This document shows, one piece after another, positions 1 through 64,000 of a stretch of DNA of 64,000 nt. How positions within the stretch are numbered: the first letter of the stretch is position 1; every line of letters starts with the position of its first letter. Origin of the DNA: Blasia pusilla (Eukaryota). The stretch covers positions 39,742,001 through 39,806,000 of the forward strand of contig CM114271.1 of NCBI GenBank assembly GCA_050084515.1, given 5' to 3'. The notes under the pieces were generated by a model. The model saw nothing but the letters and a program-made list of their open reading frames with translations, made no database searches and was not told the DNA's origin. The translations under genes and the position numbers were made by a program.

Positions 1-3000
1 AGCATCCAAGCATATTTGATCAAGCTCATCGTGTATAGCATCCCAAATAATACGTCGTCCTTCCTTTAGACACGCTTCTCCCAATTGAACTTGCTCAAAT
101 AGTTCTTCCGTATCATAAAATAACTCTTGTTCTTCCAAATATGAATTTGATTGAAGGTGTTGAAAGTCAAGTTGGGGCGTGTCTGGAAAGTCAGACAGTC
201 TTTTTCCTTGATCTTGAAAATAATAATGGACTTCCAACAATGCAGTATTAACCATAGCATCTTCAACATGAAGATTAGGAATTCCAATTTTCTACAAAAT
301 AGGATGATAACCCAAAATTTGTTAGTATGTTGAATGCTCAATGGAAGATAATATTAGGAATAAAACAAATGATGCAAGAATAGTAATGAATTCTTGCTTG
401 ACATCGTCTATATAAGAGATCTTCTACCATTGGAACCAAAAATTGACTCCAAAGTGTTGCAGGTTGAGCTGGTGTGTTGTACGCTAGAATAATTGCAAAT
501 AAGGCGACGAAGTGAAGAACCTGTACGGATTGTAGAAGCTTCTTCAAAGCAAGAGAATACTTCCCTATCATCCTCAAGAAGTCCCAATTGGACAACAGCC
601 TCCTTGAATATTGGACATAATACCCCATTAACATTTCTCAAACATTCGTACGTAGTTGCTACTCGCAATTATACACAAAGAAGTTTTGAGCATTTATTTG
701 GATGAGTAAGGTATAAGCGGCCAATGGGATGGCCATAACCATTTTGTACCCTACGAATCCATCCCTTGTTACTCCAACGATAATGAGAAGGATAATCTAT
801 GTATAGATATTGTCGAGCACTGGAGTCAGATAGATTGGTTGCAAACCATTGGGTCAATGTTGTCTCTCTTTTTAGTTGCAAAATATCTCTAGGAGCGTCA
901 ACATCATTGAAGTGGACTAGTTGTTGTTCCAAAAGATGGACTGCTAGTCGTACGATACTAGGAAGTTCATTATGTAGACTAAACTTAAAGAGACAGCAAC
1001 CTGCCTCCGAAGAAGATATATATATGGAATAATGAGAATTCCAAATATTTGAGTAAGGAAAATGAAATGAAGTTGAGAAATAAAATATAATGCATCAGAT
1101 AAGTCAATCAACAAAATCATACCTCGCATCAAGATATGACGTTATCTCGTCAATAACTTCGATTACGTTGGATGTATCCATATCCTTTGACTTAAATGAC
1201 ATAGCATGAGAAACATGTTTTTATAAGTACTTGACGGGAGAAACACTACTTGTAATCTCCAAATTAATGTGACAATCGAGGAGGGTTCATAATATAGGAT
1301 TGTAACCCAATGATTATCCAATGAATGTTCGCTCTTAATTATCGCCCTTCCATTCTCCAATCTACAAAAACACAATAACAATCGTAATGAGTCATGAATG
1401 AATACATTAGAAGGAATCACGAATACATATGCCTTAAAAATAAAAGGGTCCTTACCTACGATATAAACCGAATAACCATCTTCCATTTCGGTAATGTTGG
1501 CCGCAAAAGCTTTAGGATAGTCTTTTGTATAATTTTTTGTTTCCTTATCCATACATGGTACATTTGGATTTAATGATCTACACGGCCCGTGAACCATGCA
1601 ATTAGAAACAGTAGAATATAACCTTAGATCAGTAGATTAATCAGGGATTTCTGCTAAAATTATACAATCATAATTAGTTATGGTACGTGGTTTATCCTTA
1701 CGACCTAAAATAATAAGGACGTGCACATGCGGCAATTCTCTTTCTTGGAATTCCACCACATGGATGCATCCTACAACTCGGCCAAATATCTACTTTTTGA
1801 TGATAAGTCGTAACAACTCCTTCTTTTTCTTCTAAAAAACCGACACGACCAAATTTGGTCGGTCTGTAGTTGATTGGCAAGGTAATAGGGCTGATGTAAT
1901 CTCCTCCCACTTTGGATTGCATGTCATGGTCAAGAAGTAGTCGAGCTTCCCTAAATTTTGTACAATTGCCATTGTATCACCATAGAATTGATGCATATGA
2001 CGTGGCCCTCTAGTACAAGAAGAAGGAAATATAATTTGTCTCCCAAGCCTTCAGCTATCCGCATCTGGTCAATGCATGGCATCCTTTACACCTTGATATA
2101 ATTCACCCTTTTGATTTAAGTGCACCCATGATAATCATTGCATCTCCATAGTGGCATAGAGGTCGACCATATATTCTTGAATAAGTCGACGAAGCCGCAA
2201 CAAGCGATTGTCATTTTCTCCTCCAATCCGCGTTTGAAGTCAAAAATATGCAAATTGCAAGCTCGTAATACACTTTGTTCTTGTTTTCTCGAGAATATCA
2301 CCATCAACTCTCTCCTCATCCATACAATTATCTAAAGGTTCAAGATGTCCCTGCTCCCCATGAATAATGTGGCCCATTCGTTGGGATTCTCTATAGCCTT
2401 CGAGACGCCTAAAGGGTATCCTAGGATGCCAACTTGCTTAACCATAGATAAATAATAGAACAAAGTGTAAGGAAATATATGCTTCATTGAGGTCGGATAT
2501 ACATCTGACTCCTCCTCCATGTAGTCATACAATTATATCACAATGCTCAACGTGTTCACTTCCATCACCCGGCATAATAATAGCAACCTCAAAAGCAGTT
2601 GGTAAGTTATAACGCTTTACATCAAGACCTCTCTTACTTCCTTGAGGATGATGCGTATATTAAGATCACTTGCTTTATGTGCCATATGACGAAAGATCTT
2701 CACATATGGATTGCATTCATGTAACATGCCTTGGAGACCTTTCAAAATATCCATATTAAGATCATAAGATGTAGACATAACTCTAGCACGATTTTCCAAT
2801 TCATTTGCAATATCATGGATGTATAATTGAGCAAATTGGGGATGCCCCCTTATATCATGATGTAAATGTCCAATAGAATGATAGATCCCACCTTGGATCC
2901 TAAAGTGTCGAGTACCACCAATGCAATTCGTCCGTTTATGTGCACCCCAATAGATGCAAGTTGAAGTGCCGAATTATAAGCTCAAGCAGGTATAAGAAAA

Positions 3001-4243
3001 TGAACACTTCTAGGACCAACACCCGAAATCAAGGATTTCAAAAATGGAGGAGATGATCTCAAGAGAGGTAAATGTATTCTCTCATGGCCACAACACATGC
3101 CATATGGTAAGTCACCAAATGTAGTACCTTTGACCATTTCACATTTCCAATACAAAGCACGGCATGAGGGACATATCTTTGTCATAGAACCTAATGTATG
3201 ACAATCGCTGGTACGATTCAAACTCCTTTGTAATCGCAACTTCCTAATATCACTTTCTTGGAAAATTGGCCTTGTTGCAAGATTAAGTAATGTATTTAAT
3301 CTTACAACTCTATAAAAAATAGACGACGGAGAAATTCTATGAGCATTTGGTATAGTGGCACGTTGTGGAAATAACACAACTCCATTAGCAGACACGACAT
3401 CTATTCTTGACCTTGATTCATCCCCGAGTTGGGCAAGAGTCAACAAATTGTTGACAACTTCATTTTGAACTGGAAGAGGAAGAGTCTTCGACAAATTGTC
3501 GATAATTTCATTGTGAATTGGAGTAGGAAGAGTGTTAGATAACTAAACTTGTGATGGCCCAATTGTGGATGTATTCTCAATAACTTCATGGAATACATTG
3601 TAAACTAACTCGAGTCTTTGCGATATATAAATGTATTATATCGATTTTTCGCTCTCTTCTTCATTTTCTCCTACTATTATTCCATCCTCATTGGAAGGCC
3701 TCAGAAAATATATCAAAATATTAATAAGAATAAGTACAAATCAAATATGAAGTGAATAAAATGTAGAAAGTTAGATCTAAATATTTTATCAATGGTATAG
3801 TTGCAATACTCTTAGGTTGAACTTGATCATGAAGTGCTTTCCTTCTTTTTCTATACTCTAGATAGTAATTCCTCTTTTTTTCTTTGAGAGCCTCCATTCT
3901 ATCAACGCGAATAACACGCTTTCGTTTTTGGGTTTCGCCACGTAGAACCTTCTCAAAGCCACATATATCGACAGGATTCAATGGGATTGGAAGTCTGGAA
4001 CAACCTTGGAAAGAAAGTATCACTTGTGCCCCCTCAAGCGTCGGTCTAGTTTCTATTTTCGTTTGATTTCTGCAGCTTACTCTATTCTAGCTCAAACGAA
4101 ATGTAAACGCGCCGATATCTACTGGATATGAATGTTGAAAGCTTACGAAATAAAATGAAAAGTCCAGATTTTATAAGTGGGGAAATTGGACATGCTAAAT
4201 GAGCTTCAAATTAGTAAACTTGCGTTGGAAATGTTTCAAGTCA
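1..4243 (-). mobile_element. Helitron-1: decayed Rep/helicase coding region (Rep half; helicase half runs off the left edge)
   Basis: Minus-strand fragments: CPSCRALYWKCE..MCCGHERIHLP (about 3200-3070), GLQGMLHECNPYVKIF, frameshifted FLTMTCNPKW (about 1930) and VEFQ..LPHVH HUH motif (about 1740), MVHGPC..NPNVPCM, FKEAVVQLGLLEDD. Colinear with Helitron-2 at 33300-36700; many stops and frameshifts. Confidence 0.9.
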
Positions 4244-4247
4244 GAGT

Positions 4248-4890
4248 TGTCTTGCGCATACACATCGCTACACAATATACATCGTTGTCACCGAACACAC
4301 ACACAAACACGCACGATCCCATGCTAACTCATGACATCCAAACAACGAGACAAGAAGTTCTAAAATATCTCCAATAAAGTAAGATCCAATCTCTCTCTAC
4401 ACAATCTCACACCATAGCTCTCAAAGGTGTGCACTCTCTCTCATGTCAAACCAAACCCACTCTCCTAATAAGAGGCTTGGATTACACTCACAAGGCAAGG
4501 GACCATAGCTCCGCCGCCTCATGCCAAGAGGTTCAACAAAGAGAGAATGAGCTCTAAAGCTCTCTCTCCTTGGGATATATATCCCTCCCCTCTTCCAAGC
4601 TCTCTGCATGGTAACCTATTCTCCCAAGTCACCTCCTTGGCTCTTGACCTAATGTAGGAGGTCAAGGGCCACTTACCAAAAATAGAAAGTTGATCATATA
4701 CTCAAAATGACAACTACCTAAAATAGTAAGTTCTTCAATATGGCTCCAAATGAGCCAAAACGAAGGGGAAACCTACTCTCTCATGTTTTTTCGGGGCTTC
4801 AGCAAGTCATCCTCAACCTCCTAGGCATGCCCTCCACTACTCTTGAAGACGCTCTACTAGATCTCACCGATCTATGCTAAAGGACGTGAA
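4248..4890 (-). repeat. Complete LTR copy (about 640 bp), left boundary of the 18-kb insertion
   Basis: Starts TG at 4248 after GAGT (4244-4247). 4248-4375 is repeated at 4894-5021 and 4494-4890 is repeated at 21826-22222, which ends CA and is followed by GAGT. TATATAT near 4576. Strand is inferred. Confidence 0.8.
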
Positions 4891-4893
4891 AGT

Positions 4894-5021
4894 TGTCGTG
4901 CGCATACACATCGCTATACAACATACATCACTGTCATCGAACACACACACAAACACGCACGATCCCATGCTAACTCATGGCATCCAAACAACGAGACAAG
5001 AACTACCAAAATATCTCCAAT
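4894..5021 (-). repeat. Partial LTR copy (matches 4248-4375)
   Basis: tgtcgtgcgcatacacatcgct...aaaatatctccaat matches 4248-4375, then similarity stops abruptly. Confidence 0.85.
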
Positions 5022-5195
5022 CGCCCTACTAGCTGGTGGTTAGGTCCCTCTAACTCCAGATAGCCATCTATCCCTAACTACCATGACATACATCTCTCAG
5101 ACGCTAAGAGCAAGAAGGCTGGGTGCTCATGTGGCCCCATCGTTAGTCGCCTTCCTATCATCCATGTCAGAGAAAAAGTCGGGATCGAAACCTAC

Positions 5196-6600
5196 CTAGT
5201 ATATCCTATATGTACATTTGGGACACATCCATCGTCCCTGAGGAATCCTAGTGAGAGGTGGCGTCATACATGCCATATGCCAACCTCTCGAACAACCATC
5301 ACAGACTAGCATCGTGGCCGCACCACGGGCAGAACCACACAACATACAACGCAAGCTTGCAGGAACTACTGCTAAGCTCGGATCCATTGTACCATCAACG
5401 TTAGGAAGGTGATATGGCGCACAATTACGCACATGGCCCTTCCATACCATACCATCGCATCCCTCCAGCAAGAGAACATCGGATGGCAAAACGTCATGCA
5501 CTCTCAGGATAGTGCGCCCTACAGTCACATCCAACGTCGTCGGTGCCGTCTGTTGCAAGTAGACATAATCTCCCTCATGAAACCTCCAGATAGTTGGTCG
5601 ATAACCACCACCCCGAATAGTCGCATACCTCAACGTATCTCGATGTTGCGCAATCGCCAAGTTCTCGAACGCCATAGGCGTCACTCTCCAAAACAACTCA
5701 GCCCTCTGAGAACATGCTCGCACCCATACATCTGGGTCATCAAGGTCCAGCACCTCACCAGCATCTTGACGAATGGCCGTAGGTAAATCTGGCTCTTGGC
5801 CATAAAGTAGCAAGTACGGTGAAAAAGACGCTAAGGATGCGTGCATGCTGAATCTGTATCCCATCGCCAACCATGGCAGCTGGAGGTCCCAATCTCCTAG
5901 GTGACCTCTTTGCAAGCCATACTTGCGTAAACCCCTCTTCATCATCTGTACAACTCTCTCCGCTAATCCATCCTCCTCGGGATGATCTCACAAAGTCGTG
6001 CGATGGTCAATGAGCGTCTGATCACACAAGGCCTGGAACTCACCGCAAAACTCGGTACCCTGGTCTGTCAACACCTCAGCCGGTGCGCCATAATGACTCA
6101 ACACTCTGTCAAAGAAGGCATAAGCTACTCCGTCACTCGCTTTGTCAGACAATGCAACCAACTCGATCCACTTCGAGAAGTGCTCGACCATCACCAACAC
6201 ATAACGACTGTGGGCAAAGGTCCTGCAAAATCCAAACTCCATCTATGCCCTAAGCCCATGATCGGTAATGGATGCAACTGTGGAGTCGAGGCCTTGAACG
6301 ATGCTTGGACCCGATCACACACCATGCACCTGGCAACAAACCGATGAACGTCACTCTGCATGCCTCGCCATCAATACTGAATCTAAAGCAAGTTGTATGT
6401 CCGCTTCACCCCAAAGTGACCCAACTCCTCATGGGCATGCTGCACTAGTCGTGCTCTCTCTGAAGGATGCAGCACTACTCGTACTCTGCCATCCTCCCAA
6501 ACCCTCAAAACATGTGTCCCCTTCCAACGGAACCGTCTGGCCCGCTGTAGGATCCGATCCCACTCTCTAGCATCCACGGTGCTCGCAACGCTGCCAGTAC
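5196..6600 (-). pseudogene. Gypsy integrase (zinc-binding region, rve core) with C-terminal PHD finger
   Basis: HAHEELGHFGVKRT, VLVMVEHFSKWIELVAL, VLTDQGTEF, WDLQLPWLAMGYR..SPYLLLYG; the ORF 5196-5945 ends in a C4HC3 motif. Internal stops present. Confidence 0.9.
5214..5348 (-). other. PHD finger (C4HC3) coding segment
   Basis: CMLC-x11-CDGC-x4-HMAC-x12-WMCPKC, including the conserved Trp before the last Cys pair. Confidence 0.92.
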
Positions 6601-6799
6601 GAAGGTACTCCAAGACTACTCCATCATCATGAATATCTCGGCCACTTTTCGTCTCCTCACTGGCCTCGGGATCCAAGGACTCTCCACTAGACCTCGCCAT
6701 CAAAGTCTCCACACTCTAGCTCTCCATAGCCAACATGCCTAAACAGGCTGATGCGTGCCATCCTGGCACCGACTCCTCATCACTCTCTCCATGCCATCG

Positions 6800-8153
6800 A
6801 GCTTCAGTCGCATCTCGCTCACTTGGGCATGGGTTACGACTCAACCCATCTGCATCCTGGTTGAGCGTCCCAGGACTATGTACCACCTGAAAATCATACT
6901 CCTGCAACAACAGAGCCCATCTCGCAAGCTTCTCTATAAGCTTGTCGAACTCCATCAACCACTTCAGTGGTTGATGATCAATGATGATGGTAAAGGGGTT
7001 GCCGAATAAGTAACACCTAAAATGCGTAACATCCCACACCGCAGCCAAGCACTCATCCTCATACGAGCTGTACTTTGCCTCTGCAGCGTTGTTTTAGCGA
7101 CTAGCGTAAGCCACCATGAACTATCTATCCTCATCATCTTGCTGGGTGAGCACCGCTCCAAGCCCCAACATGCTCCAATCTATGTGCAACTGGAAAGGAC
7201 GCCCTCTGATCGGTCTCTTCAAGATGGGCCCGGACTTCAACATGTCCTTGAGAAACTGAAATGCTCGCTCCTGCTCATCCCCCCAGTGCCACTCGTGATC
7301 CACCTTGGTGACAAAGGTAACCATAATCAAATGAATCTCTTGACGTATCGCCGATAGAAGTTCGCCAATCCCATGAATGCGTGAACACAGCTCACATCTG
7401 TAGGGCGAGGAATGCGTGAGATAGCCTCTACTTTTTTTTGCTGAACACCAAGGCCCCTTGGGTATATCGTATGACCCAAGTACTCAATCTGGTCGTAGAA
7501 GAACTTGCACTTGCCTGGATGTAGCTTCAGCCCATGTAATTGCAATCGTCGAAATACCTCCTCTAGATATCGCTCATGCTCCTCAATCGTGGCGCTAAAG
7601 ACTATGATGTCATCAATATAACACCTAGCAAAATCCAAACCAGCCAAGATCCTATCCATGACCCTTTGAAACTCAGCCAGGGCGTTCTTTAACCTAAATG
7701 GTAAGAACCTCCACTGGTACAAACAATCCTTCCCGTGAGGATCGATGCCCCAAAATGACGTCTTCTGCTTGTCCTCCAATCTGATGGGCAGTTGATGGTA
7801 TCCGGCTTGCAAATCCAATGAATCGAAAACCTTTGCGTGACCAATCGCATCAAAGATCTCCTCAGGGGTGGGCATGGCATACCTATCGGACTTCGTCTGC
7901 TGATTGATAGATCGGTAATCCCCAAACATCCGCCTATCCGTCTAGTTGCCATGCACATCCTTCTTGGCGGGCATGATAGTGGCCGATGCATACTCCCCAT
8001 GCGACATCTTCACTAGTCCTCCTCCAACCAAGTCCTGGCTCCTACTCTGAATTAGATCCCTCTCCATATCACTGTACCTGTAGGGTCGTCGGAAGATCGG
8101 CGTATCACTCGACAACTCAATGCAGATACCCCTTCCCTTCAGCGTACCCAAAT
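6800..8153 (-). pseudogene. Reverse transcriptase and RNase H of the DNMT-Gypsy element
   Basis: PIFRRPYRYS, GDYRSINQQTKSDRYAMP, SLDLQAGYHQ, RCYIDDIIVFS, LKLHPGKCKF; RNase H FQLHIDWSMLGLGAVL, FTIIIDHQPLKWL, ARWALLLQEYDF. Confidence 0.92.
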
Positions 8154-9148
8154 TGTTGCGCCCCTACTCTCCTTGAACGTCAATCTTTAGTGTTGCGGAA
8201 GCGTGCGTTCAGTAGGTCACGAACTCATCGCCGATCTGCACCCAAACACGCACTCTCGTTAGTCGGGTTTGGCCAACCGGCGTTCCAACCCACCGAGTCC
8301 TCAACTCGGCGTCTCATCAAGCTCAACCTTCCTTAGTTCCTAGCTTCCAACACATGGCAAGTCCTTCAAGACTTGGAACAGACTTCCTGGTTAGTCCAGG
8401 GATCTGAAACGGCACTTGCACGCCTAGCGATCCCAAGTGTTCAACGGCCCTTGTGTGAGTTCCGAACCGAGACCCAAGTAATTGAGTCGCGGTGTGAAAT
8501 CCAAGAGGGATGTCTAAAATCGCCTCAATGGACTTGGTGCAGGTTTTCCAACCCAACGCCCAAACTCGCGTTCCGTTCCATGCCCTTGAGCGCCACGCGC
8601 CCAAAGTGAGGTTTGGGTTCCAAGCACTCGGAGACCTTCCCCTTACTAGTACTTATGGGGTTCTCCAATAACCCCTCCCCTTTGGGAATAGAGGTTCGGG
8701 CCCTTCATTGTGGCCCTCAACCCGACTCCACTTACAATCTTTTTCGGGTCGTATCTCGGTCGCTGCTTATGCGTTTGCAGCGATCTGTGGTGCGATTGGA
8801 CCGGATCTCAATAAGCTTTCCAACGCACCCTTATTTGCTCCAAACGCATCTTGGCGCTAAAAGTTATGGCCATAAATACAGTCGGAAACTCTCAAACGCA
8901 AGTGGCGTTCCAAATCCGGATCTTTCCTTTGGCAACCCACTTCCTAGACTCGACTTCTTTCAAGTCTCATTCCGCGTTTGGTCCAGGTTTCTGAGTCGCG
9001 ACCATCACATCTGAAACGCAACTTCTCGCTCGCGTCTCGTCTCTTGTCTCCTCTTTGAGACAACTCCAACGCGCAAACCATCTTAGCGTGAGCCCGCTAA
9101 TGTTCCGATGTTCCGCTTGGCACTTGTTTGGTCATGAGGGTCGCGACA
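8154..9148 (-). repeat. 3' LTR of nested chromovirus
   Basis: Direct repeat of 14437-15432; adjacent polypurine tract AAAAAGAGGGGTGAG on the minus strand (9149-9163). Confidence 0.95.
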
Positions 9149-12100
9149 CTCACCCCTCTTTTTAGAGCTTGATGCCCTCATCAACGGAAACTTTTATTAT
9201 GTCAAGTCTCCTGGGCAGCCTACCCCTTGACATTGAATTGCGTTCTGGTGGCTAACCCGCAATTCCTCTTAGTCTCTAGTTGTCGCTTTGCCCCACTTAG
9301 AATTATTAGCCTCTCATCTTCGATAAGCCTGGACTAGTTCCAAGGAACTAACCTATCAAATAAGCTAACTAAGTGTGCAACCTTAGACTCTTTCGACTCA
9401 TTATTGTAAACATCACACCTGTTTACCTGGTCCACAAATCGTACTACTATTGGGTCGCTCTCGTATTTGACTTAGGCGCGTCACTCAGTTTACTTATGTG
9501 GCCACAAGTAAGATCACCCCAAGCCCCAAGACAGACTTCATCTCCCCTTGCCGACGCTAGGGCGAGCCCGAGTGTAATCCAACACAAGGTCTGTTCTAGG
9601 TGCTTATCCACATACGAGCTCTCACCTCAAATACTCCTTGTCCGTCCCTCTTGTCGTACATTCTAAGTCTATGATGAACGACTCATAGCCATGCACTACC
9701 ACATACAAATTGCAATCAACACGGTATCGAATCTCCAAATCCATACACTCCTTTATTGCAACACTAGCATATTCTAATTCTGCCTTCGCCCAAGATTCCA
9801 CGGTTACAAGTCATGTCTCTAGCTTCTCCTCGTACTAACGTATGTGCTTCGCTTGTGTTCGCTTGAAGTCACGCGACAACTCTTGCGCGTGTTCCAAATC
9901 CGCCTCCAATCCAAGTCGCCTCCTTCACATGGTAGCCCTTCCATTTGACCAAGTATTCATACTTGTTGGCCCGACGCCTCGAATGTAAGATGGTCTCCAC
10001 CGAACTCCGGGTCTTCATTTACAATGACCGGGTGCGGTCTCACCACTGTCTCGCTCGAAACGTCCATTATCTTGAAGGTATTTCTTCAACAATGACACAT
10101 GAAAGGTCGGGTGAATCTTGAACTCGTCCGGAGCCTCAACGTATACACATCCTCAAACGGGTTTGCCACAATCACATACGGTCCAACATACTTGGCAGAC
10201 GACCATTTTGCAGACAACTCTTTCGGAAGAGTGAGATTCTTCACACTCAACCACACTTGTTCTCCAACTTGGAACACTTGGCGCCGACTCTTATTAGCAT
10301 GCTTAACGTACCTCATTTGAGCCTTTGCAAGACTTAGCCTCGCGCTCTCTTTCGTTTCGCATCTCTACCAACAAACTTTTGCCGCCGCTTGTCGTGTTCG
10401 TGCCAATGTAGTACCCTTCGAAGGGCTAGATCAAGAGGCCCTTCGGCTCGTCCATTTGCCAGGAGAAACGGAGATTAGTTGCGAGAATGCTTGGTCGAGT
10501 TGTAGCGATATTCGCCATGCTCACCACGACCCAATCGCGTTGATCAAAGATCGACATAATTCCTCAATCTTGATTCACGATAGAGTTTACCTTTGTCTGT
10601 CCATCCGTCGTGGGTGGAAAGCCGTCATCAAACTCAGCTTGGTCTTAAACCTTCGAACAAGTGCTTCGAAAGCATCGGTAAACTTTGATCCCGATCTCGA
10701 AACAATGCTCCCGGCAAACCATGAGCACGCCACCGCCTATCGAGGAATAGTTGCGCCGTCAGATACGCCCCGTGCGGAATCCACCGTCGGCACGAATCTC
10801 GCCAACTTGCTAAACCGATCAACAATCACAAGTATAGCGTTGTAGCCCCCAGATTCCGGAAGACTCGTGATGAAATCCATACTCACACTTTGCAAGGGTC
10901 CTTCGGGGATCGGCAAGGGATGCAAACAAGCCCATTTCTTATCATAAGAGACTCTATTCGCTTGGCGAGTCACACTGGTCTTCACATATTAAGCAACATC
11001 CTCCTTCATGTTGGGCCAAAAGAACCGTTTCGATGAAGAGCTAAGCGAGATTTCTCTCCTTTATGTCCCGCCAAGGGCCCGTCGTGACATTCCGCTAACA
11101 CCTTGGTTCGCATTCTGCCTTGCCCTACATAGATCCTACTCTGTTTGAACCTTAGTAAACCGTGCCTCAAACTTATGTTGGCCACCTTCTCACCCTGCTT
11201 CAACTTCCTCAGGTATTCCCCTGCTTGAGCATCCTTCATATATCCTTCACGAATCCTTCTCTCCAGATCTGTTTCCTTAGGGAACATTGCTCTCAAGACA
11301 GTGTGTCTTCGATGGCATGTGTTCCTCCTTGCGACTTAACGATCTGGAATCACATGATCTTTACCTGGCTTGTGGATCAACTCTACATCCATCAGCGCCA
11401 AGGTATCATGCCACCGCAGATTGTTTGGTGTCACTCGATCTTGGGTCTCAAAATACTTGAGTGATATATTATCGGTGAATACTCGAGTCTGTGGAGCCCT
11501 AGATAATGCCGCCACTTCCTCAAGCAATGTACCACCGCGAACAACTCTTTTCGTGAGTAGGCCATCTCCTTTCGATTGTCGCTAAGCTTCTTGCTCTCAT
11601 ATGCCACCGGTCTCCTTCTTGCACCAACATTCCGCAATCGCGAAATCACTAGCATCGGTATGCACTTCGAACCGTTTGTCAAACTCCGGGAGCTTTAACA
11701 CTGGTTCCTGCGATAGAATCTGCTTCACTCGATTGAATGCCTCATTAACTTCCTGGGTCCAAGTCGTGTGGCAAACTTTTCTATCCAATCCGTGAGAGGT
11801 CTCACAATCCCCGAATTTTTTTTCACATAAGTACGATAAAATTGCACCGCACCTACGAACCTCCTCATCCCCTTTACACTGGATGGGGGTTCCCACTCGG
11901 AAATCGCCTTTACCTTTTCCATGTCTGGACTGACGCCATCTGCACTGACCACATGACCCAAGAATTTGATCTTACTCAAACCAAATTCGCTCTTCTCTAC
12001 ATTCGCATACAGCTGATTTGCCCTTAGCTTAGACAAGACCGCTCTCACATGTCGAACGTGCTCCTCTAGTAACTTCAAATAGATAAGTATGTCATCGATA

Positions 12101-14421
12101 TAGATGATAACATACTCATCCATTTCCTTGTGAAAAATGGAGTTCATCAATGTGGTGAACGTCGGAGGTGCGTTACATAGACCGAAAGGCATCACTACAA
12201 ACTCAAAGGAACCGTATCTCGTCCTGCACGCAATCTTCTCCACATCTGCCTCGGCAATCCGAATCTGGTAATATCCGACTTCAAGTCAATCCCTACTGAA
12301 ATATCTCGCGCTTTGCCGACCCTATCAAAGAGATCATCTATCCTCGAAGCGGATAATTGTTCGAACCGTCACTTTGTTGAGGTGCACGGTAATCAACACA
12401 CTGACCTCATCTTTCCATCCTTCTTCTTTACAAAGAGAACAGGTGCTCCATAAGGTGACTTGCTAGTCCTAATGTAACCCTTTTCCAAGAGCTCACTTAA
12501 TCGCTTTTCAACTCAAGAAGTTCCTCCTGATTCAACCTATATGGTGCTTTTGAAGGCGGTTGGGAACCGGTATGATCTCTATCTTATGATCTACGGCTCT
12601 ATGCGGCGGCAATTCGGTCGGAAGCTCATTTGTCAAGACATCCTCAAACTCCTTGACCACTTCGGAGTGGTTCAGGATTCCCTTTGAAGCGGTGTCCCGA
12701 TCTCTGCGATATCGCTTGTAGCCTCCTCCACTTGTCTCATCAAGCGAGAAATCCATCCTCCAACTCGTCATGCTCCTCCTTGTGATCGAGTTCACCAACT
12801 CCATCTTCGCTGGAACCTCACGGACCAACCGCACTTTTGTAACCGTTTGCCTTTTAGCAAGACGCTCAACCTCAATGGTCGGCGTCTTAACTCCACCTCA
12901 TCATACGCATCTAGGAATGTATTCCCAAAACTCCGTCAATGCCGTCCATTTCGCATAAAGTGAAATTCTCCTTCAACTCGAATACCCGATCCCATGTCAA
13001 TCCCAAGACCAAATCGAAGTCCGATGAGACTTGCCTCCTGCAAATCCCACTCGAATGGGCTGCCAAATCGCTTTAGAGGTAGACGACCCGAGTTCCTTCA
13101 CGATTCTTGGGCTTAGGAAGGAAGCACTGTATCACGAGCAACAACACATCGCGATCAACAATCTTGGATCTTAGGTACACCAAACTATCGTCCTCTTGGT
13201 GACTTGAAGGGACGTCTCGAGATCCGCCACAGATGCTTAGCAGCAAACGCAATCATACTCCCATTACTAACCTTCGGTTTCGAACACCCTTTCGACAGGT
13301 GCCCCGGTTCGCCACAGTTGTAGCATACGACCTTGCCGTTTCCTGTCTTTGAGTGTTGTCCTCCTTTCGGCTTTGCATTGTTCCAATGACGACTCTCTCG
13401 TTAAATCCGCCCCCACTCCAGCCTCTTTTGAACGCCTCCTTATTTTTCGACTTCTTCGAAAAAACTTTTGACTCGAAGGGTTTCTGGGTTTGGACCTCAT
13501 CGTCCCCAATCCGCTCCGCTAGCTTCAGAAGGTCGCGCAGGTCTCTGGCAACGTCGGCATTCGGTAAAGGCCTTCTTCGCTCGGCTTGAGTCCATTAATG
13601 AAGATAGCCTTCTTCGCGTGCTCATCCATCTTCGGACTAGAAGTCAATTTCGCACTAAACTCCCTCACATACACGCTTAAGGAACCACTCTGCTGCATCC
13701 GCGACGCATTCCACCGTGTCACGCAACCCTTGGTACTCGGAGTGAACCGATCCCCAATCAACTCCTTGAACTCCTCCCAACTCGAGAGGTGACTCGCCGC
13801 CCAGATATTCCTCTCGTTGAGCGGTCCACCATTGTAGAGCATGATCCTTCAGAAAGTAACGGCTACCGTCACCTTGTTACGCTTTCGGCAGACCCCCTCT
13901 GCGCCTCGGCAAATCTGATTCGGCCGTAAGGAAATCCTTCACTTTTGCGAGCGCGCCACTCCGATAAATGGCGTGGCGGTTCGTCTTGCAGAGCCTTTTG
14001 CACGCTTTTCGGTTTCGAGTGGCCTCTAACTCGCAATCCGCTTGCTTTTTCGGGACATCTTCTCCACCAACACCTTCAACAAGTCCAACGCCTGGCTCGA
14101 CTCCGTCCTTTCCCGAAGTTTGGGCCCACTGGCCCCGCGGAAGGAGTCGCCATGGGGCGTCCTCACGATCGGGCGTTGCTCTTCGAGTCTCCGTCTCCTC
14201 TATAGCTTCACGGTCCGGCATTGGTTCCTCTCTCGGTTCACGCCGCTTGATTCGGTGCTTCTTGGGTTGTTCTCCCTCGATCGCCATCTCCAAGCCAACT
14301 CACTCAGATCTCCTCCTCGTTTCTTGCGTCCCTCCTCGAGCGTCCGAGTCTAGCTGCTACCTTGAAATTTCCCAAGCATCCGGCTGATCCCACGACCCCA
14401 AGTTCTCGCTCACCAAGGATA

Positions 14422-14434
14422 AGCTCTGATACCA
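14422..14434 (-). promoter_or_regulatory. Primer binding site (tRNA-iMet type)
   Basis: TGGTATCAGAGCT on the minus strand, 2 nt inside the 5' LTR. Confidence 0.9.
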
Positions 14435-14436
14435 CT

Positions 14437-15432
14437 TGTCGCGCCCCTACTCTCCTTGAACGTCAATCTTTAGTGTTGCGGAAGCGTGCGTTGATGGGTC
14501 ACGAACTCATCGCCGACCGCACCCAAACACGCACTCGTTAGTCGGGTTTGGCCAACGGCGTCCAACCCACCGAGTCCTCAACTCGGCGTCTCATCAAGCT
14601 CAACCTTCCTTAGTTCCTAGCTTCCAACACATGGCAAGTCCTTCAAGACTTGGAACAGACTTCCTGGTTAGTCCAGGGATCTGAAACGGCACTTGCACGC
14701 CTAGCGATCCCAAGTGTTCAACGGCCCTTGTGTGAGTTCCGAACCGAGACCCAAGTAATTGAGTCGCGGTGTGAAATCCAAGAGGGATGTCTAAAATCGC
14801 CTCAATGGACTTGGTGCAGGTTTTCCAACCCAACGCCCAAACTCGCGTTCCGTTCCATGCCCTTGAGCCGCCCCGCGGCGCCCAAAGTGAGGTTTGGGTT
14901 CCAAGCACTCTCGGAGACCTTCCCCCTTACTAGTACTTATGGGGTTCTCCAATAACCCCTCCCCTTTGGGAATAGAGGTTCGGGCCCTTCATTGTGGCCC
15001 TCAACCCGACTCCACTTACAATCTTTTTCGGGTCGTATCTCGGTCGCTGCTTATGCGTTTGCAGCGATCTGTGGTGCGATTGGACCGGATCTCAATAAGC
15101 TTTCCAACGCACCCTTATTTGCTCCAAACGCATCTTGGCGCTAAAAGTTATGGCCATAAATACAGTCGGAAACTCTCAAACGCAAGTGGCGTTCCAAATC
15201 CGGATCTTTCCTTTGGCAACCCACTTCCTAGACTCGACTTCTTTCAAGTCTCATTCCGCGTTTGGTCCAGGTTTCTGAGTCGCGACCATCACATCTGAAA
15301 CGCAACTTCTCGCTCGCGTCTCGTCTCTTGTCTCCTCTTTGAGACAACTCCAACGCGCAAACCATCTTAGCGTGAGCCCGCTAATGTTCCGATGTTCCGC
15401 TTGGCACTTGTTTGGTCATGAGGGTCGCGACA
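14437..15432 (-). repeat. 5' LTR of nested chromovirus
   Basis: Direct repeat of 8154-9148, TG..CA termini, followed by the PBS. Confidence 0.95.
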
Positions 15433-15879
15433 CAAATCCTCCATGCTAAACGCAAAGCAGCTCCTATAACTCTGATGTATTCGGCGCTGCTCTCCTCTTG
15501 TCAACTTAGGGCCCATATCTCTGGCTCCCAAGTCTCCATCGTGACTACGGTAGGACTCTCCGGTGCGGGTATCGGTGGTTGCTATGGTGCAACCCCGTCT
15601 CGAACAACAACACTTGGCCGCTCTCCGCAAGCCAACTGCAAATTGTGATCTCCACCACTTGCAGTGCCCGAAACCACACTCGATGTTGTGGCTATCATCT
15701 CCTTGCATACGTGCAAAACATCCCAAGAAGTTCAAGGGTGTCTCTTGCGATCTCCCCTGGTGTGTAGATCTCCTCGGGTCTCGCCCCCAACCACTGCCTC
15801 CACTGTCTCGATAGGCATGAGGCTCATCAACGCAACCGCTGTGATCTGTCGCAATCCCATACGACGCTGCTCAGCCACT

Positions 15880-16800
15880 CCCAAGTTGAGGATCCATGTC
15901 AAGCAGTTCAGGTCCATCGCCTGACCCAAGACATGGCGTCGTGATGCCTCTGACACTGATGGTACTGCCATCATTCATGTGGGAAATCCCATCGCTCGCT
16001 CTCTCTCTTCGGTGTTGGGCTCCACCAACCGTTGAACTTGGTCATCCCAAACTAAGCCAGGACCGGCCTCCTTGTATGTATAGGAAGTGGGAAAACTTTG
16101 CCTATTGTGTTGACCACAGTCAACGGTGGTCGATCATTGTGCCTCATTGCCTGTGATCGACGACCTGGATCTATAATGGAATCCACTAACAAATGGGAGG
16201 GGCGGTCCACTCTAGCATATGCCCTCCATAACACCGCATGGGGCACCAAGTTGGTCCACCATAGACGCGATCGATGGGCTCTAGAACCTACACTCGCCGC
16301 ATCCAAGAACACTGCTGGGCCGATCTAGGCACGCACCTGATGAGCACTCGTCACCACTCGTGACCTGGTGTCTCCTAAGATCGGCACATTCTACATAATG
16401 TAGGCTGGATAACGAGACTGGTGCTCCTGCAACTGCCGTAACCTCAACATCTCCCAAAATAACCTGTACCGAGTGTCAGTCAACCCCTTGCCTCGTCCAG
16501 CACTTGATTGGCCCTGACATGGCCAACGGTGACCAAATCAATGGTCCCTACCCGCTCTAAGTCTTGCGCCCCCAACAACGAAATATCCCTCGGTAGGGAA
16601 CTCTCGTACCCCTATACTGTGGACGCAGACAATAAGTCAGGAAAACTTAGGCATAACTGCGCCACATGTCGTAGTGAGACGCGCCTCGCAACATCATCTT
16701 TCTCCACATACAGGTACTCCTGTACTCGCACTCTTGCCTGCAAAACAGCAGCTAGCCGGTGTTAATCCCTCCAAAGAGATCTAACACTCGAATACCCTCC
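15880..16800 (-). pseudogene. C5-cytosine DNA methyltransferase catalytic domain (DNMT3-like) within retrotransposon Pol
   Basis: Manual translation across frameshifts: I IRVLDLFGGINTG; II YLYVEKDDVA; III LPRDIS; IV IDLVT..WPCQGQSSAGRGKGLTDTRYRLFWEMLR; VI YIM*NV (ENV); VIII LDAASVGSRAHRSRLWWTN; IX EERERAMGFP; X RRHVLGQAMD. All in canonical order. Confidence 0.92.
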
Positions 16801-17179
16801 TCCGGGGTACACCACACAATGGGTGTGGTATCCAAGAGTGTCATTGTAGCACTCCCTGCTACCTCAGGTTCCTCAGACCCGTCATGCTCCGGTGCAAACG
16901 CCTCGCTCCATGCGCTCTGCAAGTGCTCATCTGCCAATCGTTGAAGCTCCTCAGTCGAGCCCCACAACGGCACCTCTCCTCCATGGAATGATGCAACTAC
17001 CATAACACTCCTCTCCATAGAAATGTCAGGAACGGGAGTATCCTCTGCATGGACATGTCCCTCGATCAAATCACTAGGCCAAGTGATGGCACTACTAAAT
17101 GCTGCTAAGGTTGCCATCTCTCCTGGCCGTTGCTCGATCACTACACGTGTGAATTGAACGGGTAATGAGCTAAGGCGCC

Positions 17180-17525
17180 CATCACCTGACTGCAATCCTG
17201 GTCTGTAGGACCCTGACTCCTCCCAGTAATCCATGGAAAACCCCATCGGGTATAACACTGCTCCACCAACCAAGACGTCGTAGGACTCTGCATCAGTCAC
17301 TATCGCCTTGGTGCGCACCACGGACTCATCTATAGGATGTCTCGGGCGAATCCTCACCACAACCTCCTGTCGGGTGATATACTGTGTGGTACTCGCTCCA
17401 TCCAAGGATGTGTGTATCCGGAATGGACAACGCTCCACATCGGCTCTCATCAAGCCCAATCCTCTGAATGACGCTTTCCCCAACATCAAGGGTTGCGCTC
17501 CTGAATCCAACAAGACGCGCTACGG
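17180..17525 (-). pseudogene. Retroviral-type aspartic protease
   Basis: VLLDSGAQPLMLG catalytic DSG motif and downstream YDVLVGGAVL, in the same ORF (16752-17513) that runs into MTase motif I. Confidence 0.85.
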
Positions 17526-18075
17526 ACTAAAAGCTCTTCCTCTAGGACTAACCAACAGGAAGACCTCTCCTCGATTATCCAACAACACAACACCATGAGA
17601 AGCCATGGCACGCTCTATTGCGGGTCTAGCGGGCATCTCCGCCATCCTAGCAGCCATAGCCTGCCATGAATTTGACGTGGATGGCCCGAGCATCCGCTCC
17701 GAGGGCAGGTCCATCACCTCCTCTGCAATCACCTTTGCACGTGATGCACGAACTCCAACTCCGCGCTCACATAGTGAAGCGGCCAGCCAAAAAGCCTCGA
17801 CGAGCGTACCCCCCAACGTCATAACATTGGAAGCAGAAAATAAAGGAGTGCGGTACACAACGGTGGCCGCCCCCAACAACGTGCTCGACACATGCCCCTC
17901 CTGAGCATCAACAATAGGAGTCGTCGCACTTGCTTCTCCCATCGCCCTCCGTGCTCTGCACACCAACAACATTACCAACTCTCCAGGAACTTTGATGAGG
18001 ACCCATTGATGGGGTCCTCATCGCTTCGGACAACGTGAAAGACTGAGGAAGCCTAGTCTATTTTCTAGCTTCCCC

Positions 18076-19700
18076 TCACTGTGGATCCAACTCTGCGGCT
18101 GCTCCACGCGTCACAACTGCGGCGGCCTCCATCTGGGCAACCCCGCACATCCAACCAGGATCCTCCAGATCTCTGGTTGCTCCATATGATGTCGATGCCA
18201 CAGATCCGGCATCGGGTAACCTCAATGCCATAGCGGCAATCTCCTCCTGTAGTTGCTGTATTTGAGTAGCCATCCTAGCCTCACGTCCGGCGTCTCCCTC
18301 GGCGCGTCTAGATGGTGGTACTCTACCTCCTCCATGGGCAGCTCCACCACCCTGTCAGGAAACTCCAGCTCCTCGTCCCCCAACGGGACCACCTGGTGCA
18401 CAATCTCTAGCCCACCCGGACCGGCTACTCGCTCTGGTGCCCTCTCTGGCCCTCGGTCCGGACGTAACTCAGGATGTAAACTGAAACACCTAGCGCGTGT
18501 ATGACCATACCTCTGACAATAGTCACACTGATAACCTCTTGGTGCAGCACCATCTCCTCCTCCATGCTGAGACACGCGTCCATGACCCTGACGAGTGCAA
18601 TGGCGTTGATGATGGGCTCCACCACAAGACCAACAAGTAATAGTAGGCGGTTGTTGTTGAGCCGCATATGAAGGCGCAAGTCTCTGTGCCACGGGCTCCC
18701 GCTATCCTCCCTGAGCTCGTGGTACCACAATTGACATATCTCGGAGTCCACGTTGCTGTATAGGTGGCGCAGCCAATCGCAACTGCTCTCGCCCAGAACC
18801 CATGGTGGCTACGCTATCCTCCGCCATATTGTGCTCAATGTTCTTGGCGGTCCTAAAAACATCTCTCAACGTCGGGGAGGTGTTCATAAGAAGCACCCCC
18901 TCCCGCACCCGTGGCCATAGGGTGTGGTCCAGCATTGCGTACCATGATTGGATAGCCTGAGCCTCTGTCATCCCCTGAGTGACGTTGATCAACCATCGCA
19001 AGCGAGTGTAAGCCTCACGTAAACTCTCACCCGGGCGCCTCTGGAAGTTGTGGATGCTCCGCAACTTCTATGTCCGTACCCCCTGGTAGCTCGCCCTCAA
19101 CTCAGCAAAGAACTCAACCACGGGGTTGAACTTGGGACGAACCCGACTAGACGGTGCAACTGCTCTAGTGCGAGTGACCCCTCCTAAAACATCACTAGTG
19201 GAAGAGGAAGTAGCCTCTCCTGACTCCTCCTCCTCATCTAGGAACGGCTCCGCCCATGACACATAGTGTGGGTCGTAGTAGAGTCGTCATGCTTCAATCT
19301 CCTTGACATATATGTGGGGAAACTCATGGTAATCGTCCATGGGTGCCCCCTCTAAATGTTGGAACATCTTTGTTCCATCATGTCAGAACGGGTTGAACTC
19401 TCTAGAAGAGTCGCACCAACTCCTAAACTCTGCTATGAAATCGTGCAACTCAATCGTACCCTCTTTGACGTGAAAACCCTCGTGGTCCTCTACCCAGTGG
19501 CCGTCCATCTTGTGCCCAACTGGTAGGACCACTCACAATGTGTGGCGATGTGCTCGAAACTCCTCTACACCCTCCCCTTGTCCGACGATGACACGAAGGA
19601 GGTCGAGGTGGTCCTGAAGTGAAGACCCTCGGAACCTCACACCACTCCGCGTAAAACCTCTAGAGCTACTCTCGGGTTCACCACCTGCCTCTCAAAGTCC
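18076..19700 (-). pseudogene. Gag remnant with two zinc knuckles
   Basis: FQRRPGESLREAYTRL (retrotransposon gag motif), CWSCGGAHHQRHC and CDYCQRYGHTRARC; broken by stops. Start uncertain. Confidence 0.8.
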
Positions 19701-19701
19701 C

Positions 19702-19740
19702 GAACAGACGCCGTGATGACCCTCGTCACGGCGTCTGTTC
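19702..19740. repeat. Perfect 15-bp inverted repeat (hairpin)
   Basis: gaacagacgccgtga-tgaccctcg-tcacggcgtctgttc. Confidence 0.9.
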
Positions 19741-21048
19741 ATAACCCTTCTCACCCAATCACTCTTGCCTCGCGAGTAATCCCTCAATCATTCATCCCAA
19801 ACATGCGACACTCGATCTACACTCTACCTCCCCGAGACATGTAACGTGCGGCAATAAGCGGCGTGGTGGGGCAAATCAACCAAGCTATCATTTCATCGAT
19901 AACCTACCCTCAACTCTGGATATCCCACACAGGTCTATGTCCCCTAAAGCACATATATAAATGATTCTCTCAGCATCCACACACCCAGTATCCCCAAATA
20001 AACTACCCAAATCCCAGAATCCCTCACACGTGTAGGGTAAAGGACCATAATGGGTAACGTGAACACATGTCAATGTCGCTCCCCAGCAATTTCAAATCTC
20101 GACCCCAACTCGGTCGTGGAGACAACTCCTCCAATCAGCAAGTCATACTCCTCCCGTACTGACGTTGCTCAAAACTCCTCGATAGACGATACGGTTCCAA
20201 CGGAACGGTACGGCGTTGCAGGCGGCATAGAACGGCTACGAACGGCACGGCCCTCGATGATGGGATGCGGCACTCGGCGGCATACCCTCCTCAATCAAAA
20301 ATAAACCCACACTCTGCTCCATAATGCCTGAGCAGATCCACGATTGAGATGGTGCGGTGTGGCCACGAGTGGCACGGTGCGGCAATCAGCGGCGTTGCGG
20401 CTACGGGCGTCACGACACGGTACCCGATCGTCGTTGAGCGGCTACCAATCACAACATAGCAGCATGAAATCAAAACTCAAACACTATAACATGAGGTCAT
20501 ATGCCATCACAAGTTGATGATGGTGGCGGCCAAAATAAAGTACGTGATGGCGACGCAAGTCCAAAAATTAACGAACGTTGTGGAAGACCCTCCACTCCGT
20601 AACGGCGACAATGGCAACCAAGGATGGACAACGGACGGTGGACCATTGACGATGACGGTTGACCGTTGATGGTGACGGTCGAATGGTGACGGTGACGATT
20701 GGTCATTGACGGAGACTATGACGGTGACGGCCGCCGCCGGTGTGGCGGCTGGTTTAGGGTTTGCATATTTTAACCCTAAAAATCGCCTAGCAATGGCAAT
20801 TTTTCAAGATTGACCATAACTTTTTGCTCGCAACTTTGAATTGCGCATTGTTTGTTGCACAACCTGCACAACTTCACGATCTACGCCAGTATCAAAAAAA
20901 AATTAGAATTGGACATTCCAGTAAAAATTGACAGGGATTGTTGTAAAGCCCAATGTCTCTTTCTCCTACACAAAATTCGGCAGCGCTTCCGCGCTGATTC
21001 CTCCCAACAAAAATGTAAAACCTATAAAAATGAAGATAAGAAATCGGG

Positions 21049-21827
21049 CTTATTGGCCATAGGGCTTCAAGCTGACTTTTTCCTTGAGTTTTTAGGAAAG
21101 ACGTGTAGCATCGAGTGTAAAGAATATCTTCAAAAGTGTATGAGGCTCATGTGTATACAACGAATTGCTTAACTCTAATCTTTGATCTCCCGACTGCAGA
21201 AGGAGATAGAATGGCTTTTGGATCTCAATTCAAAGACCTCCAACTCTTTGGATGGTGATGTTGTTCTTATTATCTCTAATTCGACTGTGGATCGGGTGTG
21301 GCTATTCATTAGACTTAATTGGTCCTTGGTAGGCTGTTATTCCAAAAGGAAATCAAGCTTTCTAAAATATCTATGGTTCAGGAATTTTGTAAATCCAGCC
21401 CGGGAGTGTATGACTAGTTGTCTTCATACCCTTTTGTCCGTATGGAGAGATGTACCCAATGGATCCTGATATCTGCATTTGGAATACATTTTATATTGTT
21501 TATAAAGTGAAGTGCTAGGATTTTGTTGGTTAGTGTGACAAATGCATTCTTCACACGTTTCTTCCCTTTGATCGATCACACTAAAATGGTACTGTTAACA
21601 CAGATCATGAGGACCTCTCCAACCATATTAATTCTCGGTTTACAGTAAATATATCCTGGCAGAGCTGGGTTTGGAAATAGGGAAACCTTCATGAGCTAGG
21701 CTAATCTTTTGCTAGGTGTGCCACTGGATTATCCAACCACTATGGATGGATTGAAGCCCAGGGGCTGTGAACGTAACATCCTTGCACTGAAGTACGGGGG
21801 GAACTCCCGAAAATGAATGCCAGATGG
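21049..21827 (+). pseudogene. Duplicated fragment of the TPK locus (most of last intron, last exon, 3' region)
   Basis: Aligns by eye to 41620-42412 in the same orientation, from cttattggccataggg to gccagatgg; the exon copy is frameshifted. Confidence 0.92.
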
Positions 21828-22222
21828 CAAGGGATCATAGCTCCGCCGCCTCATGCCAAGAGGTTCAACAAAGAGAGAATGAGCTCTCAAGCTATCTCTC
21901 CTTGGGATATATACCCCTCCCCTCTCCCAAGCTCTCTCCATGGTAACCTATTCTCCCAAGTCACCTCATTGGCTCTTTACCTAATGTAGGAGGTCAAAGG
22001 CCACTTACCAAAAATAGAAAGTTGATCATATACTGAACATGGTAGTTACCTAAAATAGTAAGTTTCTCAATATGGCTCCAAATGAGCCAAAACGAAGGGG
22101 AAACCTCCTCTCTCATGTTTTTCGGGGTCGGAACATGTCATCCTTGACCTCCTAGGCATGTCCTCCACTACTCTTGAAGACGCTCCACTAGATCTCACCG
22201 ATCTATCCTAAAGGACGTGACA
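21826..22222 (-). repeat. Partial LTR copy (matches 4494-4890), right boundary of the 18-kb insertion
   Basis: ggcaagggatcatagctccgccgcc...aaggacgtgaca, ends CA, followed by GAGT (22223-22226). Confidence 0.9.
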
Positions 22223-23504
22223 GAGTTCATCTTCAACGTGTGTTTGTTGTGCTAAGATTTCCTTGCGACGGGCTCACCTTCTTTTGTTATGCATTCGCAT
22301 GCATCAATTTACTAAAGCCAGGAAAATCCGTAGGATTTGATGGAAGAGGAAGTATGTACAACAATTAAGTTGATTGCATGAGAAAAATATATTCTCGAAA
22401 TAATGGTATGTAAGGCATCACCGTTGAAATGGAAATAAGATGCTTACTTCCCTACCCTATACAAAGGTGATTACATGGGGGAGGTGTTCTTCAATACTTC
22501 AATATGTCTTCCCGAACTTTGTTATGAAATTGGCATATTTCTAATAACATCAAGTGGCCGTCTCTCCATGTTTCGTGATGATCTGCCAACACTCACCATC
22601 TACATGACACACCACGAAAGTATTAATTAAACTTGAGAATTGGAATAAAGTGATGAAAAGAATAAAGAATAAAAAGAAAAGAAAAGAAAAAAGAGAGGAA
22701 AGAAGAGAAGGGAAATTAGTAGGGGCAATTTTTCATTTCCAATTTTATTTCCTGAAAAAAAAATGAATAGAAAAAAATAGAGAGAGAATTAAATTTCTAT
22801 AAAAAAGATAGAGAGAGAGGGAAAGAAAAGAATTTAGGGAAGAAGAGTAAATGGGAAGTTTTTAATTTTTAATTTTTATTTCTCTAAAAAATTTAAATAA
22901 AATGGAAAAATAGGGATAAATTTTAAGTGAGAAGAGGAAAAATCCTAAAAAAACGTATGCGGGAACAAATTAGAAAAAAAATTGATGGGAAGAGGGAGAA
23001 TAAATTGGGAAAAAGGTTAAAAAGGGAGAAAATGACTTTAAAAAAATCTTTGTAAGGAAATTAATAAAACGACCAGATTCGATAGCCCAAACATAGCCCT
23101 AACCTAGCCCTCCCAACCCTATGCCCGAACGTAGCCCCTGCACCCTAATGGCGTCGCCTCTGAATCGAAGGGTCAGATATAAATCACCCTCCCATATATC
23201 TAATGGCCAAACATAGTAGGTCGTTAAATAGCTAATATGACGGCTCAGGGTCTGAGCCGCTAGATTGCTCCCCCTCCCCCCATCGTTCCCACCCTCTCCC
23301 TCACTTCCTCGCTCATTCCCCGATCTTTTCGCGCAGTGCTTGTACTGCCTTGATGCGCCCTGCCCCCCAAGTTCGTGCGTTGGGATTGTCTCCGCATGCA
23401 CGCTGGAGCGCCACGATCATCACGGTGCGACCCGAGCGCCTGGACCATCACATTGCATCATGATGCGACCCGCCGGGACTGTCTATTCTACTCTCTTGCC
23501 GGAT

Positions 23505-24160
23505 AAGAACGGAAATGAGAGCTTCAAGTTTGCCTTTGTTTTTCTCCCCGCCCGCCAACTTGTCTTCATGCTTTAAGCTACGTAGCGGTTGTGCACAGAG
23601 TCTCAGCTCGTACACTGCTCTACCGCTATGGCTCTTCCCCTTTGCTCTCATTTTGCCATTGCTGAGATTGGAGTTCAGATCTAATTTACATTGCATAATC
23701 CTGGCATAATCAAGGTTAGGTGACTTTGGGTGCGTTCAGGGGTATCAGTGAAAACTTTGAGTGATTAGGATCTCTATGCTCTCCTCTGTTCTTTCTATTA
23801 TACTCTCTTTCTAGATTAGAATGGAAATGAGAGCTTCGAGATCGCCTTTGTTTTTCTACCCGCGTGCGCTCGAGAGTTCACCTTTGTTTTTCTCCCCGCT
23901 CTTCGACTCGTCTTCATGCTTTAAGCTCCGTAGTGCCTGTGTAGAGAGTCTCTGATTCAGTAAGGCAATCGGTATGGCTCGTACATTGCTCTACTGCTAT
24001 GGCTCTTCCCCTTTGCTCTCATTTCGCTGTTGCTGAGATCGGGGTTCATGTCTAATTTACATTGCACGATCTTGGCTTTCAGGGTTAACAATTGTGACTT
24101 TGGGTGGGTTCAGGGGTATCAATGAAAAATTTGGGTGTTGAGGATCTCGTTGTTGTCCTC
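23505..24160. repeat. Diverged local tandem duplication, unit about 310 bp
   Basis: ggaaatgagagcttc...ctatggctcttcccctttgctctcattt...gttcaggggtatca occurs at about 23510-23775 and 23822-24148. Confidence 0.8.
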
Positions 24161-26679
24161 TGTTGCAATAGCCGATTTTGCACCAATGTTGCTACGACAA
24201 ACTCTCTAGTTTGCGGGTTTACAGGACAATGTATTCCAAATTTTTCTTGTCCTAGAGTACTCAAGCTGAGTACTTCCAGGAAGGTTATGTGGCAAATTGT
24301 TTCAATACACATAGTTTCAAAGTAGAAATGTTATTCCCTTGAATCTTAGAGTACAATTTGAATGTTGACTACAACATCTTGATGCTTTTGCCCATTTTTC
24401 TGGGCCCTTACAATCACACGCGGATGTGGGGTAGAATTCATTGGCACATTCCCAACGGGGTAGTCCTTGGAGACAGGTCTTCCACGTTGGGCAACGGTGT
24501 CTTGCAACATTTTTTCATAGAGATAGCTTCACATTCTCTTTCATTTCTAGGCCTTTTAAGGCGATACTCGGGGCTCCCCTGGATCTAACTATGCGGAATT
24601 TTTTCCAAGCCCTCAAGTGGCTTAGGGAAATATCCCTTATTCTCCAATTCAGGCTCTCTTCTAACATGTAGAGAATCCTTTATTGCATGCTCGAATCCAA
24701 GAGCGTGCTCGGGGGTTAGGTTCGTCCCCCAGGAGGGCTTATGCCGAAATGCAACTTCTTTCATTTGCTCAATCGGATATAATCTTCCTGAGATATGGGG
24801 GACCATTTGGAACTCTCCAACATTTTGGGATTGGAAAACCTGACACCGTAATGATTATTTACCAAATGTACTTTGGCAACACCCTTTCCTTTCCCCTGTG
24901 TCAATTTTTTGGCTGTTATTCTCCTCAACATGATTTTTTCTGCAACCCGCAATCTATTGTGCACCTTTGTTGAAGAGAGTTTTGCAGAGATGGGAGTTGG
25001 AGTTGTAGGAGCTGAAGGTGAGCACAAGAGGTTGGGAGGTGCCGAAGTTGGAGCTGAATGTGAAGCGTCAACAATTGGAGTTGCGATCGTGAGTTGGGAG
25101 GTGGCTTGAACTGGGAGCTGTTGATCAACTGAACTTCAAGTGGCAGCTCCTAATGATTGTAGTACCTGCAATCACAAAGCAGAGGAGTTAGACTCGAAGC
25201 ATATGAAAGCATAGGAGTTAGAGTTGAGTTAAATTTTGCTTAGCCTAGAGCAGAGAAAGTTGAGAACTCCAAAGACATATGAGAACTCCGAGAGATTATT
25301 GGCACTTGAATAAAGCTCTACATTAAGCATGAATGGTAAAGTCGTGGCCCTGAGTAAATTGAAACTTGAGCGCACATAAATGGCAAAGTCGTGGCATTAG
25401 GTATATCCAAATTTGAGTTATGAGTATGTGAATGAAACAGACACTATCCCATCGGAGTGAAAGTATAAATACATTCGTCAGCAGGAGTGCCCCTGAGAGC
25501 TCTGAAACCCTCGGATCTGCCGTCCATTAGGAGGAGAAATGCATCAACGGATGTGCCTTCTCATGATCACAACTGTCTCAAGAAAAAAATGAATACAACC
25601 CCTAAAAATCCCGGACATCCTCGTCACGATCGTAACTGCTCAGTATAGAGTTTAAAACATCATTTAAAAAAAATGGTTAGATGCGGCGCATGCACCTAAA
25701 CCCTACATTTTTTGACCAAAGCATATTTCCCATAAGACACTAAATGCACGCAAGCCTGTGAATAGCCCAAAGGACACATGTCGCAAGTTCGAGTGTTTGC
25801 AAAATGAGAAGCCACTCACCCATGATAGTATAGATGGCTCTTTTTTTTCTCACTATCTTTCCACGTGTCCTTCACACAAATATAATAACTAACTCTCAAA
25901 CTTTCCCCTCTCAAGGCCGCACACCGGTTGGAATACACTTACAAAATCCCATGTCAACAAACAATGTGTGTGACCTAGAATAGAGTAAGGGTGGAGAACC
26001 GAAAAGCAGATAGGAAAGCTTAGTGAGCTTGAAAGTCAAGCTTGATTGTAAAAATTATGTCTGAGTAGAGCAATTTGAGGCCAAGGCAGGGTTGGGTGTT
26101 GGGGAATGCCTATGTGGTATTCGGCGAGTACGTATCAACCAAAATTGGTAAGCGTGGTTCTAACCCGGTTACAAAGTAGAGTGAAAAAATGCATGAGAAA
26201 CCAAGTTGGCATTAGAGCAACTTCAAAAGAGATTGGGAAAGTCATGTTGCAACGTTGTTGCACTGCTAATTGTGGATCTTCTAGTTCATCGATGCAAGGG
26301 AATTAGCATAAGGCATATCATAACTTGTTGATAACGAAAGATTCTTCTTATGAATTGGTTACGAGTGTCATTGCGAAGTGTGACGGGTAAAGATAACGAT
26401 GGTCTTTTATATGGGAGTCCATTACAACCAAGCAAGATCGTAAAGTGGGAAGGAGAGCATAGCTTGGTAGATGTAGCTAAAAAATGGATTTGGAATCTAA
26501 AAGAAATCGGCATGGGATGAAATTTGAAAAGAGTGAGTTAAGCATATCTTTGCACATTAATCTTTTTATCATTAAATAGTATGTGAGAGCACTTGCCTAT
26601 GACAAGGTAGACTGGAGTAGTGGAATTCCTGTAATATTTAACCATATTGTTGAGATAAATGAAATATTAAGTGGATGAA

Positions 26680-26826
26680 CGAGTGCAACGTGCATGATAA
26701 AGAGCAAATGGGATGCAAAAATAGGACAAATGGATAGATCATATGCAGCTCGAGTGCAACGTGCATGATAAAGAGCAAATGGGATGCAAAAATAGGACAA
26801 ATGGATAGATCTTATGCAGCTCGAGT
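26680..26826. repeat. Two-copy 71-bp tandem repeat
   Basis: cgagtgcaacgtgcatgataaagagcaaatggg...atgcagct at 26680 and 26751, one mismatch seen. Confidence 0.9.
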
Positions 26827-29800
26827 ACTAAAAAGCATGTAGATAACATAAGGTAAAGCGGAGGAAATCCATAAAGACCCATGCATAATCAAAATTCAAG
26901 GATGTTGCTATTTGGTCTTATTGCCCCGCTATCTTGTCATATTATACATGTGTGGTCGACAATTATTATATAGATAGACTAGTCCCGGCCCCATCCCGTT
27001 CCCTTAACTTAATTGTTCCCTTAACTTAACTGTTAGCTCTTGCTATACCCACCACATGTCAATACGGCAAGGTCCTACATGCATGCAGGTCATACGCCTA
27101 AAACCCCATACTCTTTAAATAATCTATACTATAATGTGAGGAAGGGGGGGTTACTTCTTTTGGTAACTCCCCGTTCCCAAATAAGTGAGGCTCCTCCACA
27201 AGTGGTGGTCTAAAATGTCTAAATTTGACTGAAATCTTATTTAGACGGCCATCTACTTGAGTGAGGTGAGAAGCCACGTTATTTTTACCATTAATACCTT
27301 ATGAAAGAGGGGTACGTGAGCTACACGGCTTCTATTTACACAAGTGTGCATATGGTATTGGTTAGAGGCTTATGAGGTGGTCATCAACACAAAATCTTCC
27401 GAGGCTTCGGCTCTCACAAGTGTGCATATGGTACTGGTTCCAGGCTTGTGAGGCCCTCATCCGCACAATTGGTACCATAGTTACTATAGTAATTTTGTAT
27501 AATTGTGGAAAGTTACAGGAGATCTGGGAGAAAGTTGGAGTTGGAGCGCAAGTTGGAGCGAAGGGCAAGTTGGAGTCGTGGGTGGAAGGAAGGTGTGGTT
27601 TTATGAACGAAGAGCCCAAGATCCGAAAAGCCATGAAGGTGAAGGTGAGCTTTATGTTCCCATCCGATTCGAAAGTGAGATCCAAAAGCCCTGTTTCTGG
27701 TCCGAAGGTTAGATTTGTATTCTGATTTGTATCTTGTTGAAATGCTCTGGATTCATGCACTGAACGAGTTGCAACCAGTCCGGATCCGAATTGCGTTTGC
27801 GAGCCGAAAGGGCATGTCACAGATTTCACCTTGCTCCAGTAAACTTGAAGGACTTGATTCTATCTCTCTGATCCTTGGTAACATTTCATTACCTCTCCCA
27901 CACATACAACTGCCAGTTGTGTGTGTGCATTATCATCTGAAGCCCCTATATCCTTTGCCAAGACACATTTGAATCGAGCGTATCGACGGTGCCACCAACG
28001 TCGCCTATTCTCACTACGATCGTCTCGTGGTGAGATGGATACCTTTCTCGGAACTTCCGTCAGGCATTCCCCTCAGTAGTGCATAAGATGCATATAATAT
28101 TTCCGGCTTGGTACTACTTCGTGTACCTCATGTAGTAGACACTTCCCCTTTTCGATTACTTGGTACTTTAGATTGTCGCTCAGTCGTCCTCATTTCAAAT
28201 TCAGCTTCGAAAAGTTAGTTTCTTCTCTACCCTGACCCAAATTTATCCGTGCATCATTTTCTCACAACTGACAGAGAACGCGCTATCGGGAATTACACTC
28301 AGTATCGTTTTGACAGGGTCCAACAGAGTTTTTCAATGGTTGGCAATGAATGATATTATTAGGCGTTGAGCTTGGGATCTCGGGACAAGCAGTGTGAATA
28401 GACGCGTTGTACCACGGGCACAACACACACACGAGAGACTTGCGTGCATAGCAAAGCTGCACCAATCGCATCTAGAGAGAGAGATTGTCTTTGTGTGGTC
28501 TCACCGAGGTAGAAAAGGAAAGGGGTTGGATGGGCTGGTCGGTGTCCGCATTCGGCATGAGGATTTTTGGATAGTACTCAAGAGATTTGGAATGAGGACC
28601 GTGAGCTCAACGTCCACGAGCATCTTCACATCTCTCCGTGTGGCGGTTCCCATGCCCTCTTTTCACCATCTCTCCTCCTCGCGTTCTCCATTTCATCTCC
28701 TCTTTCTTTCTCCCTAAACGCCTCTGGATCGCCCAAGAGCTCATCGCCTCATCAAAGAAGACCTTGCAGTCCCGACATGGTAATTCTTCCGGTGTCCGGT
28801 CCTGGATTTGGTCAGTTGTTGGAACCTAAGGTGAGCTTGCTTCCTCGCTCGACCTTAGCTGGTCTTTGAGGCGTCGCATTTGAGAATGCGTTTATGAGCT
28901 TCGACCGCTAGGGTGCGAAGAGATTTTCGACAAATGGCCGCACAGCCAATCCCACCCTTTTACCAATTGGAACGATGTCTCGGATCCGATCGCCGATCGA
29001 TTAAGCGGCTCCCTACGCATATGTTCATATTCCTTTCGCCGAGGGCGCTGTTTCTTTGCGACTTTATAATTCTTGCCATCGGAGAGACAACAGACCGAGG
29101 CAGTTGTTGACAAATCGCTTGGACGGGAGCGGTCCGATTCGAAACGAGATTTCTCCGCTTGTAGACGCTTCCAAGAATCCAAGGATCAATCCCCGAGAGA
29201 AAGCAAAACTGTCGATGGCTGAGCGACCCCCGAGAAACGGTCATCATAACCTCGTCATACCATGGCCCCCGTCGGTCGAAATGAGTGATCGGCGCAGAAT
29301 TAAGAGAGGTACTAGAGCTTGCGCGATGCACCTGCGGCCTTACGCTCTCCACTTGCACTCATATGGCTATCCCGGGATCTCGGGAGCTTCACTTGGTAGA
29401 ACGCATTTCCACTTGCTAATTCTTCCTGATAGTGTGGCATAAGGCACATGATGCTTTCAATTGTCCTTACATTTTTCCCTGTCTGTCTGAGCATTCTCAT
29501 CCTTGTTTCCACACACAATCCTAGGCTTCTTGCCGACTGCCTTCTTCACACCGTGCCCTTCTTTACTAGAATCGCTACTTTAAGTGAGGAGCATGGCAAT
29601 ATAACGTAATAATGGTACGTTAATAGCATAAACGTACCATGGACCATGGCCTGCCCGAGGCAGCCGATTGGGAGTGCTCGCGTTTCTTCTGCCTGTCCCG
29701 CCTCTTTCCTCTCTCGAAATATCTGCATAAACGTACCATGGCCTGTGCCGAGGCAGCCGCATGTGGGCTTCACCAGAGTCCGACTGGGAGAGCCGCTTCC

Positions 29801-32800
29801 TCAATAGCGTCGACAGCGAGATTCGATCCCCGCCCACCTGAGCTGAAGCCAGTGATCCGACCTTACTGACGTAGGCCTACTAGATGTTTGGAGACAGGGG
29901 GCTTTCAAATTTTATTTATGAAATTTTTTTTTCCGTGCCCAGATCTTTTTCTCTTACAAATCTCATAATCTTTTTTTTTAGATGAGCGTTATGAAATTAC
30001 AATTACATTTTTCTTACTTGAAATCTGCTCCTGGTGGTCCCTCTTTTTTTTTACTGGAATTATCTAATTATATTGAAATTTTAATATGTTCTTTTTAAAT
30101 TTGCAGTGAATAATATTGTATATGCGGAGTGAGGCTAACTAGCTTACGCCATGTCAACTGTCTCATCAACATGCAAGAGGCGTATAATTGTGGAAGAAAT
30201 TGTAATAAATAGGAGTCCCGAATATTTGGTAGAGAGAGATGAACATAGATTTTCATTATCTCGCTCAACAACGCAAACTAAAAATTGTTTGATGTGGACC
30301 CTACATTTTTTGCTCCTATTTCAAATGGTTTCAATGAGACTGAGGACGTTAGAGAAGTCTCAATAGGCGAGGAAATTGTGATTACTCTCAATAGTAATGA
30401 GAGATACTCTGTAGATATTTGTCCCGGTCTTGAAGATCTTGAAGATGGAGAATATTCCTCCACTTCCCTCTATGATTCTGAGGGATGGTATGTTGGTGAT
30501 GAGTTCGACCTCGAATATAGGTGTATGGATTATGGGGATTTAGACATAAGTGCAGATAGTCGAGATATTGGAGATAAGTAGCCTATAGAGTACTATCTAT
30601 CGTGTATATCCAATTAATCATCAAATCCATGTTGGTTTTGTTCTTAGAAGTCTGTTTGAGATTGTTGAGTTGAGCAAACGATCAAGTTTCATTTCTTTGG
30701 GAGTGGTGTTACTCAAAAAAGTAAGTCTTCTCTGCTTGTGTTCTAATATTCAGGTGTGGAGATTTAGTATCCTTTTATATTGGGTATTTCTTTCATTATT
30801 TTGATATATTTCTTTTATTTTAATAATTGTGTGGATAATGCAGGATACTTTATAAATGAGTGGTGACGAATTACGCTATAGCGATGGTGAGTTCTACGTT
30901 CCTCTTGATGAACAATAAAGGGATTATACACCTATAGATGTTGACGTCATAGAGGTGATACAAATAGCAAGTCCGGAGTATGTCCCCTCGCCGATCGTTG
31001 AAAATAGGAATTATGCTTCAAGTTCTGGCTATGTTCCATCGCCGATTTTTGAAAATATGGATAAGGCTTTAAGTCCTAGCTATGTACCATTTCCTATTTG
31101 CGAAAATGGGATTAATGGTCCTAATGTTAGCATAAGCCCTTTGAGAAATGGTCAGAGTTGTAGTTATGATGAGAGTGCATCTAGGATTTTAACCACACCT
31201 CGGGTGAATCATCATTCTATTTCACAAGAAGTAGTTGGAGGTCAGGAGGGAGAAGGAGATACAGATTCCACACATGATTGCATCCCTTCATCAGACCCTA
31301 TAGCATCTAGCCATTCTTTTGTACGTGATTGTTACGGGTCGGGGTCATGGGAAATTAGTGATTGTCATTCAATTTTCTCTGAGGACTCAAGTGAGATGAG
31401 TACGGCGGAGTCTCATTGCCCGTTAGAATGATTTTCCTATTTCAGATTTTTATAAAAACTTCAGTTATGTGTAAATTTATTTTTTAATATAGATTATAAT
31501 ATTCAGAGACCAAATCTTGAGTATAAGTTTTTTGTACAAATTGTTCTCTTTTTTCTATTATTTATATATATATTGACAATATATATTTTGGTCGGATGGT
31601 TGATATTATCATAAGATGCATGAATCTCAAGAGGAACCATCGAGGCGAAATGAAAAAAGACCATTCGCAGACATCACCAATGTAGTCTCTTTACCTAATG
31701 TGGAACATGATCACCACATTTCATGTAGTGCTCCATCTTCTATACGGATTTCGGAGGAAACAGAGAAGGTTGCATATAAGAAGGTTAGAAGGGTTGCTTC
31801 TCAAAGAAACAGAAGGGCGCTTCATGATATGCGATTTGTAACTCCTTCAACGACTTTGTCATCTCCAATGTAAGGATACTTAGCATTATGATTATAGAAT
31901 GATATCGTAACCTTATGTGCACACTCTAGATTTGTTGTGTGACTTTAATATCTTTCATGTTTGTGATGTAGACTTCCAAATCCATCGAACCCGAAACGAT
32001 TACGTGATATACATCAAATTGTGAGAGCCCAAGGACAAAAGCCAAGACATGCTAAATTAGTTGAATTGAGATCTATTGAAACTGTTGTGAATATTCCATT
32101 GATGGAAGAATTACAACCACCCATCATCAATGGCCCACTAGACGCAAATACTATCAGGTATTTATTTATGTATAACATTTCTACTTTTTATTATAATAAT
32201 TTTTATTTTATTTTTCGTGTTATGACTTTTTTTTATTCTTTGTTCAGGTTGGTAGCAACACCTTCCAATCGAAATCTTCATGCTTTAATAGACTCTACAT
32301 CGTCTCCAATGTACGTTTCATCCACTCATTAATTTCTTTCTTTTTATTGGTTTTTTTTAATTTAATTTTTTTGACTTTATTTTTTTTTATTTTTTTTTCT
32401 CAGTCTTCCACTTCCGTCCAACCCTCGGGGATTACATGCTATGCTTCAAGTTGCACGAGCACAAGGCCAGAGAATAAGGCACCATAATTTGGCCCAAGCG
32501 AATGTTCATCAATTGTTGTGAATCTTCTTCCTAGAGAGGAAGTTGAGGCTATGACTACTAATGACTTTCATACTCAAGCTAATACAAGGTATGCTTTACA
32601 TACTTTTATTATTGATGCTTCTTACTTGGTCTTAAATTTTTATAAATGATTTCTAATGTCAAATTTTTTGCAGGCCAATTATGGTACATCATGAAGTTGA
32701 AGCTATTCCAAACTTTGGGATTGTGGTCTTTCCATGTCCAATGTATATTTCTAAACTATATATTCAAATTTAATAGAGATATGTTTGTATGTATATTTAT

Positions 32801-32923
32801 TCTTATTATAATCATATATATTAATTTCTTAACCTCTGCTTGCAATCTTCCAATTCCTGCCAATCCTCTACGATTATCTCACATGCTTCAAGTTGCTCGA
32901 GCTGAGGGCCAAAGAAGAAGACA

Positions 32924-33196
32924 TGCTCATTTGGATGAAGTACATGAGGTTGCACATGTTGGCGATTCGTTGATAAGGAATGATGCCAATGGACCTAATC
33001 GTGAAGGCGACATGGAAGTGAATGAAGACAATGTATCTGCCTCTATTCCAAATGTGGGATCACATTTGGATGAAGTACATGAGATTGCACATGTTTGTGA
33101 TCCGTTGTTTAGGAGCGATGCCAATGCAGCCAATCATGAAGGCGACATGGAAGAAAATGAAGACAATGCACATGCCTCGATTCCAAATGTGGGATC
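32924..33196 (+). repeat. Two in-frame 135-bp (45-aa) coding repeats in the Helitron-2 N-terminal region
   Basis: HLDEVHEVAHVGDSLIRNDANGPNREGDMEVNEDNVSASIPNVGS followed by HLDEVHEIAHVCDPLFRSDANAANHEGDMEENEDNAHASIPNVGS. Confidence 0.9.
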
Positions 33197-33324
33197 TAGA
33201 AGGGTTGTGAACTTGAAAAATTTGCTCAATATTGCACGTATTCCTAACTTTGAAGAGAAGCACATTCGAATTCTTAGGTTGGGAGATCGTATTGATAGTA
33301 TTTTGGCCGTTTTAGTGTTGGACT

Positions 33325-36300
33325 TATGAATGTTGTTTGTCCGACTTGCAATGCTCTACATTGGAAGTGTGAGAGAGTGAAGTGTACTAGGTTTATAAGC
33401 TCGCCTTTTAGTATGTGTTGTGGGCATGGTAAGATTCAATTACCATATTTTGTGACTTCACCATCTATACTATCGTAATTACTTTTCTGGTATGAGTGCA
33501 AATAGTCTTCATTTTTTTGCGTAATGCACGTGCCTATAATAGTGCTCTTCAATTGGCATCTTGGGGCACATGTGACAGAGCAACGAGGCGATGACAGAAA
33601 CTTCAGGATTCAAGGTGGTGTATATCATTCTATTGGACCTCTACATCTTTGAAAGTGGTGCTCCTCCACAATTTTGCAAATTTATATTCATGATGATGAG
33701 CATCGGATGGAACATAGAAGAAGGATTATGACTGGAGATTATCGGGATCAATTGAGGCCAAAGATCTTAAGGGATTACAAGATATGTTACATGCCCATAA
33801 TCCATATGTGGCTTTATTTTAAATGTGGCTATTGATCCATGTAATTTTGACTTTCATATTGTTCTTAAGGGTTGTAAGCGAGTGTCCGGATGCAAAACGA
33901 TACACCTTGCCTGTTGCTTCGAGATTGCGCTATCTTGCCTGGAGATGGGAGTGAGCCAATAGAAGGCGTGATATTATTGTTCGCTTACATGGAGGAGGGA
34001 TTCGTCGTCATCAGACTTGAATGAAGCATATATCCCATTGCACTTTGTTTTGCCTTTTGTTTATGGTGAAGCAGGTTGGCATCCTGGGATACCTTTGCAA
34101 GGGCAACATGATCATAGAGATGATCCTCGGTTAAGAGGGTATGCTATGATGGATGAAGATAGAGATGATATTGTACAAGGAGAAATTCAAGGTGAGGTTA
34201 CCACTCATGAGGCGAGTTCAAAGACGATTACTGCTTTACAATTTGCTTCATTCAGACTTCAAATGCGAGCTAACGCAATGGATAATAATCGGTTGTTGAG
34301 GTTTGGTCGTCTTACTCAAGAATATATGGTGGATATGTATGCGACTATCGAAATGCAACGGCTAACTTGGATACGATTGCATCAAAAAGAGTTGAGAGTT
34401 GATTTATACCAAGGGGTTAGAGATGCCATGACTCGGCATGATGTGAACGGTCAAGGCATAGGGAGACGTATTATCTTACCTTCGTCTTTCATAGGAGGAC
34501 CCCGTCACATGCATCAGTTGTACCATGATGCTATGGCCATTGTGAGACATTTTGGGAAGCCTGACTACTTTTTTGACAATGACTTGCAATCCTAAATGGC
34601 CAGAGATTACCTCTGCTCTGTTGCATGGTCAATCAACGTTCGATCGGCCTGACCTGGTTGTACGTGCTTTCCAACAAAAGAAGAAGGAGTTGTTGAGACT
34701 TATATTGGATAAGCATATTTTGGGTCGAGTGGTAGGATGCATTCATGTGGTCGAGTTCCAAAAGAGAGGGCTACCACATGTGCATATCCTAATTATTCTT
34801 GCTTCTGAGGATAAGCCAAGGACAACCTCTGATTATGACGATATTATATCTGCTGAGATTCCGATTCCCATGACTCATCCTAGGCTACATTCTACTGTAA
34901 GAAATTGTATGATTCATGGTCCGTGTGGAGTAGCACATCCAACTGCACCTTGCACGGATAAAACGACAAAAAAATGTTCCAAAGGATACCCAATGCCGTT
35001 TGCAACAATGACAATGGAGAATGAGGATGGATATCCTATTTATAAGAGGTAATTCATTGGTGTTGTTTATTTCGTCATTTAATGTTCTTCTATTAGTGTG
35101 CTATCTTTTTTCCCAACTATTAACATACTTCTATATGTGTTTATGCAGGCGTGATAATGGCAGATTGATAAATAAGTCAAATCATGACTTTGATAATCGT
35201 TGGGTGGTTCCATAAAATCCAATGTTATGTACTTTATTTGATTGTCATATCAATTTGGAGATAACAAATAGCATCTTGGCAGTAAAGTACTTTTATAAGT
35301 ATGTGTACAAAGGATCTAATGCCATATCATATACCTTGGAAAAGACTACATCAGGAGAGGATACTATTGATGAGACATCATTATATCTTGATGCAAGGTA
35401 TTTTGATTCCTTCTATCTTTCAAGATCTCCCAATTTTTCCTAGGATATTAAATGGGAGTCTAACAATATTTATATTGTATGGTATGAAGGTACGTTTCTT
35501 TTTCATAAGCATGTTGGCGAATCTTCAAGTTTAGTCTACATGTAGAGCAACCAAGTATTGTGTGATTGATTGTTCATCTTCCAGACAGTCAAATGGTATA
35601 TTTTCATGGGCAAGATTCATTGGGTAATATTCTGGAGCGAAGTAAGGAAACCACTCTTACTCAATGGTTTGCAACAAATGTTTCTAATTCGACTGCGCGA
35701 TAATATCTTTATTTGGAGTTCCCTTCTCATTACTCTTGGAACAAGAAGCAATGGCATCTGCAGAACGTCTTGCGAAAAGGATGTGGACATCCTATTGACG
35801 CGTCTGTAGATATGACAAATCCAGGTAAACTTTCGATACTTGTTAAGATAAAATTATTTAGGAAAAAATTGAATTAATGTTAAAATCATATTCATGCTTC
35901 CTCCCTAATACTTTTTTTTTCGCTAATCCTAGCTGAAGGGGAGTGTCATTAGTTACGATTACTTCTCCATCATGTGAGAGGAGCTCAATCATATCAAGAT
36001 TTGAGAACCATCGATGGTGTAGTTTATCCTACCTTCAAAGAGACCGCTATTCAGATGGGACTTTTGGAGGACGATAGAAAGATCTTTTCTTGCTTTGAAG
36101 AGGCGGTTGTCATTCGTACTGGCTGTTCATTACGTTTACTCTTTGCCATTTGTCTTCTATATAATACACCTTCCCTTTCGGCTATGGTGTGGGAACATTT
36201 TTTGGTTCCATTGACAGAAGATCTTCTACATCAAAGGCGTGAGGTAATATGCATGACTTTTGTTGAGTCAATTTTTTTCTTATTTCTCTTATGAATATTT

Positions 36301-38430
36301 TAGGTACTTTATTTACGTTTTAACTTCTATATTTGTTGCTTGTAATAGAGAATTGGTATTCCGACCCTTCCATTGGATGTTCATATTATTAATCTTGCGT
36401 TATTGGAGGTCCATTACCATCTTCAAGATCATGGTAAAAGTATGGCGGACTTCCCTGACATGCCTCAACCAAATATCCAAACTCGTGATTTATCTATTTC
36501 ACGTCTAGAAGAAGAAGAGCTCTCCTACGATCATGATATTCTTTGTGAACGTGTGAGAGCAGGAGAGATGTCTTTAAATGATGGACAACGCGCGATTTGG
36601 GAAGTTGTTTGTAATGCTTTTTGCGATATCTTACAAGATGCGCCACCTTCTGTAAGTGGATATTATATATCATATATTTAATTATTAATTTCTTACACTT
36701 TTTATTTATTTATTTCTTTTAAAGTGCTTTTCTGTGACGAAAAATATGGATTTTTCAGGCAAAACTTTTCTTTATCGATGGTCCTGGTGGAACAGGAAAA
36801 ACATTTTTGTACAACCTTCTTCTTGCAATGGTACGGAGCGAGGGTCATATAACTCTTGCAGTTGCATCTTCGGGGATTGCCGCTTTATTATTGGATGGAG
36901 GTCGTACTGCTCATTCTCGATTCAAGATTCCTATCCAAGTACATGAAAGTTCCACTTGCAAGTAAGTTTAGATTTAAGATTTATTTTCCTTTTTATGGCA
37001 TGCATATTATTGTTTTATTTTTTGATTATCCTTCATAAATGTTCCTCAGATATTGTTTGTTATCGATTTTCGAGCCTATCGGTCAATAGTCATATGGCCC
37101 GCCTTATACAAAAGGCAAAGTTGATTGTGTGGGATGAAGTTCCTATGACGCATCGTCACGCATTTGAGGCTGTTAATCGTACTTTCCAAGATATCATGGG
37201 TTTGATGGATCCTCGATTACGAGATTTGCCTTTTGGGGGGAAAATCATTTTATTTGGTAGTGACATTCGACAACTTCTTCCAGTTGTTCGTCGTGGAGAT
37301 CGTGCCACAGTTGTGCGTGCAACACTTAGGAGATCTCCTATTTGGTTTGACGTGAGATTATTGAAACTCACTACCAACATGAGAGTCAATACTGTACAAG
37401 GTATTAAAGAATAAACCTAATATTTCATCTTTTTCATTTTATGTGGTTTTTAAAAATTTTATATTTACTAATTTCTTCATTTTATATTTATTATCAGGAT
37501 ATGCACTAGAAGAGCAAGAAACCTTTGCAAAGTGGTTATTAGAGGTAGGAGAGGGTCGTGTACCGTTACATTTGGATCTTGGAGAGGATTTTATACAAGT
37601 TCCGGATGCGATAATTGTTAAAACCACAAGGATCAATGATTTCATTGACATTGTTTATGGACACGATGTTCATAAGTGGAGTGATATTGATTTCTTGAGG
37701 GGTACATCCATTTTGTCAACGAAGAATACTAATGTGGATATTATAAACGGAGAAATCATGTCTCGATTTCCAGGAGACGTAATATTCATATTCTTGAATA
37801 TCATTATTCTATTTTGATTGTTCTACTGCTACATTTTTCTATGATCTCTCTTATTTTAATGATTTATTTTGTTTTTGCAGGAGCATTCCTTCTTGAGTCT
37901 TGATTCTTTAAACGATGAGATGAGACTTGTTTATCCAAGAGAATTTTTGAATACATGTTTACCATTTGGATTGCCACCTCATAGTTTGACTTTGAAGATT
38001 GGAGCTCCGATAATGCTATTACGGAATATGAATGGAGCAAAGGGACAAGCAAACGGGACTTGGCTGGTGATAGCTGGCTTTAGTCGACATCTTATAGATG
38101 CAACAATTATCACGGGAAAAAATATTGGAGCTCGAGTTTTCATTCCACGCATTCCATTGATTGCTTCTGATTGCGGCCTACCTTTTGATTTACGACGATT
38201 TCAATTTCCTATCTGTCCTGCTTTTGCAATGACTATTAATAAGTCTCAAAGTCAAACATTAAATAGAGTTGATATTTACTTGCCCAATCCAGTATTTTCT
38301 CATGGGTAATTGTATGTTGTCTTGTCAAGGGTAGGCTCAAGGAATTCTATTCATATTATGACAGATAATGAAAATGCTACTAACAAAATAGATATTTATA
38401 TTAAAAATTTTATATATAATGAAGTACTGA
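33325..38430 (+). pseudogene. Helitron Rep (HUH endonuclease) / PIF1-like helicase, intron-containing, disrupted
   Basis: [71 protein letters not shown] (about 36780); [68 protein letters not shown] intron at 35049-35148, among others. Confidence 0.95.
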
Positions 38431-39276
38431 ATTAAATTAAAATAATATTATATGTGTGAAATTTAATATTGACCCATATTTTCTAAATTTTGTAATGCTA
38501 AATTAATTTTATATATGCTAAATTTGGATGCCGGAGAACTGAATTTTGTATTTTAGGAGCTCTAATTCACGTGGGAGAGAGCTTTATTACAAACGAAGAG
38601 TTTGATGACAGCGGTGGTCTTGTTTATGGGACAAGGAGCTCCAAGACTCGTGGAAATGCCCGGCATGTCCCGGAAGTAATTTGGTGCACATGGACTCGTC
38701 TCGAGCATGGTGGGGGACTGGAGATTTAAGCCGCTCGCTGGCAAGCATTCAAACCAACTCGAACCACACTGGACAATAGGAGCAAATACGATTGACTTCT
38801 TTCACTTGCACTTCTCATGTTCAATCCACAATGCAGTGTCGCACTTCTCATGTTCAAACACTCCGCGGGTTTATCGACATGCGTGAGCTTGAAGGGAGAA
38901 AAGTCGTCGTTGCTGCGAGGGCGCTTTAGGGTCGGCATTCTCGGAGCGGGCGCAGAGCTTTGCAGGTCCTGGCTATGGCTCCTTCGATAACGGAGTGTGA
39001 CGAGAGGCGGGACGGTATTATTACTAGTACAACCCCACCAGTCCAGCCGCGTACTTGATGACCACCGCCAGGTCGCATCCATCACTTCTGGGATTGCCCA
39101 ACTCTTACGTATCGTGGGATGCGCTTAGAAAAGGCAAACGCTTGGAAGGTTGCCGCAGGAAATTAGAAAATGATTCGCCATGACCTTGAAGTTCACAGGA
39201 CCAAAGTTGATCGGACTCCAAAGCAGCCGGCTCCATCAGTCAGCATAGGTGAGAGGGAGGAGGGATACCAAGGGGG

Positions 39277-41893
39277 ATGGCTGAGAGGATGCAGCACCGG
39301 ACAAACTTCTCACTGAATTGTGACCATGGCACAGTAGATGACTCTGAAAAATCGTTTGTACTGATTGTACTTAACTTTACTTTACCTAAATTCACGCCTG
39401 CTCTCTGGAACCAAGGTACTTTTGCACTTGCTGCACTGTCTTCGGGTCAGTTGTCTTTCTGAGTTTTCGCACCAAGGGGGATTGGGATTTTGTATCTTTC
39501 AACTCAAAAGATCATTTTACTAAGGGCTGAGTTCAATAGCTGGTTACATTCGTTTTAATTCCTTAACTCTTCTGCTAAAAGGTTACTTTTTGGTGACGAG
39601 TTTGGATGACCTGCCTTTTGCATGGCTAATTGGGTAATTGGAATCGTGGAGCAGCGAGGCTACGAGTGTGTGCCGATGGAGGAGCCAACCGAATTTTTGA
39701 TGAGTTGCCAGCACTTCTTCCAGACTTGAATGCAGATATTGTACGGAGGAGGTGTGCTTCACAAGATCCTCCACTTTCACCCTTTCCATCAAGCTGCCAA
39801 TAGTGTAGGGTTACTGCATCGTATATGGTCAATTCCTGCGGTCAGTAGTTCTGGGAAACGATACATCGTCATTATAATTCAGTAGGTAAATTTTTGTTGG
39901 TGCTGGTTTGGTCAATGTTTTGTGCTTGATTGATTATTACAGCTACAAGCCTGACGTGATAAAAGGAGATCTGGACTCTATTCGACCAGAAGTTCGGGAG
40001 TTTTATGCAAATTTGGTGAGTTCTACTTCGAGTGTGTGAGTGTGATATTCTTCTGTCTGTCTCCCTGTCATCCTTGGGTATGATGCGTCTTGTTCAATGT
40101 GCACAACCTCTCTGCAATCATAATCTTCTGTTCACAGCCTTCTGCAGATTTCAGGCCCCCAACATGAGTCAATATTCCCTGGAGTTTAGCATGCCAGTTG
40201 ATTTGCTTGCGGCTACTTTCCTGGTGGAACTTGTCTCATAAGTTCTCCAGTTGCTGGCTGCCTTACTGCTGTTTTTAAAGTCACAGTCCCTAGGTTTTTG
40301 GCTATGCTTTCTTGTCCCTCCAACCATACCACCTGCTTCTAGAGTTGATTACCTCTCTTATCTTCCTCTCCTTCCTGATATCATTAGATCTTCCATTTGT
40401 CTGTCCTATCACCACTGTCCCTTGCCACGACTATTGGAAGTACATGTTTACCTATCCAGAAACTGCAGTTCTAGGGCTTGCAAGTCATTTGAAGAAATTG
40501 ATGGGGTTTGAGTCAGTGGAAACCTAACGGATCCCCTTCCATCATTCGTCATTCCATCCATCAAGGACCTTCACAAACCTGATTTTTTTAGTGTCTGTTT
40601 CTCCTTGAAGAGGTAGACTAGTAGTAGGGAAGGCACTGAATTTCCGAGTCTTAACTGGGGAGCATCACCAGAATGCACATATTTTTAGACACAGCAGTGT
40701 ACTCTCTAACAGTCTCGAGACCTCCAATTACAAGACAGGGTACAACAGTCATTGACGAGTCTCAGGACCAAGATACAACAGACCTTCAAAAGTGTATTTC
40801 CTTCATCGAGGGCTCTACTCTTGATATTGGAACTTTGAAGGTGAGCTATTTGTAATCCTTCACAGCTGATAGATGAAGGTTTCTATGATAGAAAACCCTA
40901 TGAGGGATCGATTCTATTTCTTGTGTCTTTTTGAAAAGTTTCAGAGCATGTGTTCTTGCTGTGAGGATCCTGATGTGTGTTTTGACCCTCAGGATTTTGC
41001 TCATCTATCTGCTCCGTTCTAAAATTTTCTTGCTTGCAATCATTGCACCTCATTAGTTCAGTAAACTACTTCCAGACTTAATTTGATTGCCATATTTTAT
41101 GTATATCTCCCACTTAAAGATCATGTTTGAGTACTTGATTTACCTCTACAGGTCAGCTTTTATCTTCTACCCCTTCCACTTGGTCTATATCAAGCTTCAT
41201 GAGTAGATTGCCTTGGAAGTTCCACTCTACTTGCATGGTGAGGGATTTGTGATGGTTTGATCTTAGAAGTTAATTATGATCCCTGTAATGTTCTTATCTA
41301 ACACTTGCAATGTTTTTTTTGCTGGAAGGTCCTTGTTACCGGTGCTCTTGGGGGACGATTTGACCATGTCGTTGCACACATTAATGCACTGTATATATAT
41401 CCGCAACTCCGTATGGTCCTTATAAGTGATGACAGTCTGTTATATCTACTTCCTAAAGGGTTTTCTCATGAGATTCAAATAAACGGATCAGTAGAGGGTC
41501 CACAGTGTGGATTAATACCGTTTGGCACTTCATCAGAAAGTACTACCACCACTGGACTTAGGTGGAATTTGAGTAAGTACTAGTGAGCTCTAGAGTAAAT
41601 ATGGAATTCTGTTGTAATTCTTATTGGCCATAGGGCTTCAAGCTGACTTTTTCCTTGAGTTTTTAGGAAAGACGTGTGGCATCCGAGTGTATAGAATATC
41701 TTCAGAAGTGTATGAGGCTCATGTGTACACAACGAATTGCTTAACTCTAATCTTTGATCTCCCGACTGCAGAAGGAGATAGAATGGCTTTTGGATCTCTA
41801 ATCAGCACCTCCAACCTGCTGGATGGTGATGTTGTTACTGTTATCTCTGATTCTGACCTGGTCTGGACAGTGGCTATTCAGCAGCGCACTTAA
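39277..41893 (+). CDS. TPK: Thiamine pyrophosphokinase, 6 exons: 39277-39415, 39655-39751, 39943-40015, 40739-40840, 41329-41572, 41772-41893
   Basis: Spliced product has VLIVLN..LPKFTPALW, RVCADGGANRIFDELP, YKPDVIKGDLDSIR, DESQDQDTTDLQKC, GALGGRFDH, GPQCGLIP, TTTTGLRWNL, FGSLISTSN. All introns are GT-AG and phase-compatible. Confidence 0.95.
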
Positions 41894-42774
41894 TTGGTCC
41901 TTGGTAGGCCTGTTATTCCAAAAGGAAATCAAGCTTTCTAAAATATCTATGGTTCAGGAATTTTGGTAAATCCAGCCCGGGAGTGTATGACTAGTTGTCT
42001 TCATACCCTTTTGTCCGTATGGAGAGATGTACCCAGTGGATCCTGATATCCGCATTTGGAATACATTTTATATTGTTTACAAAGTGAAGTGCTGGGATTT
42101 TTCTTTTGTTGGTTAGTATGACAAATGCATTCATTCTTCACACGTTTCTTCCCTTTGATCCATCACACTAAAATGGTACTGTTAACACAGATCATGAGGA
42201 CCTCTCCAGCCACATTAATTCTCAGTTCACAGTAAATGTATCCCGGCAGAGCTGGGTTTGGAAATAGAGAAACCTTCATAAGCCAGGCTAATCTTTTGCT
42301 AGGTGTGCCAGTGTGGATTATCCAACCACTATGGATTGAAGCCCAGAGGTTGTGGACGTCACATCCTTGCACTGAAGTACGGGGGAAACTCCCCAAAATG
42401 AGTGCCAGATGGTGTCAAGTTTAAAAATCTAAGTGCTTTAATTGGAAACCCAGCTGAGGAATGGATTTATGACCCCTGTGAATTATCCTTATGTAATGAC
42501 CATCTTAGAATCAATGCTCAATCAGAAAAATATTCCTCCACAAAGCATTCAGACTTGGATTCCATATCAGTCATTCAACTTTAACTATGAAATTGTCCAA
42601 AGCAAGACATTCTGGTCGCTATTGGTTCCAATGAAGTTTATTACCTTCATTTCACAATAAAGTTACCCTGCCATTGATGGGGCTCTTTCCCCAAAATTTT
42701 CACCTATTGGCACAACTACTGGAATTAAATTACACAACTGATCTGCAGAACACCTCTTGCCAGGTCCATGTAGA

Positions 42775-45186
42775 TTAGGCAACACTAGTTTCAAAATCTT
42801 CATCCAAACTTTCCCTGGCACGCTTCCGGAAGACTCGAGTAGTCTTAGCCTCATCTACCAGTATGTTTCCAGGGACTGAGTTGTGCATACCATGGTCGAG
42901 TCTCGCGTCATTTCCAATTAGATCTTCTGCGAAACTAATCAATGAGTGAGCCTGTGCAGAGAAAGCCTCTTTTCTCTTCTCGACTCCACTGCCTTTTCCT
43001 GAGACTACTCCATTTTTAGGCACGAAGACAATAGACTTTGGGAGCAATTTGGGAATAGAAACTTCCTGTGTCGCAGGTTCACTAACAAATGTTTGAAATG
43101 CCTGAAATGCTGACAAATTACTCGTACCGTCTTCCTCATCATCTGACCAGTCCAATGTGTAGTGAGTGTACTTGGATGGGTAGCGGACATGGTCTGGAAC
43201 CTGACTGCATCTAGTTGTGGGAACTAGCACCACTCTCTTCTCCTTCACAATATCAGGTTTAAGCTCCTCAGAGAGATTCTCATCCAGATCAAACCGCACC
43301 TTCTTGAACTTCCTTACTTTTTCCTCCCTGGGCAACTTGTCTGCACAACCACTCTGATCTTTGACAGCATCCCGCTTAATGTTTGGTTCTTTCTGTGCCT
43401 TCATTGCATCAGTACTACCCAAGCTCCTTCCTTCTTTTGTAGCTTCGATCATGTTAGTACCTTTCTCGGGTTCTCCTTCTCTACCCATGTCATCACAAGG
43501 ATCTCCTCTGGTTTCAGCCAAATTGCTGCTCTCCTTGTTCCCATCATTTTGAGCTGAATTTTCACAACCAGAGACCTCCAAGCCTCTCTCCAGCTCAGGT
43601 CTGTTAACCCTCACTCCTACACTCATGCCTAAATGCCTCTTAACACTGGAGAAAGACATGGCCAGACTCGGATGTTCTACGGCCTTCTCACACCTGGCTT
43701 CTGCCTCTCGGTCCTCATTGAGTCGGGCTGCTGCCGCTACATGATTGGCTCTTGAGTCTCGTTCAAAAGTTCCCAGTCCACCTACAGACAGTGAGATAGT
43801 AGGGGGAGGGCATGTTTCAAGTCGAACATCCTTGATTTCTCTCATGTACACTCTTTCACCTGCTCCTTCTCGACCGACAGCTACCTTATCATACTCATCT
43901 TCTTCCTCCTGTAAGATTGAAACTTATTTGATGAGTATCTGCAACAGAACTGCTGTAAGCCTAACAGTAATCCGTACAATTCTTCCCCAACTTCTATGTG
44001 GGCGACAGGCCATGATAGCCAAGAGGTACAGCATATGCGATTGGGCCAACTAGGCTTCGCCAAAGAATCAAATTTGAGTAAAAGTCCACCAGGACAACAA
44101 AATGAACCTCTCTGAAATCCTCAATTTAGGCAGCTCTCGTGAACATGTACTTTGTGTTCCAACGATTTCAACAAACTCGAAGATAAGCAGCAGGGAAGAC
44201 ACTGCTAACCTCAAAGTCAAGTGTCTCGTCCATGCCAATCATTAACCTCATCTCTCGTACTTCTTCGTCATCCAACTCTTGCTGCATCCGCTCTGCTGCC
44301 GTATGTCCCTCCGATTCTCCTCTTCTCCTACGCTTGGGCTTACTCCTTTCGTCTTCACTGTTCTCTTCATGAATATCCTCATCTGCAAGATTGGAAAAAC
44401 GCTACAATTAAGAATACCCTTTCATACAACCCATTCCAGGTGGGTTCTAGTGACCGGACAGAGAAACCCCAAATCCATTCCACAACCTTATAAGCACCGA
44501 GATATTCAACCATTAAACAAATTCACATGAAGCGCCAGCGCAAACAGAGGCGGAAACCATGACCCGCATTCAGCAAAGTCCGAAACACCTAAGGGTCATA
44601 GCAGCCAGGCAATCCAAACGGACATGATCGTATTAAAGAGTTATCACATCCAACTCGATATCATGCGTCCAATCTCTCAAAGACAGCAATACCCGAGGAA
44701 TTTTTTCACCTGAAGTATGACTCGACAGACCATAGAACCTCCATGAGAACTTGTTACGTTCAACATCGTGATTTTCATCTTCTGAAACTCTTGAGAGATT
44801 ACAGTCAAGAGCTTTCGTGTCCCACACCCAAAAACTCACTACCGGTCAAACTAGCAGACAAGAGGAACGACGAATTCACTCCAAGTTCTTCGAAAGTCAA
44901 ACGGCAAACACATTTGCAAGTACAAACCTACATCCCGCCTCCTCCTTCGTCCTCGCCTCTCCAACCTGACGAAGCTTTCGTAGTCCGCGGCCTGCGGCTC
45001 ATCGCTCTCGCTTCCGCTGTCTAAATCCGCAGCCCTGGCATCCACCCTCTCCGTCGCAATGGCTCGTCCACTCACCGACCAAAAATCCGACTCCCGCTCA
45101 TTGCCCGACGATTTCGCCTGCAGCAAAGCAGATCCCAGCAGGGCACCGAACGCCAAATCCACCCGACTCCTGAAAGAACTCTCCAT
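42775..45186 (-). CDS. TSSC4-family protein (putative U5 snRNP chaperone), 3 exons: 45186-44928, 44382-44210, 43908-42775
   Basis: N-terminal SFRSRVDLAFGAL; IGMDETLDFE|EEEDEYDKVAVG across a GT-AG intron; VPDHVRYPSKYTHYTLDW..SNLSAF resembles the TSSC4 core motif as recalled. Confidence 0.8.
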
Positions 45187-46054
45187 GGCCGTCTTCCTCC
45201 CTCGAAATCTGATCAATCCACCCGCCCGAACCTCCTAAAACGTGCTCAATCTTCCAACCACGAACTCCTCGCAACCAAATTACGACATCAACTCATCACC
45301 GCCGCATAGAAAATCTTCAACTCAACCTGTTCCTCAATTTTGAGATCTACTTAAAACTCGCGTCCCCGTACTACCCTGTAGCCCTACGTTTTCGGAATTG
45401 CCTGTTCCATATTTACGAGGGCTTTCCGATGGCAACCGATCGTCTCGTGGGCAAAATTTCTCCGCATCGCATCGCGACGCGTATCGTAGCGTCGGCAGTC
45501 AGAACGAAGCACATGCACCTTAACCGATGAAATGCAAGCGCGCGCCTCCCAATCACACCACGGCACGTCCTGAATTGGAGAAAATAGGGCCACTCACTGC
45601 CGGAGTTGGGAGGCCTCCGGGAGTCGTGGCAACGGGCAATGCCCGTTTGAAGAAACGGGTACCTACACACGGTTCCCAGAAACTAGGGACGTCCGAAAAA
45701 AAATTTGTCCGAAAAAAAAACTAGGGACGATACCAATTTTTAAATTATTATTTATAAAAAATTTATTATTATTATTCAATAAAGTCCATTCGTGTGGACT
45801 ACACGGGAATTTCTTCCGTCCCCGTATTTGTTCCCCGTCGGAAGGAAATGAGTGACTTTAATAGGGCCAAGTTCGGAGGCCCCCCGGAGCCCTGGTTCAT
45901 CCCGTCTGAAGAAGCCTTTCTCTAAACGCTGCTTGAAAACGATTTCCGAAACAGATTTTTGTCCTCTTTACGGCCCCTACAATAGATTCAACAGATTTCC
46001 TAAATGGGATCCGAAGTGAATTTTTAAAGGTCCGATTAAATTTCGTGAGACTAA

Positions 46055-46200
46055 AACTGAAGGGACTAATCTTGGTGGCACAAAATGGAAAGTATTTTAT
46101 TGTTTTCCGTCTAGGAGAAATATTTTCTTGTCGCGGTTGTCGTTTGTCAAATAAAGAGGTGTTTGTAAATCAAAAAAGCATTCTCCCATAGTAATATAGA
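46055..46200 (-). mobile_element. Partial mini-Helitron family copy (5' end at 46200)
   Basis: Minus strand A|TCTATATTACTATGGGAGAATGC.., similar to 58500-58646 and 61187-61335. Confidence 0.6.
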
Positions 46201-46679
46201 TTTACTAGTCATGTTTTGCTTGCCATATTAGTTACACATTGGAATTAACATGGCAGGCTTGAAGTCCCGTTCTACCTTGGTTTCTTCCCGCAGTGTTAAT
46301 CTCCTCGAGTTTTTTTCTGTTTTGTTAGTATTAGTTTTCTCCAAAACTTCTTTAAAAATACAAACCAAGTTCGAATGATATAAAATTTCTAATTTTTAAA
46401 GATAATTGTTATTAAATAAATCCTACTTGTGTGGATTGATCATTTCTTCGTTCCCGAACTTCTTTACCCATGGGGGAAAATTGAGTGGCCCTAACAGGGT
46501 GTGTCAAACCATGTTCGAGGAAGTTTCGTAACATGAAATTATGGCGGAAAAGGACCTGGAAGAAAGTATCCGATTTGGGGTGACGGTCTAATTACGAGTC
46601 TAGCTTCGAGTCAAATCTTGACCCTTAAGAGTTCAAAACGAAAATCTTTGGGGTCGAGATCGGCAATAAAAGATCCCTG

Positions 46680-49500
46680 AAACTTGCAATTATTATGGGA
46701 TAAAGGGTTACTATGCAAAGTTTTCTTTTAAGAAGAAGGCATATATGAGAACGAACGCCTTATAGCAATCATTTTATGTGGAGCAATAATACCAAGTGCA
46801 ATATCAAGAACAATAACTTTCAATCTTGGTCATGACTGATCATACGGGAGCAATGGTCAAGAAAGACTTGATCACATATTAGTACATCCACTTTAGTACA
46901 CCAAATCACGAGACCCCACTAGCTAAAACAGTTCAAGAGTATGGAGCTTGTGAAAAATCCTACAATAGTGCTCATAGGAGATGATACTCAACATCATATC
47001 ATGCATACCACTAGAGTTCCAATAGCATCAAATGATCTTTAGGCCCTTAAAAATATTCTCTATGTTCCTATCATTAGAAGAAATTTGATCTCTGTAGGAT
47101 AGATAGTAGAACAAGATTATCAAGTAAAGTTTAACACAAATAGTTATTTCATTAAAATAATAGACGACCTCACAATGATAGCCAAAAGAATAAGATGTGG
47201 CAGAGTTTTTAAATTAGATGTTTCTATGCTAGAGAATCTGATTCAAACAACAATATATGATCAAAATGACCAACAAATCATAAATTTCTATGTGTGGCAT
47301 AAAAGAAGTGGGCATATAAATCTTCAAAGATTATAAAATCTTTCATCATCTAATCTAGTTATAGGACTTTCTAAACTATCAAGTCCTATAATGTTAGAGG
47401 TATGTCTTGCTTGGAAATTTTCGAAAAGAAGCTAGAATTCCATTTCCAAAGCAAGATAGAAAAGCATGGAATATATTAGAGTTGATTCATAGTGATGTGT
47501 GGACAATATAACAACATAGCCTTAGTGGTTGCCATACTTTTTTTTATTTATTGATGACTTCTCTAGGCATATATGGGTATATTTTCCAAAAACCAAGTCA
47601 GAAGTATTTTCAATGTTCTAGAAAATCAAGTTTTGGTAGAGAAGGAAACTAGGCAACACATTCTTAAATTGAGTTGTGATGAAGAGGAAGATTACTTTCC
47701 AAAAGATTTTGATGACTACTTATGTCAAAATGGCATCTAAAGAAAATTCACCTATCGTTATAGTCCACAACAAAATGACGTGATTGAGCGGAATAATCGA
47801 CATATTATTGGGACGACACAAGCTATGCTGAATAAGAAGAACATGGGTGAGTTGTATTGGGCAAAGGTTGCAACGTGGGAAATCTTCTTAATTCACCAAG
47901 CTCCAAGAGCATATGTTCATAGTAAGACTCCATTCAAAATCTTCAGAAGAAGTATTCAAAATATTCACATTTCCGAATGTCTTTCGTTGTATTTGTTATG
48001 CTCATGTTTCTTTTGAAAGACATCAAAAATTAGATCCTAAATATGAGAGATGTATTTTCATTGACTATGTTGATGAAATTAAGGGATATAAGTGCTAAAG
48101 ACTCTAGACAAGTTATTATTAGTCACGATGCTATTTTTTACAAGTTAAGGTTATATTTTGCTTGAGTTGAGCCTTTTCCACTCTAAACTTGTCTGTTGAG
48201 GGGGAGAATATGACTATAAACCAACAAACACTGCCTTAAACTTCCCCCAAGTACTAGTGTAGGGTTAGGAGAGGTCCTTGACTCTTCAATTAAATTTGTC
48301 AATCCATGGTCAGAAATAGTTTGTATTTAGTCTATTGACACTAGTTAGAGCTCAAGTCACATGTTAGAGGCATCTACTTCTAAAAAGTAACTTTGTAGTT
48401 CAAGTAGAGTCACACATCCTATTCATAGATTTATAAATGAAAGATTCATTGCAACACATTATGCATATACGATGATAACCCTTCAAGAATAAGAATCCAC
48501 TTATTTTGAAGAAGTTGCATGTAAGGTCAAATGGATTGAAGCTATGGAGGAAGAGCTTGCTGCATTAAGACATCAACATACTTGGGAGCTAGTTGATATA
48601 CCTTCTGGTAAGGAAGCTATTGGTTTCAGATGTGTTTACAAAGTCAAGTGTAATCAAGATGGTAGAATGAACACATAAAAAACCATATTGGTAGCCAAGG
48701 GCTATGCACAATAGTATGGCATCGATTAAGAGGAGATATTTAGTCCTATTGCAAAGATAGCGACTATGAGAAAAGTGGTTGAAGTTGCAGTGAGTAAAAA
48801 GTGGGGACTATACCATATGGATATTAAGAATGCTTTCTTGAATGGAGATTTACATGAGCAAATATACATGGCTCAACCACTTGGATATTATAAGCATCTA
48901 GAGTTTCCATTCAGACTATATAGATTAAAAAAAGCTCGACACGAGATCAAGCAAGCTCCAAGAGTTTGGTATGGCAAAATTTCATATGTTTTACAAGAAT
49001 TTGGCTCTAGGGTTTATGATTCTAATTCCTGGATAATTTTTTTGAGATGACAAGGTCATACGATTATCATTGTGTTGTATGTTGACGACCTCTTGATATT
49101 GGGAGTAGTGAGGATATGGTACAACAAGTCAAGTTAGAGTTATAGGTAGAATTTGATATGAAAGACTTGATATAAGAACTCAAGTATTTCCTTGGTGTTG
49201 AATTTATTTGAGTTGGAAAGAGCATGTGATTATTACAACAATAATATGCTCTTCAAATGCTTTGAAAATATGGTATGATAGTCTATAAGCCAATAACTAT
49301 AATGTTGGAGAAAATTTTCAAACTCCAAGTAGAAAAATAAGACTTTCTTGCAAATCTAATATAAACAAGTGCATGATTGGAAGTTTCATCTATTTGACTA
49401 TAATTAGCCCAAACTTGAGCTATGAAGTTGGCCGAGTGAGCCAATTCATGCAAGCTCGAAAACCTTATCTTAATGCTATGAGGAGGATTATTCAATATCC
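46680..49500 (+). mobile_element. Highly decayed Ty1/Copia pol remnant
   Basis: [103 protein letters not shown]; integrase precedes RT. No LTR pair seen. Confidence 0.9.
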
Positions 49501-50455
49501 AAAATTCTCTTCTTAACGATCCTTAACACAAATGGATGACAATGTCTTAACCTGATCAGTGATACCTATAACAATTTTCAAATTTTTTAAAGATTATCTT
49601 TATTTCATTTGCATCTATATAATTAAAAGAGGATGGGTTAGAGAAAACCCTCCTCTAGTGACACTTTGAGTGTTTTTATGGTGTTGACACATGTTACTTT
49701 AAGAGATGAAGTTAAGTCAAGAGGAGACAATTAAATAAAATGAGGAAGGGAAAGGAAGACCATAGCTTCTTTTTTTTTAAGATCACTTGTGCATAGCTTG
49801 ACAACACTCTAGTACCTTTATATGAGAACTTGATATTTTCATTGTTGTGAGTGAGAATAATAAGCGATCGTGGCTTGTTGTTCTTGTCCATGATAATCTA
49901 TGTTTGTCATGTACACGGACAACGACTTGACCCTATAGTCCAACTTTGAGCAGGCCTACTAGGGTTGTCTGGAACTTGGCCGCTAGAACTCAAAATAGGG
50001 ACAAAAGTTTAATGTTGTAAGGTACATCCGAGGGATGAAAGAGTTCATATTTCTAAGCAACGGTCGGGTCATTCCCTCACTTCTAAGCAAACAAAATGTG
50101 GGCTCTCGACTATTATCATGAGTGACAGTTGATAAGAAATTATGGCTTAGTGTTTCCACCATGACAATAGTCGTGATTCCTATCCACGGGGACCACCACT
50201 TTGCTCTATGGTTGAGTTTTAAGATGCCCTATTATGTTCGTTAATTTTTTTTTAAACAAATTTTTCTTAGTGTTGTGCTATTATGGACGCACTCTTTCAT
50301 GCCCTAATGTCATATGTCAAGCAAAGTGGTTCTTTCAAATACAAAAAATGAACATCCTTAAGAGTATGCATCACTTATGATTCTTAGGGGCACATAGGCT
50401 TTGATTTGCAAATTTCATGTTGTATGGCTTACATCGATACGCAAAACACAATACA

Positions 50456-51482
50456 TGTCGCGACCCACATTACCAAACAACACCAAATACGCGCCAAGCG
50501 AAACATCAGAACTCAAAGGAACTCACGCCGCGAGGTTTGCGCTTTGGAGAGGCGTTTGGAAGAGTCTCTTGGAAAAGTCTAAGAGACGAAACGCGGAACA
50601 GAGTTGTGCGTGTCATGCGTTAGTGGTCGCGACCAGGAAACCTAGACCAAACGCGAGCCGAGACTTGAGATGAGTTGAGTCTTGGAGGTTGGTTGCCAAA
50701 GAGGTGAGAACCAGTTTGGAACACGACTAGCGTTTGGGAGAATCTGATTGTGTTTAGGACCATAACGTTGAGCTCCGAGATGCATTTGGGACAAATAAGG
50801 GCGCGTTGGAAAGCTGATCTTGAGACGCTTCCAACGCACCAAAGATCTCAGCAAACGCAGATGTACATGCTGAGATATTGGCCGAAAACAATTCAGAGAG
50901 CAATCGGGTTGAGGGCCAATTGGAGAGGCCCGGGTGTCTTTCCCTAAATGTAGGGGGCCCTCGGAGATCCCCAGAAGTACTAGTAAGGGGAGTACCTTCT
51001 CTGAGATGTCTCGGGAAAAAAACCCCACTTTGGGCGCCAAACGGCGTTTCAGAGGCACGGGATGGAACGAGAGTTTGGCGCGGAAACCCGAAACCCAAAC
51101 CTGATCCAAGGGAGTGGACTTTTACGCCACACTTGGATTCCAACCCGAATTCACTTTGTGCGAGTCTTGGTGAGGAACTCATTGGATGTTCATCGGACAG
51201 TTGGAACCGCTAGCGCGAAACGCCGTTTGAGTTCCCTGAACCGACCAAAAAGTCTGTCCCAAGTCTTTCGAGACTTGCCCGTGTTGGAAACCGCGAAACT
51301 AGGAAGGTTGAGCTTGAAGAGAGAGTCAGAGCGATAACTCGGAAAGTAATCCCGCTGATTGATCCAAGACCCGACTAACCGAAGTGCGTGTTTGGATGCA
51401 GATCAACGTTGAGAGCGTGACCCATCAACGAGACGCTTCGCAACAAACAAGATTAACGTTCAAGGAGAGTAGGCGCACGACA
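50456..51482 (+). repeat. 5' LTR
   Basis: Near-identical to 56824-57854. Confidence 0.95.
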
Positions 51483-54400
51483 CGTGGTATCGAGCAATTC
51501 CTTGATGAGCATGAACTTGGGGTCGTTGAAGATCTGGGCGTTTGGGGAGAACTCAAGGTAGCCGGAAGACGCGACGCCGAGGAGGAACGCAAGAGGCGAG
51601 GAGGAGATCTGAGAAAATGCGACGACTCGCAAATGGCGACCAAGGGCGAAGAACCGAGAAACCGCGAGTCAAAGCAAAGAAGCTAAAGAGCGAATCAATG
51701 ACGGACGAGAGCCGGAGGTGGAATTTGCGACTCCCAAAGTGCCGAGTCCGGACATGAGGATGTTCCAACCGAAAATCTTTCCGCGGGACCTTCGGGTCCA
51801 GACTTAAACGATCCGGCCTTTTATATCCAAATGATGGGATTGATGAAGGTGATGGCGGACCAGATGGTTGAACAGAGCAAGGTGATCTCGGAATTCAAGT
51901 CAAATGGAGCCTCTAGTTCTGGCAAGAAGCTTTGTAAGACTAATTTGCCAACGCCATTCACAAGAATGGGGCGTTCTCGGAAAGTGAGCGAGTTTCTAAC
52001 GGAACTCGAACTCTATTTCGAAGCACAAAAGGCAGATGAACAAGACAAGGTGACTGTAGCGGTCACGTTTCTGAAGGATCACGCTCTCCATTGGTGGACG
52101 GCTCACCGCAAAGAACATCTAGGTCGTGGGAAAACGTTGAGTTGGGAAGATTTCAAGGAGTTGATTGGGAACCGATTCACTCCGGAATATCAGGAGTACC
52201 GCGATGGCATGGAGTTGGTGAGGTTGCGCCAGAGTGGATCTCTTGGCGCTTATGTGCAAGAGTTTAGTGCGCTCATGAGTGCACTTTCCACGGATGAACA
52301 TACTAAAAAGGTGATCTTCCTAAGTGGGCTCAAATCGAGTGCCGAGAAGGCTCTCTTCCGTATGCCTCACATCCCGCAGAGGCGTCGCGGATCTCTTGAG
52401 ACTAGCCGAAGCGGATTGGGGACGATGAAGTCCAACACCCGAAACCCTTTGAGACAAAAAGTTTTTCTAAGTTACAGAAGAACAAAGGGGCATCCAAGAG
52501 GGTTTGGAATGGGGGTGAGCGTGACCACGGAGGGTCTCTCGCCCCAGCGGCGAAACGAGTGGAACTCAACGCGAAGCCAAAGGGGCCGCCGTTTACGAAG
52601 TCAACGCATGCCAAAGTGATTTGCTACAATTGTGGCGAACCCGGGCATATGGCTAAGGAATGTGTTAGGCCCAAGGTTAGTAAACCGAGTATGATTGCGT
52701 TTGCCGCTAAGCATTTATCGGAGGGAGATCTAGATACATCTCTACAAGTCACCAAGAGAACGCCCAATTTAGTTTACCTAGGATCGAGGATCGCTAATCG
52801 CGATGTGATGTTGCTCGTTGATACAGGTGCTTCGCACTCATTCTTGAGTCCGAGAATCGTAAAAACGTTGGGATTGCCAACCACCAAGGCGGATGAACCC
52901 ATTAGGGTAGGATTCGCGGGAGGCAAGTCCCACCGGACATCGATCTGGTTTTAGGGCTAGTTGTGAGATGCGGAGTGAAGGAGAATTTTACAGTTTGCGA
53001 GATGGACGGTATCGACGGAGTCTTGGGGAACACGTTCTTGGATGCGTATGAGGTGGAACTGAGGCGGAGACCTTTGAGGTTGAGCGTCTTGGTTAACGGC
53101 AAACGGACGGACGTAAGATTGGTTCGTGAGGTGCCTAGAAAGACGGAGTTGGTGAACGCTATCACGAGGACGAGTTTGGCCGAGTTAGAGGAAGGATTCC
53201 TTTGCTTGATGAGACAGTAGAGGATGATGCAAGCGCGAGATGCGAGAGATCAGAACTCAGCTTCAAGGGGATCCCTAAAACACTCAAGAGAGTTGTGAAA
53301 GAATTTGAAGATGTGTTGACTAAGGAGCTTCGAGTCGAGTTGCCACCACATAGGGCGGTTGATCATAAGATTGAGGTGATACCAGGATCTCAACCACCTT
53401 CAAAGGCACCATATAGGTTGAATCAAGAGGAACTTGCTGAGTTGAAGAAACAGTTGGGTGAACTCCTAGAGAGGGGTTACATCCGAACAAGCAAGTCACC
53501 TTATGGGGCGCCCGTCCTCTTTGTCAAGAAGAAGGATGGGAAGTTGAGACTCTGTGTTGATTATCGGGCGTTGAATAAAGTGACGATAAGGAATAACTAT
53601 CCTCTATCGAGGATGGATGACCTCTTTGATCGATTGTCGGGTGCCAAGTATTTCAGCCGGATTGACCTGAAATCAGGATATTATCGATTCGGATTGCGAA
53701 GCGGATGTAGAGAAGAGCGCACTGTAGGGCGAGATACGGTTCGTTCGAGTTTGTAGTAATGCCTTTCGGTGTTTTATGTCGCCTCCGGCGTTTACCACTT
53801 TGATGAACTCCATCTTTCACAAGGAGCGGATAAGTTTGTGATCATCTATATAGATGACATACTCATCTATTCGAAAAGACTAGAGGAGCACGCTTTCGAC
53901 ATTTGAAGACGGTGTTTGAGAAACTTAGGCGAACAATTTGTATGCGAATGCGGATAAGAGTGAGTTCAGTTTGCGAAGATCAAGTTATTGGGGCATGTGG
54001 TTAGTGCGGATGGAGTGAGTCGGACATGGAAAAGGTGAGCACGATTGCGAATGGGAACCGCCTTCCACGGTGAAGGGATGAGAAGGTTCATCGAGTGTCG
54101 ATTTTACGGACATACGTGAAGAACTTTTCGGGCATAGTGAAACCTCTCACGGATTGGACCGCAAAGTTTGTCAATACTACATGGACCGAGGAAGTGGATA
54201 AAGCGTTCAATCGAGTCAAAGAGATCCTCTCGCAAGAACCGATTCAAATCGCCGGAGTTTGAACAACCGTTCGAGGTGCACACGGATGCTAGTGATTTCG
54301 CGATTGCAGGAATGTTGGTGCAAAAAAGGAGACCAGAGCATACGAAAGCAAGAAGCTTACCGACACCGAAAGGAGATGGCCTACTCATGAGAAAGAGTTG

Positions 54401-56823
54401 TTTTGCGGTGGTTCATTGCTTGAGGAAGTGGCGTCACTATTTGGGACTTCACAGGACTCGAGTATTCACCGATAACATATCGCTCAAGTATTTTGAGACC
54501 AGGATCGCGTGGCGCCAAAAAAACCGGTGGCATGATACCTTGGCGTTGATGAATGTGGAGCTAATCCACAAGCCTGGGAAAGAAAATGTCATTCCAGATG
54601 CGTTAAGTCGCAGGGATGAACACATGCCATCGACGACACAAGTGTTGAGAGCAATGTTCCCTAATGAAACAGACCTGGAAAGAAGGATTCGTGAAGGATA
54701 CATGAAGGATGAGCAAGCGAGGGAGTACATTGGGAAGTTAAAGCGGGGCGAGAAGGTGGCCAATCTGAGTTTGAGACACGACTTGCTAAGGTTTAAGCAG
54801 AGCAGGATCTATGTAGGCCAAGGCAAGCTACGGACCAAGGTGTTTGTGGAATGTCATGATGGACCTTTGGCGGGACACAAAGGGGAGAAATCCACTCTTG
54901 CTGTTTTGTCTAAGAGGTTCTTCTGGCCCAACATGAAGGAAGATGTTGCTCAATATGTGAAAACATGCGTGACCTGCTAGGCGAACCGCGTGTCTTATGC
55001 GAAGAAACAAGGTTTACTTCATCCTTTGCCAATCCCGGAGGGACCCTTGCAAAGCATTAGCATGGATTTCATTACGAGTCTTCCAGAATCTGAGGGATAC
55101 AACGCTATACTTGTGATAGTTGATCGGTTTAGCAAGTTGGGGAGGTTTGTGCCGACGAGAGAGTCTGCGACGGCCTACACGAATTCCCAACTATTCCTGG
55201 ATGGTTGGTGGCGTGCGCACGGATTTCCTAGGAGCATTGTGTCCGATCGGGATCCGAAATTTACCAGTGCCTTTTGGAAACATCTATTCAGGACGTTCCG
55301 GACCAAACTCAACTTTAGTACGGCCTTCCATCCTCAAACGGATCGGCAAACGGAAAAAGTAAACTCGGTCGTAAACCAATACTAACGGAATTACGTGAGT
55401 GCGGACCAAAGAGATTGGGCCAAGTGGTTAAGTATGGCTGCGTATTGTTACAACTCGACTAAGCATTCTGCAACCGGAGAATCTCCGTTTCTTGTGGCGT
55501 ATCAAAGAGAACCAGAAAAGGGCCTCTTGACTTAGCTCTTCGAAGGGCAATACATCGACACACACTCGTCAAGCAACGGCGGAATGTTTGTTAGTGGAAA
55601 TGCAGAACGACAAGAGCGGCGAGAGAAAGTCTCGCCAAGGCTCAACTAAATACGTAAAGCATGCTAGCAAAAGTCGGCGCCAGGTGAGTTTCAAGTTGGG
55701 AACAAGTGTGGTTGAGTGTTAAGAATCTCACTCTTCCGAAGGAATTGTCCATGAAATTGTCAGCCAAGTATCTTTGGACCGTATGTGATCAAGGCAAAGC
55801 CGTTTGAGGATGTATACACGTTGGAGCCGCCAAACGAGTTCAAGATTCACCCGACTTTCCATGTGTCATTATTGAAGAAGTATCTTCAAGACAATGTCGT
55901 CGGGAGCGAAGGAGGATTTTGAGACCACAACCGGTCATCAGAAATGAGGAACGAGTTTGAGGTTTGAGACCATTCTGCGTTCAGGCGTAGGGCCACCAAA
56001 TCGAGTACTTGGTCAAGTGGAAAGGCTATCATGTGAAAGAGGCGACTTGGATTATGGAGGCGGATCTAGAACATGCGCAAGAAGCATTGCGTGACTTCAG
56101 ATGGATGCAAGAAAGGCACGTGCGTTAGTACATGGTGAAGCAATGGACATAACTTGTGACCGGAAAGCTTGGGCCGATAACGCATTGTAACTAGAAAGGT
56201 TTAGTTGTTGCAATAAAGAAGACATGGATTTGGAGATTCGATGCTTGTATTGTAATTTTGAGTTTGGTTTGTGCAAGGCAATGAGTAGTTCTTCATATGC
56301 TTAGGATGTAAGTCAAGGAGACCAAACAATGAGTATTTGAGGTGAGAGCTTGTATTCAGATAAGACATCTAGATCAGGACCAAGTGTTGAAGTACTAGCA
56401 TTTGGGCTCGCCCTAACGTCGGCGGGGCAGATGGGTCTGTCTTGGGGTTTGTGGTGATCTCATTCATGTTTCATGACTGAACTTAGTGACGCGCCTAGGT
56501 GGAATACAGGTGACTCAAAAAGTAGTACGAGTTGGCTAAGTAGACAGGCGGTTGTTTACAAATAGTGAGTGAAGTGTTAGGTTGAAGAGTTAGTGAGCTT
56601 ATTTTGATAGTTAGATTAGTTCCGCAGAACTAGTCTAGGCTCGTCAGAAAGCAGAGGCTAATAAGTCTAAGTGCTGCAAGCGACAACCTAAGACTTAAGC
56701 CAAAAAGATGAATTGCAGGTTAGCTACCAAAACGCGATTCTTTGTTAAGGGGTCGGCTTCCCAGAACTTAACATCAATAAGGTTTGCGTTGATGAGGACA
56801 TCAACCTTCTAAGGAGGGGTGAG

Positions 56824-57854
56824 TGTCGCGACCCTCATTACCAAACAACACCAAATACGCGCCAAGCGAAACATCAGAACTCAAAGGAACTCACGCCGGG
56901 AGGTTTGCGCTTTGGAGAGGCGTTTGGAAGAGTCTCTTGGAAAAGTCTAAGAGACGAAACGCGGAACAGAGTTGTGCGTGTCATGCGTTAGTGGTCGCGA
57001 CCAGGAAACCTAGACCAAACGCGAGCCGAGACTTGAGATGAGTTGAGTCTTGGAGGTTGGTTGCCAAAGAGGTGAGAACCAGTTTGGAACACGACTAGCG
57101 TTTGGGAGAATCTGATTGTGTTTAGGACCATAACGTTGAGCTCCGAGATGCATTTGGGACAAATAAGGGCGCGTTGGAAAGCTGATCTTGAGACGCTTCC
57201 AACGCACCAAAGATCTCAGCAAACGCATACGTACATGCTGAGATATTGGCCGAAAACAATTCAGAGAGCAATCGGGTTGAGGGCCAATTGGAGAGGCCCG
57301 GGTGTCTTTCCCTAAATGTAGGGGGCCCTCGGAGATCCCCAGAAGTACTAGTAAGGGGAGTACCTTCTCTGAGATGTCTCGGGAAACAAAACCCCACTTT
57401 GGGCGCCAAACGGCGTTTCAGAGGCACGGGATGGAACGAGAGTTTGGCGCGGAAACCCGAAACCCAAACCTGATCCAAGGGAGTGGACTTTGTACGCCAC
57501 ACTTGGATTCCAACCCGAGATTCACTTTGTGCGAGTCTTGGTGAGGAACTCATTGGATGTTCATCGGACAGTTGGAACCGCTAGCGCGAAACGCCGCTTT
57601 TGAGTTCTGAACCGACAAAAAGTCTGTCCCAAGTCTTTCGAGACTTGCCCGTGTTGGAAACCGCGAAACTAGGAAGGTTGAGCTTGAAGAGAGAGTCCAA
57701 GACGATAACTCGGAAAGTAATCCCGCTGATTGATCCAAGACCCGACTAACCGAAGTGCGTGTTTGGATGCAGATCAACGTTGAGAGCGTGACCTACTGAA
57801 CGCACGCTTCCGCAACAAACAAGATTAACGTTCAAGGAGAGTAGGCGCACGACA
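56824..57854 (+). repeat. 3' LTR
   Basis: Near-identical to 50456-51482, preceded by the PPT. Confidence 0.95.
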
Positions 57855-58468
57855 ATACATGCACATGAAAGTTATAATGGGGTTGCTCAACGCACCTTAG
57901 TAAAGTTCTTTGATAGATACTCAAACCTCCAACATAATATGATCATAAGATGGAATGGGACTATAGAATTGGCCATCATTCAACCTCCTTTATTGTAGCA
58001 TGTGTCGACGAGTGCATCTCTCCATGTTCGAGAGAGGAAATTCAAACTCATCTTGTGCGGGTGCAAACTCACACTCATAATTGATTTCTTGGAGTATTTT
58101 GGAAGAAATCAATGGGGCGGTATTAAATGTGCTTGGAGAGAAGGAGGTGAACATTTAACCGTGTTGCAAAAATTGGTAGAGTAGATAATAAAGTCCATGA
58201 ATGTCAAAAAAATGTCTTACATAGTGGGAGAAATGCCACTCTCTCCTCATTGGCTAGAGCCATGACACTCTAGATGATTGTGTTGCTCCAATCTCTTCTA
58301 TTCATATTGTTTTATTTTTGGGCAACACAACACTTGTTTGGAGGCAACATAAAATCTATTGAGTTCCTAAATCATTTATTCAAATGCATAATGGATCATC
58401 CATATATACACCTTATTTTGTATTCAAAGTGGGGAACCCTCATTTACTAAGAGTCATTGTAAAGACCA

Positions 58469-58646
58469 CTAGTATATAGCCCGTGCGATGTACGGGAGTG
58501 AAGGGACTAATGATGTTGCACACAAATTCAATTTTCTTTTCTTGGTGCCTGCAGTATGGGAAACATTTTCTTGCTCTCTAATTGCCACACGTCAAGTAGA
58601 GAGGTGTTTGCAAATCAAGAAGGCACTCTCCAATAAGTAATATAGA
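58469..58646 (-). mobile_element. Complete 178-bp non-autonomous Helitron
   Basis: Minus strand: A|TCTATATTAC...CCCGTACATCGCACGGG hairpin, 7 nt, CTAG|T; sits in an AT dinucleotide with no TSD. Confidence 0.8.
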
Positions 58647-60868
58647 TTGGCAAAGGAGTGGGTCCTAGCTATGTAAAGACTACTTGTAAAGGGAGGAGAA
58701 AAAATAGGCGCACACACTTTTCTACATAGAATTATGCTTATGATGAATGGCACATAAAGGAAATGAGTGTTTGTCGCACATTCTTTGATAGATGCTATTA
58801 AAATTCATTTCCCCTTCCCATCAAATATGAATTAAGAAACAAAGTTTTGAATTTTGGGTTATTTTTTTTTAAATTATCCCATCTTTAGGATCATCCATTA
58901 TAATATAAATTAATTAAATTCTTAATTAATAAAAATATTTTCCCTCTCAAATTCATTCTCTCCACCTAAGAAAAACATTTGAAACATGTTTTAATTTTGT
59001 CTTGTTAATCCACTATTTAGCCTTATTGGGTCGCCCATTATAGTATAGACTGTATTTATTAAGTACCTGACACTAGTTTGTAGAACTTCTATTGATGTGA
59101 AGAATCCGCACAATCTTATGATATCTTGCCAAATCCTCTTATTGTCCATCTACTCTCCATATATCTTCATTTTCAATCATAGAATATTTACATATTTATA
59201 TTATTTACTCCCTCTCTTGTATTACTCGACCACTATACGGCTCCTTTTTTGGGTTTTGAGTTTTACGACGGAGGAGGAGGGAGTATACGAATCGCGACAT
59301 GAAGTCTACTAATAGGCTATTTTGTATCGTACTAATGAAGAAAAATACTAACACAGATGCTAACATCAGATCGTTAAAACCTCATATCCTACGGTCTAGA
59401 AGCATGCAGAATAACTTGCATTCTACATGCTCTGCACTTAGAATCGACTTCTTGTAGGGGCCGTAAAGACTCTCCTTATTTTGATCGCAATTTTGAATAG
59501 AGGAATGCTTGTGGCTAACCTATTTCTACACATGCTTTGGTAAGGTTAGGGTCTACCTTGTTGGAAGTTGGTTGCTTTGAGCGGCTTTACCAACTTTCAT
59601 TCTTATCACAAGGTTTACTCAATGGAAACTACTACATGCATTATCCTAGCTCCCCCACCACCCTCTAACTAAATTGAGAGGTGAGTTGGATTGTCAACCT
59701 AACACAAAGATAAACTTTTGGGAAATAAAAATTTTGGTGTCTTTCTTTTGGCCCCTCAATCAGATATCCTTCTTTCCACATCTAGGTTTGATGTCCTTCC
59801 ATTCCCTACTTGTGGATTTTGTACCTCCTATTTCCATCATAACTCCTTGAGAGTTGATCACCTATTATCTTTTATAATTTACCAACTGCTAAAATCTTGC
59901 AAGTAAAAAATACCAAGCACTCTCCTTCTTCCACTAATAGGGGTTGGGGGGTTCTAAATGTGGGTTTGCAAGTCGTATTTTGGCCTAGACTACTACTTTG
60001 TGAGTACTATATATATATGTCTATACACAAATTATGTAGACAAGTAAATATATCAATATGCAAACCTAATTAAATCACTATAGAACTTGTAAAGAAATAA
60101 AATTTTGGGAGTAAGTTTTGCAAAGTGTGAAGCCTTGCAAGGTACTCGCACATCTACAAATGGGACTTGTAACATTCTTTTGGTGCATTTTCCAATGTTG
60201 AGAAGGCTTGTGGGTTTTTCTTTGCCCAAGTTATTTCAACATTCTTTCTTTTCAAGGGCTTCTTGGAAGGATAAGCGTAGTGTGGTGAAGCCTCATCTTG
60301 ATATATGTGACATTGCACGGGGTTTTGAGGATGTCTAATAGGTTCTTTTCTCCCTTGCTTTGATAGTAGAACCAAAATTGGGGTTGAAAAAAGGTTTTAG
60401 GTGGTTGTGATGATATGGTTGAAGTCAACGATGCAAAGAGTCCTATGAAGGAGTACAATATCCAATTTTGGGATAATTTTGATAGCAAATTAAATTTGTT
60501 TGTGATGGAGAGCGCACAAAGGTTTGTGGATTAATACGATTCGAATACTTGTCAAATATTGAACAATCTTAAAATTTGAGAGGTAAAACTCAAAAAATGA
60601 GGACCAACCTTGTGTACCTATATACAAGTTTGAGCTAAAGATGATATTAGTATAACCCAATCCAACCGTGCTAGCACTATAGTCGCCTCCACCTCCATCT
60701 TCTCACAACCATTGATGCAAGTCTCCTCGCTACATATCTATCTACATAAGGGGGAATTCAGCAATTTGAAGTGTTTGTCTAAAAATTTGGCGCACTTCAA
60801 ACATTTGGTAAAATTGTATATTCTCAGAAATATATTCGTGTTGTTTCATTATTATGCGATTGCGAATC

Positions 60869-61168
60869 AAGAAGCTATCCTCCTTAACAATATAGATGTA
60901 AGACTTTTAATCTCTTGTTCAGGCCTTTGTTCCTACCTGCTTCCACACTAATTCTCAAAGCTAATTCTCAATAGTTAATATAAGTAAGAATAACTTCCAT
61001 AAATCATAATTAAGATCTCTTTAGGAATTAAGAAGCTATCCTCCTTAACAATATAGATTTAGGACTTTTAAGCTCTCGTTCATGCCCTTGGTCCTACCCG
61101 CTTCCACACTAATTCTCAGTAGTTAATATAAGTAAAAGTAACTTCCATAAATCATAATTAATATCTCT
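60869..61168. repeat. Two-copy tandem duplication, unit about 160 bp
   Basis: aagaagctatcctccttaacaatatagat...aacttccataaatcataattaa at about 60869 and 61030. Confidence 0.85.
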
Positions 61169-61186
61169 ACGACCCAGTATGTGGCA

Positions 61187-61335
61187 TCTATATTATTATT
61201 GGAGAGTACCTTTTTGATTTGCTAACACCTCTTTGTTTGACACGTGACAACCGGACTACAAGAAAATATTTTCCTTCTATGAACAGCAAAAAAAAGATTT
61301 TATGTGCAACATGTCAAGGGACATGAGTCCCTTCG
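61187..61335 (+). mobile_element. Partial mini-Helitron family copy (5' end at 61187)
   Basis: A|TCTATATTATTATTGGAGAGTACC.., similar to the reverse complement of 58500-58646; no hairpin/CTAG end seen. Confidence 0.6.
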
Positions 61336-61619
61336 GTATTTCTTAAAGAACCTCCCATTGGTTTACTTGCCAGGTACCATGGTGTAATAGGTTCATGTTG
61401 ATTTTTAAAATTTCACTAAAATTTTAAAAAAGACATTTTTTACAAAATTGGGTCACCATGTTGTAAAAATGAATTTTGGAGCTTACACCTCGTAAAATAG
61501 AAGCGTCCTCAAATTAGTAAAGAGATGATTAACTTTTTTAATTAAAAATGTATAACGTGAAGGGGAATTCGAGAGGCCCCCGTGCAAAGGATGGCAAATT
61601 TGAAAATCTCTGTAGAGAC

Positions 61620-61635
61620 AGGGTTTAGGGTTTAG
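61620..61635. promoter_or_regulatory. Telo-box-like element upstream of the kelch gene
   Basis: agggtttagggtttag (contains AAACCCTA on the minus strand) about 130 bp upstream of the ATG. Confidence 0.55.
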
Positions 61636-61765
61636 CTTCCTTCGGTGCTTACCACGTTGTATTGCAAATTGTCATCGCCGTCTGCAAGCGATAGAGGGAC
61701 CAATTTCTGTCTGAAATTCGTTTGTGTTCCGGAGGACTGATGAGCGTGTTCGAAAAGCTCTAGAG

Positions 61766-64000
61766 ATGGGGAAAAAACAAAAGAATTCTGCCGGCAAGGG
61801 CAAGGAGAAGACTCTACGGAAAACCGCGAAAGCCGAGGAGAAACGTGTCAAGAGAGAGGATAAAAAGTTGAAGGAAGAGGATGACATTGACGCAATTCTG
61901 GTACATAATCAGGGAGAGCGTCCCTTGCCGTGAATGTTTCCATGCTTGTTTCAAAGAATGGATTCTCTCAAACCATCGAAAATGACAGCAATGATGAAGT
62001 CCGGAGAGGAAATTTAGAGAGTCTGATTCAGGAATGTGGTCAGCGTTATAGAGATTTCTTAGAGCTTCCTCTAACCGATACCTTCATTGTAGTCGATGGA
62101 AACGTGGATCGAGTAAATATTGAACTGAGGGTAAATGTCTCATTATGCCCGTGGTTCCATGTCGATTTGGTCTGAATTGCGAAGGTTGATTGCATGATTT
62201 TTGCTCTCAAGAGCATCTGGCAACCATTTTCACTATCTTGAATTTCGTGATTTTGCTACGAGAGCAGATGTGCAGACTTTAGCAGAATTCACTATCAGAT
62301 GATAGTATATGTTATGACTACGCTAGCTGGATTGTAAATGTTGCACATTCTGTTCCTTGATCATGAGTAGATCTTACTGTCGAACAGGCCAAAATTCAAA
62401 AGGAGGATGCTAAGAAGGTTGCTGTACACATTGATGAAAATGTGCCGGCACCATCACCTCGATGTAATTGCTCGGTAAGTCGGATTTTCATTTTGAACTT
62501 CCGTCTTTGTTGGTCTAATGGATGGGTTTTAAATTCTGGTGTGGTTAAAAATTTAAGCATGCGTTGAATTGTACATCGTAACCTGGATCTTCTGGACTTA
62601 TTTCTATGTCAGCACTTTAGTCGAAGCGATTCAACGAATGCCCTGAAACTACTATCGCAATGAACTGTTCTTGGTCCTGTTCCTTTGAGGTTTGTCGGAT
62701 CGTAGTTACCGAGTTGGTTACTCAGTTTTGATGTACCCTAAATGTGAACTGACTCGTATTGTCCCTCTTCCGAAGACAGTATTGAAGATTACATCAATTA
62801 AGGTTAAGTTTGTCTGGATATAAAATCGTCAGTAGGCTTCAGGGCGATTGTTTTAGTTTTTGTGATGATATGGCTCACGATCAGCTTAAGTTCAAAAGTT
62901 GTTGTACTAGTGTATAGAAGCTGCCCAGCATGATAACGAGCTAGTTGGTTTATTGGAAAATTGTCTCCTCTCTTGCATGTTTCGGCAGGTCACTGTAAAC
63001 CCTGCAAAGGAAACCGAGTTGATCTTTTATGGAGGTGAATATTACAATGGTAACAAGGTGAGACCTTTACAGATTTGGTGTGGAAAATTTTGGTATAATT
63101 CCTTGGGTATATGTACGCGTAGTCCAGTCTTCATTCGCTGGATGCCTTTTCTGAGACTAGATGAAGTGAAGCATTCTCCAGCAACTCTACTTTCAAAAGA
63201 TCTGCTCAAACACCAGCCTGGACCTGTGGTCCATTCATCTTTTAAGATCGAAAAGATGCTGCTTTGTGTCTAGGAGCACAAGTTTGCTCTTTATGAACAG
63301 GTATCAGAAACACTTCTGATGGCATGCTCACTTGAAAAAGTTCCAGACGTTCGTTTATGGTGACCTTTACAGGTTTAATGTGGAGAAGGGAGAATGGAAA
63401 CTAGTGTCCAGCCCAAATAGCCCACCACCAAGGAGTGCTCACCAAGCTGTTGCATGGAAAAACTCTCTCTTCATATTTGGTGAGTGTTGAGTTCAGGTTT
63501 TGACATGAAGAATGAAAAGAAAGGCTGGAAATCAAATTCATCTAAATGCAAAACACTCTAATAAGTTGCTCTGTCATCTTTTTTCAGGTGGTGAATTCAC
63601 GTCCCCAAATCAAGAAAAGTTCCATCACTACAAGGTAGATTGGTGGGACCTACTGTGTGAATATTTTAGCATCTTTTCCCGTCTGCAACAAATGGTGAGA
63701 AGGTGGTGACAGTCATGGATCACCGGGGGTTAACAAAGGTTTGAAGAGTTTAATTAGTCATGCACACAAGTCAGTTAAAAAAACAAGTACCAACCTCGAT
63801 GTCATCTGATGTAGATTGGCCACAGGGATTTGCTGACATAAAATTCATCAACCCCCTGAGTGGTTAATCATTGACTCTATATTGCAAAGGAAGACGTAGT
63901 TGCTTTGTGCATGTTGGAATGCTTGTTTTACATTTTGAGCAAGAACAAGCTCCGTACTCCGATCTTACTAGATTTGGATTGTCTCATCAGGATTTATGGA
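61766..64000 (+). CDS. KLHDC4: Kelch domain-containing protein 4-like, 5' partial; exons 61766-61900, 62388-62474, 62989-63057, 63347-63479, 63588-63634, 63991->64000
   Basis: MGKKQK..GKGKEKTLRKTAKAEEKR..EDDIDAIL|..PSPRCNCS|VTVNPAKETELIFYGGEYYNGNK|TFVYGDLYRF..PPPRSAHQAVAWK..FG|GEFTSPNQEKFHHYK|DLW, with GT-AG introns in phase. Confidence 0.9.

Follow-up and report, generated by a model that had tools for sequence, protein, structure and literature searches.

Abundant, transcribed retrotransposons of a liverwort probably belong to a Gypsy-DNMT3 family known from a green alga

Retrotransposons that carry a DNA methyltransferase in their coding region were reported by de Mendoza et al. in 2018 (PMC5890265), a precedent correctly named in an earlier note made on this DNA from its letters alone. 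The streptophyte Gypsy-DNMT3 family was first reported there as KnitGypsy-Dnmt3 of the charophyte Klebsormidium nitens, whose polyprotein, a Gypsy-type Pol, includes an unrearranged domain of DNMT3 type, and split, DIRS-like repeats are described for it in the legend of Fig. 4c. The word PHD is absent from the main text of that paper. Among the plant Gypsy lineages, as covered by the text of Neumann et al. 2019 (PMC6317226), neither a PHD nor a methyltransferase is listed (0 occurrences of each term).

We analyzed a stretch of 64,000 nucleotides of Blasia pusilla DNA, hereafter "the window". It very probably contains a dead, old member of the streptophyte Gypsy-DNMT3 family, located in a liverwort genome. 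The window copy shares with KnitGypsy-Dnmt3 both the Gypsy-type Pol with its internal DNMT3-type domain and the split, DIRS-like repeats, but differs from it in the host, in being dead and interrupted, and in sequence (see below).

Anatomy of the window copy

The element spans positions 4245-22223 on the minus strand and measures about 10.7 kb without a nested insertion. Its minus-strand order is A1, leader, gag, protease, DNMT, RT, RNase H, integrase, PHD and B1-A2-B2 (Table 1). The coding part of this order, Gag-PR-DNMT-RT-RH-INT-PHD, had already been proposed in the earlier note and was confirmed by stop-to-stop ORFs, three-frame translation, Pfam and tblastn. The placement of a nested element at exactly 8154-15432 also held, whereas the proposed outer limits, 5196-19700, had to be abandoned, the ends being placed outside them, at 4245 and 22223.

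Table 1. Features of the window copy, listed in the 5' to 3' direction of the element
Feature	Position	Strand	Evidence
Split direct repeat A1, 5' terminus	21826-22223	-	92.2% identical to A2
Leader, 2.3 kb	19509-21825	-	Between A1 and gag ATG
Gag, two CCHC knuckles, ATG at 19508	17998-19508	-	tblastn of P0004 residues 19-490
Aspartic protease, DSG motif	17151-17582	-	Alignment with the protease of Klebsormidium P0099
DNMT3-type C5 cytosine methyltransferase domain	15717-16815	-	Motif reading, tblastn, PF00145
DNMT-RT linker, resumes at 8153	15433-15716	-	P0012 alignment
Younger Gypsy-type LTR retrotransposon without DNMT	8154-15432	-	LTRs, flanks, RVT_1 2e-20
Reverse transcriptase, N-terminal side severed by nested element	7312-8153	-	Pfam RVT_1 2.7e-26
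RNase H	6716-7311	-	Pfam RT_RNaseH 3.3e-20 (ORF 6716-7093); tblastn
Integrase: H2C2 zinc finger, DDE core, C-terminal region	5349-6715	-	Pfam, tblastn
PHD finger, integrase C-terminus	5214-5348	-	Pfam PHD 1.5e-11, residues 214-258 of ORF 5196-5987
Split direct repeat B1, abuts A2	4891-5021	-	B2 match; layout common to L033, L029, L004, L036
Split direct repeat A2	4494-4892	-	92.2% over 399 nt to 21826-22223
Split direct repeat B2, 3' terminus	4245-4375	-	92.4% over 131 nt to 4891-5021

The LTRs of the nested element (8153/4-9149 and 14436-15432) are 98.2% alike, and its target duplication CAAAT is found on both flanks, at 8149-8153 and 15433-15437. Using DNMT-bearing queries, tblastn detected no DNMT match inside this insertion. 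It is an ordinary Gypsy LTR element that entered later, between DNMT and RT. The Marchantia protein P0012 is collinear across it, from 17924 to 15433 and then from 8157 to 6503 (tblastn), with residues 700-730 at 15516-15433 and residues 728-970 at 8157-7312.

The gag knuckles are located in ORF 18222-18701; across gag as a whole there are seven in-frame stop codons, and the frame changes twice. The protease has a single in-frame stop (17522), and its relatives match the Pfam models gag-asp_proteas and Asp_protease_2. As noticed earlier, the protease DSG motif and DNMT motif I (DLFGGINTG) share one ORF, although this ORF ends at 17519 rather than 17513 (16752-17519). Further downstream, the RVT_1 match sits in ORF 7327-7941, and the RT, 65% identical to that of Marchantia P0012, is broken by stops at 7944 and 7329; stops were also found in RNase H (7123, 7096 and 6718) and in the integrase (6385, 6373 and 5990, with a frame change near 6212-6221). 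The integrase matches rve (1e-12, ORF 5988-6242) and Integrase_H2C2 (7e-5, ORF 6383-6715), and the pol stop codon lies at 5196-5198. Since the whole copy contains 21 in-frame stops and at least eight frame changes, it is dead, as the earlier note had stated.

Based on the two 92% repeat pairs and on the relatives, the element appears to have split direct repeats (A1 ... B1-A2-B2) rather than LTRs at its ends. For the outer element, repeat comparison and junction reading revealed neither a canonical LTR pair nor a target-site duplication. The latter result would also be expected if the boundaries were wrong, that is, if this were an ordinary LTR Gypsy element (roughly 5022-20800) with lost or truncated LTRs, and the A and B repeats represented another small repeat or a local segmental duplication. 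A local duplication did take place, because A1 directly adjoins a duplicated host fragment, and the read coverage evidence is confined to 15433-20900. We nevertheless regard wrong boundaries as unlikely: B1 begins 175 nt past the pol stop, and 3.9 kb separate A1 from the protease downstream of it, which is the geometry of the relatives L033, L029, L004 and L036 (3.2-4.5 kb for the latter distance), both repeat pairs are equally diverged (92%), and such repeats are described in the published Klebsormidium legend (PMC5890265). Among the 20 loci examined, both repeat pairs were present in four and one pair only in six more.

A palindrome of 39 nt lies in the leader of the element, at 19702-19740. 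The leader also holds, at 21049-21827, a copy (91%) of the final exon and the 3' flank (41620-42412) of the neighboring host gene for thiamine pyrophosphokinase (TPK), lying antisense to the element. Family reads, from DNA as well as from RNA, extend over the leader to at least 20900.

The methyltransferase domain and its relatives

In the translation of the window copy, DNMT motifs I, IV, VI, VIII, IX and X are legible in unrearranged order. The domain is interrupted by in-frame stops at 16614, 16393 (within motif VI), 16327, 15977 and 15734, and its frame shifts at 16755, around 16510-16525 and at 16097. The Pfam model PF00145 (DNA_methylase) gave a significant match to a stop-free piece of 44 amino acids, 16394-16525 on the minus strand (E 2.6e-5; 24.3 bits, the cut-off being 22 bits); Pfam yielded no match for the two long broken DNMT ORFs of the window or for three of the four short stop-free pieces. 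The window domain is 59-60% identical to DNMT domains of Marchantia.

The DNMT3 type of the family was established from its members. Among solved structures, a Marchantia member is closest in sequence to DNMT3A, 3B and 3C (E 3e-11). The predicted fold of the member P0230 (pLDDT 95.5) was compared using Foldseek, and the best 50 matches listed were all DNMT3 catalytic domains (top E 9e-21, TM 0.71/0.81). The motif IV cysteine is retained in 21 of 24 aligned relatives. In the Marchantia/Calypogeia-type group of 13 rows, FxGxG, PCQ, ENV and RxR are kept with few exceptions (motif I is altered in one row, and two gene models have a gap at motif IV). Relatives beyond the liverwort group show variation in motif IV, e.g. 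ECQ instead of PCQ, and the motifs are lost in Tetrabaena P0086.

The K. nitens polyprotein P0099 (KFL_009030040), whose Pfam order is DNA_methylase, RVT_1, RNase H and integrase, is collinear with the window copy through PR-DNMT-RT-RH-INT, with identities of 32% (PR), 43% (DNMT), 39% (RT), 45% (RH) and 54% (INT). P0099 is probably KnitGypsy-Dnmt3 itself. A second Klebsormidium protein, P0055, combines rve and PHD (Pfam), and because of these two proteins the window element was assigned to the streptophyte Gypsy-DNMT3 family. P0102, of 1783 amino acids, is a natural, uninterrupted PR-DNMT-RT-RH-INT-PHD polyprotein. Relatives with the DNMT were found in Marchantia polymorpha, Calypogeia fissa and Sphagnum, and relatives of the integrase-PHD end in Marchantia (76%), Riccia and Calypogeia.

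The window copy is heavily rearranged, with a nested element and a host TPK fragment in its leader, and has therefore acquired foreign DNA. This could favor a one-off chimera in which the DNMT is no part of the family, being either a host DNMT gene or fragment picked up by one Gypsy copy, or a DNMT pseudogene invaded by transposons. Such an origin is, however, refuted by the relatives and is now highly improbable. The relatives retain the methyltransferase, and in the collinear ones (Klebsormidium, Marchantia and metagenomes) it occupies the same place; in the window copy protease and motif I lie in one ORF; and 539 representative clusters match a gag-PR-DNMT profile at E 1e-30 or better. We also analyzed 80 metagenome loci, 46 of which had enough sequence on both sides: 25 carried DNMT and PHD, two PHD only, two DNMT only and 17 neither. 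The DNMT is thus present in 25 of 27 PHD-bearing loci with room for it, and these counts show that it is not a one-off capture. Most of the fetched metagenome copies are degenerate.

A related DNMT was also found in chlorophyte Gypsy elements (Scenedesmus sp. PABB004 "pol", KAF8056149.1, and Tetrabaena socialis), which likewise combine a Gypsy Pol with a C-terminal PHD. Their order is RT-RH-DNMT-INT-PHD, with the DNMT between RNase H and integrase, whereas in the window it lies between protease and RT. An unrooted tree of DNMT domains, built from 34 arrangement A rows and 22 of the 72 arrangement B rows, has one branch (SH-aLRT 99.6) that separates the two arrangements; the tree with all 105 rows needs two arrangement changes.

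Host, abundance and transcription

The neighboring TPK exon (41302-41583) shares 81% identity with that of Marchantia paleacea, 76-80% with Riccia and 73% with Calypogeia, and none of the listed seed plants exceeds 67%. The host is therefore a liverwort and not an alga, in agreement with the land-plant host suggested in the earlier note. The further suggestion that the architecture is hereby extended to embryophytes stands as regards its presence in a bryophyte, but not as regards novelty: judging from P0099 and P0055, the architecture is already known from Klebsormidium, and its occurrence in bryophytes is the addition made here.

The family is very abundant. In the Hi-C data, 130,537 of 12,895,792 records (1.0%) fell on the 5.5-kb stretch 15433-20900 covered by the mapping, at a likeness of 90% or more. 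Each of three RNA runs contributed 768-1310 reads, with a strand bias of about 10:1, which, assuming the usual stranded-library chemistry, places the RNA on the sense strand. Most of these reads come from other copies of the family, 727-1197 of them per run being 90-95% alike; with 3-11 reads at 99% or more likeness to the window copy, transcription of this copy itself is barely shown.

Proposed functions and comparison with known systems

In intact copies, the protease would free the DNMT from Pol, and the DNMT would be catalytically competent, methylating the new cDNA of the element or the freshly integrated copy. The closest solved relatives of the PHD finger are those of PHF12, CHD4, KDM5A/B PHD1, KAT6A, DPF3, ATXR5, PHF21A and AIRE. 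The readers that it resembles among its best PDB matches bind the H3 tail unmethylated at K4; given this likeness, the PHD finger would tether the integrase to H3K4-unmethylated, non-promoter chromatin. In chromoviruses, a group of Gypsy elements, the integrase bears a C-terminal chromodomain, for which the PHD finger would stand in. Both have a Gypsy integrase with a chromatin reader joined to its C-terminus; in the window element this reader is a PHD finger rather than a chromodomain, and a DNMT is also present.

The DNMT may instead have been conserved without methylating the element's own DNA. It might act on RNA, serve the pre-integration complex in DNA binding or as a structural part, or methylate host DNA at large, with selection for self-limitation of transposition. 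The role of retrotransposon DNMTs was left open in the 2018 discussion, RNA methylation and self-restraint being raised as options, and the SymbioLINE DNMT produced no de novo DNA methylation when tested in yeast (PMC5890265). The variability of motif IV outside the liverwort group and the loss of motifs in Tetrabaena P0086 point in the same direction. We consider such roles improbable, as the liverwort-type group keeps its catalytic motifs apart from the exceptions given above, the predicted fold can be matched along its whole length to DNA-bound DNMT3A/B, and conservation between Klebsormidium and the window copy is no lower for the DNMT (43%) than for the RT (39%). Methylation of the element's own DNA would remain the preferred role. 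In the discussion of PMC5890265, CG methylation is credited to the DIRS DNMT3 of Symbiodinium and not to the Klebsormidium Gypsy element.

The element's domain resembles canonical DNMT3 (animal DNMT3A/B/C and plant DNMT3) in the sequence and fold of the catalytic domain, with unrearranged motifs I-X, but the alignment is limited to that domain, which is intronless and lies inside a retrotransposon polyprotein. It differs from DRM, whose motifs are rearranged. SymbioDIRS-Dnmt3 and SymbioLINE-DNMT of Symbiodinium also have a cytosine methyltransferase in a retrotransposon coding region, of DNMT3 type in SymbioDIRS too, but on different backbones (a DIRS element with tyrosine recombinase, and a LINE), and they are treated as independent acquisitions (PMC5890265). 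EpiLTRs are LTR retrotransposons that likewise join a DNA methyltransferase to a chromatin reader, but in them the DNMT is the sister of DNMT4, the reader is a chromodomain, and an adenine methylase is also carried; their DNMT acquisition is stated to be distinct from that of the streptophyte Gypsy-DNMT3 elements (bioRxiv 10.64898/2026.05.21.726589). The closest described system is KnitGypsy-Dnmt3, from which the window copy is separated by its liverwort host and by per-domain identities to P0099 of only 32-54%. K. nitens has fewer copies than Symbiodinium according to the discussion of PMC5890265, whereas in this land plant the family is highly abundant.

Domain order and limits of the outer element

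The outer element, a minus-strand Gypsy-DNMT3 copy split by a nested element, was read from stop-to-stop ORFs and three-frame translation, and on the minus strand the order gag, protease, C5 methyltransferase, RT, RNase H, integrase and PHD finger can be observed. Together with the Pfam matches in the table, this agrees with the gag-PR-DNMT-RT-RH-INT-PHD order that the earlier note had proposed. As in Ty3/Gypsy Pol, the order is PR-RT-RH-INT with a DDE integrase, and RVT_1, RT_RNaseH, Integrase_H2C2 and rve are matched in sequence. Pfam gave no match to a chromodomain at the C-terminus of the integrase, where a PHD finger is found instead; in chromoviruses this is the position occupied by the chromodomain.

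The DSG motif of the protease and motif I of the DNMT lie, as already noticed, within one ORF (16752-17519), and DNMT motifs I, IV, VI, VIII, IX and X are legible in unrearranged order in the three-frame translation. Scanning with the Pfam DNA_methylase model, as the earlier note had advised, gave no match on either of the long, interrupted ORFs in the DNMT region (two in all), and three of the four short stop-free DNMT pieces had no Pfam match; a stop-free 44-residue piece carrying motif IV (16394-16525) matched PF00145 with an E value of 2.6e-5 (24.3 bits, cut-off 22). In the intact relatives P0102 and P0057 the DNMT is located inside Pol, in a single ORF with RT, RNase H and integrase, and the alignment to the Marchantia protein P0012 is collinear across the nested insertion.

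Features of the outer element and of neighbouring repeats and genes (window positions)
Feature	Position	Strand	Evidence
PHD		minus	Pfam 1.5e-11 on window ORF
rve		minus	Pfam 1e-12 on window ORF
Integrase_H2C2		minus	Pfam 7e-5 on window ORF
RT_RNaseH		minus	Pfam 3e-20 on window ORF
RVT_1		minus	Pfam 3e-26 on window ORF
Repeat B1 versus B2	4891-5021 versus 4245-4375	minus	92.4% over 131 nt
Repeat A2 versus A1	4494-4892 versus 21826-22223	minus	92.2% over 399 nt
Nested element	8154-15432		LTRs 98.2% alike; 5-bp target duplication CAAAT
Palindrome in leader	19702-19740		39 nt, near-perfect (blastn)
TPK gene, exons	39226-41884		intact host gene
Relative of nested element	~50.6-57.6 kb	plus	Pfam zf-CCHC, aspartyl protease, RNase H, Integrase_H2C2
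Helitron-like element	1-4086	minus
Helitron-like element	~33600-38300	plus	Helitron_like_N 2e-27, Pif1_2B_dom 4e-15
Open ORF	42778-43923	minus	382 residues, no Pfam family

The nested element, whose previously proposed boundaries proved exact, is a young Gypsy-type LTR retrotransposon without a DNMT, and it has both the LTR pair and the target-site duplication of Ty3/Gypsy elements, the latter on both flanks. The nested insertion plus the duplication amounts to a multiple of three, and the frame of the outer element is therefore preserved across the insertion.

A repeat search, blastn and blastn-short (word size 7) revealed no LTR pair flanking the outer element; the repeat search likewise found no inverted terminal repeats, and no target-site duplication is present within 2 nt of either end. 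Instead of the two LTRs and the 4-6 bp duplication of Ty3/Gypsy elements, split direct repeats are found: in minus-strand reading, A1 (22223-21826) is followed by the leader and coding region and then by B1, A2 and B2. When 20 related metagenome loci were examined, both repeat pairs were observed with identical geometry in four (L033, L029, L004 and L036), only the pair just past the coding end in another four, and only the flanking pair in two. The legend of Fig 4c in PMC5890265 describes the Klebsormidium element as having the repeat structure of a DIRS element and the domain content of Gypsy. On the basis of the repeat pairs, the same layout in relatives and this legend, the outer element is placed at 4245-22223, with a deduced length of 17,979 bp, or ~10.7 kb once the nested element is subtracted. 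The window thus harbours a Gypsy element that encodes a DDE integrase but carries DIRS-like split direct repeats (A1 ... B1-A2-B2) in place of LTRs, with no visible target duplication.

Within the 2.3-kb leader, 21049-21827 matches 41620-42412 at 91%, a stretch that comprises the last exon and the 3' flank of the thiamine pyrophosphokinase (TPK) gene; the leader fragment is antisense to the outer element and directly abuts A1. The intact host gene is located 20 kb from this fragment, which has diverged to the same degree as the A and B repeat pairs; it may have originated by capture, by template switching or by local duplication. The leader also contains a palindrome, 200 nt upstream of the gag ATG.

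Among the neighbouring repeats, the two Helitron-like elements share ~65% mutual likeness, and a relative of the nested element was also identified. The open ORF in the table lies in a G+C-rich, strand-skewed stretch adjoining the TPK gene and may be either a host gene or a piece of another element. The retroelement stretches 4000-20000, 42000-46000 and 50000-58000 have a strong excess of G over C on the coding strand (GC skew magnitude of ~0.2), which distinguishes them from the A+T-rich host DNA.

Decay, abundance and transcription in the host

The earlier note had suggested a land-plant host, and the TPK exon at 41302-41583 narrows this down. Its identity is 81% to Marchantia paleacea, 80% and 76% to two Riccia species, 73% to Calypogeia and at most 67% to seed plants among the matches listed, which indicates that the window is from a liverwort.

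The window copy is dead, as had been stated before. Compared with intact relatives it carries 21 in-frame stops (seven in gag, one in the protease, five in the DNMT, two in RT, three in RNase H and three in the integrase), with one of the DNMT stops falling within motif VI, and at least eight frame changes are present in the outer element. Almost every DNA and RNA read has a different letter at the DNMT stops 16393, 16327 and 15734 (among 40 of the 839 rows of differences). Of the six frame-change sites in 15433-20900, five show a length difference in a third to two thirds of the DNA reads, and at 16097, the sixth, the alignment of hundreds of reads ends. This suggests that the lesions are largely private to the window copy. 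Of 397 positions at which the copy differs from the reads, 224 are T or A in the copy but C or G in the family, and 68 show the reverse; the observed/expected ratio of CpG is 0.72-0.73 in the outer copy versus 1.02 in the nested element. Both observations fit decay by cytosine deamination. The sequence context of the excess transitions, in a small sample (27 of the 839 rows), was CG in ten cases, CHG in eight and CHH in nine.

The family is abundant among the repeats of this liverwort and is transcribed. Raw reads with the same species label were aligned to 15433-20900 at a likeness of at least 90%, and 130,537 of 12,895,792 Hi-C records (1.0%) fell on this 5.5-kb stretch, 107,985 of them in the 90-95% class. 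Three RNA-seq runs yielded 1095, 768 and 1310 reads, for which the first-mate depth on the plus versus the minus strand in the bin 17263-17445 was 60 versus 4.3, 51 versus 0.4 and 49 versus 2.8, a bias that, given the usual stranded chemistry, points to sense transcripts. Only 5, 3 and 11 RNA reads per run were at least 99% like the window copy, which suggests that the RNA comes mainly from other copies.

The methyltransferase, the PHD finger and their relatives

The best solved-structure matches of the DNMT domain of a Marchantia family member were DNMT3A, 3B and 3C (E value of 3e-11). Another family member, P0230 (325 residues), shares 47% identity with the Marchantia domain and 36-46% with the window pieces; its predicted fold has a mean pLDDT of 95.5, and its Foldseek matches at ranks 1-50 are all DNMT3 catalytic domains (best E value of 9e-21, TM 0.71/0.81). 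A search of the ESM Atlas returned generic DNA methylase clusters only. These similarities of sequence and predicted fold indicate a family methyltransferase with a DNMT3-related, unrearranged catalytic domain. In an alignment of 24 relatives, FxGxG, PCQ, ENV and RxR are kept in a 13-row group of the Marchantia/Calypogeia type with three exceptions, one with an altered motif I and two gene models gapped at motif IV. Motif IV is variable in more distant members, and Tetrabaena is without the motifs. Within the family, the DNMT is as conserved as RT.

The best solved relatives of the PHD finger are PHF12, CHD4, KDM5A/B PHD1, KAT6A, DPF3, ATXR5, PHF21A and AIRE (E values of 4e-17 to 3e-11), which are mostly readers of the H3 tail unmethylated at K4. 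Judging from this likeness, recognition of H3K4me0 by the family PHD finger is a lead.

Proteins matching the protease-motif I ORF, with up to 51% identity, came in many cases from Marchantia polymorpha and also from Calypogeia fissa and Sphagnum; most carry PF00145. The integrase-PHD ORF matched Marchantia Mp_7g09570 (76%), Riccia, Calypogeia, two Klebsormidium nitens proteins and many metagenome polyproteins. It is important to mention that the annotations of Marchantia polymorpha, Calypogeia, Riccia and Sphagnum list these relatives as ordinary genes. Of the Klebsormidium proteins, P0055 carries integrase and PHD finger, and P0099 (KFL_009030040) has the Pfam order DNA_methylase, RVT_1, RNase H and integrase and is collinear with the window as far as the C-terminus of the integrase, at identities of 32% in the protease, 43% in the DNMT, 39% in RT, 45% in RNase H and 54% in the integrase. 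The species and architecture of P0099, rather than an accession in the paper, suggest that it is the KnitGypsy-Dnmt3 described in the literature. P0102 (1783 aa) shows the complete PR-DNMT-RT-RH-INT-PHD order in one uninterrupted polyprotein.

A protein profile running from RT to PHD yielded 80 metagenome loci, 46 of them with room on both sides. Both DNMT and PHD finger were found in 25 of these 46, the PHD finger only in two, the DNMT only in two and neither in 17, and the gap between protease and RT was ~1.55 kb in the DNMT-bearing loci versus ~0.69 kb in the others. Since these loci are related by descent, their numbers identify DNMT and PHD finger as marks of one lineage, and not as functionally coupled modules. 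Both are fixed components of Pol in this lineage. The earlier note had allowed for a one-off insertion, with relatives lacking the methyltransferase; the collinear relatives and the 46-locus count speak against it and rule out both a one-off capture of the DNMT and a reading as a host gene. Among 27 of the 80 loci, no copy with one long ORF was found, and most had no ORF of at least 250 aa.

With a gag-PR-DNMT profile, the representative clusters numbered 7243 at E<=1e-3, 2094 at 1e-10 and 539 at 1e-30. In the best 150 clusters, the DNMT was next to the protease or before RT in 32 and between RNase H and integrase in 63; 42 had the DNMT alone, and the remaining 13 contained gag or protease by itself. 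The second arrangement, RT-RH-DNMT-INT-PHD, is found in P0079, P0078, P0090, P0093, P0098, P0086 and P0305, among others, and its named carriers belong to the chlorophytes (Scenedesmus sp. PABB004 and Tetrabaena socialis). In an unrooted tree of DNMT domains built from 34 first-arrangement rows and 22 of the 72 second-arrangement rows, one branch splits the two (SH-aLRT of 99.6); a quick tree of all 105 rows requires two changes of arrangement.

In intact copies, Gag-Pol would be produced as for other Gypsy elements, the protease would free the DNMT, and the DNMT, with all catalytic motifs kept, would methylate DNA. The most plausible target would be cDNA of the element itself or the newly inserted copy, which is also what the discussion in PMC5890265 proposes for Pol-embedded DNMTs. 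The main mechanistic rival is a role of the DNMT module other than methylation of the element's own DNA, which we consider quite improbable. Alongside such self-directed methylation, the PHD finger at the C-terminus of the integrase may bind a histone tail and thereby steer integration. At its widest, the reading is that Gypsy-DNMT3-PHD is an ancient green-plant lineage that brings its own de novo methyltransferase and histone reader, in two Pol arrangements (RT-RH-DNMT-INT-PHD in chlorophytes and PR-DNMT-RT-RH-INT-PHD in streptophytes); that it is still active in liverworts, where it accounts for at least one percent of the genome and gives rise to transcripts; that its DNMT3 could contribute measurably to bryophyte de novo methylation, including that of Marchantia; and that its DIRS-like split repeats, despite a DDE integrase, point to an unusual route of integration or cDNA synthesis. 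Taken as a whole, this reading is speculative and seems unlikely.

Relation to known systems

To our knowledge, retrotransposons that encode their hosts' own silencing enzyme are rare and poorly understood. The published green-plant case of Gypsy-DNMT3 is, in the accessible text of de Mendoza et al. (2018, PMC5890265), that of a charophyte alga, and neither Marchantia nor PHD occurs in the main text of that paper. The name "streptophyte Gypsy-DNMT3" appears in the accessible part of a later text (bioRxiv 10.64898/2026.05.21.726589), and DNMT3s embedded in retrotransposons are mentioned as reported in streptophytes in the available portion of PMC12344493. The plant Gypsy lineages of Neumann et al. 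(2019, PMC6317226) are described, in the text available, with no mention of a methyltransferase or a PHD finger. We found no account of liverwort or moss copies or of the Marchantia gene models in the searchable literature text, and supplements may show such copies; a chlorophyte DNMT between RNase H and integrase was likewise not found in the literature examined.

What the present data add is the occurrence of the Gypsy-DNMT3 family in land plants, its PHD finger and split repeats in this lineage, and high copy number together with transcription in a liverwort. Surveys of bryophyte DNMT3 genes and interpretations of de novo methylation must reckon with transposon-borne DNMT3 copies, and Marchantia offers a genetically tractable host for testing how a transposon benefits from carrying a methyltransferase. 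By joining a PHD finger to a DNMT3 catalytic domain, the mobile element recalls host DNMT3 enzymes, in which a reader is likewise paired with a catalytic domain.

On sequence comparison, the window element appears to belong to the Gypsy-DNMT3 family, in the lineage of KnitGypsy-Dnmt3, the closest known entity in the accessible text of PMC5890265. The likenesses to this lineage are the collinearity, the location of the DNMT inside Pol, the DNMT3-type domain and, as far as the figure legend describes them, the DIRS-like repeats.

Follow-up and report, generated by a model that had tools for sequence, protein, structure and literature searches.

Positions 15880–16800 very probably hold the DNMT domain from the polyprotein Pol of a decayed Ty3/Gypsy-type retrotransposon of the Gypsy-DNMT3 kind, which occupies positions 4248–22222 on the minus strand. 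All positions are those of the window, i.e. the whole stretch of 64,000 nucleotides analysed from Blasia pusilla contig CM114271.1. The element is arranged in the order gag – protease – DNMT – reverse transcriptase (RT) – RNase H – integrase – PHD finger. The following features were assigned.

4244–4247, no strand: target-site duplication GAGT, left copy; the same four bases stand at 22223–22226
4248–4375, minus strand: repeat B2, 3' terminus of the element, ending in ...GACA on the minus strand; 92% identical to B1
4376–4889, minus strand: repeat A2; 4494–4889 is 92.5% identical to 21826–22220 of A1
4376–4493, minus strand: continuation of A2, judged from sister-copy reads; the loose-end consensus at 21826 matches 4470–4493
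4891–5021, minus strand: repeat B1; two bases link B1 to A2, as though the element ends had been joined
5214–5348, minus strand: C-terminal PHD finger of the integrase region (PF00628, E 1.5e-11, ORF 5196–5987)
5349–6664, minus strand: integrase region with a frame change at about 6209 (tblastn of P0054, P0059, P0125 and P0111)
6503–7279, minus strand: RNase H region (PF17917 and PF17919, ORFs 6716–7093 and 7121–7483; tblastn of P0005)
7312–8153, minus strand: reverse transcriptase (PF00078, E 2.7e-26, ORF 7327–7941)
8154–15432, minus strand: nested younger Gypsy LTR retrotransposon without DNMT (RVT_1 on ORF 11725–12285)
15880–16800, minus strand: DNMT3-like C5 cytosine methyltransferase domain with motifs I–X, three frame changes and four stops
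17250–17560, minus strand: aspartic protease region, LLDSGAQ (alignment to P0002), with a stop just before it
18222–19460, minus strand: gag with two CCHC-type zinc knuckles (tblastn, P0006 residues 19–370 to 19460–18462)
21049–21827, no strand: foreign insertion cutting repeat A1, with a second copy (91% identity) at 41620–42412
21826–22222, minus strand: repeat A1, 5' terminus of the element, TGTCAC... on the minus strand; matches A2
22223–22226, no strand: target-site duplication GAGT, right copy, read directly

The element was assigned to the Ty3/Gypsy type from its gag-PR-RT-RH-IN order, its DDE integrase, its TG..CA ends and its short target duplication. Marchantia polyproteins were collinear with the window from gag to RNase H in tblastn alignments that spanned the nested insertion, and the RT shared 65–76% identity with P0005 and P0008 from Marchantia. 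The four proteins used to locate the integrase region carry Integrase_H2C2 and rve. For the protease, the matching part of P0002 reached 20 bits with Asp_protease_2, under the cut-off of 24.3; the relatives P0019 and P0029 have PF13650 in the precomputed Pfam list. The zinc knuckles of gag were read as CX2CX4HX4C strings in ORF 18222–18701.

The terminal repeats are other than a simple LTR pair and follow the layout A-coding-B-A-B. A simple pair (4494–4889 and 21826–22220) had been considered and was dropped for this layout after B1 and B2, the termini and the duplication were found. The layout was present in the window and in five of the 17 related loci examined (L035, L042, L046, L054 and L076), all five with the same B1/A2 junction. 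Perfect 4-bp duplications were found around three of four related elements checked. The original prediction made no mention of the Gypsy setting of the domain, between protease and RT, or of the published kind.

Reading of 15600–17100 and tblastn against the intact relative P0002 showed that C5-methyltransferase motifs I–X are all present on the minus strand of 15880–16800, in unpermuted order: I, DLFGGINTG; II, YVEKDD; III, DISLLG; IV–V, WPCQGQS..GKGL.D.R..LFWEM; VI, *NV; VIII, SRAHRSRLWWTN; IX, EERERAMGFP; X, RRHVLGQAMD. Every motif listed in the original prediction was thus recovered. The frameshifts it had placed near 16755, 16527 and 16100 correspond to frame changes at about 16755, 16522–16525 and 16097–16118 in the tblastn pieces, and its four stops were located at 16612–16614, 16391–16393 and 16325–16327 (all TAG) and at 15975–15977 (TGA). 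The piece holding motif IV matched PF00145 with 23.9 bits (E 3.3e-5, cut-off 22), the pieces scoring 23.9 and 23.7 bits and intact relatives 35–51 bits; the whole stretch could be aligned to intact proteins for about 700 residues, at 48–65% identity. Given this Pfam match and this alignment, the motif set, as judged from its sequence, is far beyond chance.

The DNMT copy in the window is dead and makes no enzyme. The TAG at 16391–16393 replaces the Glu of ENV in motif VI, and with a stop at this codon the copy is not functional; the Cys of motif IV is retained. A fifth stop lies at about 17520, just upstream of the DSG motif of the protease. The element is also decayed elsewhere: the protease and integrase are broken, two later insertions are present, the A repeats have diverged by 7.5%, and C-to-T type changes are in excess.

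Relatives were collected with two queries: the fragment taken from the window gave seven and the P0002 domain gave 67, with Marchantia, Calypogeia, Sphagnum and Closterium represented. Among the named relatives, liverwort elements (Marchantia, Calypogeia) stand nearest to the window copy, and the name Klebsormidium was absent from those listed in the family searches. An exhaustive profile search gave 16483 matches with a limit of E<=1e-3; tightening the limit to E<=1e-10 left 3004, and to E<=1e-30, 592 representative clusters. One of ten clusters looked up was 'pol [Scenedesmus sp.]'. The best 150 matches of this search, all with E<=7.5e-84, were all family members. Canonical DNMT3, DRM and CMT sequences were found neither among these 150 nor in word-based searches, one of which gave 14 long proteins. 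That search also returned P0244, which is of Copia type and carries a DNMT, and P0245, a DNMT from a dinoflagellate. The family has two domain orders, and a PHD finger always accompanies it. As to origin, the original prediction had left open a captured host cDNA or an older mobile clade; the family searches speak for the latter and against a recent capture.

The original prediction had made function depend on the catalytic Cys and Glu and on dN/dS. Both residues are retained by the family: among 78 diverse members the ENV Glu was invariant, and the Cys and Gln of PCQ and the residues of AHR.R..W.N were conserved at 90% or more. The dN/dS check came out differently with depth. In codon alignments built from tblastn pieces, a procedure that favours conserved residues, median dN/dS over 627 pairs fell from 0.85 (dS<0.02) to 0.17 (dS 0.8–3). 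The window compared with metagenome copies gave pN 0.22–0.26 and pS 0.74–0.82 over about 320 codons, and the pair L039/L038 gave pN 0.034 and pS 0.221. Young copies were near 1 (L003/L008, pN 0.051, pS 0.054), as is expected for dead copies, so that selection is seen at deeper splits only. At that depth the DNMT family is under purifying selection.

The domain is DNMT3-like, and by similarity ranking and fold rather than by a tree it appears closest among solved proteins to DNMT3A/B/C. When PDB was searched with the family profile, DNMT3A reached 83.4 bits and DNMT3B and DNMT3C 78–79 bits, followed by tobacco DRM (47 bits) and HhaI, HaeIII and DNMT2 (about 33 bits); DNMT1, CMT and DNMT5 were absent at E<=1. 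The structure of the family domain was predicted with a pLDDT of 85.7. With Foldseek, the top 48 ranks listed were all DNMT3A/B/C. VIA Z was 28.1 for DNMT3B, of which 279 of 291 residues were aligned at 2.6 A, and 26.9 for DNMT3A; bacterial M.MpeI followed at 25.1, 3 below DNMT3B, and DNMT2 structures at 20–21. Intact members combine a DNMT3-like fold with a complete catalytic motif set. The placement in the DNMT3 clade is probable from this ranking and from published trees for another species. The DNMT3-like character claimed by the original prediction was borne out, and the DNMT3 motifs it had quoted (AHRARYFWGN, EMERVFGFP and RQRLLGRSW) were seen in the PDB alignment with DNMT3A.

Animal DNMT3A/3B/3C (PDB 6w89, 6u8p, 8tci and others) matched best in sequence, profile and fold. 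In common with the family they have LF.GI..G, ENV, AHR.R..W.N, E.ER..GF and R..LG in the same order, at about 20–23% identity; motif IV is PCQ in the family and PCN in DNMT3A. Unlike animal DNMT3, the family domain lies within the polyprotein of a retrotransposon, and PWWP or ADD does not adjoin it. Pfam found neither on the relatives, and a plain PHD finger follows the integrase instead. The predicted lack of PWWP/ADD therefore holds for the neighbours of the domain and not for the polyprotein as a whole, which ends in a PHD finger. According to the account in Sarre et al. (2025), part of the DNMT3s are without companion domains; the presence of PWWP or ADD may therefore not be clade-defining outside animals. 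The solved PHD fingers nearest to that of the window were those of PHF12, CHD4, KDM5, KAT6A, ATXR5, PHF21A and AIRE. Plant DRM (PDB 4onj and 7l4c) is related to DNMT3, and its motifs I–V aligned with the family (47 and 38 bits). Only its C-terminal half (chain 224–350) aligned with the N-terminal half of the family domain (query 120–247), as expected from the permuted order of DRM; the window domain, as had been proposed, is unpermuted.

The module might instead derive from a DNMT3-like C5-methylase of a prokaryote or phage and be only a cousin of eukaryotic DNMT3, not host DNMT3. Phage sequences do come close: 215 phage records matched P0010, and the best-scoring phage methylase, the small one of Pseudomonas phage Epa40 (268 aa), reached 68.6 bits on the family profile, with the strings LFDGIS, GGSPCQG, ENV, R.RLYWTN and IGNGW common to the family and DNMT3A. 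In addition, the PCQ of the family is as in bacteria, and the neighbours in the Atlas feature search included phage clusters at 0.96, equal to the score of the streptophyte cluster. However, DNMT3A/B/C still came top by profile (83, 78 and 79 bits), Foldseek and VIA Z, and the published trees, as described in PMC5890265 and bioRxiv 10.64898/2026.05.21.726589, place the Gypsy DNMTs of streptophytes within the Dnmt3 clade. A phage or bacterial source was accordingly considered unlikely. A non-catalytic structural module, or an enzyme acting on the RNA of the element as DNMT2 does, is more improbable still. The description in PMC5890265 reports that the Klebsormidium domain showed no methylation in a yeast assay, termed inconclusive there, and DNMT2 structures do align with the family domain. 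Conservation at 90–100% in the 78 diverse members, seen for the Cys of the catalytic site, the Glu of ENV and the arginines of motif VIII, nevertheless speaks against a dead fold, and DNMT3-type DNA methylases were closest by every measure used (profile, Foldseek and VIA Z).

That the segment represents a host DNMT3 paralogue in decay, or a processed pseudogene, lying beside transposon debris is hardly credible, even though the domain is intronless and broken and the region is transposon-rich. It is collinear and co-oriented with gag, protease, RT, RNase H, integrase and PHD finger, within one pair of termini and one target duplication. Moreover, thousands of related DNA pieces occur in the same organism, and intact relatives hold the domain, RT and integrase in a single long frame; the absence of introns that had been predicted is a property of this polyprotein frame. 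A DNMT domain within Pol is the reading retained below.

The Gypsy-DNMT3 kind has been published as KnitGypsy-Dnmt3 of Klebsormidium nitens (de Mendoza 2018, PMC5890265). As described there, it resembles the window element in its unpermuted, intronless Dnmt3-related domain within the Pol of a Gypsy-type element and in the A-coding-B-A-B layout (Fig. 4c legend), and it resembles the window family in its retained catalytic residues and purifying selection. It differs in its host, and the likeness was established from the published description, not from sequence. The present family also shows a PHD finger, a target duplication of 4 bp and two orders of its domains, none of which is mentioned in the passages on KnitGypsy-Dnmt3 consulted here. 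The window element adds a new host group to the published kind; the kind itself is not new. Marchantia has 0 occurrences in the main text of PMC5890265. A literature search with the Marchantia gene names gave no paper, and one on DNMT-bearing retrotransposons in liverworts or Marchantia gave general papers only; supplements were outside this search, and those of PMC5890265 and PMC12344493 may show bryophyte members.

SymbioDIRS-Dnmt3 and SymbioLINE-Dnmt of Symbiodinium are also retrotransposon-borne DNMTs in the description of PMC5890265, the former with the same A-coding-B-A-B repeats. They are described there with tyrosine recombinase or LINE machinery, whereas the window element has a DDE integrase (H2C2 and rve in relatives), TG..CA ends and a target duplication. 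A histone-reader domain at the integrase end, as found here, is also carried by chromoviruses and PHD-bearing retrotransposons, as cited in PMC6673714; where chromoviruses have a chromodomain, the window element has a PHD finger, here combined with a DNMT.

Copies and transcripts were counted in the organism of the window. The element family was matched by 13646 DNA contig pieces. In three raw-read RNA runs, 1418–1767 reads per run matched the element, most of them 90–95% alike, with first mates on the plus strand; only 10–16 per run were at least 99% alike to the window copy. Sister copies diverged by 5–10% are therefore abundant and sense-transcribed, and the window copy, on its own an ordinary dead insertion, is almost silent.

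In intact members, the DNMT domain would be made within Pol and freed by the protease of the element. The freed enzyme could then methylate cytosines of the new cDNA of the element or of the DNA around the integration site, and the PHD finger linked to the integrase may read histone H3 tails and steer integration. We tentatively propose, as a possibility on the doubtful side, that in bryophytes and green plants a large, ancient and transcribed Gypsy-type lineage pairs a selected DNMT3-like writer with a PHD reader of the unmodified-H3-tail type, thereby rebuilding a DNMT3-style reader–writer module. Such an element could place marks on its new copies or on the regions around them, so that transposon-borne enzymes would add to de novo methylation in land-plant genomes. 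The protease–DNMT–RT order would be a separate clade, arisen once from the commoner RNaseH–DNMT–integrase order.

Retrotransposons bearing an enzyme of a class that silences them in the host have been a published curiosity in Klebsormidium and Symbiodinium. The streptophyte kind is not limited to one alga and has numerous members in liverworts and peat mosses as well as in a desmid and a chlorophyte. Genetically tractable bryophytes such as Marchantia offer a practical system for studying how a transposon benefits from carrying a DNMT of its own.

The window region is transposon-rich. The nested element separates the DNMT of its host element from the RT; its LTRs (8153–9149 and 14436–15433) are 98.2% identical with TG..CA ends, and it is flanked by a 5-bp target duplication, CAAAT, at 8149–8153 and 15433–15437. 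Within the insertion that cuts repeat A1, 21159–21616 was matched by zero family DNA contigs and zero sense RNA reads, the reads there being in the opposite direction only. In ten further ORFs of the window, examined for host genes, Pfam found Helitron and PIF1 domains only.

On the minus strand at 15880-16800, translation and alignment to an intact relative (P0002) recovered the full C5 cytosine methyltransferase motif set in unpermuted order: motifs I (DLFGGINTG), II (YVEKDD), III (DISLLG), IV-V (WPCQGQS...LFWEM), VI (*NV), VIII (SRAHRSRLWWTN), IX (EERERAMGFP) and X (RRHVLGQAMD). The frame changes near 16755, 16523 and 16100, and four stops lie within the domain (TAG at 16612-16614, 16391-16393 and 16325-16327; TGA at 15975-15977). 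The TAG at 16391-16393 occupies the position of the ENV Glu of motif VI. The motif IV piece exceeded the Pfam cut-off for PF00145 on its own. The motif set, frameshifts and four stops of the original prediction were thus borne out in every detail. The feature is real and belongs to a Gypsy retrotransposon with a DNMT3-like domain, of which this copy is dead.

The window is eukaryotic, and Marchantia polyproteins were collinear with its minus strand in the order gag, protease region, DNMT, gap, RT and RNase H, which places the domain within Pol. The parts of the element are as follows.

22222-21826, minus strand: repeat A1, first in order, before the coding region
19460-18462, minus strand: gag (Marchantia polyprotein alignment)
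around 17500, minus strand: protease region (Marchantia polyprotein alignment)
8157-7312, minus strand: RT (Marchantia polyprotein alignment; RVT_1 by Pfam)
7279-6503, minus strand: RNase H (Marchantia polyprotein alignment; Pfam)
6664-5109, minus strand: integrase (tblastn with relatives bearing Integrase_H2C2 and rve)
5214-5348, minus strand: PHD finger closing ORF 5196-5987 (Pfam)
5021-4891, minus strand: repeat B1, after the coding region
4889-4376, minus strand: repeat A2, after B1
4375-4248, minus strand: repeat B2, last in order

The outer element spans 4248-22222, has TGTC...GACA termini (TG..CA ends) and is flanked by a perfect 4-bp target duplication, GAGT. A1 and A2 were 92.5% identical, and B1 and B2 92%. 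The repeats do not form a simple LTR pair; their minus-strand order is A1-coding-B1-A2-B2. The gap between DNMT and RT is a nested Gypsy element (8154-15432) with TG..CA ends, LTRs 98.2% identical and a flanking 5-bp duplication, CAAAT; it is younger than the element around it. A1 is interrupted at 21826 by a foreign piece of about 780 bp (21049-21827), of which a 91% identical copy lies at 41620-42412. Sister-copy reads continued past 21826 into sequence resembling 4493-4470, and no family DNA contigs were found over 21159-21616, inside the foreign piece. RNA over this piece runs opposite in direction to the DNMT element.

The A...B-A-B layout with abutting B1, A2 and B2 was recovered in 5 of 17 longer metagenome loci (L035, L042, L046, L054 and L076). 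Four of the five were aligned at their ends and had the termini TGTCATG... and ...GACA; three of these four had perfect 4-bp duplications. In the window and in all five loci, the inner B|A junction resembles both termini joined via two bases. This integration signature is counted as established. Split direct repeats co-occur with a DDE integrase, TG..CA ends and 4-bp target duplications in these Gypsy-type elements. According to figure legends in de Mendoza et al. (2018; PMC5890265), DIRS elements are built as 'A-coding region-B-A-B' and the Klebsormidium Gypsy element KnitGypsy-Dnmt3 has the same structure, an arrangement that the window element shares.

The window fragment (P0001, with two stops read as X) had 7 relatives among 483 candidates, including Marchantia proteins with RVT_1, RNase H and DNA_methylase. 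The P0002 domain had 67 among 8000, many of them from Marchantia, with Calypogeia, Sphagnum and Closterium also represented and numerous metagenome proteins besides. A 22-member family profile was then searched against 1.84 billion representatives; 16483 matched at E<=1e-3, of which 3004 reached E<=1e-10 and 592 reached E<=1e-30. E-values of the best 150 were all <=7.5e-84, and polyproteins of 1000-3456 residues were frequent among them. Ten clusters were looked up, among them 'pol [Scenedesmus sp. PABB004]'. Domain orders were tallied over 231 proteins carrying the DNMT domain: DNMT alone (106), RT-DNMT-IN (65), DNMT-IN (29), RT-DNMT (17), DNMT-RT (12) and DNMT-RT-IN (2). The commoner order, RT-RNaseH-DNMT-integrase-PHD, accounted for 111 of the 125 proteins having a second domain, the Scenedesmus 'pol' included; the observation concerns P0071-P0243, L078, P0111 and P0125. 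P0244 (Logan, 2112 aa) combines a Copia-type RT domain (PF07727) with a DNMT profile match of 74-100 bits; therefore, DNMT-bearing Copia elements exist alongside Gypsy ones.

A midpoint-rooted FastTree was built from 203 domain rows with at least 250 of the 336 domain residues (342 profile columns), shorter rows being left out and the window row carrying X at stops. All 9 rows with DNMT before RT, the order of the window, fell in one 65-leaf clade (support 0.997), from which the 110 rows having DNMT after RT or before integrase were all absent. Marchantia, Calypogeia and four unnamed proteins shared an 11-leaf clade (support 1.0) with the window row. This placement points to a host resembling liverworts, although kinship between transposons does not identify a host. 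P0025, annotated 'DNA cytosine methyltransferase [Candidatus Obscuribacterales bacterium]' on a 2410-bp contig of an NCBI metagenome-assembled genome, directly adjoins the eukaryotic retroelement L039 and probably represents transposon DNA of a eukaryote that was binned with a bacterial genome.

Affinity was assessed from sequence and structure. P0002 alone ranked DNMT3A first (E 3.6e-11), followed by DNMT3C and DNMT3B, then tobacco DRM, HaeIII and Arabidopsis DRM2. With the 22-member profile, DNMT3A scored 83.4 bits, DNMT3C 79, DNMT3B 78, the phage Epa40 methylase 68.6, the phage arall methylase 52.1, tobacco DRM 47, AtDRM2 38, and HaeIII, HhaI and DNMT2 about 32-34; among solved chains, none of DNMT1, CMT, DIM-2 or DNMT5 matched at E<=1. 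Another relative, P0010, was modelled with AlphaFold (78 aligned sequences, mean pLDDT 85.7). Among the Foldseek matches listed, the first 48 ranks were all DNMT3A/B/C, with a TM to target of 0.77-0.84 for DNMT3 catalytic-domain chains. VIA-align against 48161 chains placed DNMT3B first (Z 28.1; 2.6 A over 279/291 residues), then DNMT3A (26.9), M.MpeI (25.1), M.HhaI (23.0), DNMT2 (20-21), DNMT5 (19.1), DNMT1 (15.9), ZMET2 (15.8), MET1 (14.5) and DRM2 (9.0). The fold is counted as established.

Because of the profile, Foldseek and VIA-align rankings, with the phage matches weighed against them, the term 'DNMT3-like' is well supported, and the affinity proposed in the original prediction holds. 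Evidence from phage methylases speaks against an exclusively DNMT3 reading: P0010 matched 215 phage records, Epa40 and arall scored on the same family profile, the Epa40 protein carries DNMT3-like strings, and the Atlas places phage clusters alongside a streptophyte cluster. A host DNMT3 is the favoured but still putative origin, the tree comprising family domain rows.

The original prediction had made function depend on the catalytic residues and dN/dS of the family. Across 78 diverse members, Glu of ENV was invariant, while conservation was at least 90% for Cys and Gln of PCQ and for the residues of A-H-R-x-R-x-x-W-x-N; the family keeps its catalytic Cys and Glu. For selection, 432 metagenome pattern matches gave 197 confirmed loci, of which the best 80 were used. 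Codons were mapped to P0010 coordinates and counted according to Nei-Gojobori. An open frame across at least 90% of the match was present in 6 of 48 loci checked, so most copies are dead, like that of the window. Over 627 pairs from 36 close loci, the median dN/dS was 0.85 at dS <0.02, 0.58 at 0.1-0.2, 0.49 at 0.2-0.4 and 0.17 at 0.8-3 (35 pairs), the method slightly favouring conserved residues because it relies on tblastn pieces. The ratio thus falls with depth, as it should when constraint acts on active lineages and copies drift once inserted. As raw proportions, pN and pS were 0.22-0.26 and 0.74-0.82 for the window against metagenome loci, 0.034 and 0.221 for L039/L038, 0.056 and 0.154 for L042/L046, and 0.051 and 0.054 for L003/L008. 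Residue conservation and selection are both regarded as demonstrated.

Raw reads of three RNA runs and a single set of DNA contigs, all from the same organism, were aligned to 15434-22300 at >=90% likeness. The runs gave 1525, 1418 and 1767 aligned RNA reads, of which 1329, 1179 and 1513 were 90-95% alike to the window copy and only 10, 12 and 16 were >=99% alike. First mates on the plus strand outnumbered those on the minus strand by roughly ten to one; with a standard stranded protocol this indicates RNA from the minus strand, which is the sense strand. Sister copies are thus transcribed in sense across gag, protease and DNMT, whereas reads of the window copy itself are faint at most. At two stop positions among the rows listed, nearly all reads differed in letter from the window, an observation that concerns the copies. 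The family is abundant in this organism, since 13646 DNA contig pieces aligned. Over 15434-22300, 199 places had T/A in the window against C/G in the DNA contigs (run X1), compared with 43 of the opposite kind; 27 listed sites of the former kind comprised 9 CG, 10 CHG and 8 CHH. This excess resembles the decay, by deamination, of a dead copy that was methylated. CpG observed/expected was 0.70-0.80 in the DNMT element versus 1.02 in two young elements, the signature of an old and probably methylated insertion.

In both domain orders, Pfam on examples placed a PHD finger after the integrase in each long relative examined. Among solved structures, the window PHD was nearest to PHF12, CHD4, KDM5 PHD1, KAT6A, ATXR5, PHF21A and AIRE. 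The unmodified H3 tail is read by most of PHF12, CHD4, KDM5 PHD1, PHF21A, AIRE and ATXR5. Retrotransposon PHD fingers are already known from passages of PMC6673714 and bioRxiv 10.1101/2021.11.30.470311.

The window element belongs to a published kind; the host group is new. KnitGypsy-Dnmt3 is described in PMC5890265 as having intronless Dnmt3-related domains within Pol of a Gypsy element, with key residues conserved and Ka/Ks<0.2. In yeast, no methylation by the Klebsormidium domain was observed, a result that its authors called inconclusive; for the DIRS type they proposed self-methylation of cDNA (PMC5890265). Marchantia is absent from the main text of that paper. Streptophyte TE-borne DNMT3 is mentioned in Sarre et al. 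(2025) and in a 2026 preprint (bioRxiv 10.64898/2026.05.21.726589). No paper that names the Marchantia genes of this family or describes such elements in bryophytes was found; supplements, outside the search, may contain such data. The DNMT domain would be released from Pol by the protease and may then methylate cytosines in newly made cDNA or close to the insertion; the PHD finger may tether the integrase to chromatin. As candidate benefits, the element could pass as 'self', settle in silent chromatin or keep its own copy number down. Three points are worth following: the existence of two domain orders, the constancy of the PHD partner, and the combination of a 4-bp duplication with split repeats.

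Elsewhere in the window, the young Gypsy elements at 8154-15432 and 50456-57854 have no DNMT, are 76% alike and each have an LTR pair about 98% identical. Helitron remains lie on the plus strand at 30919-38309.

33972-34595, plus strand: ORF with Helitron_like_N
36947-37414 and 37863-38309, plus strand: ORFs with PIF1 helicase and its 2B domain

A 382-residue open frame on the minus strand (42775-43923) had no Pfam match. It lies within a GC-richer stretch at 42-46 kb, with negative GC skew as in the DNMT element.
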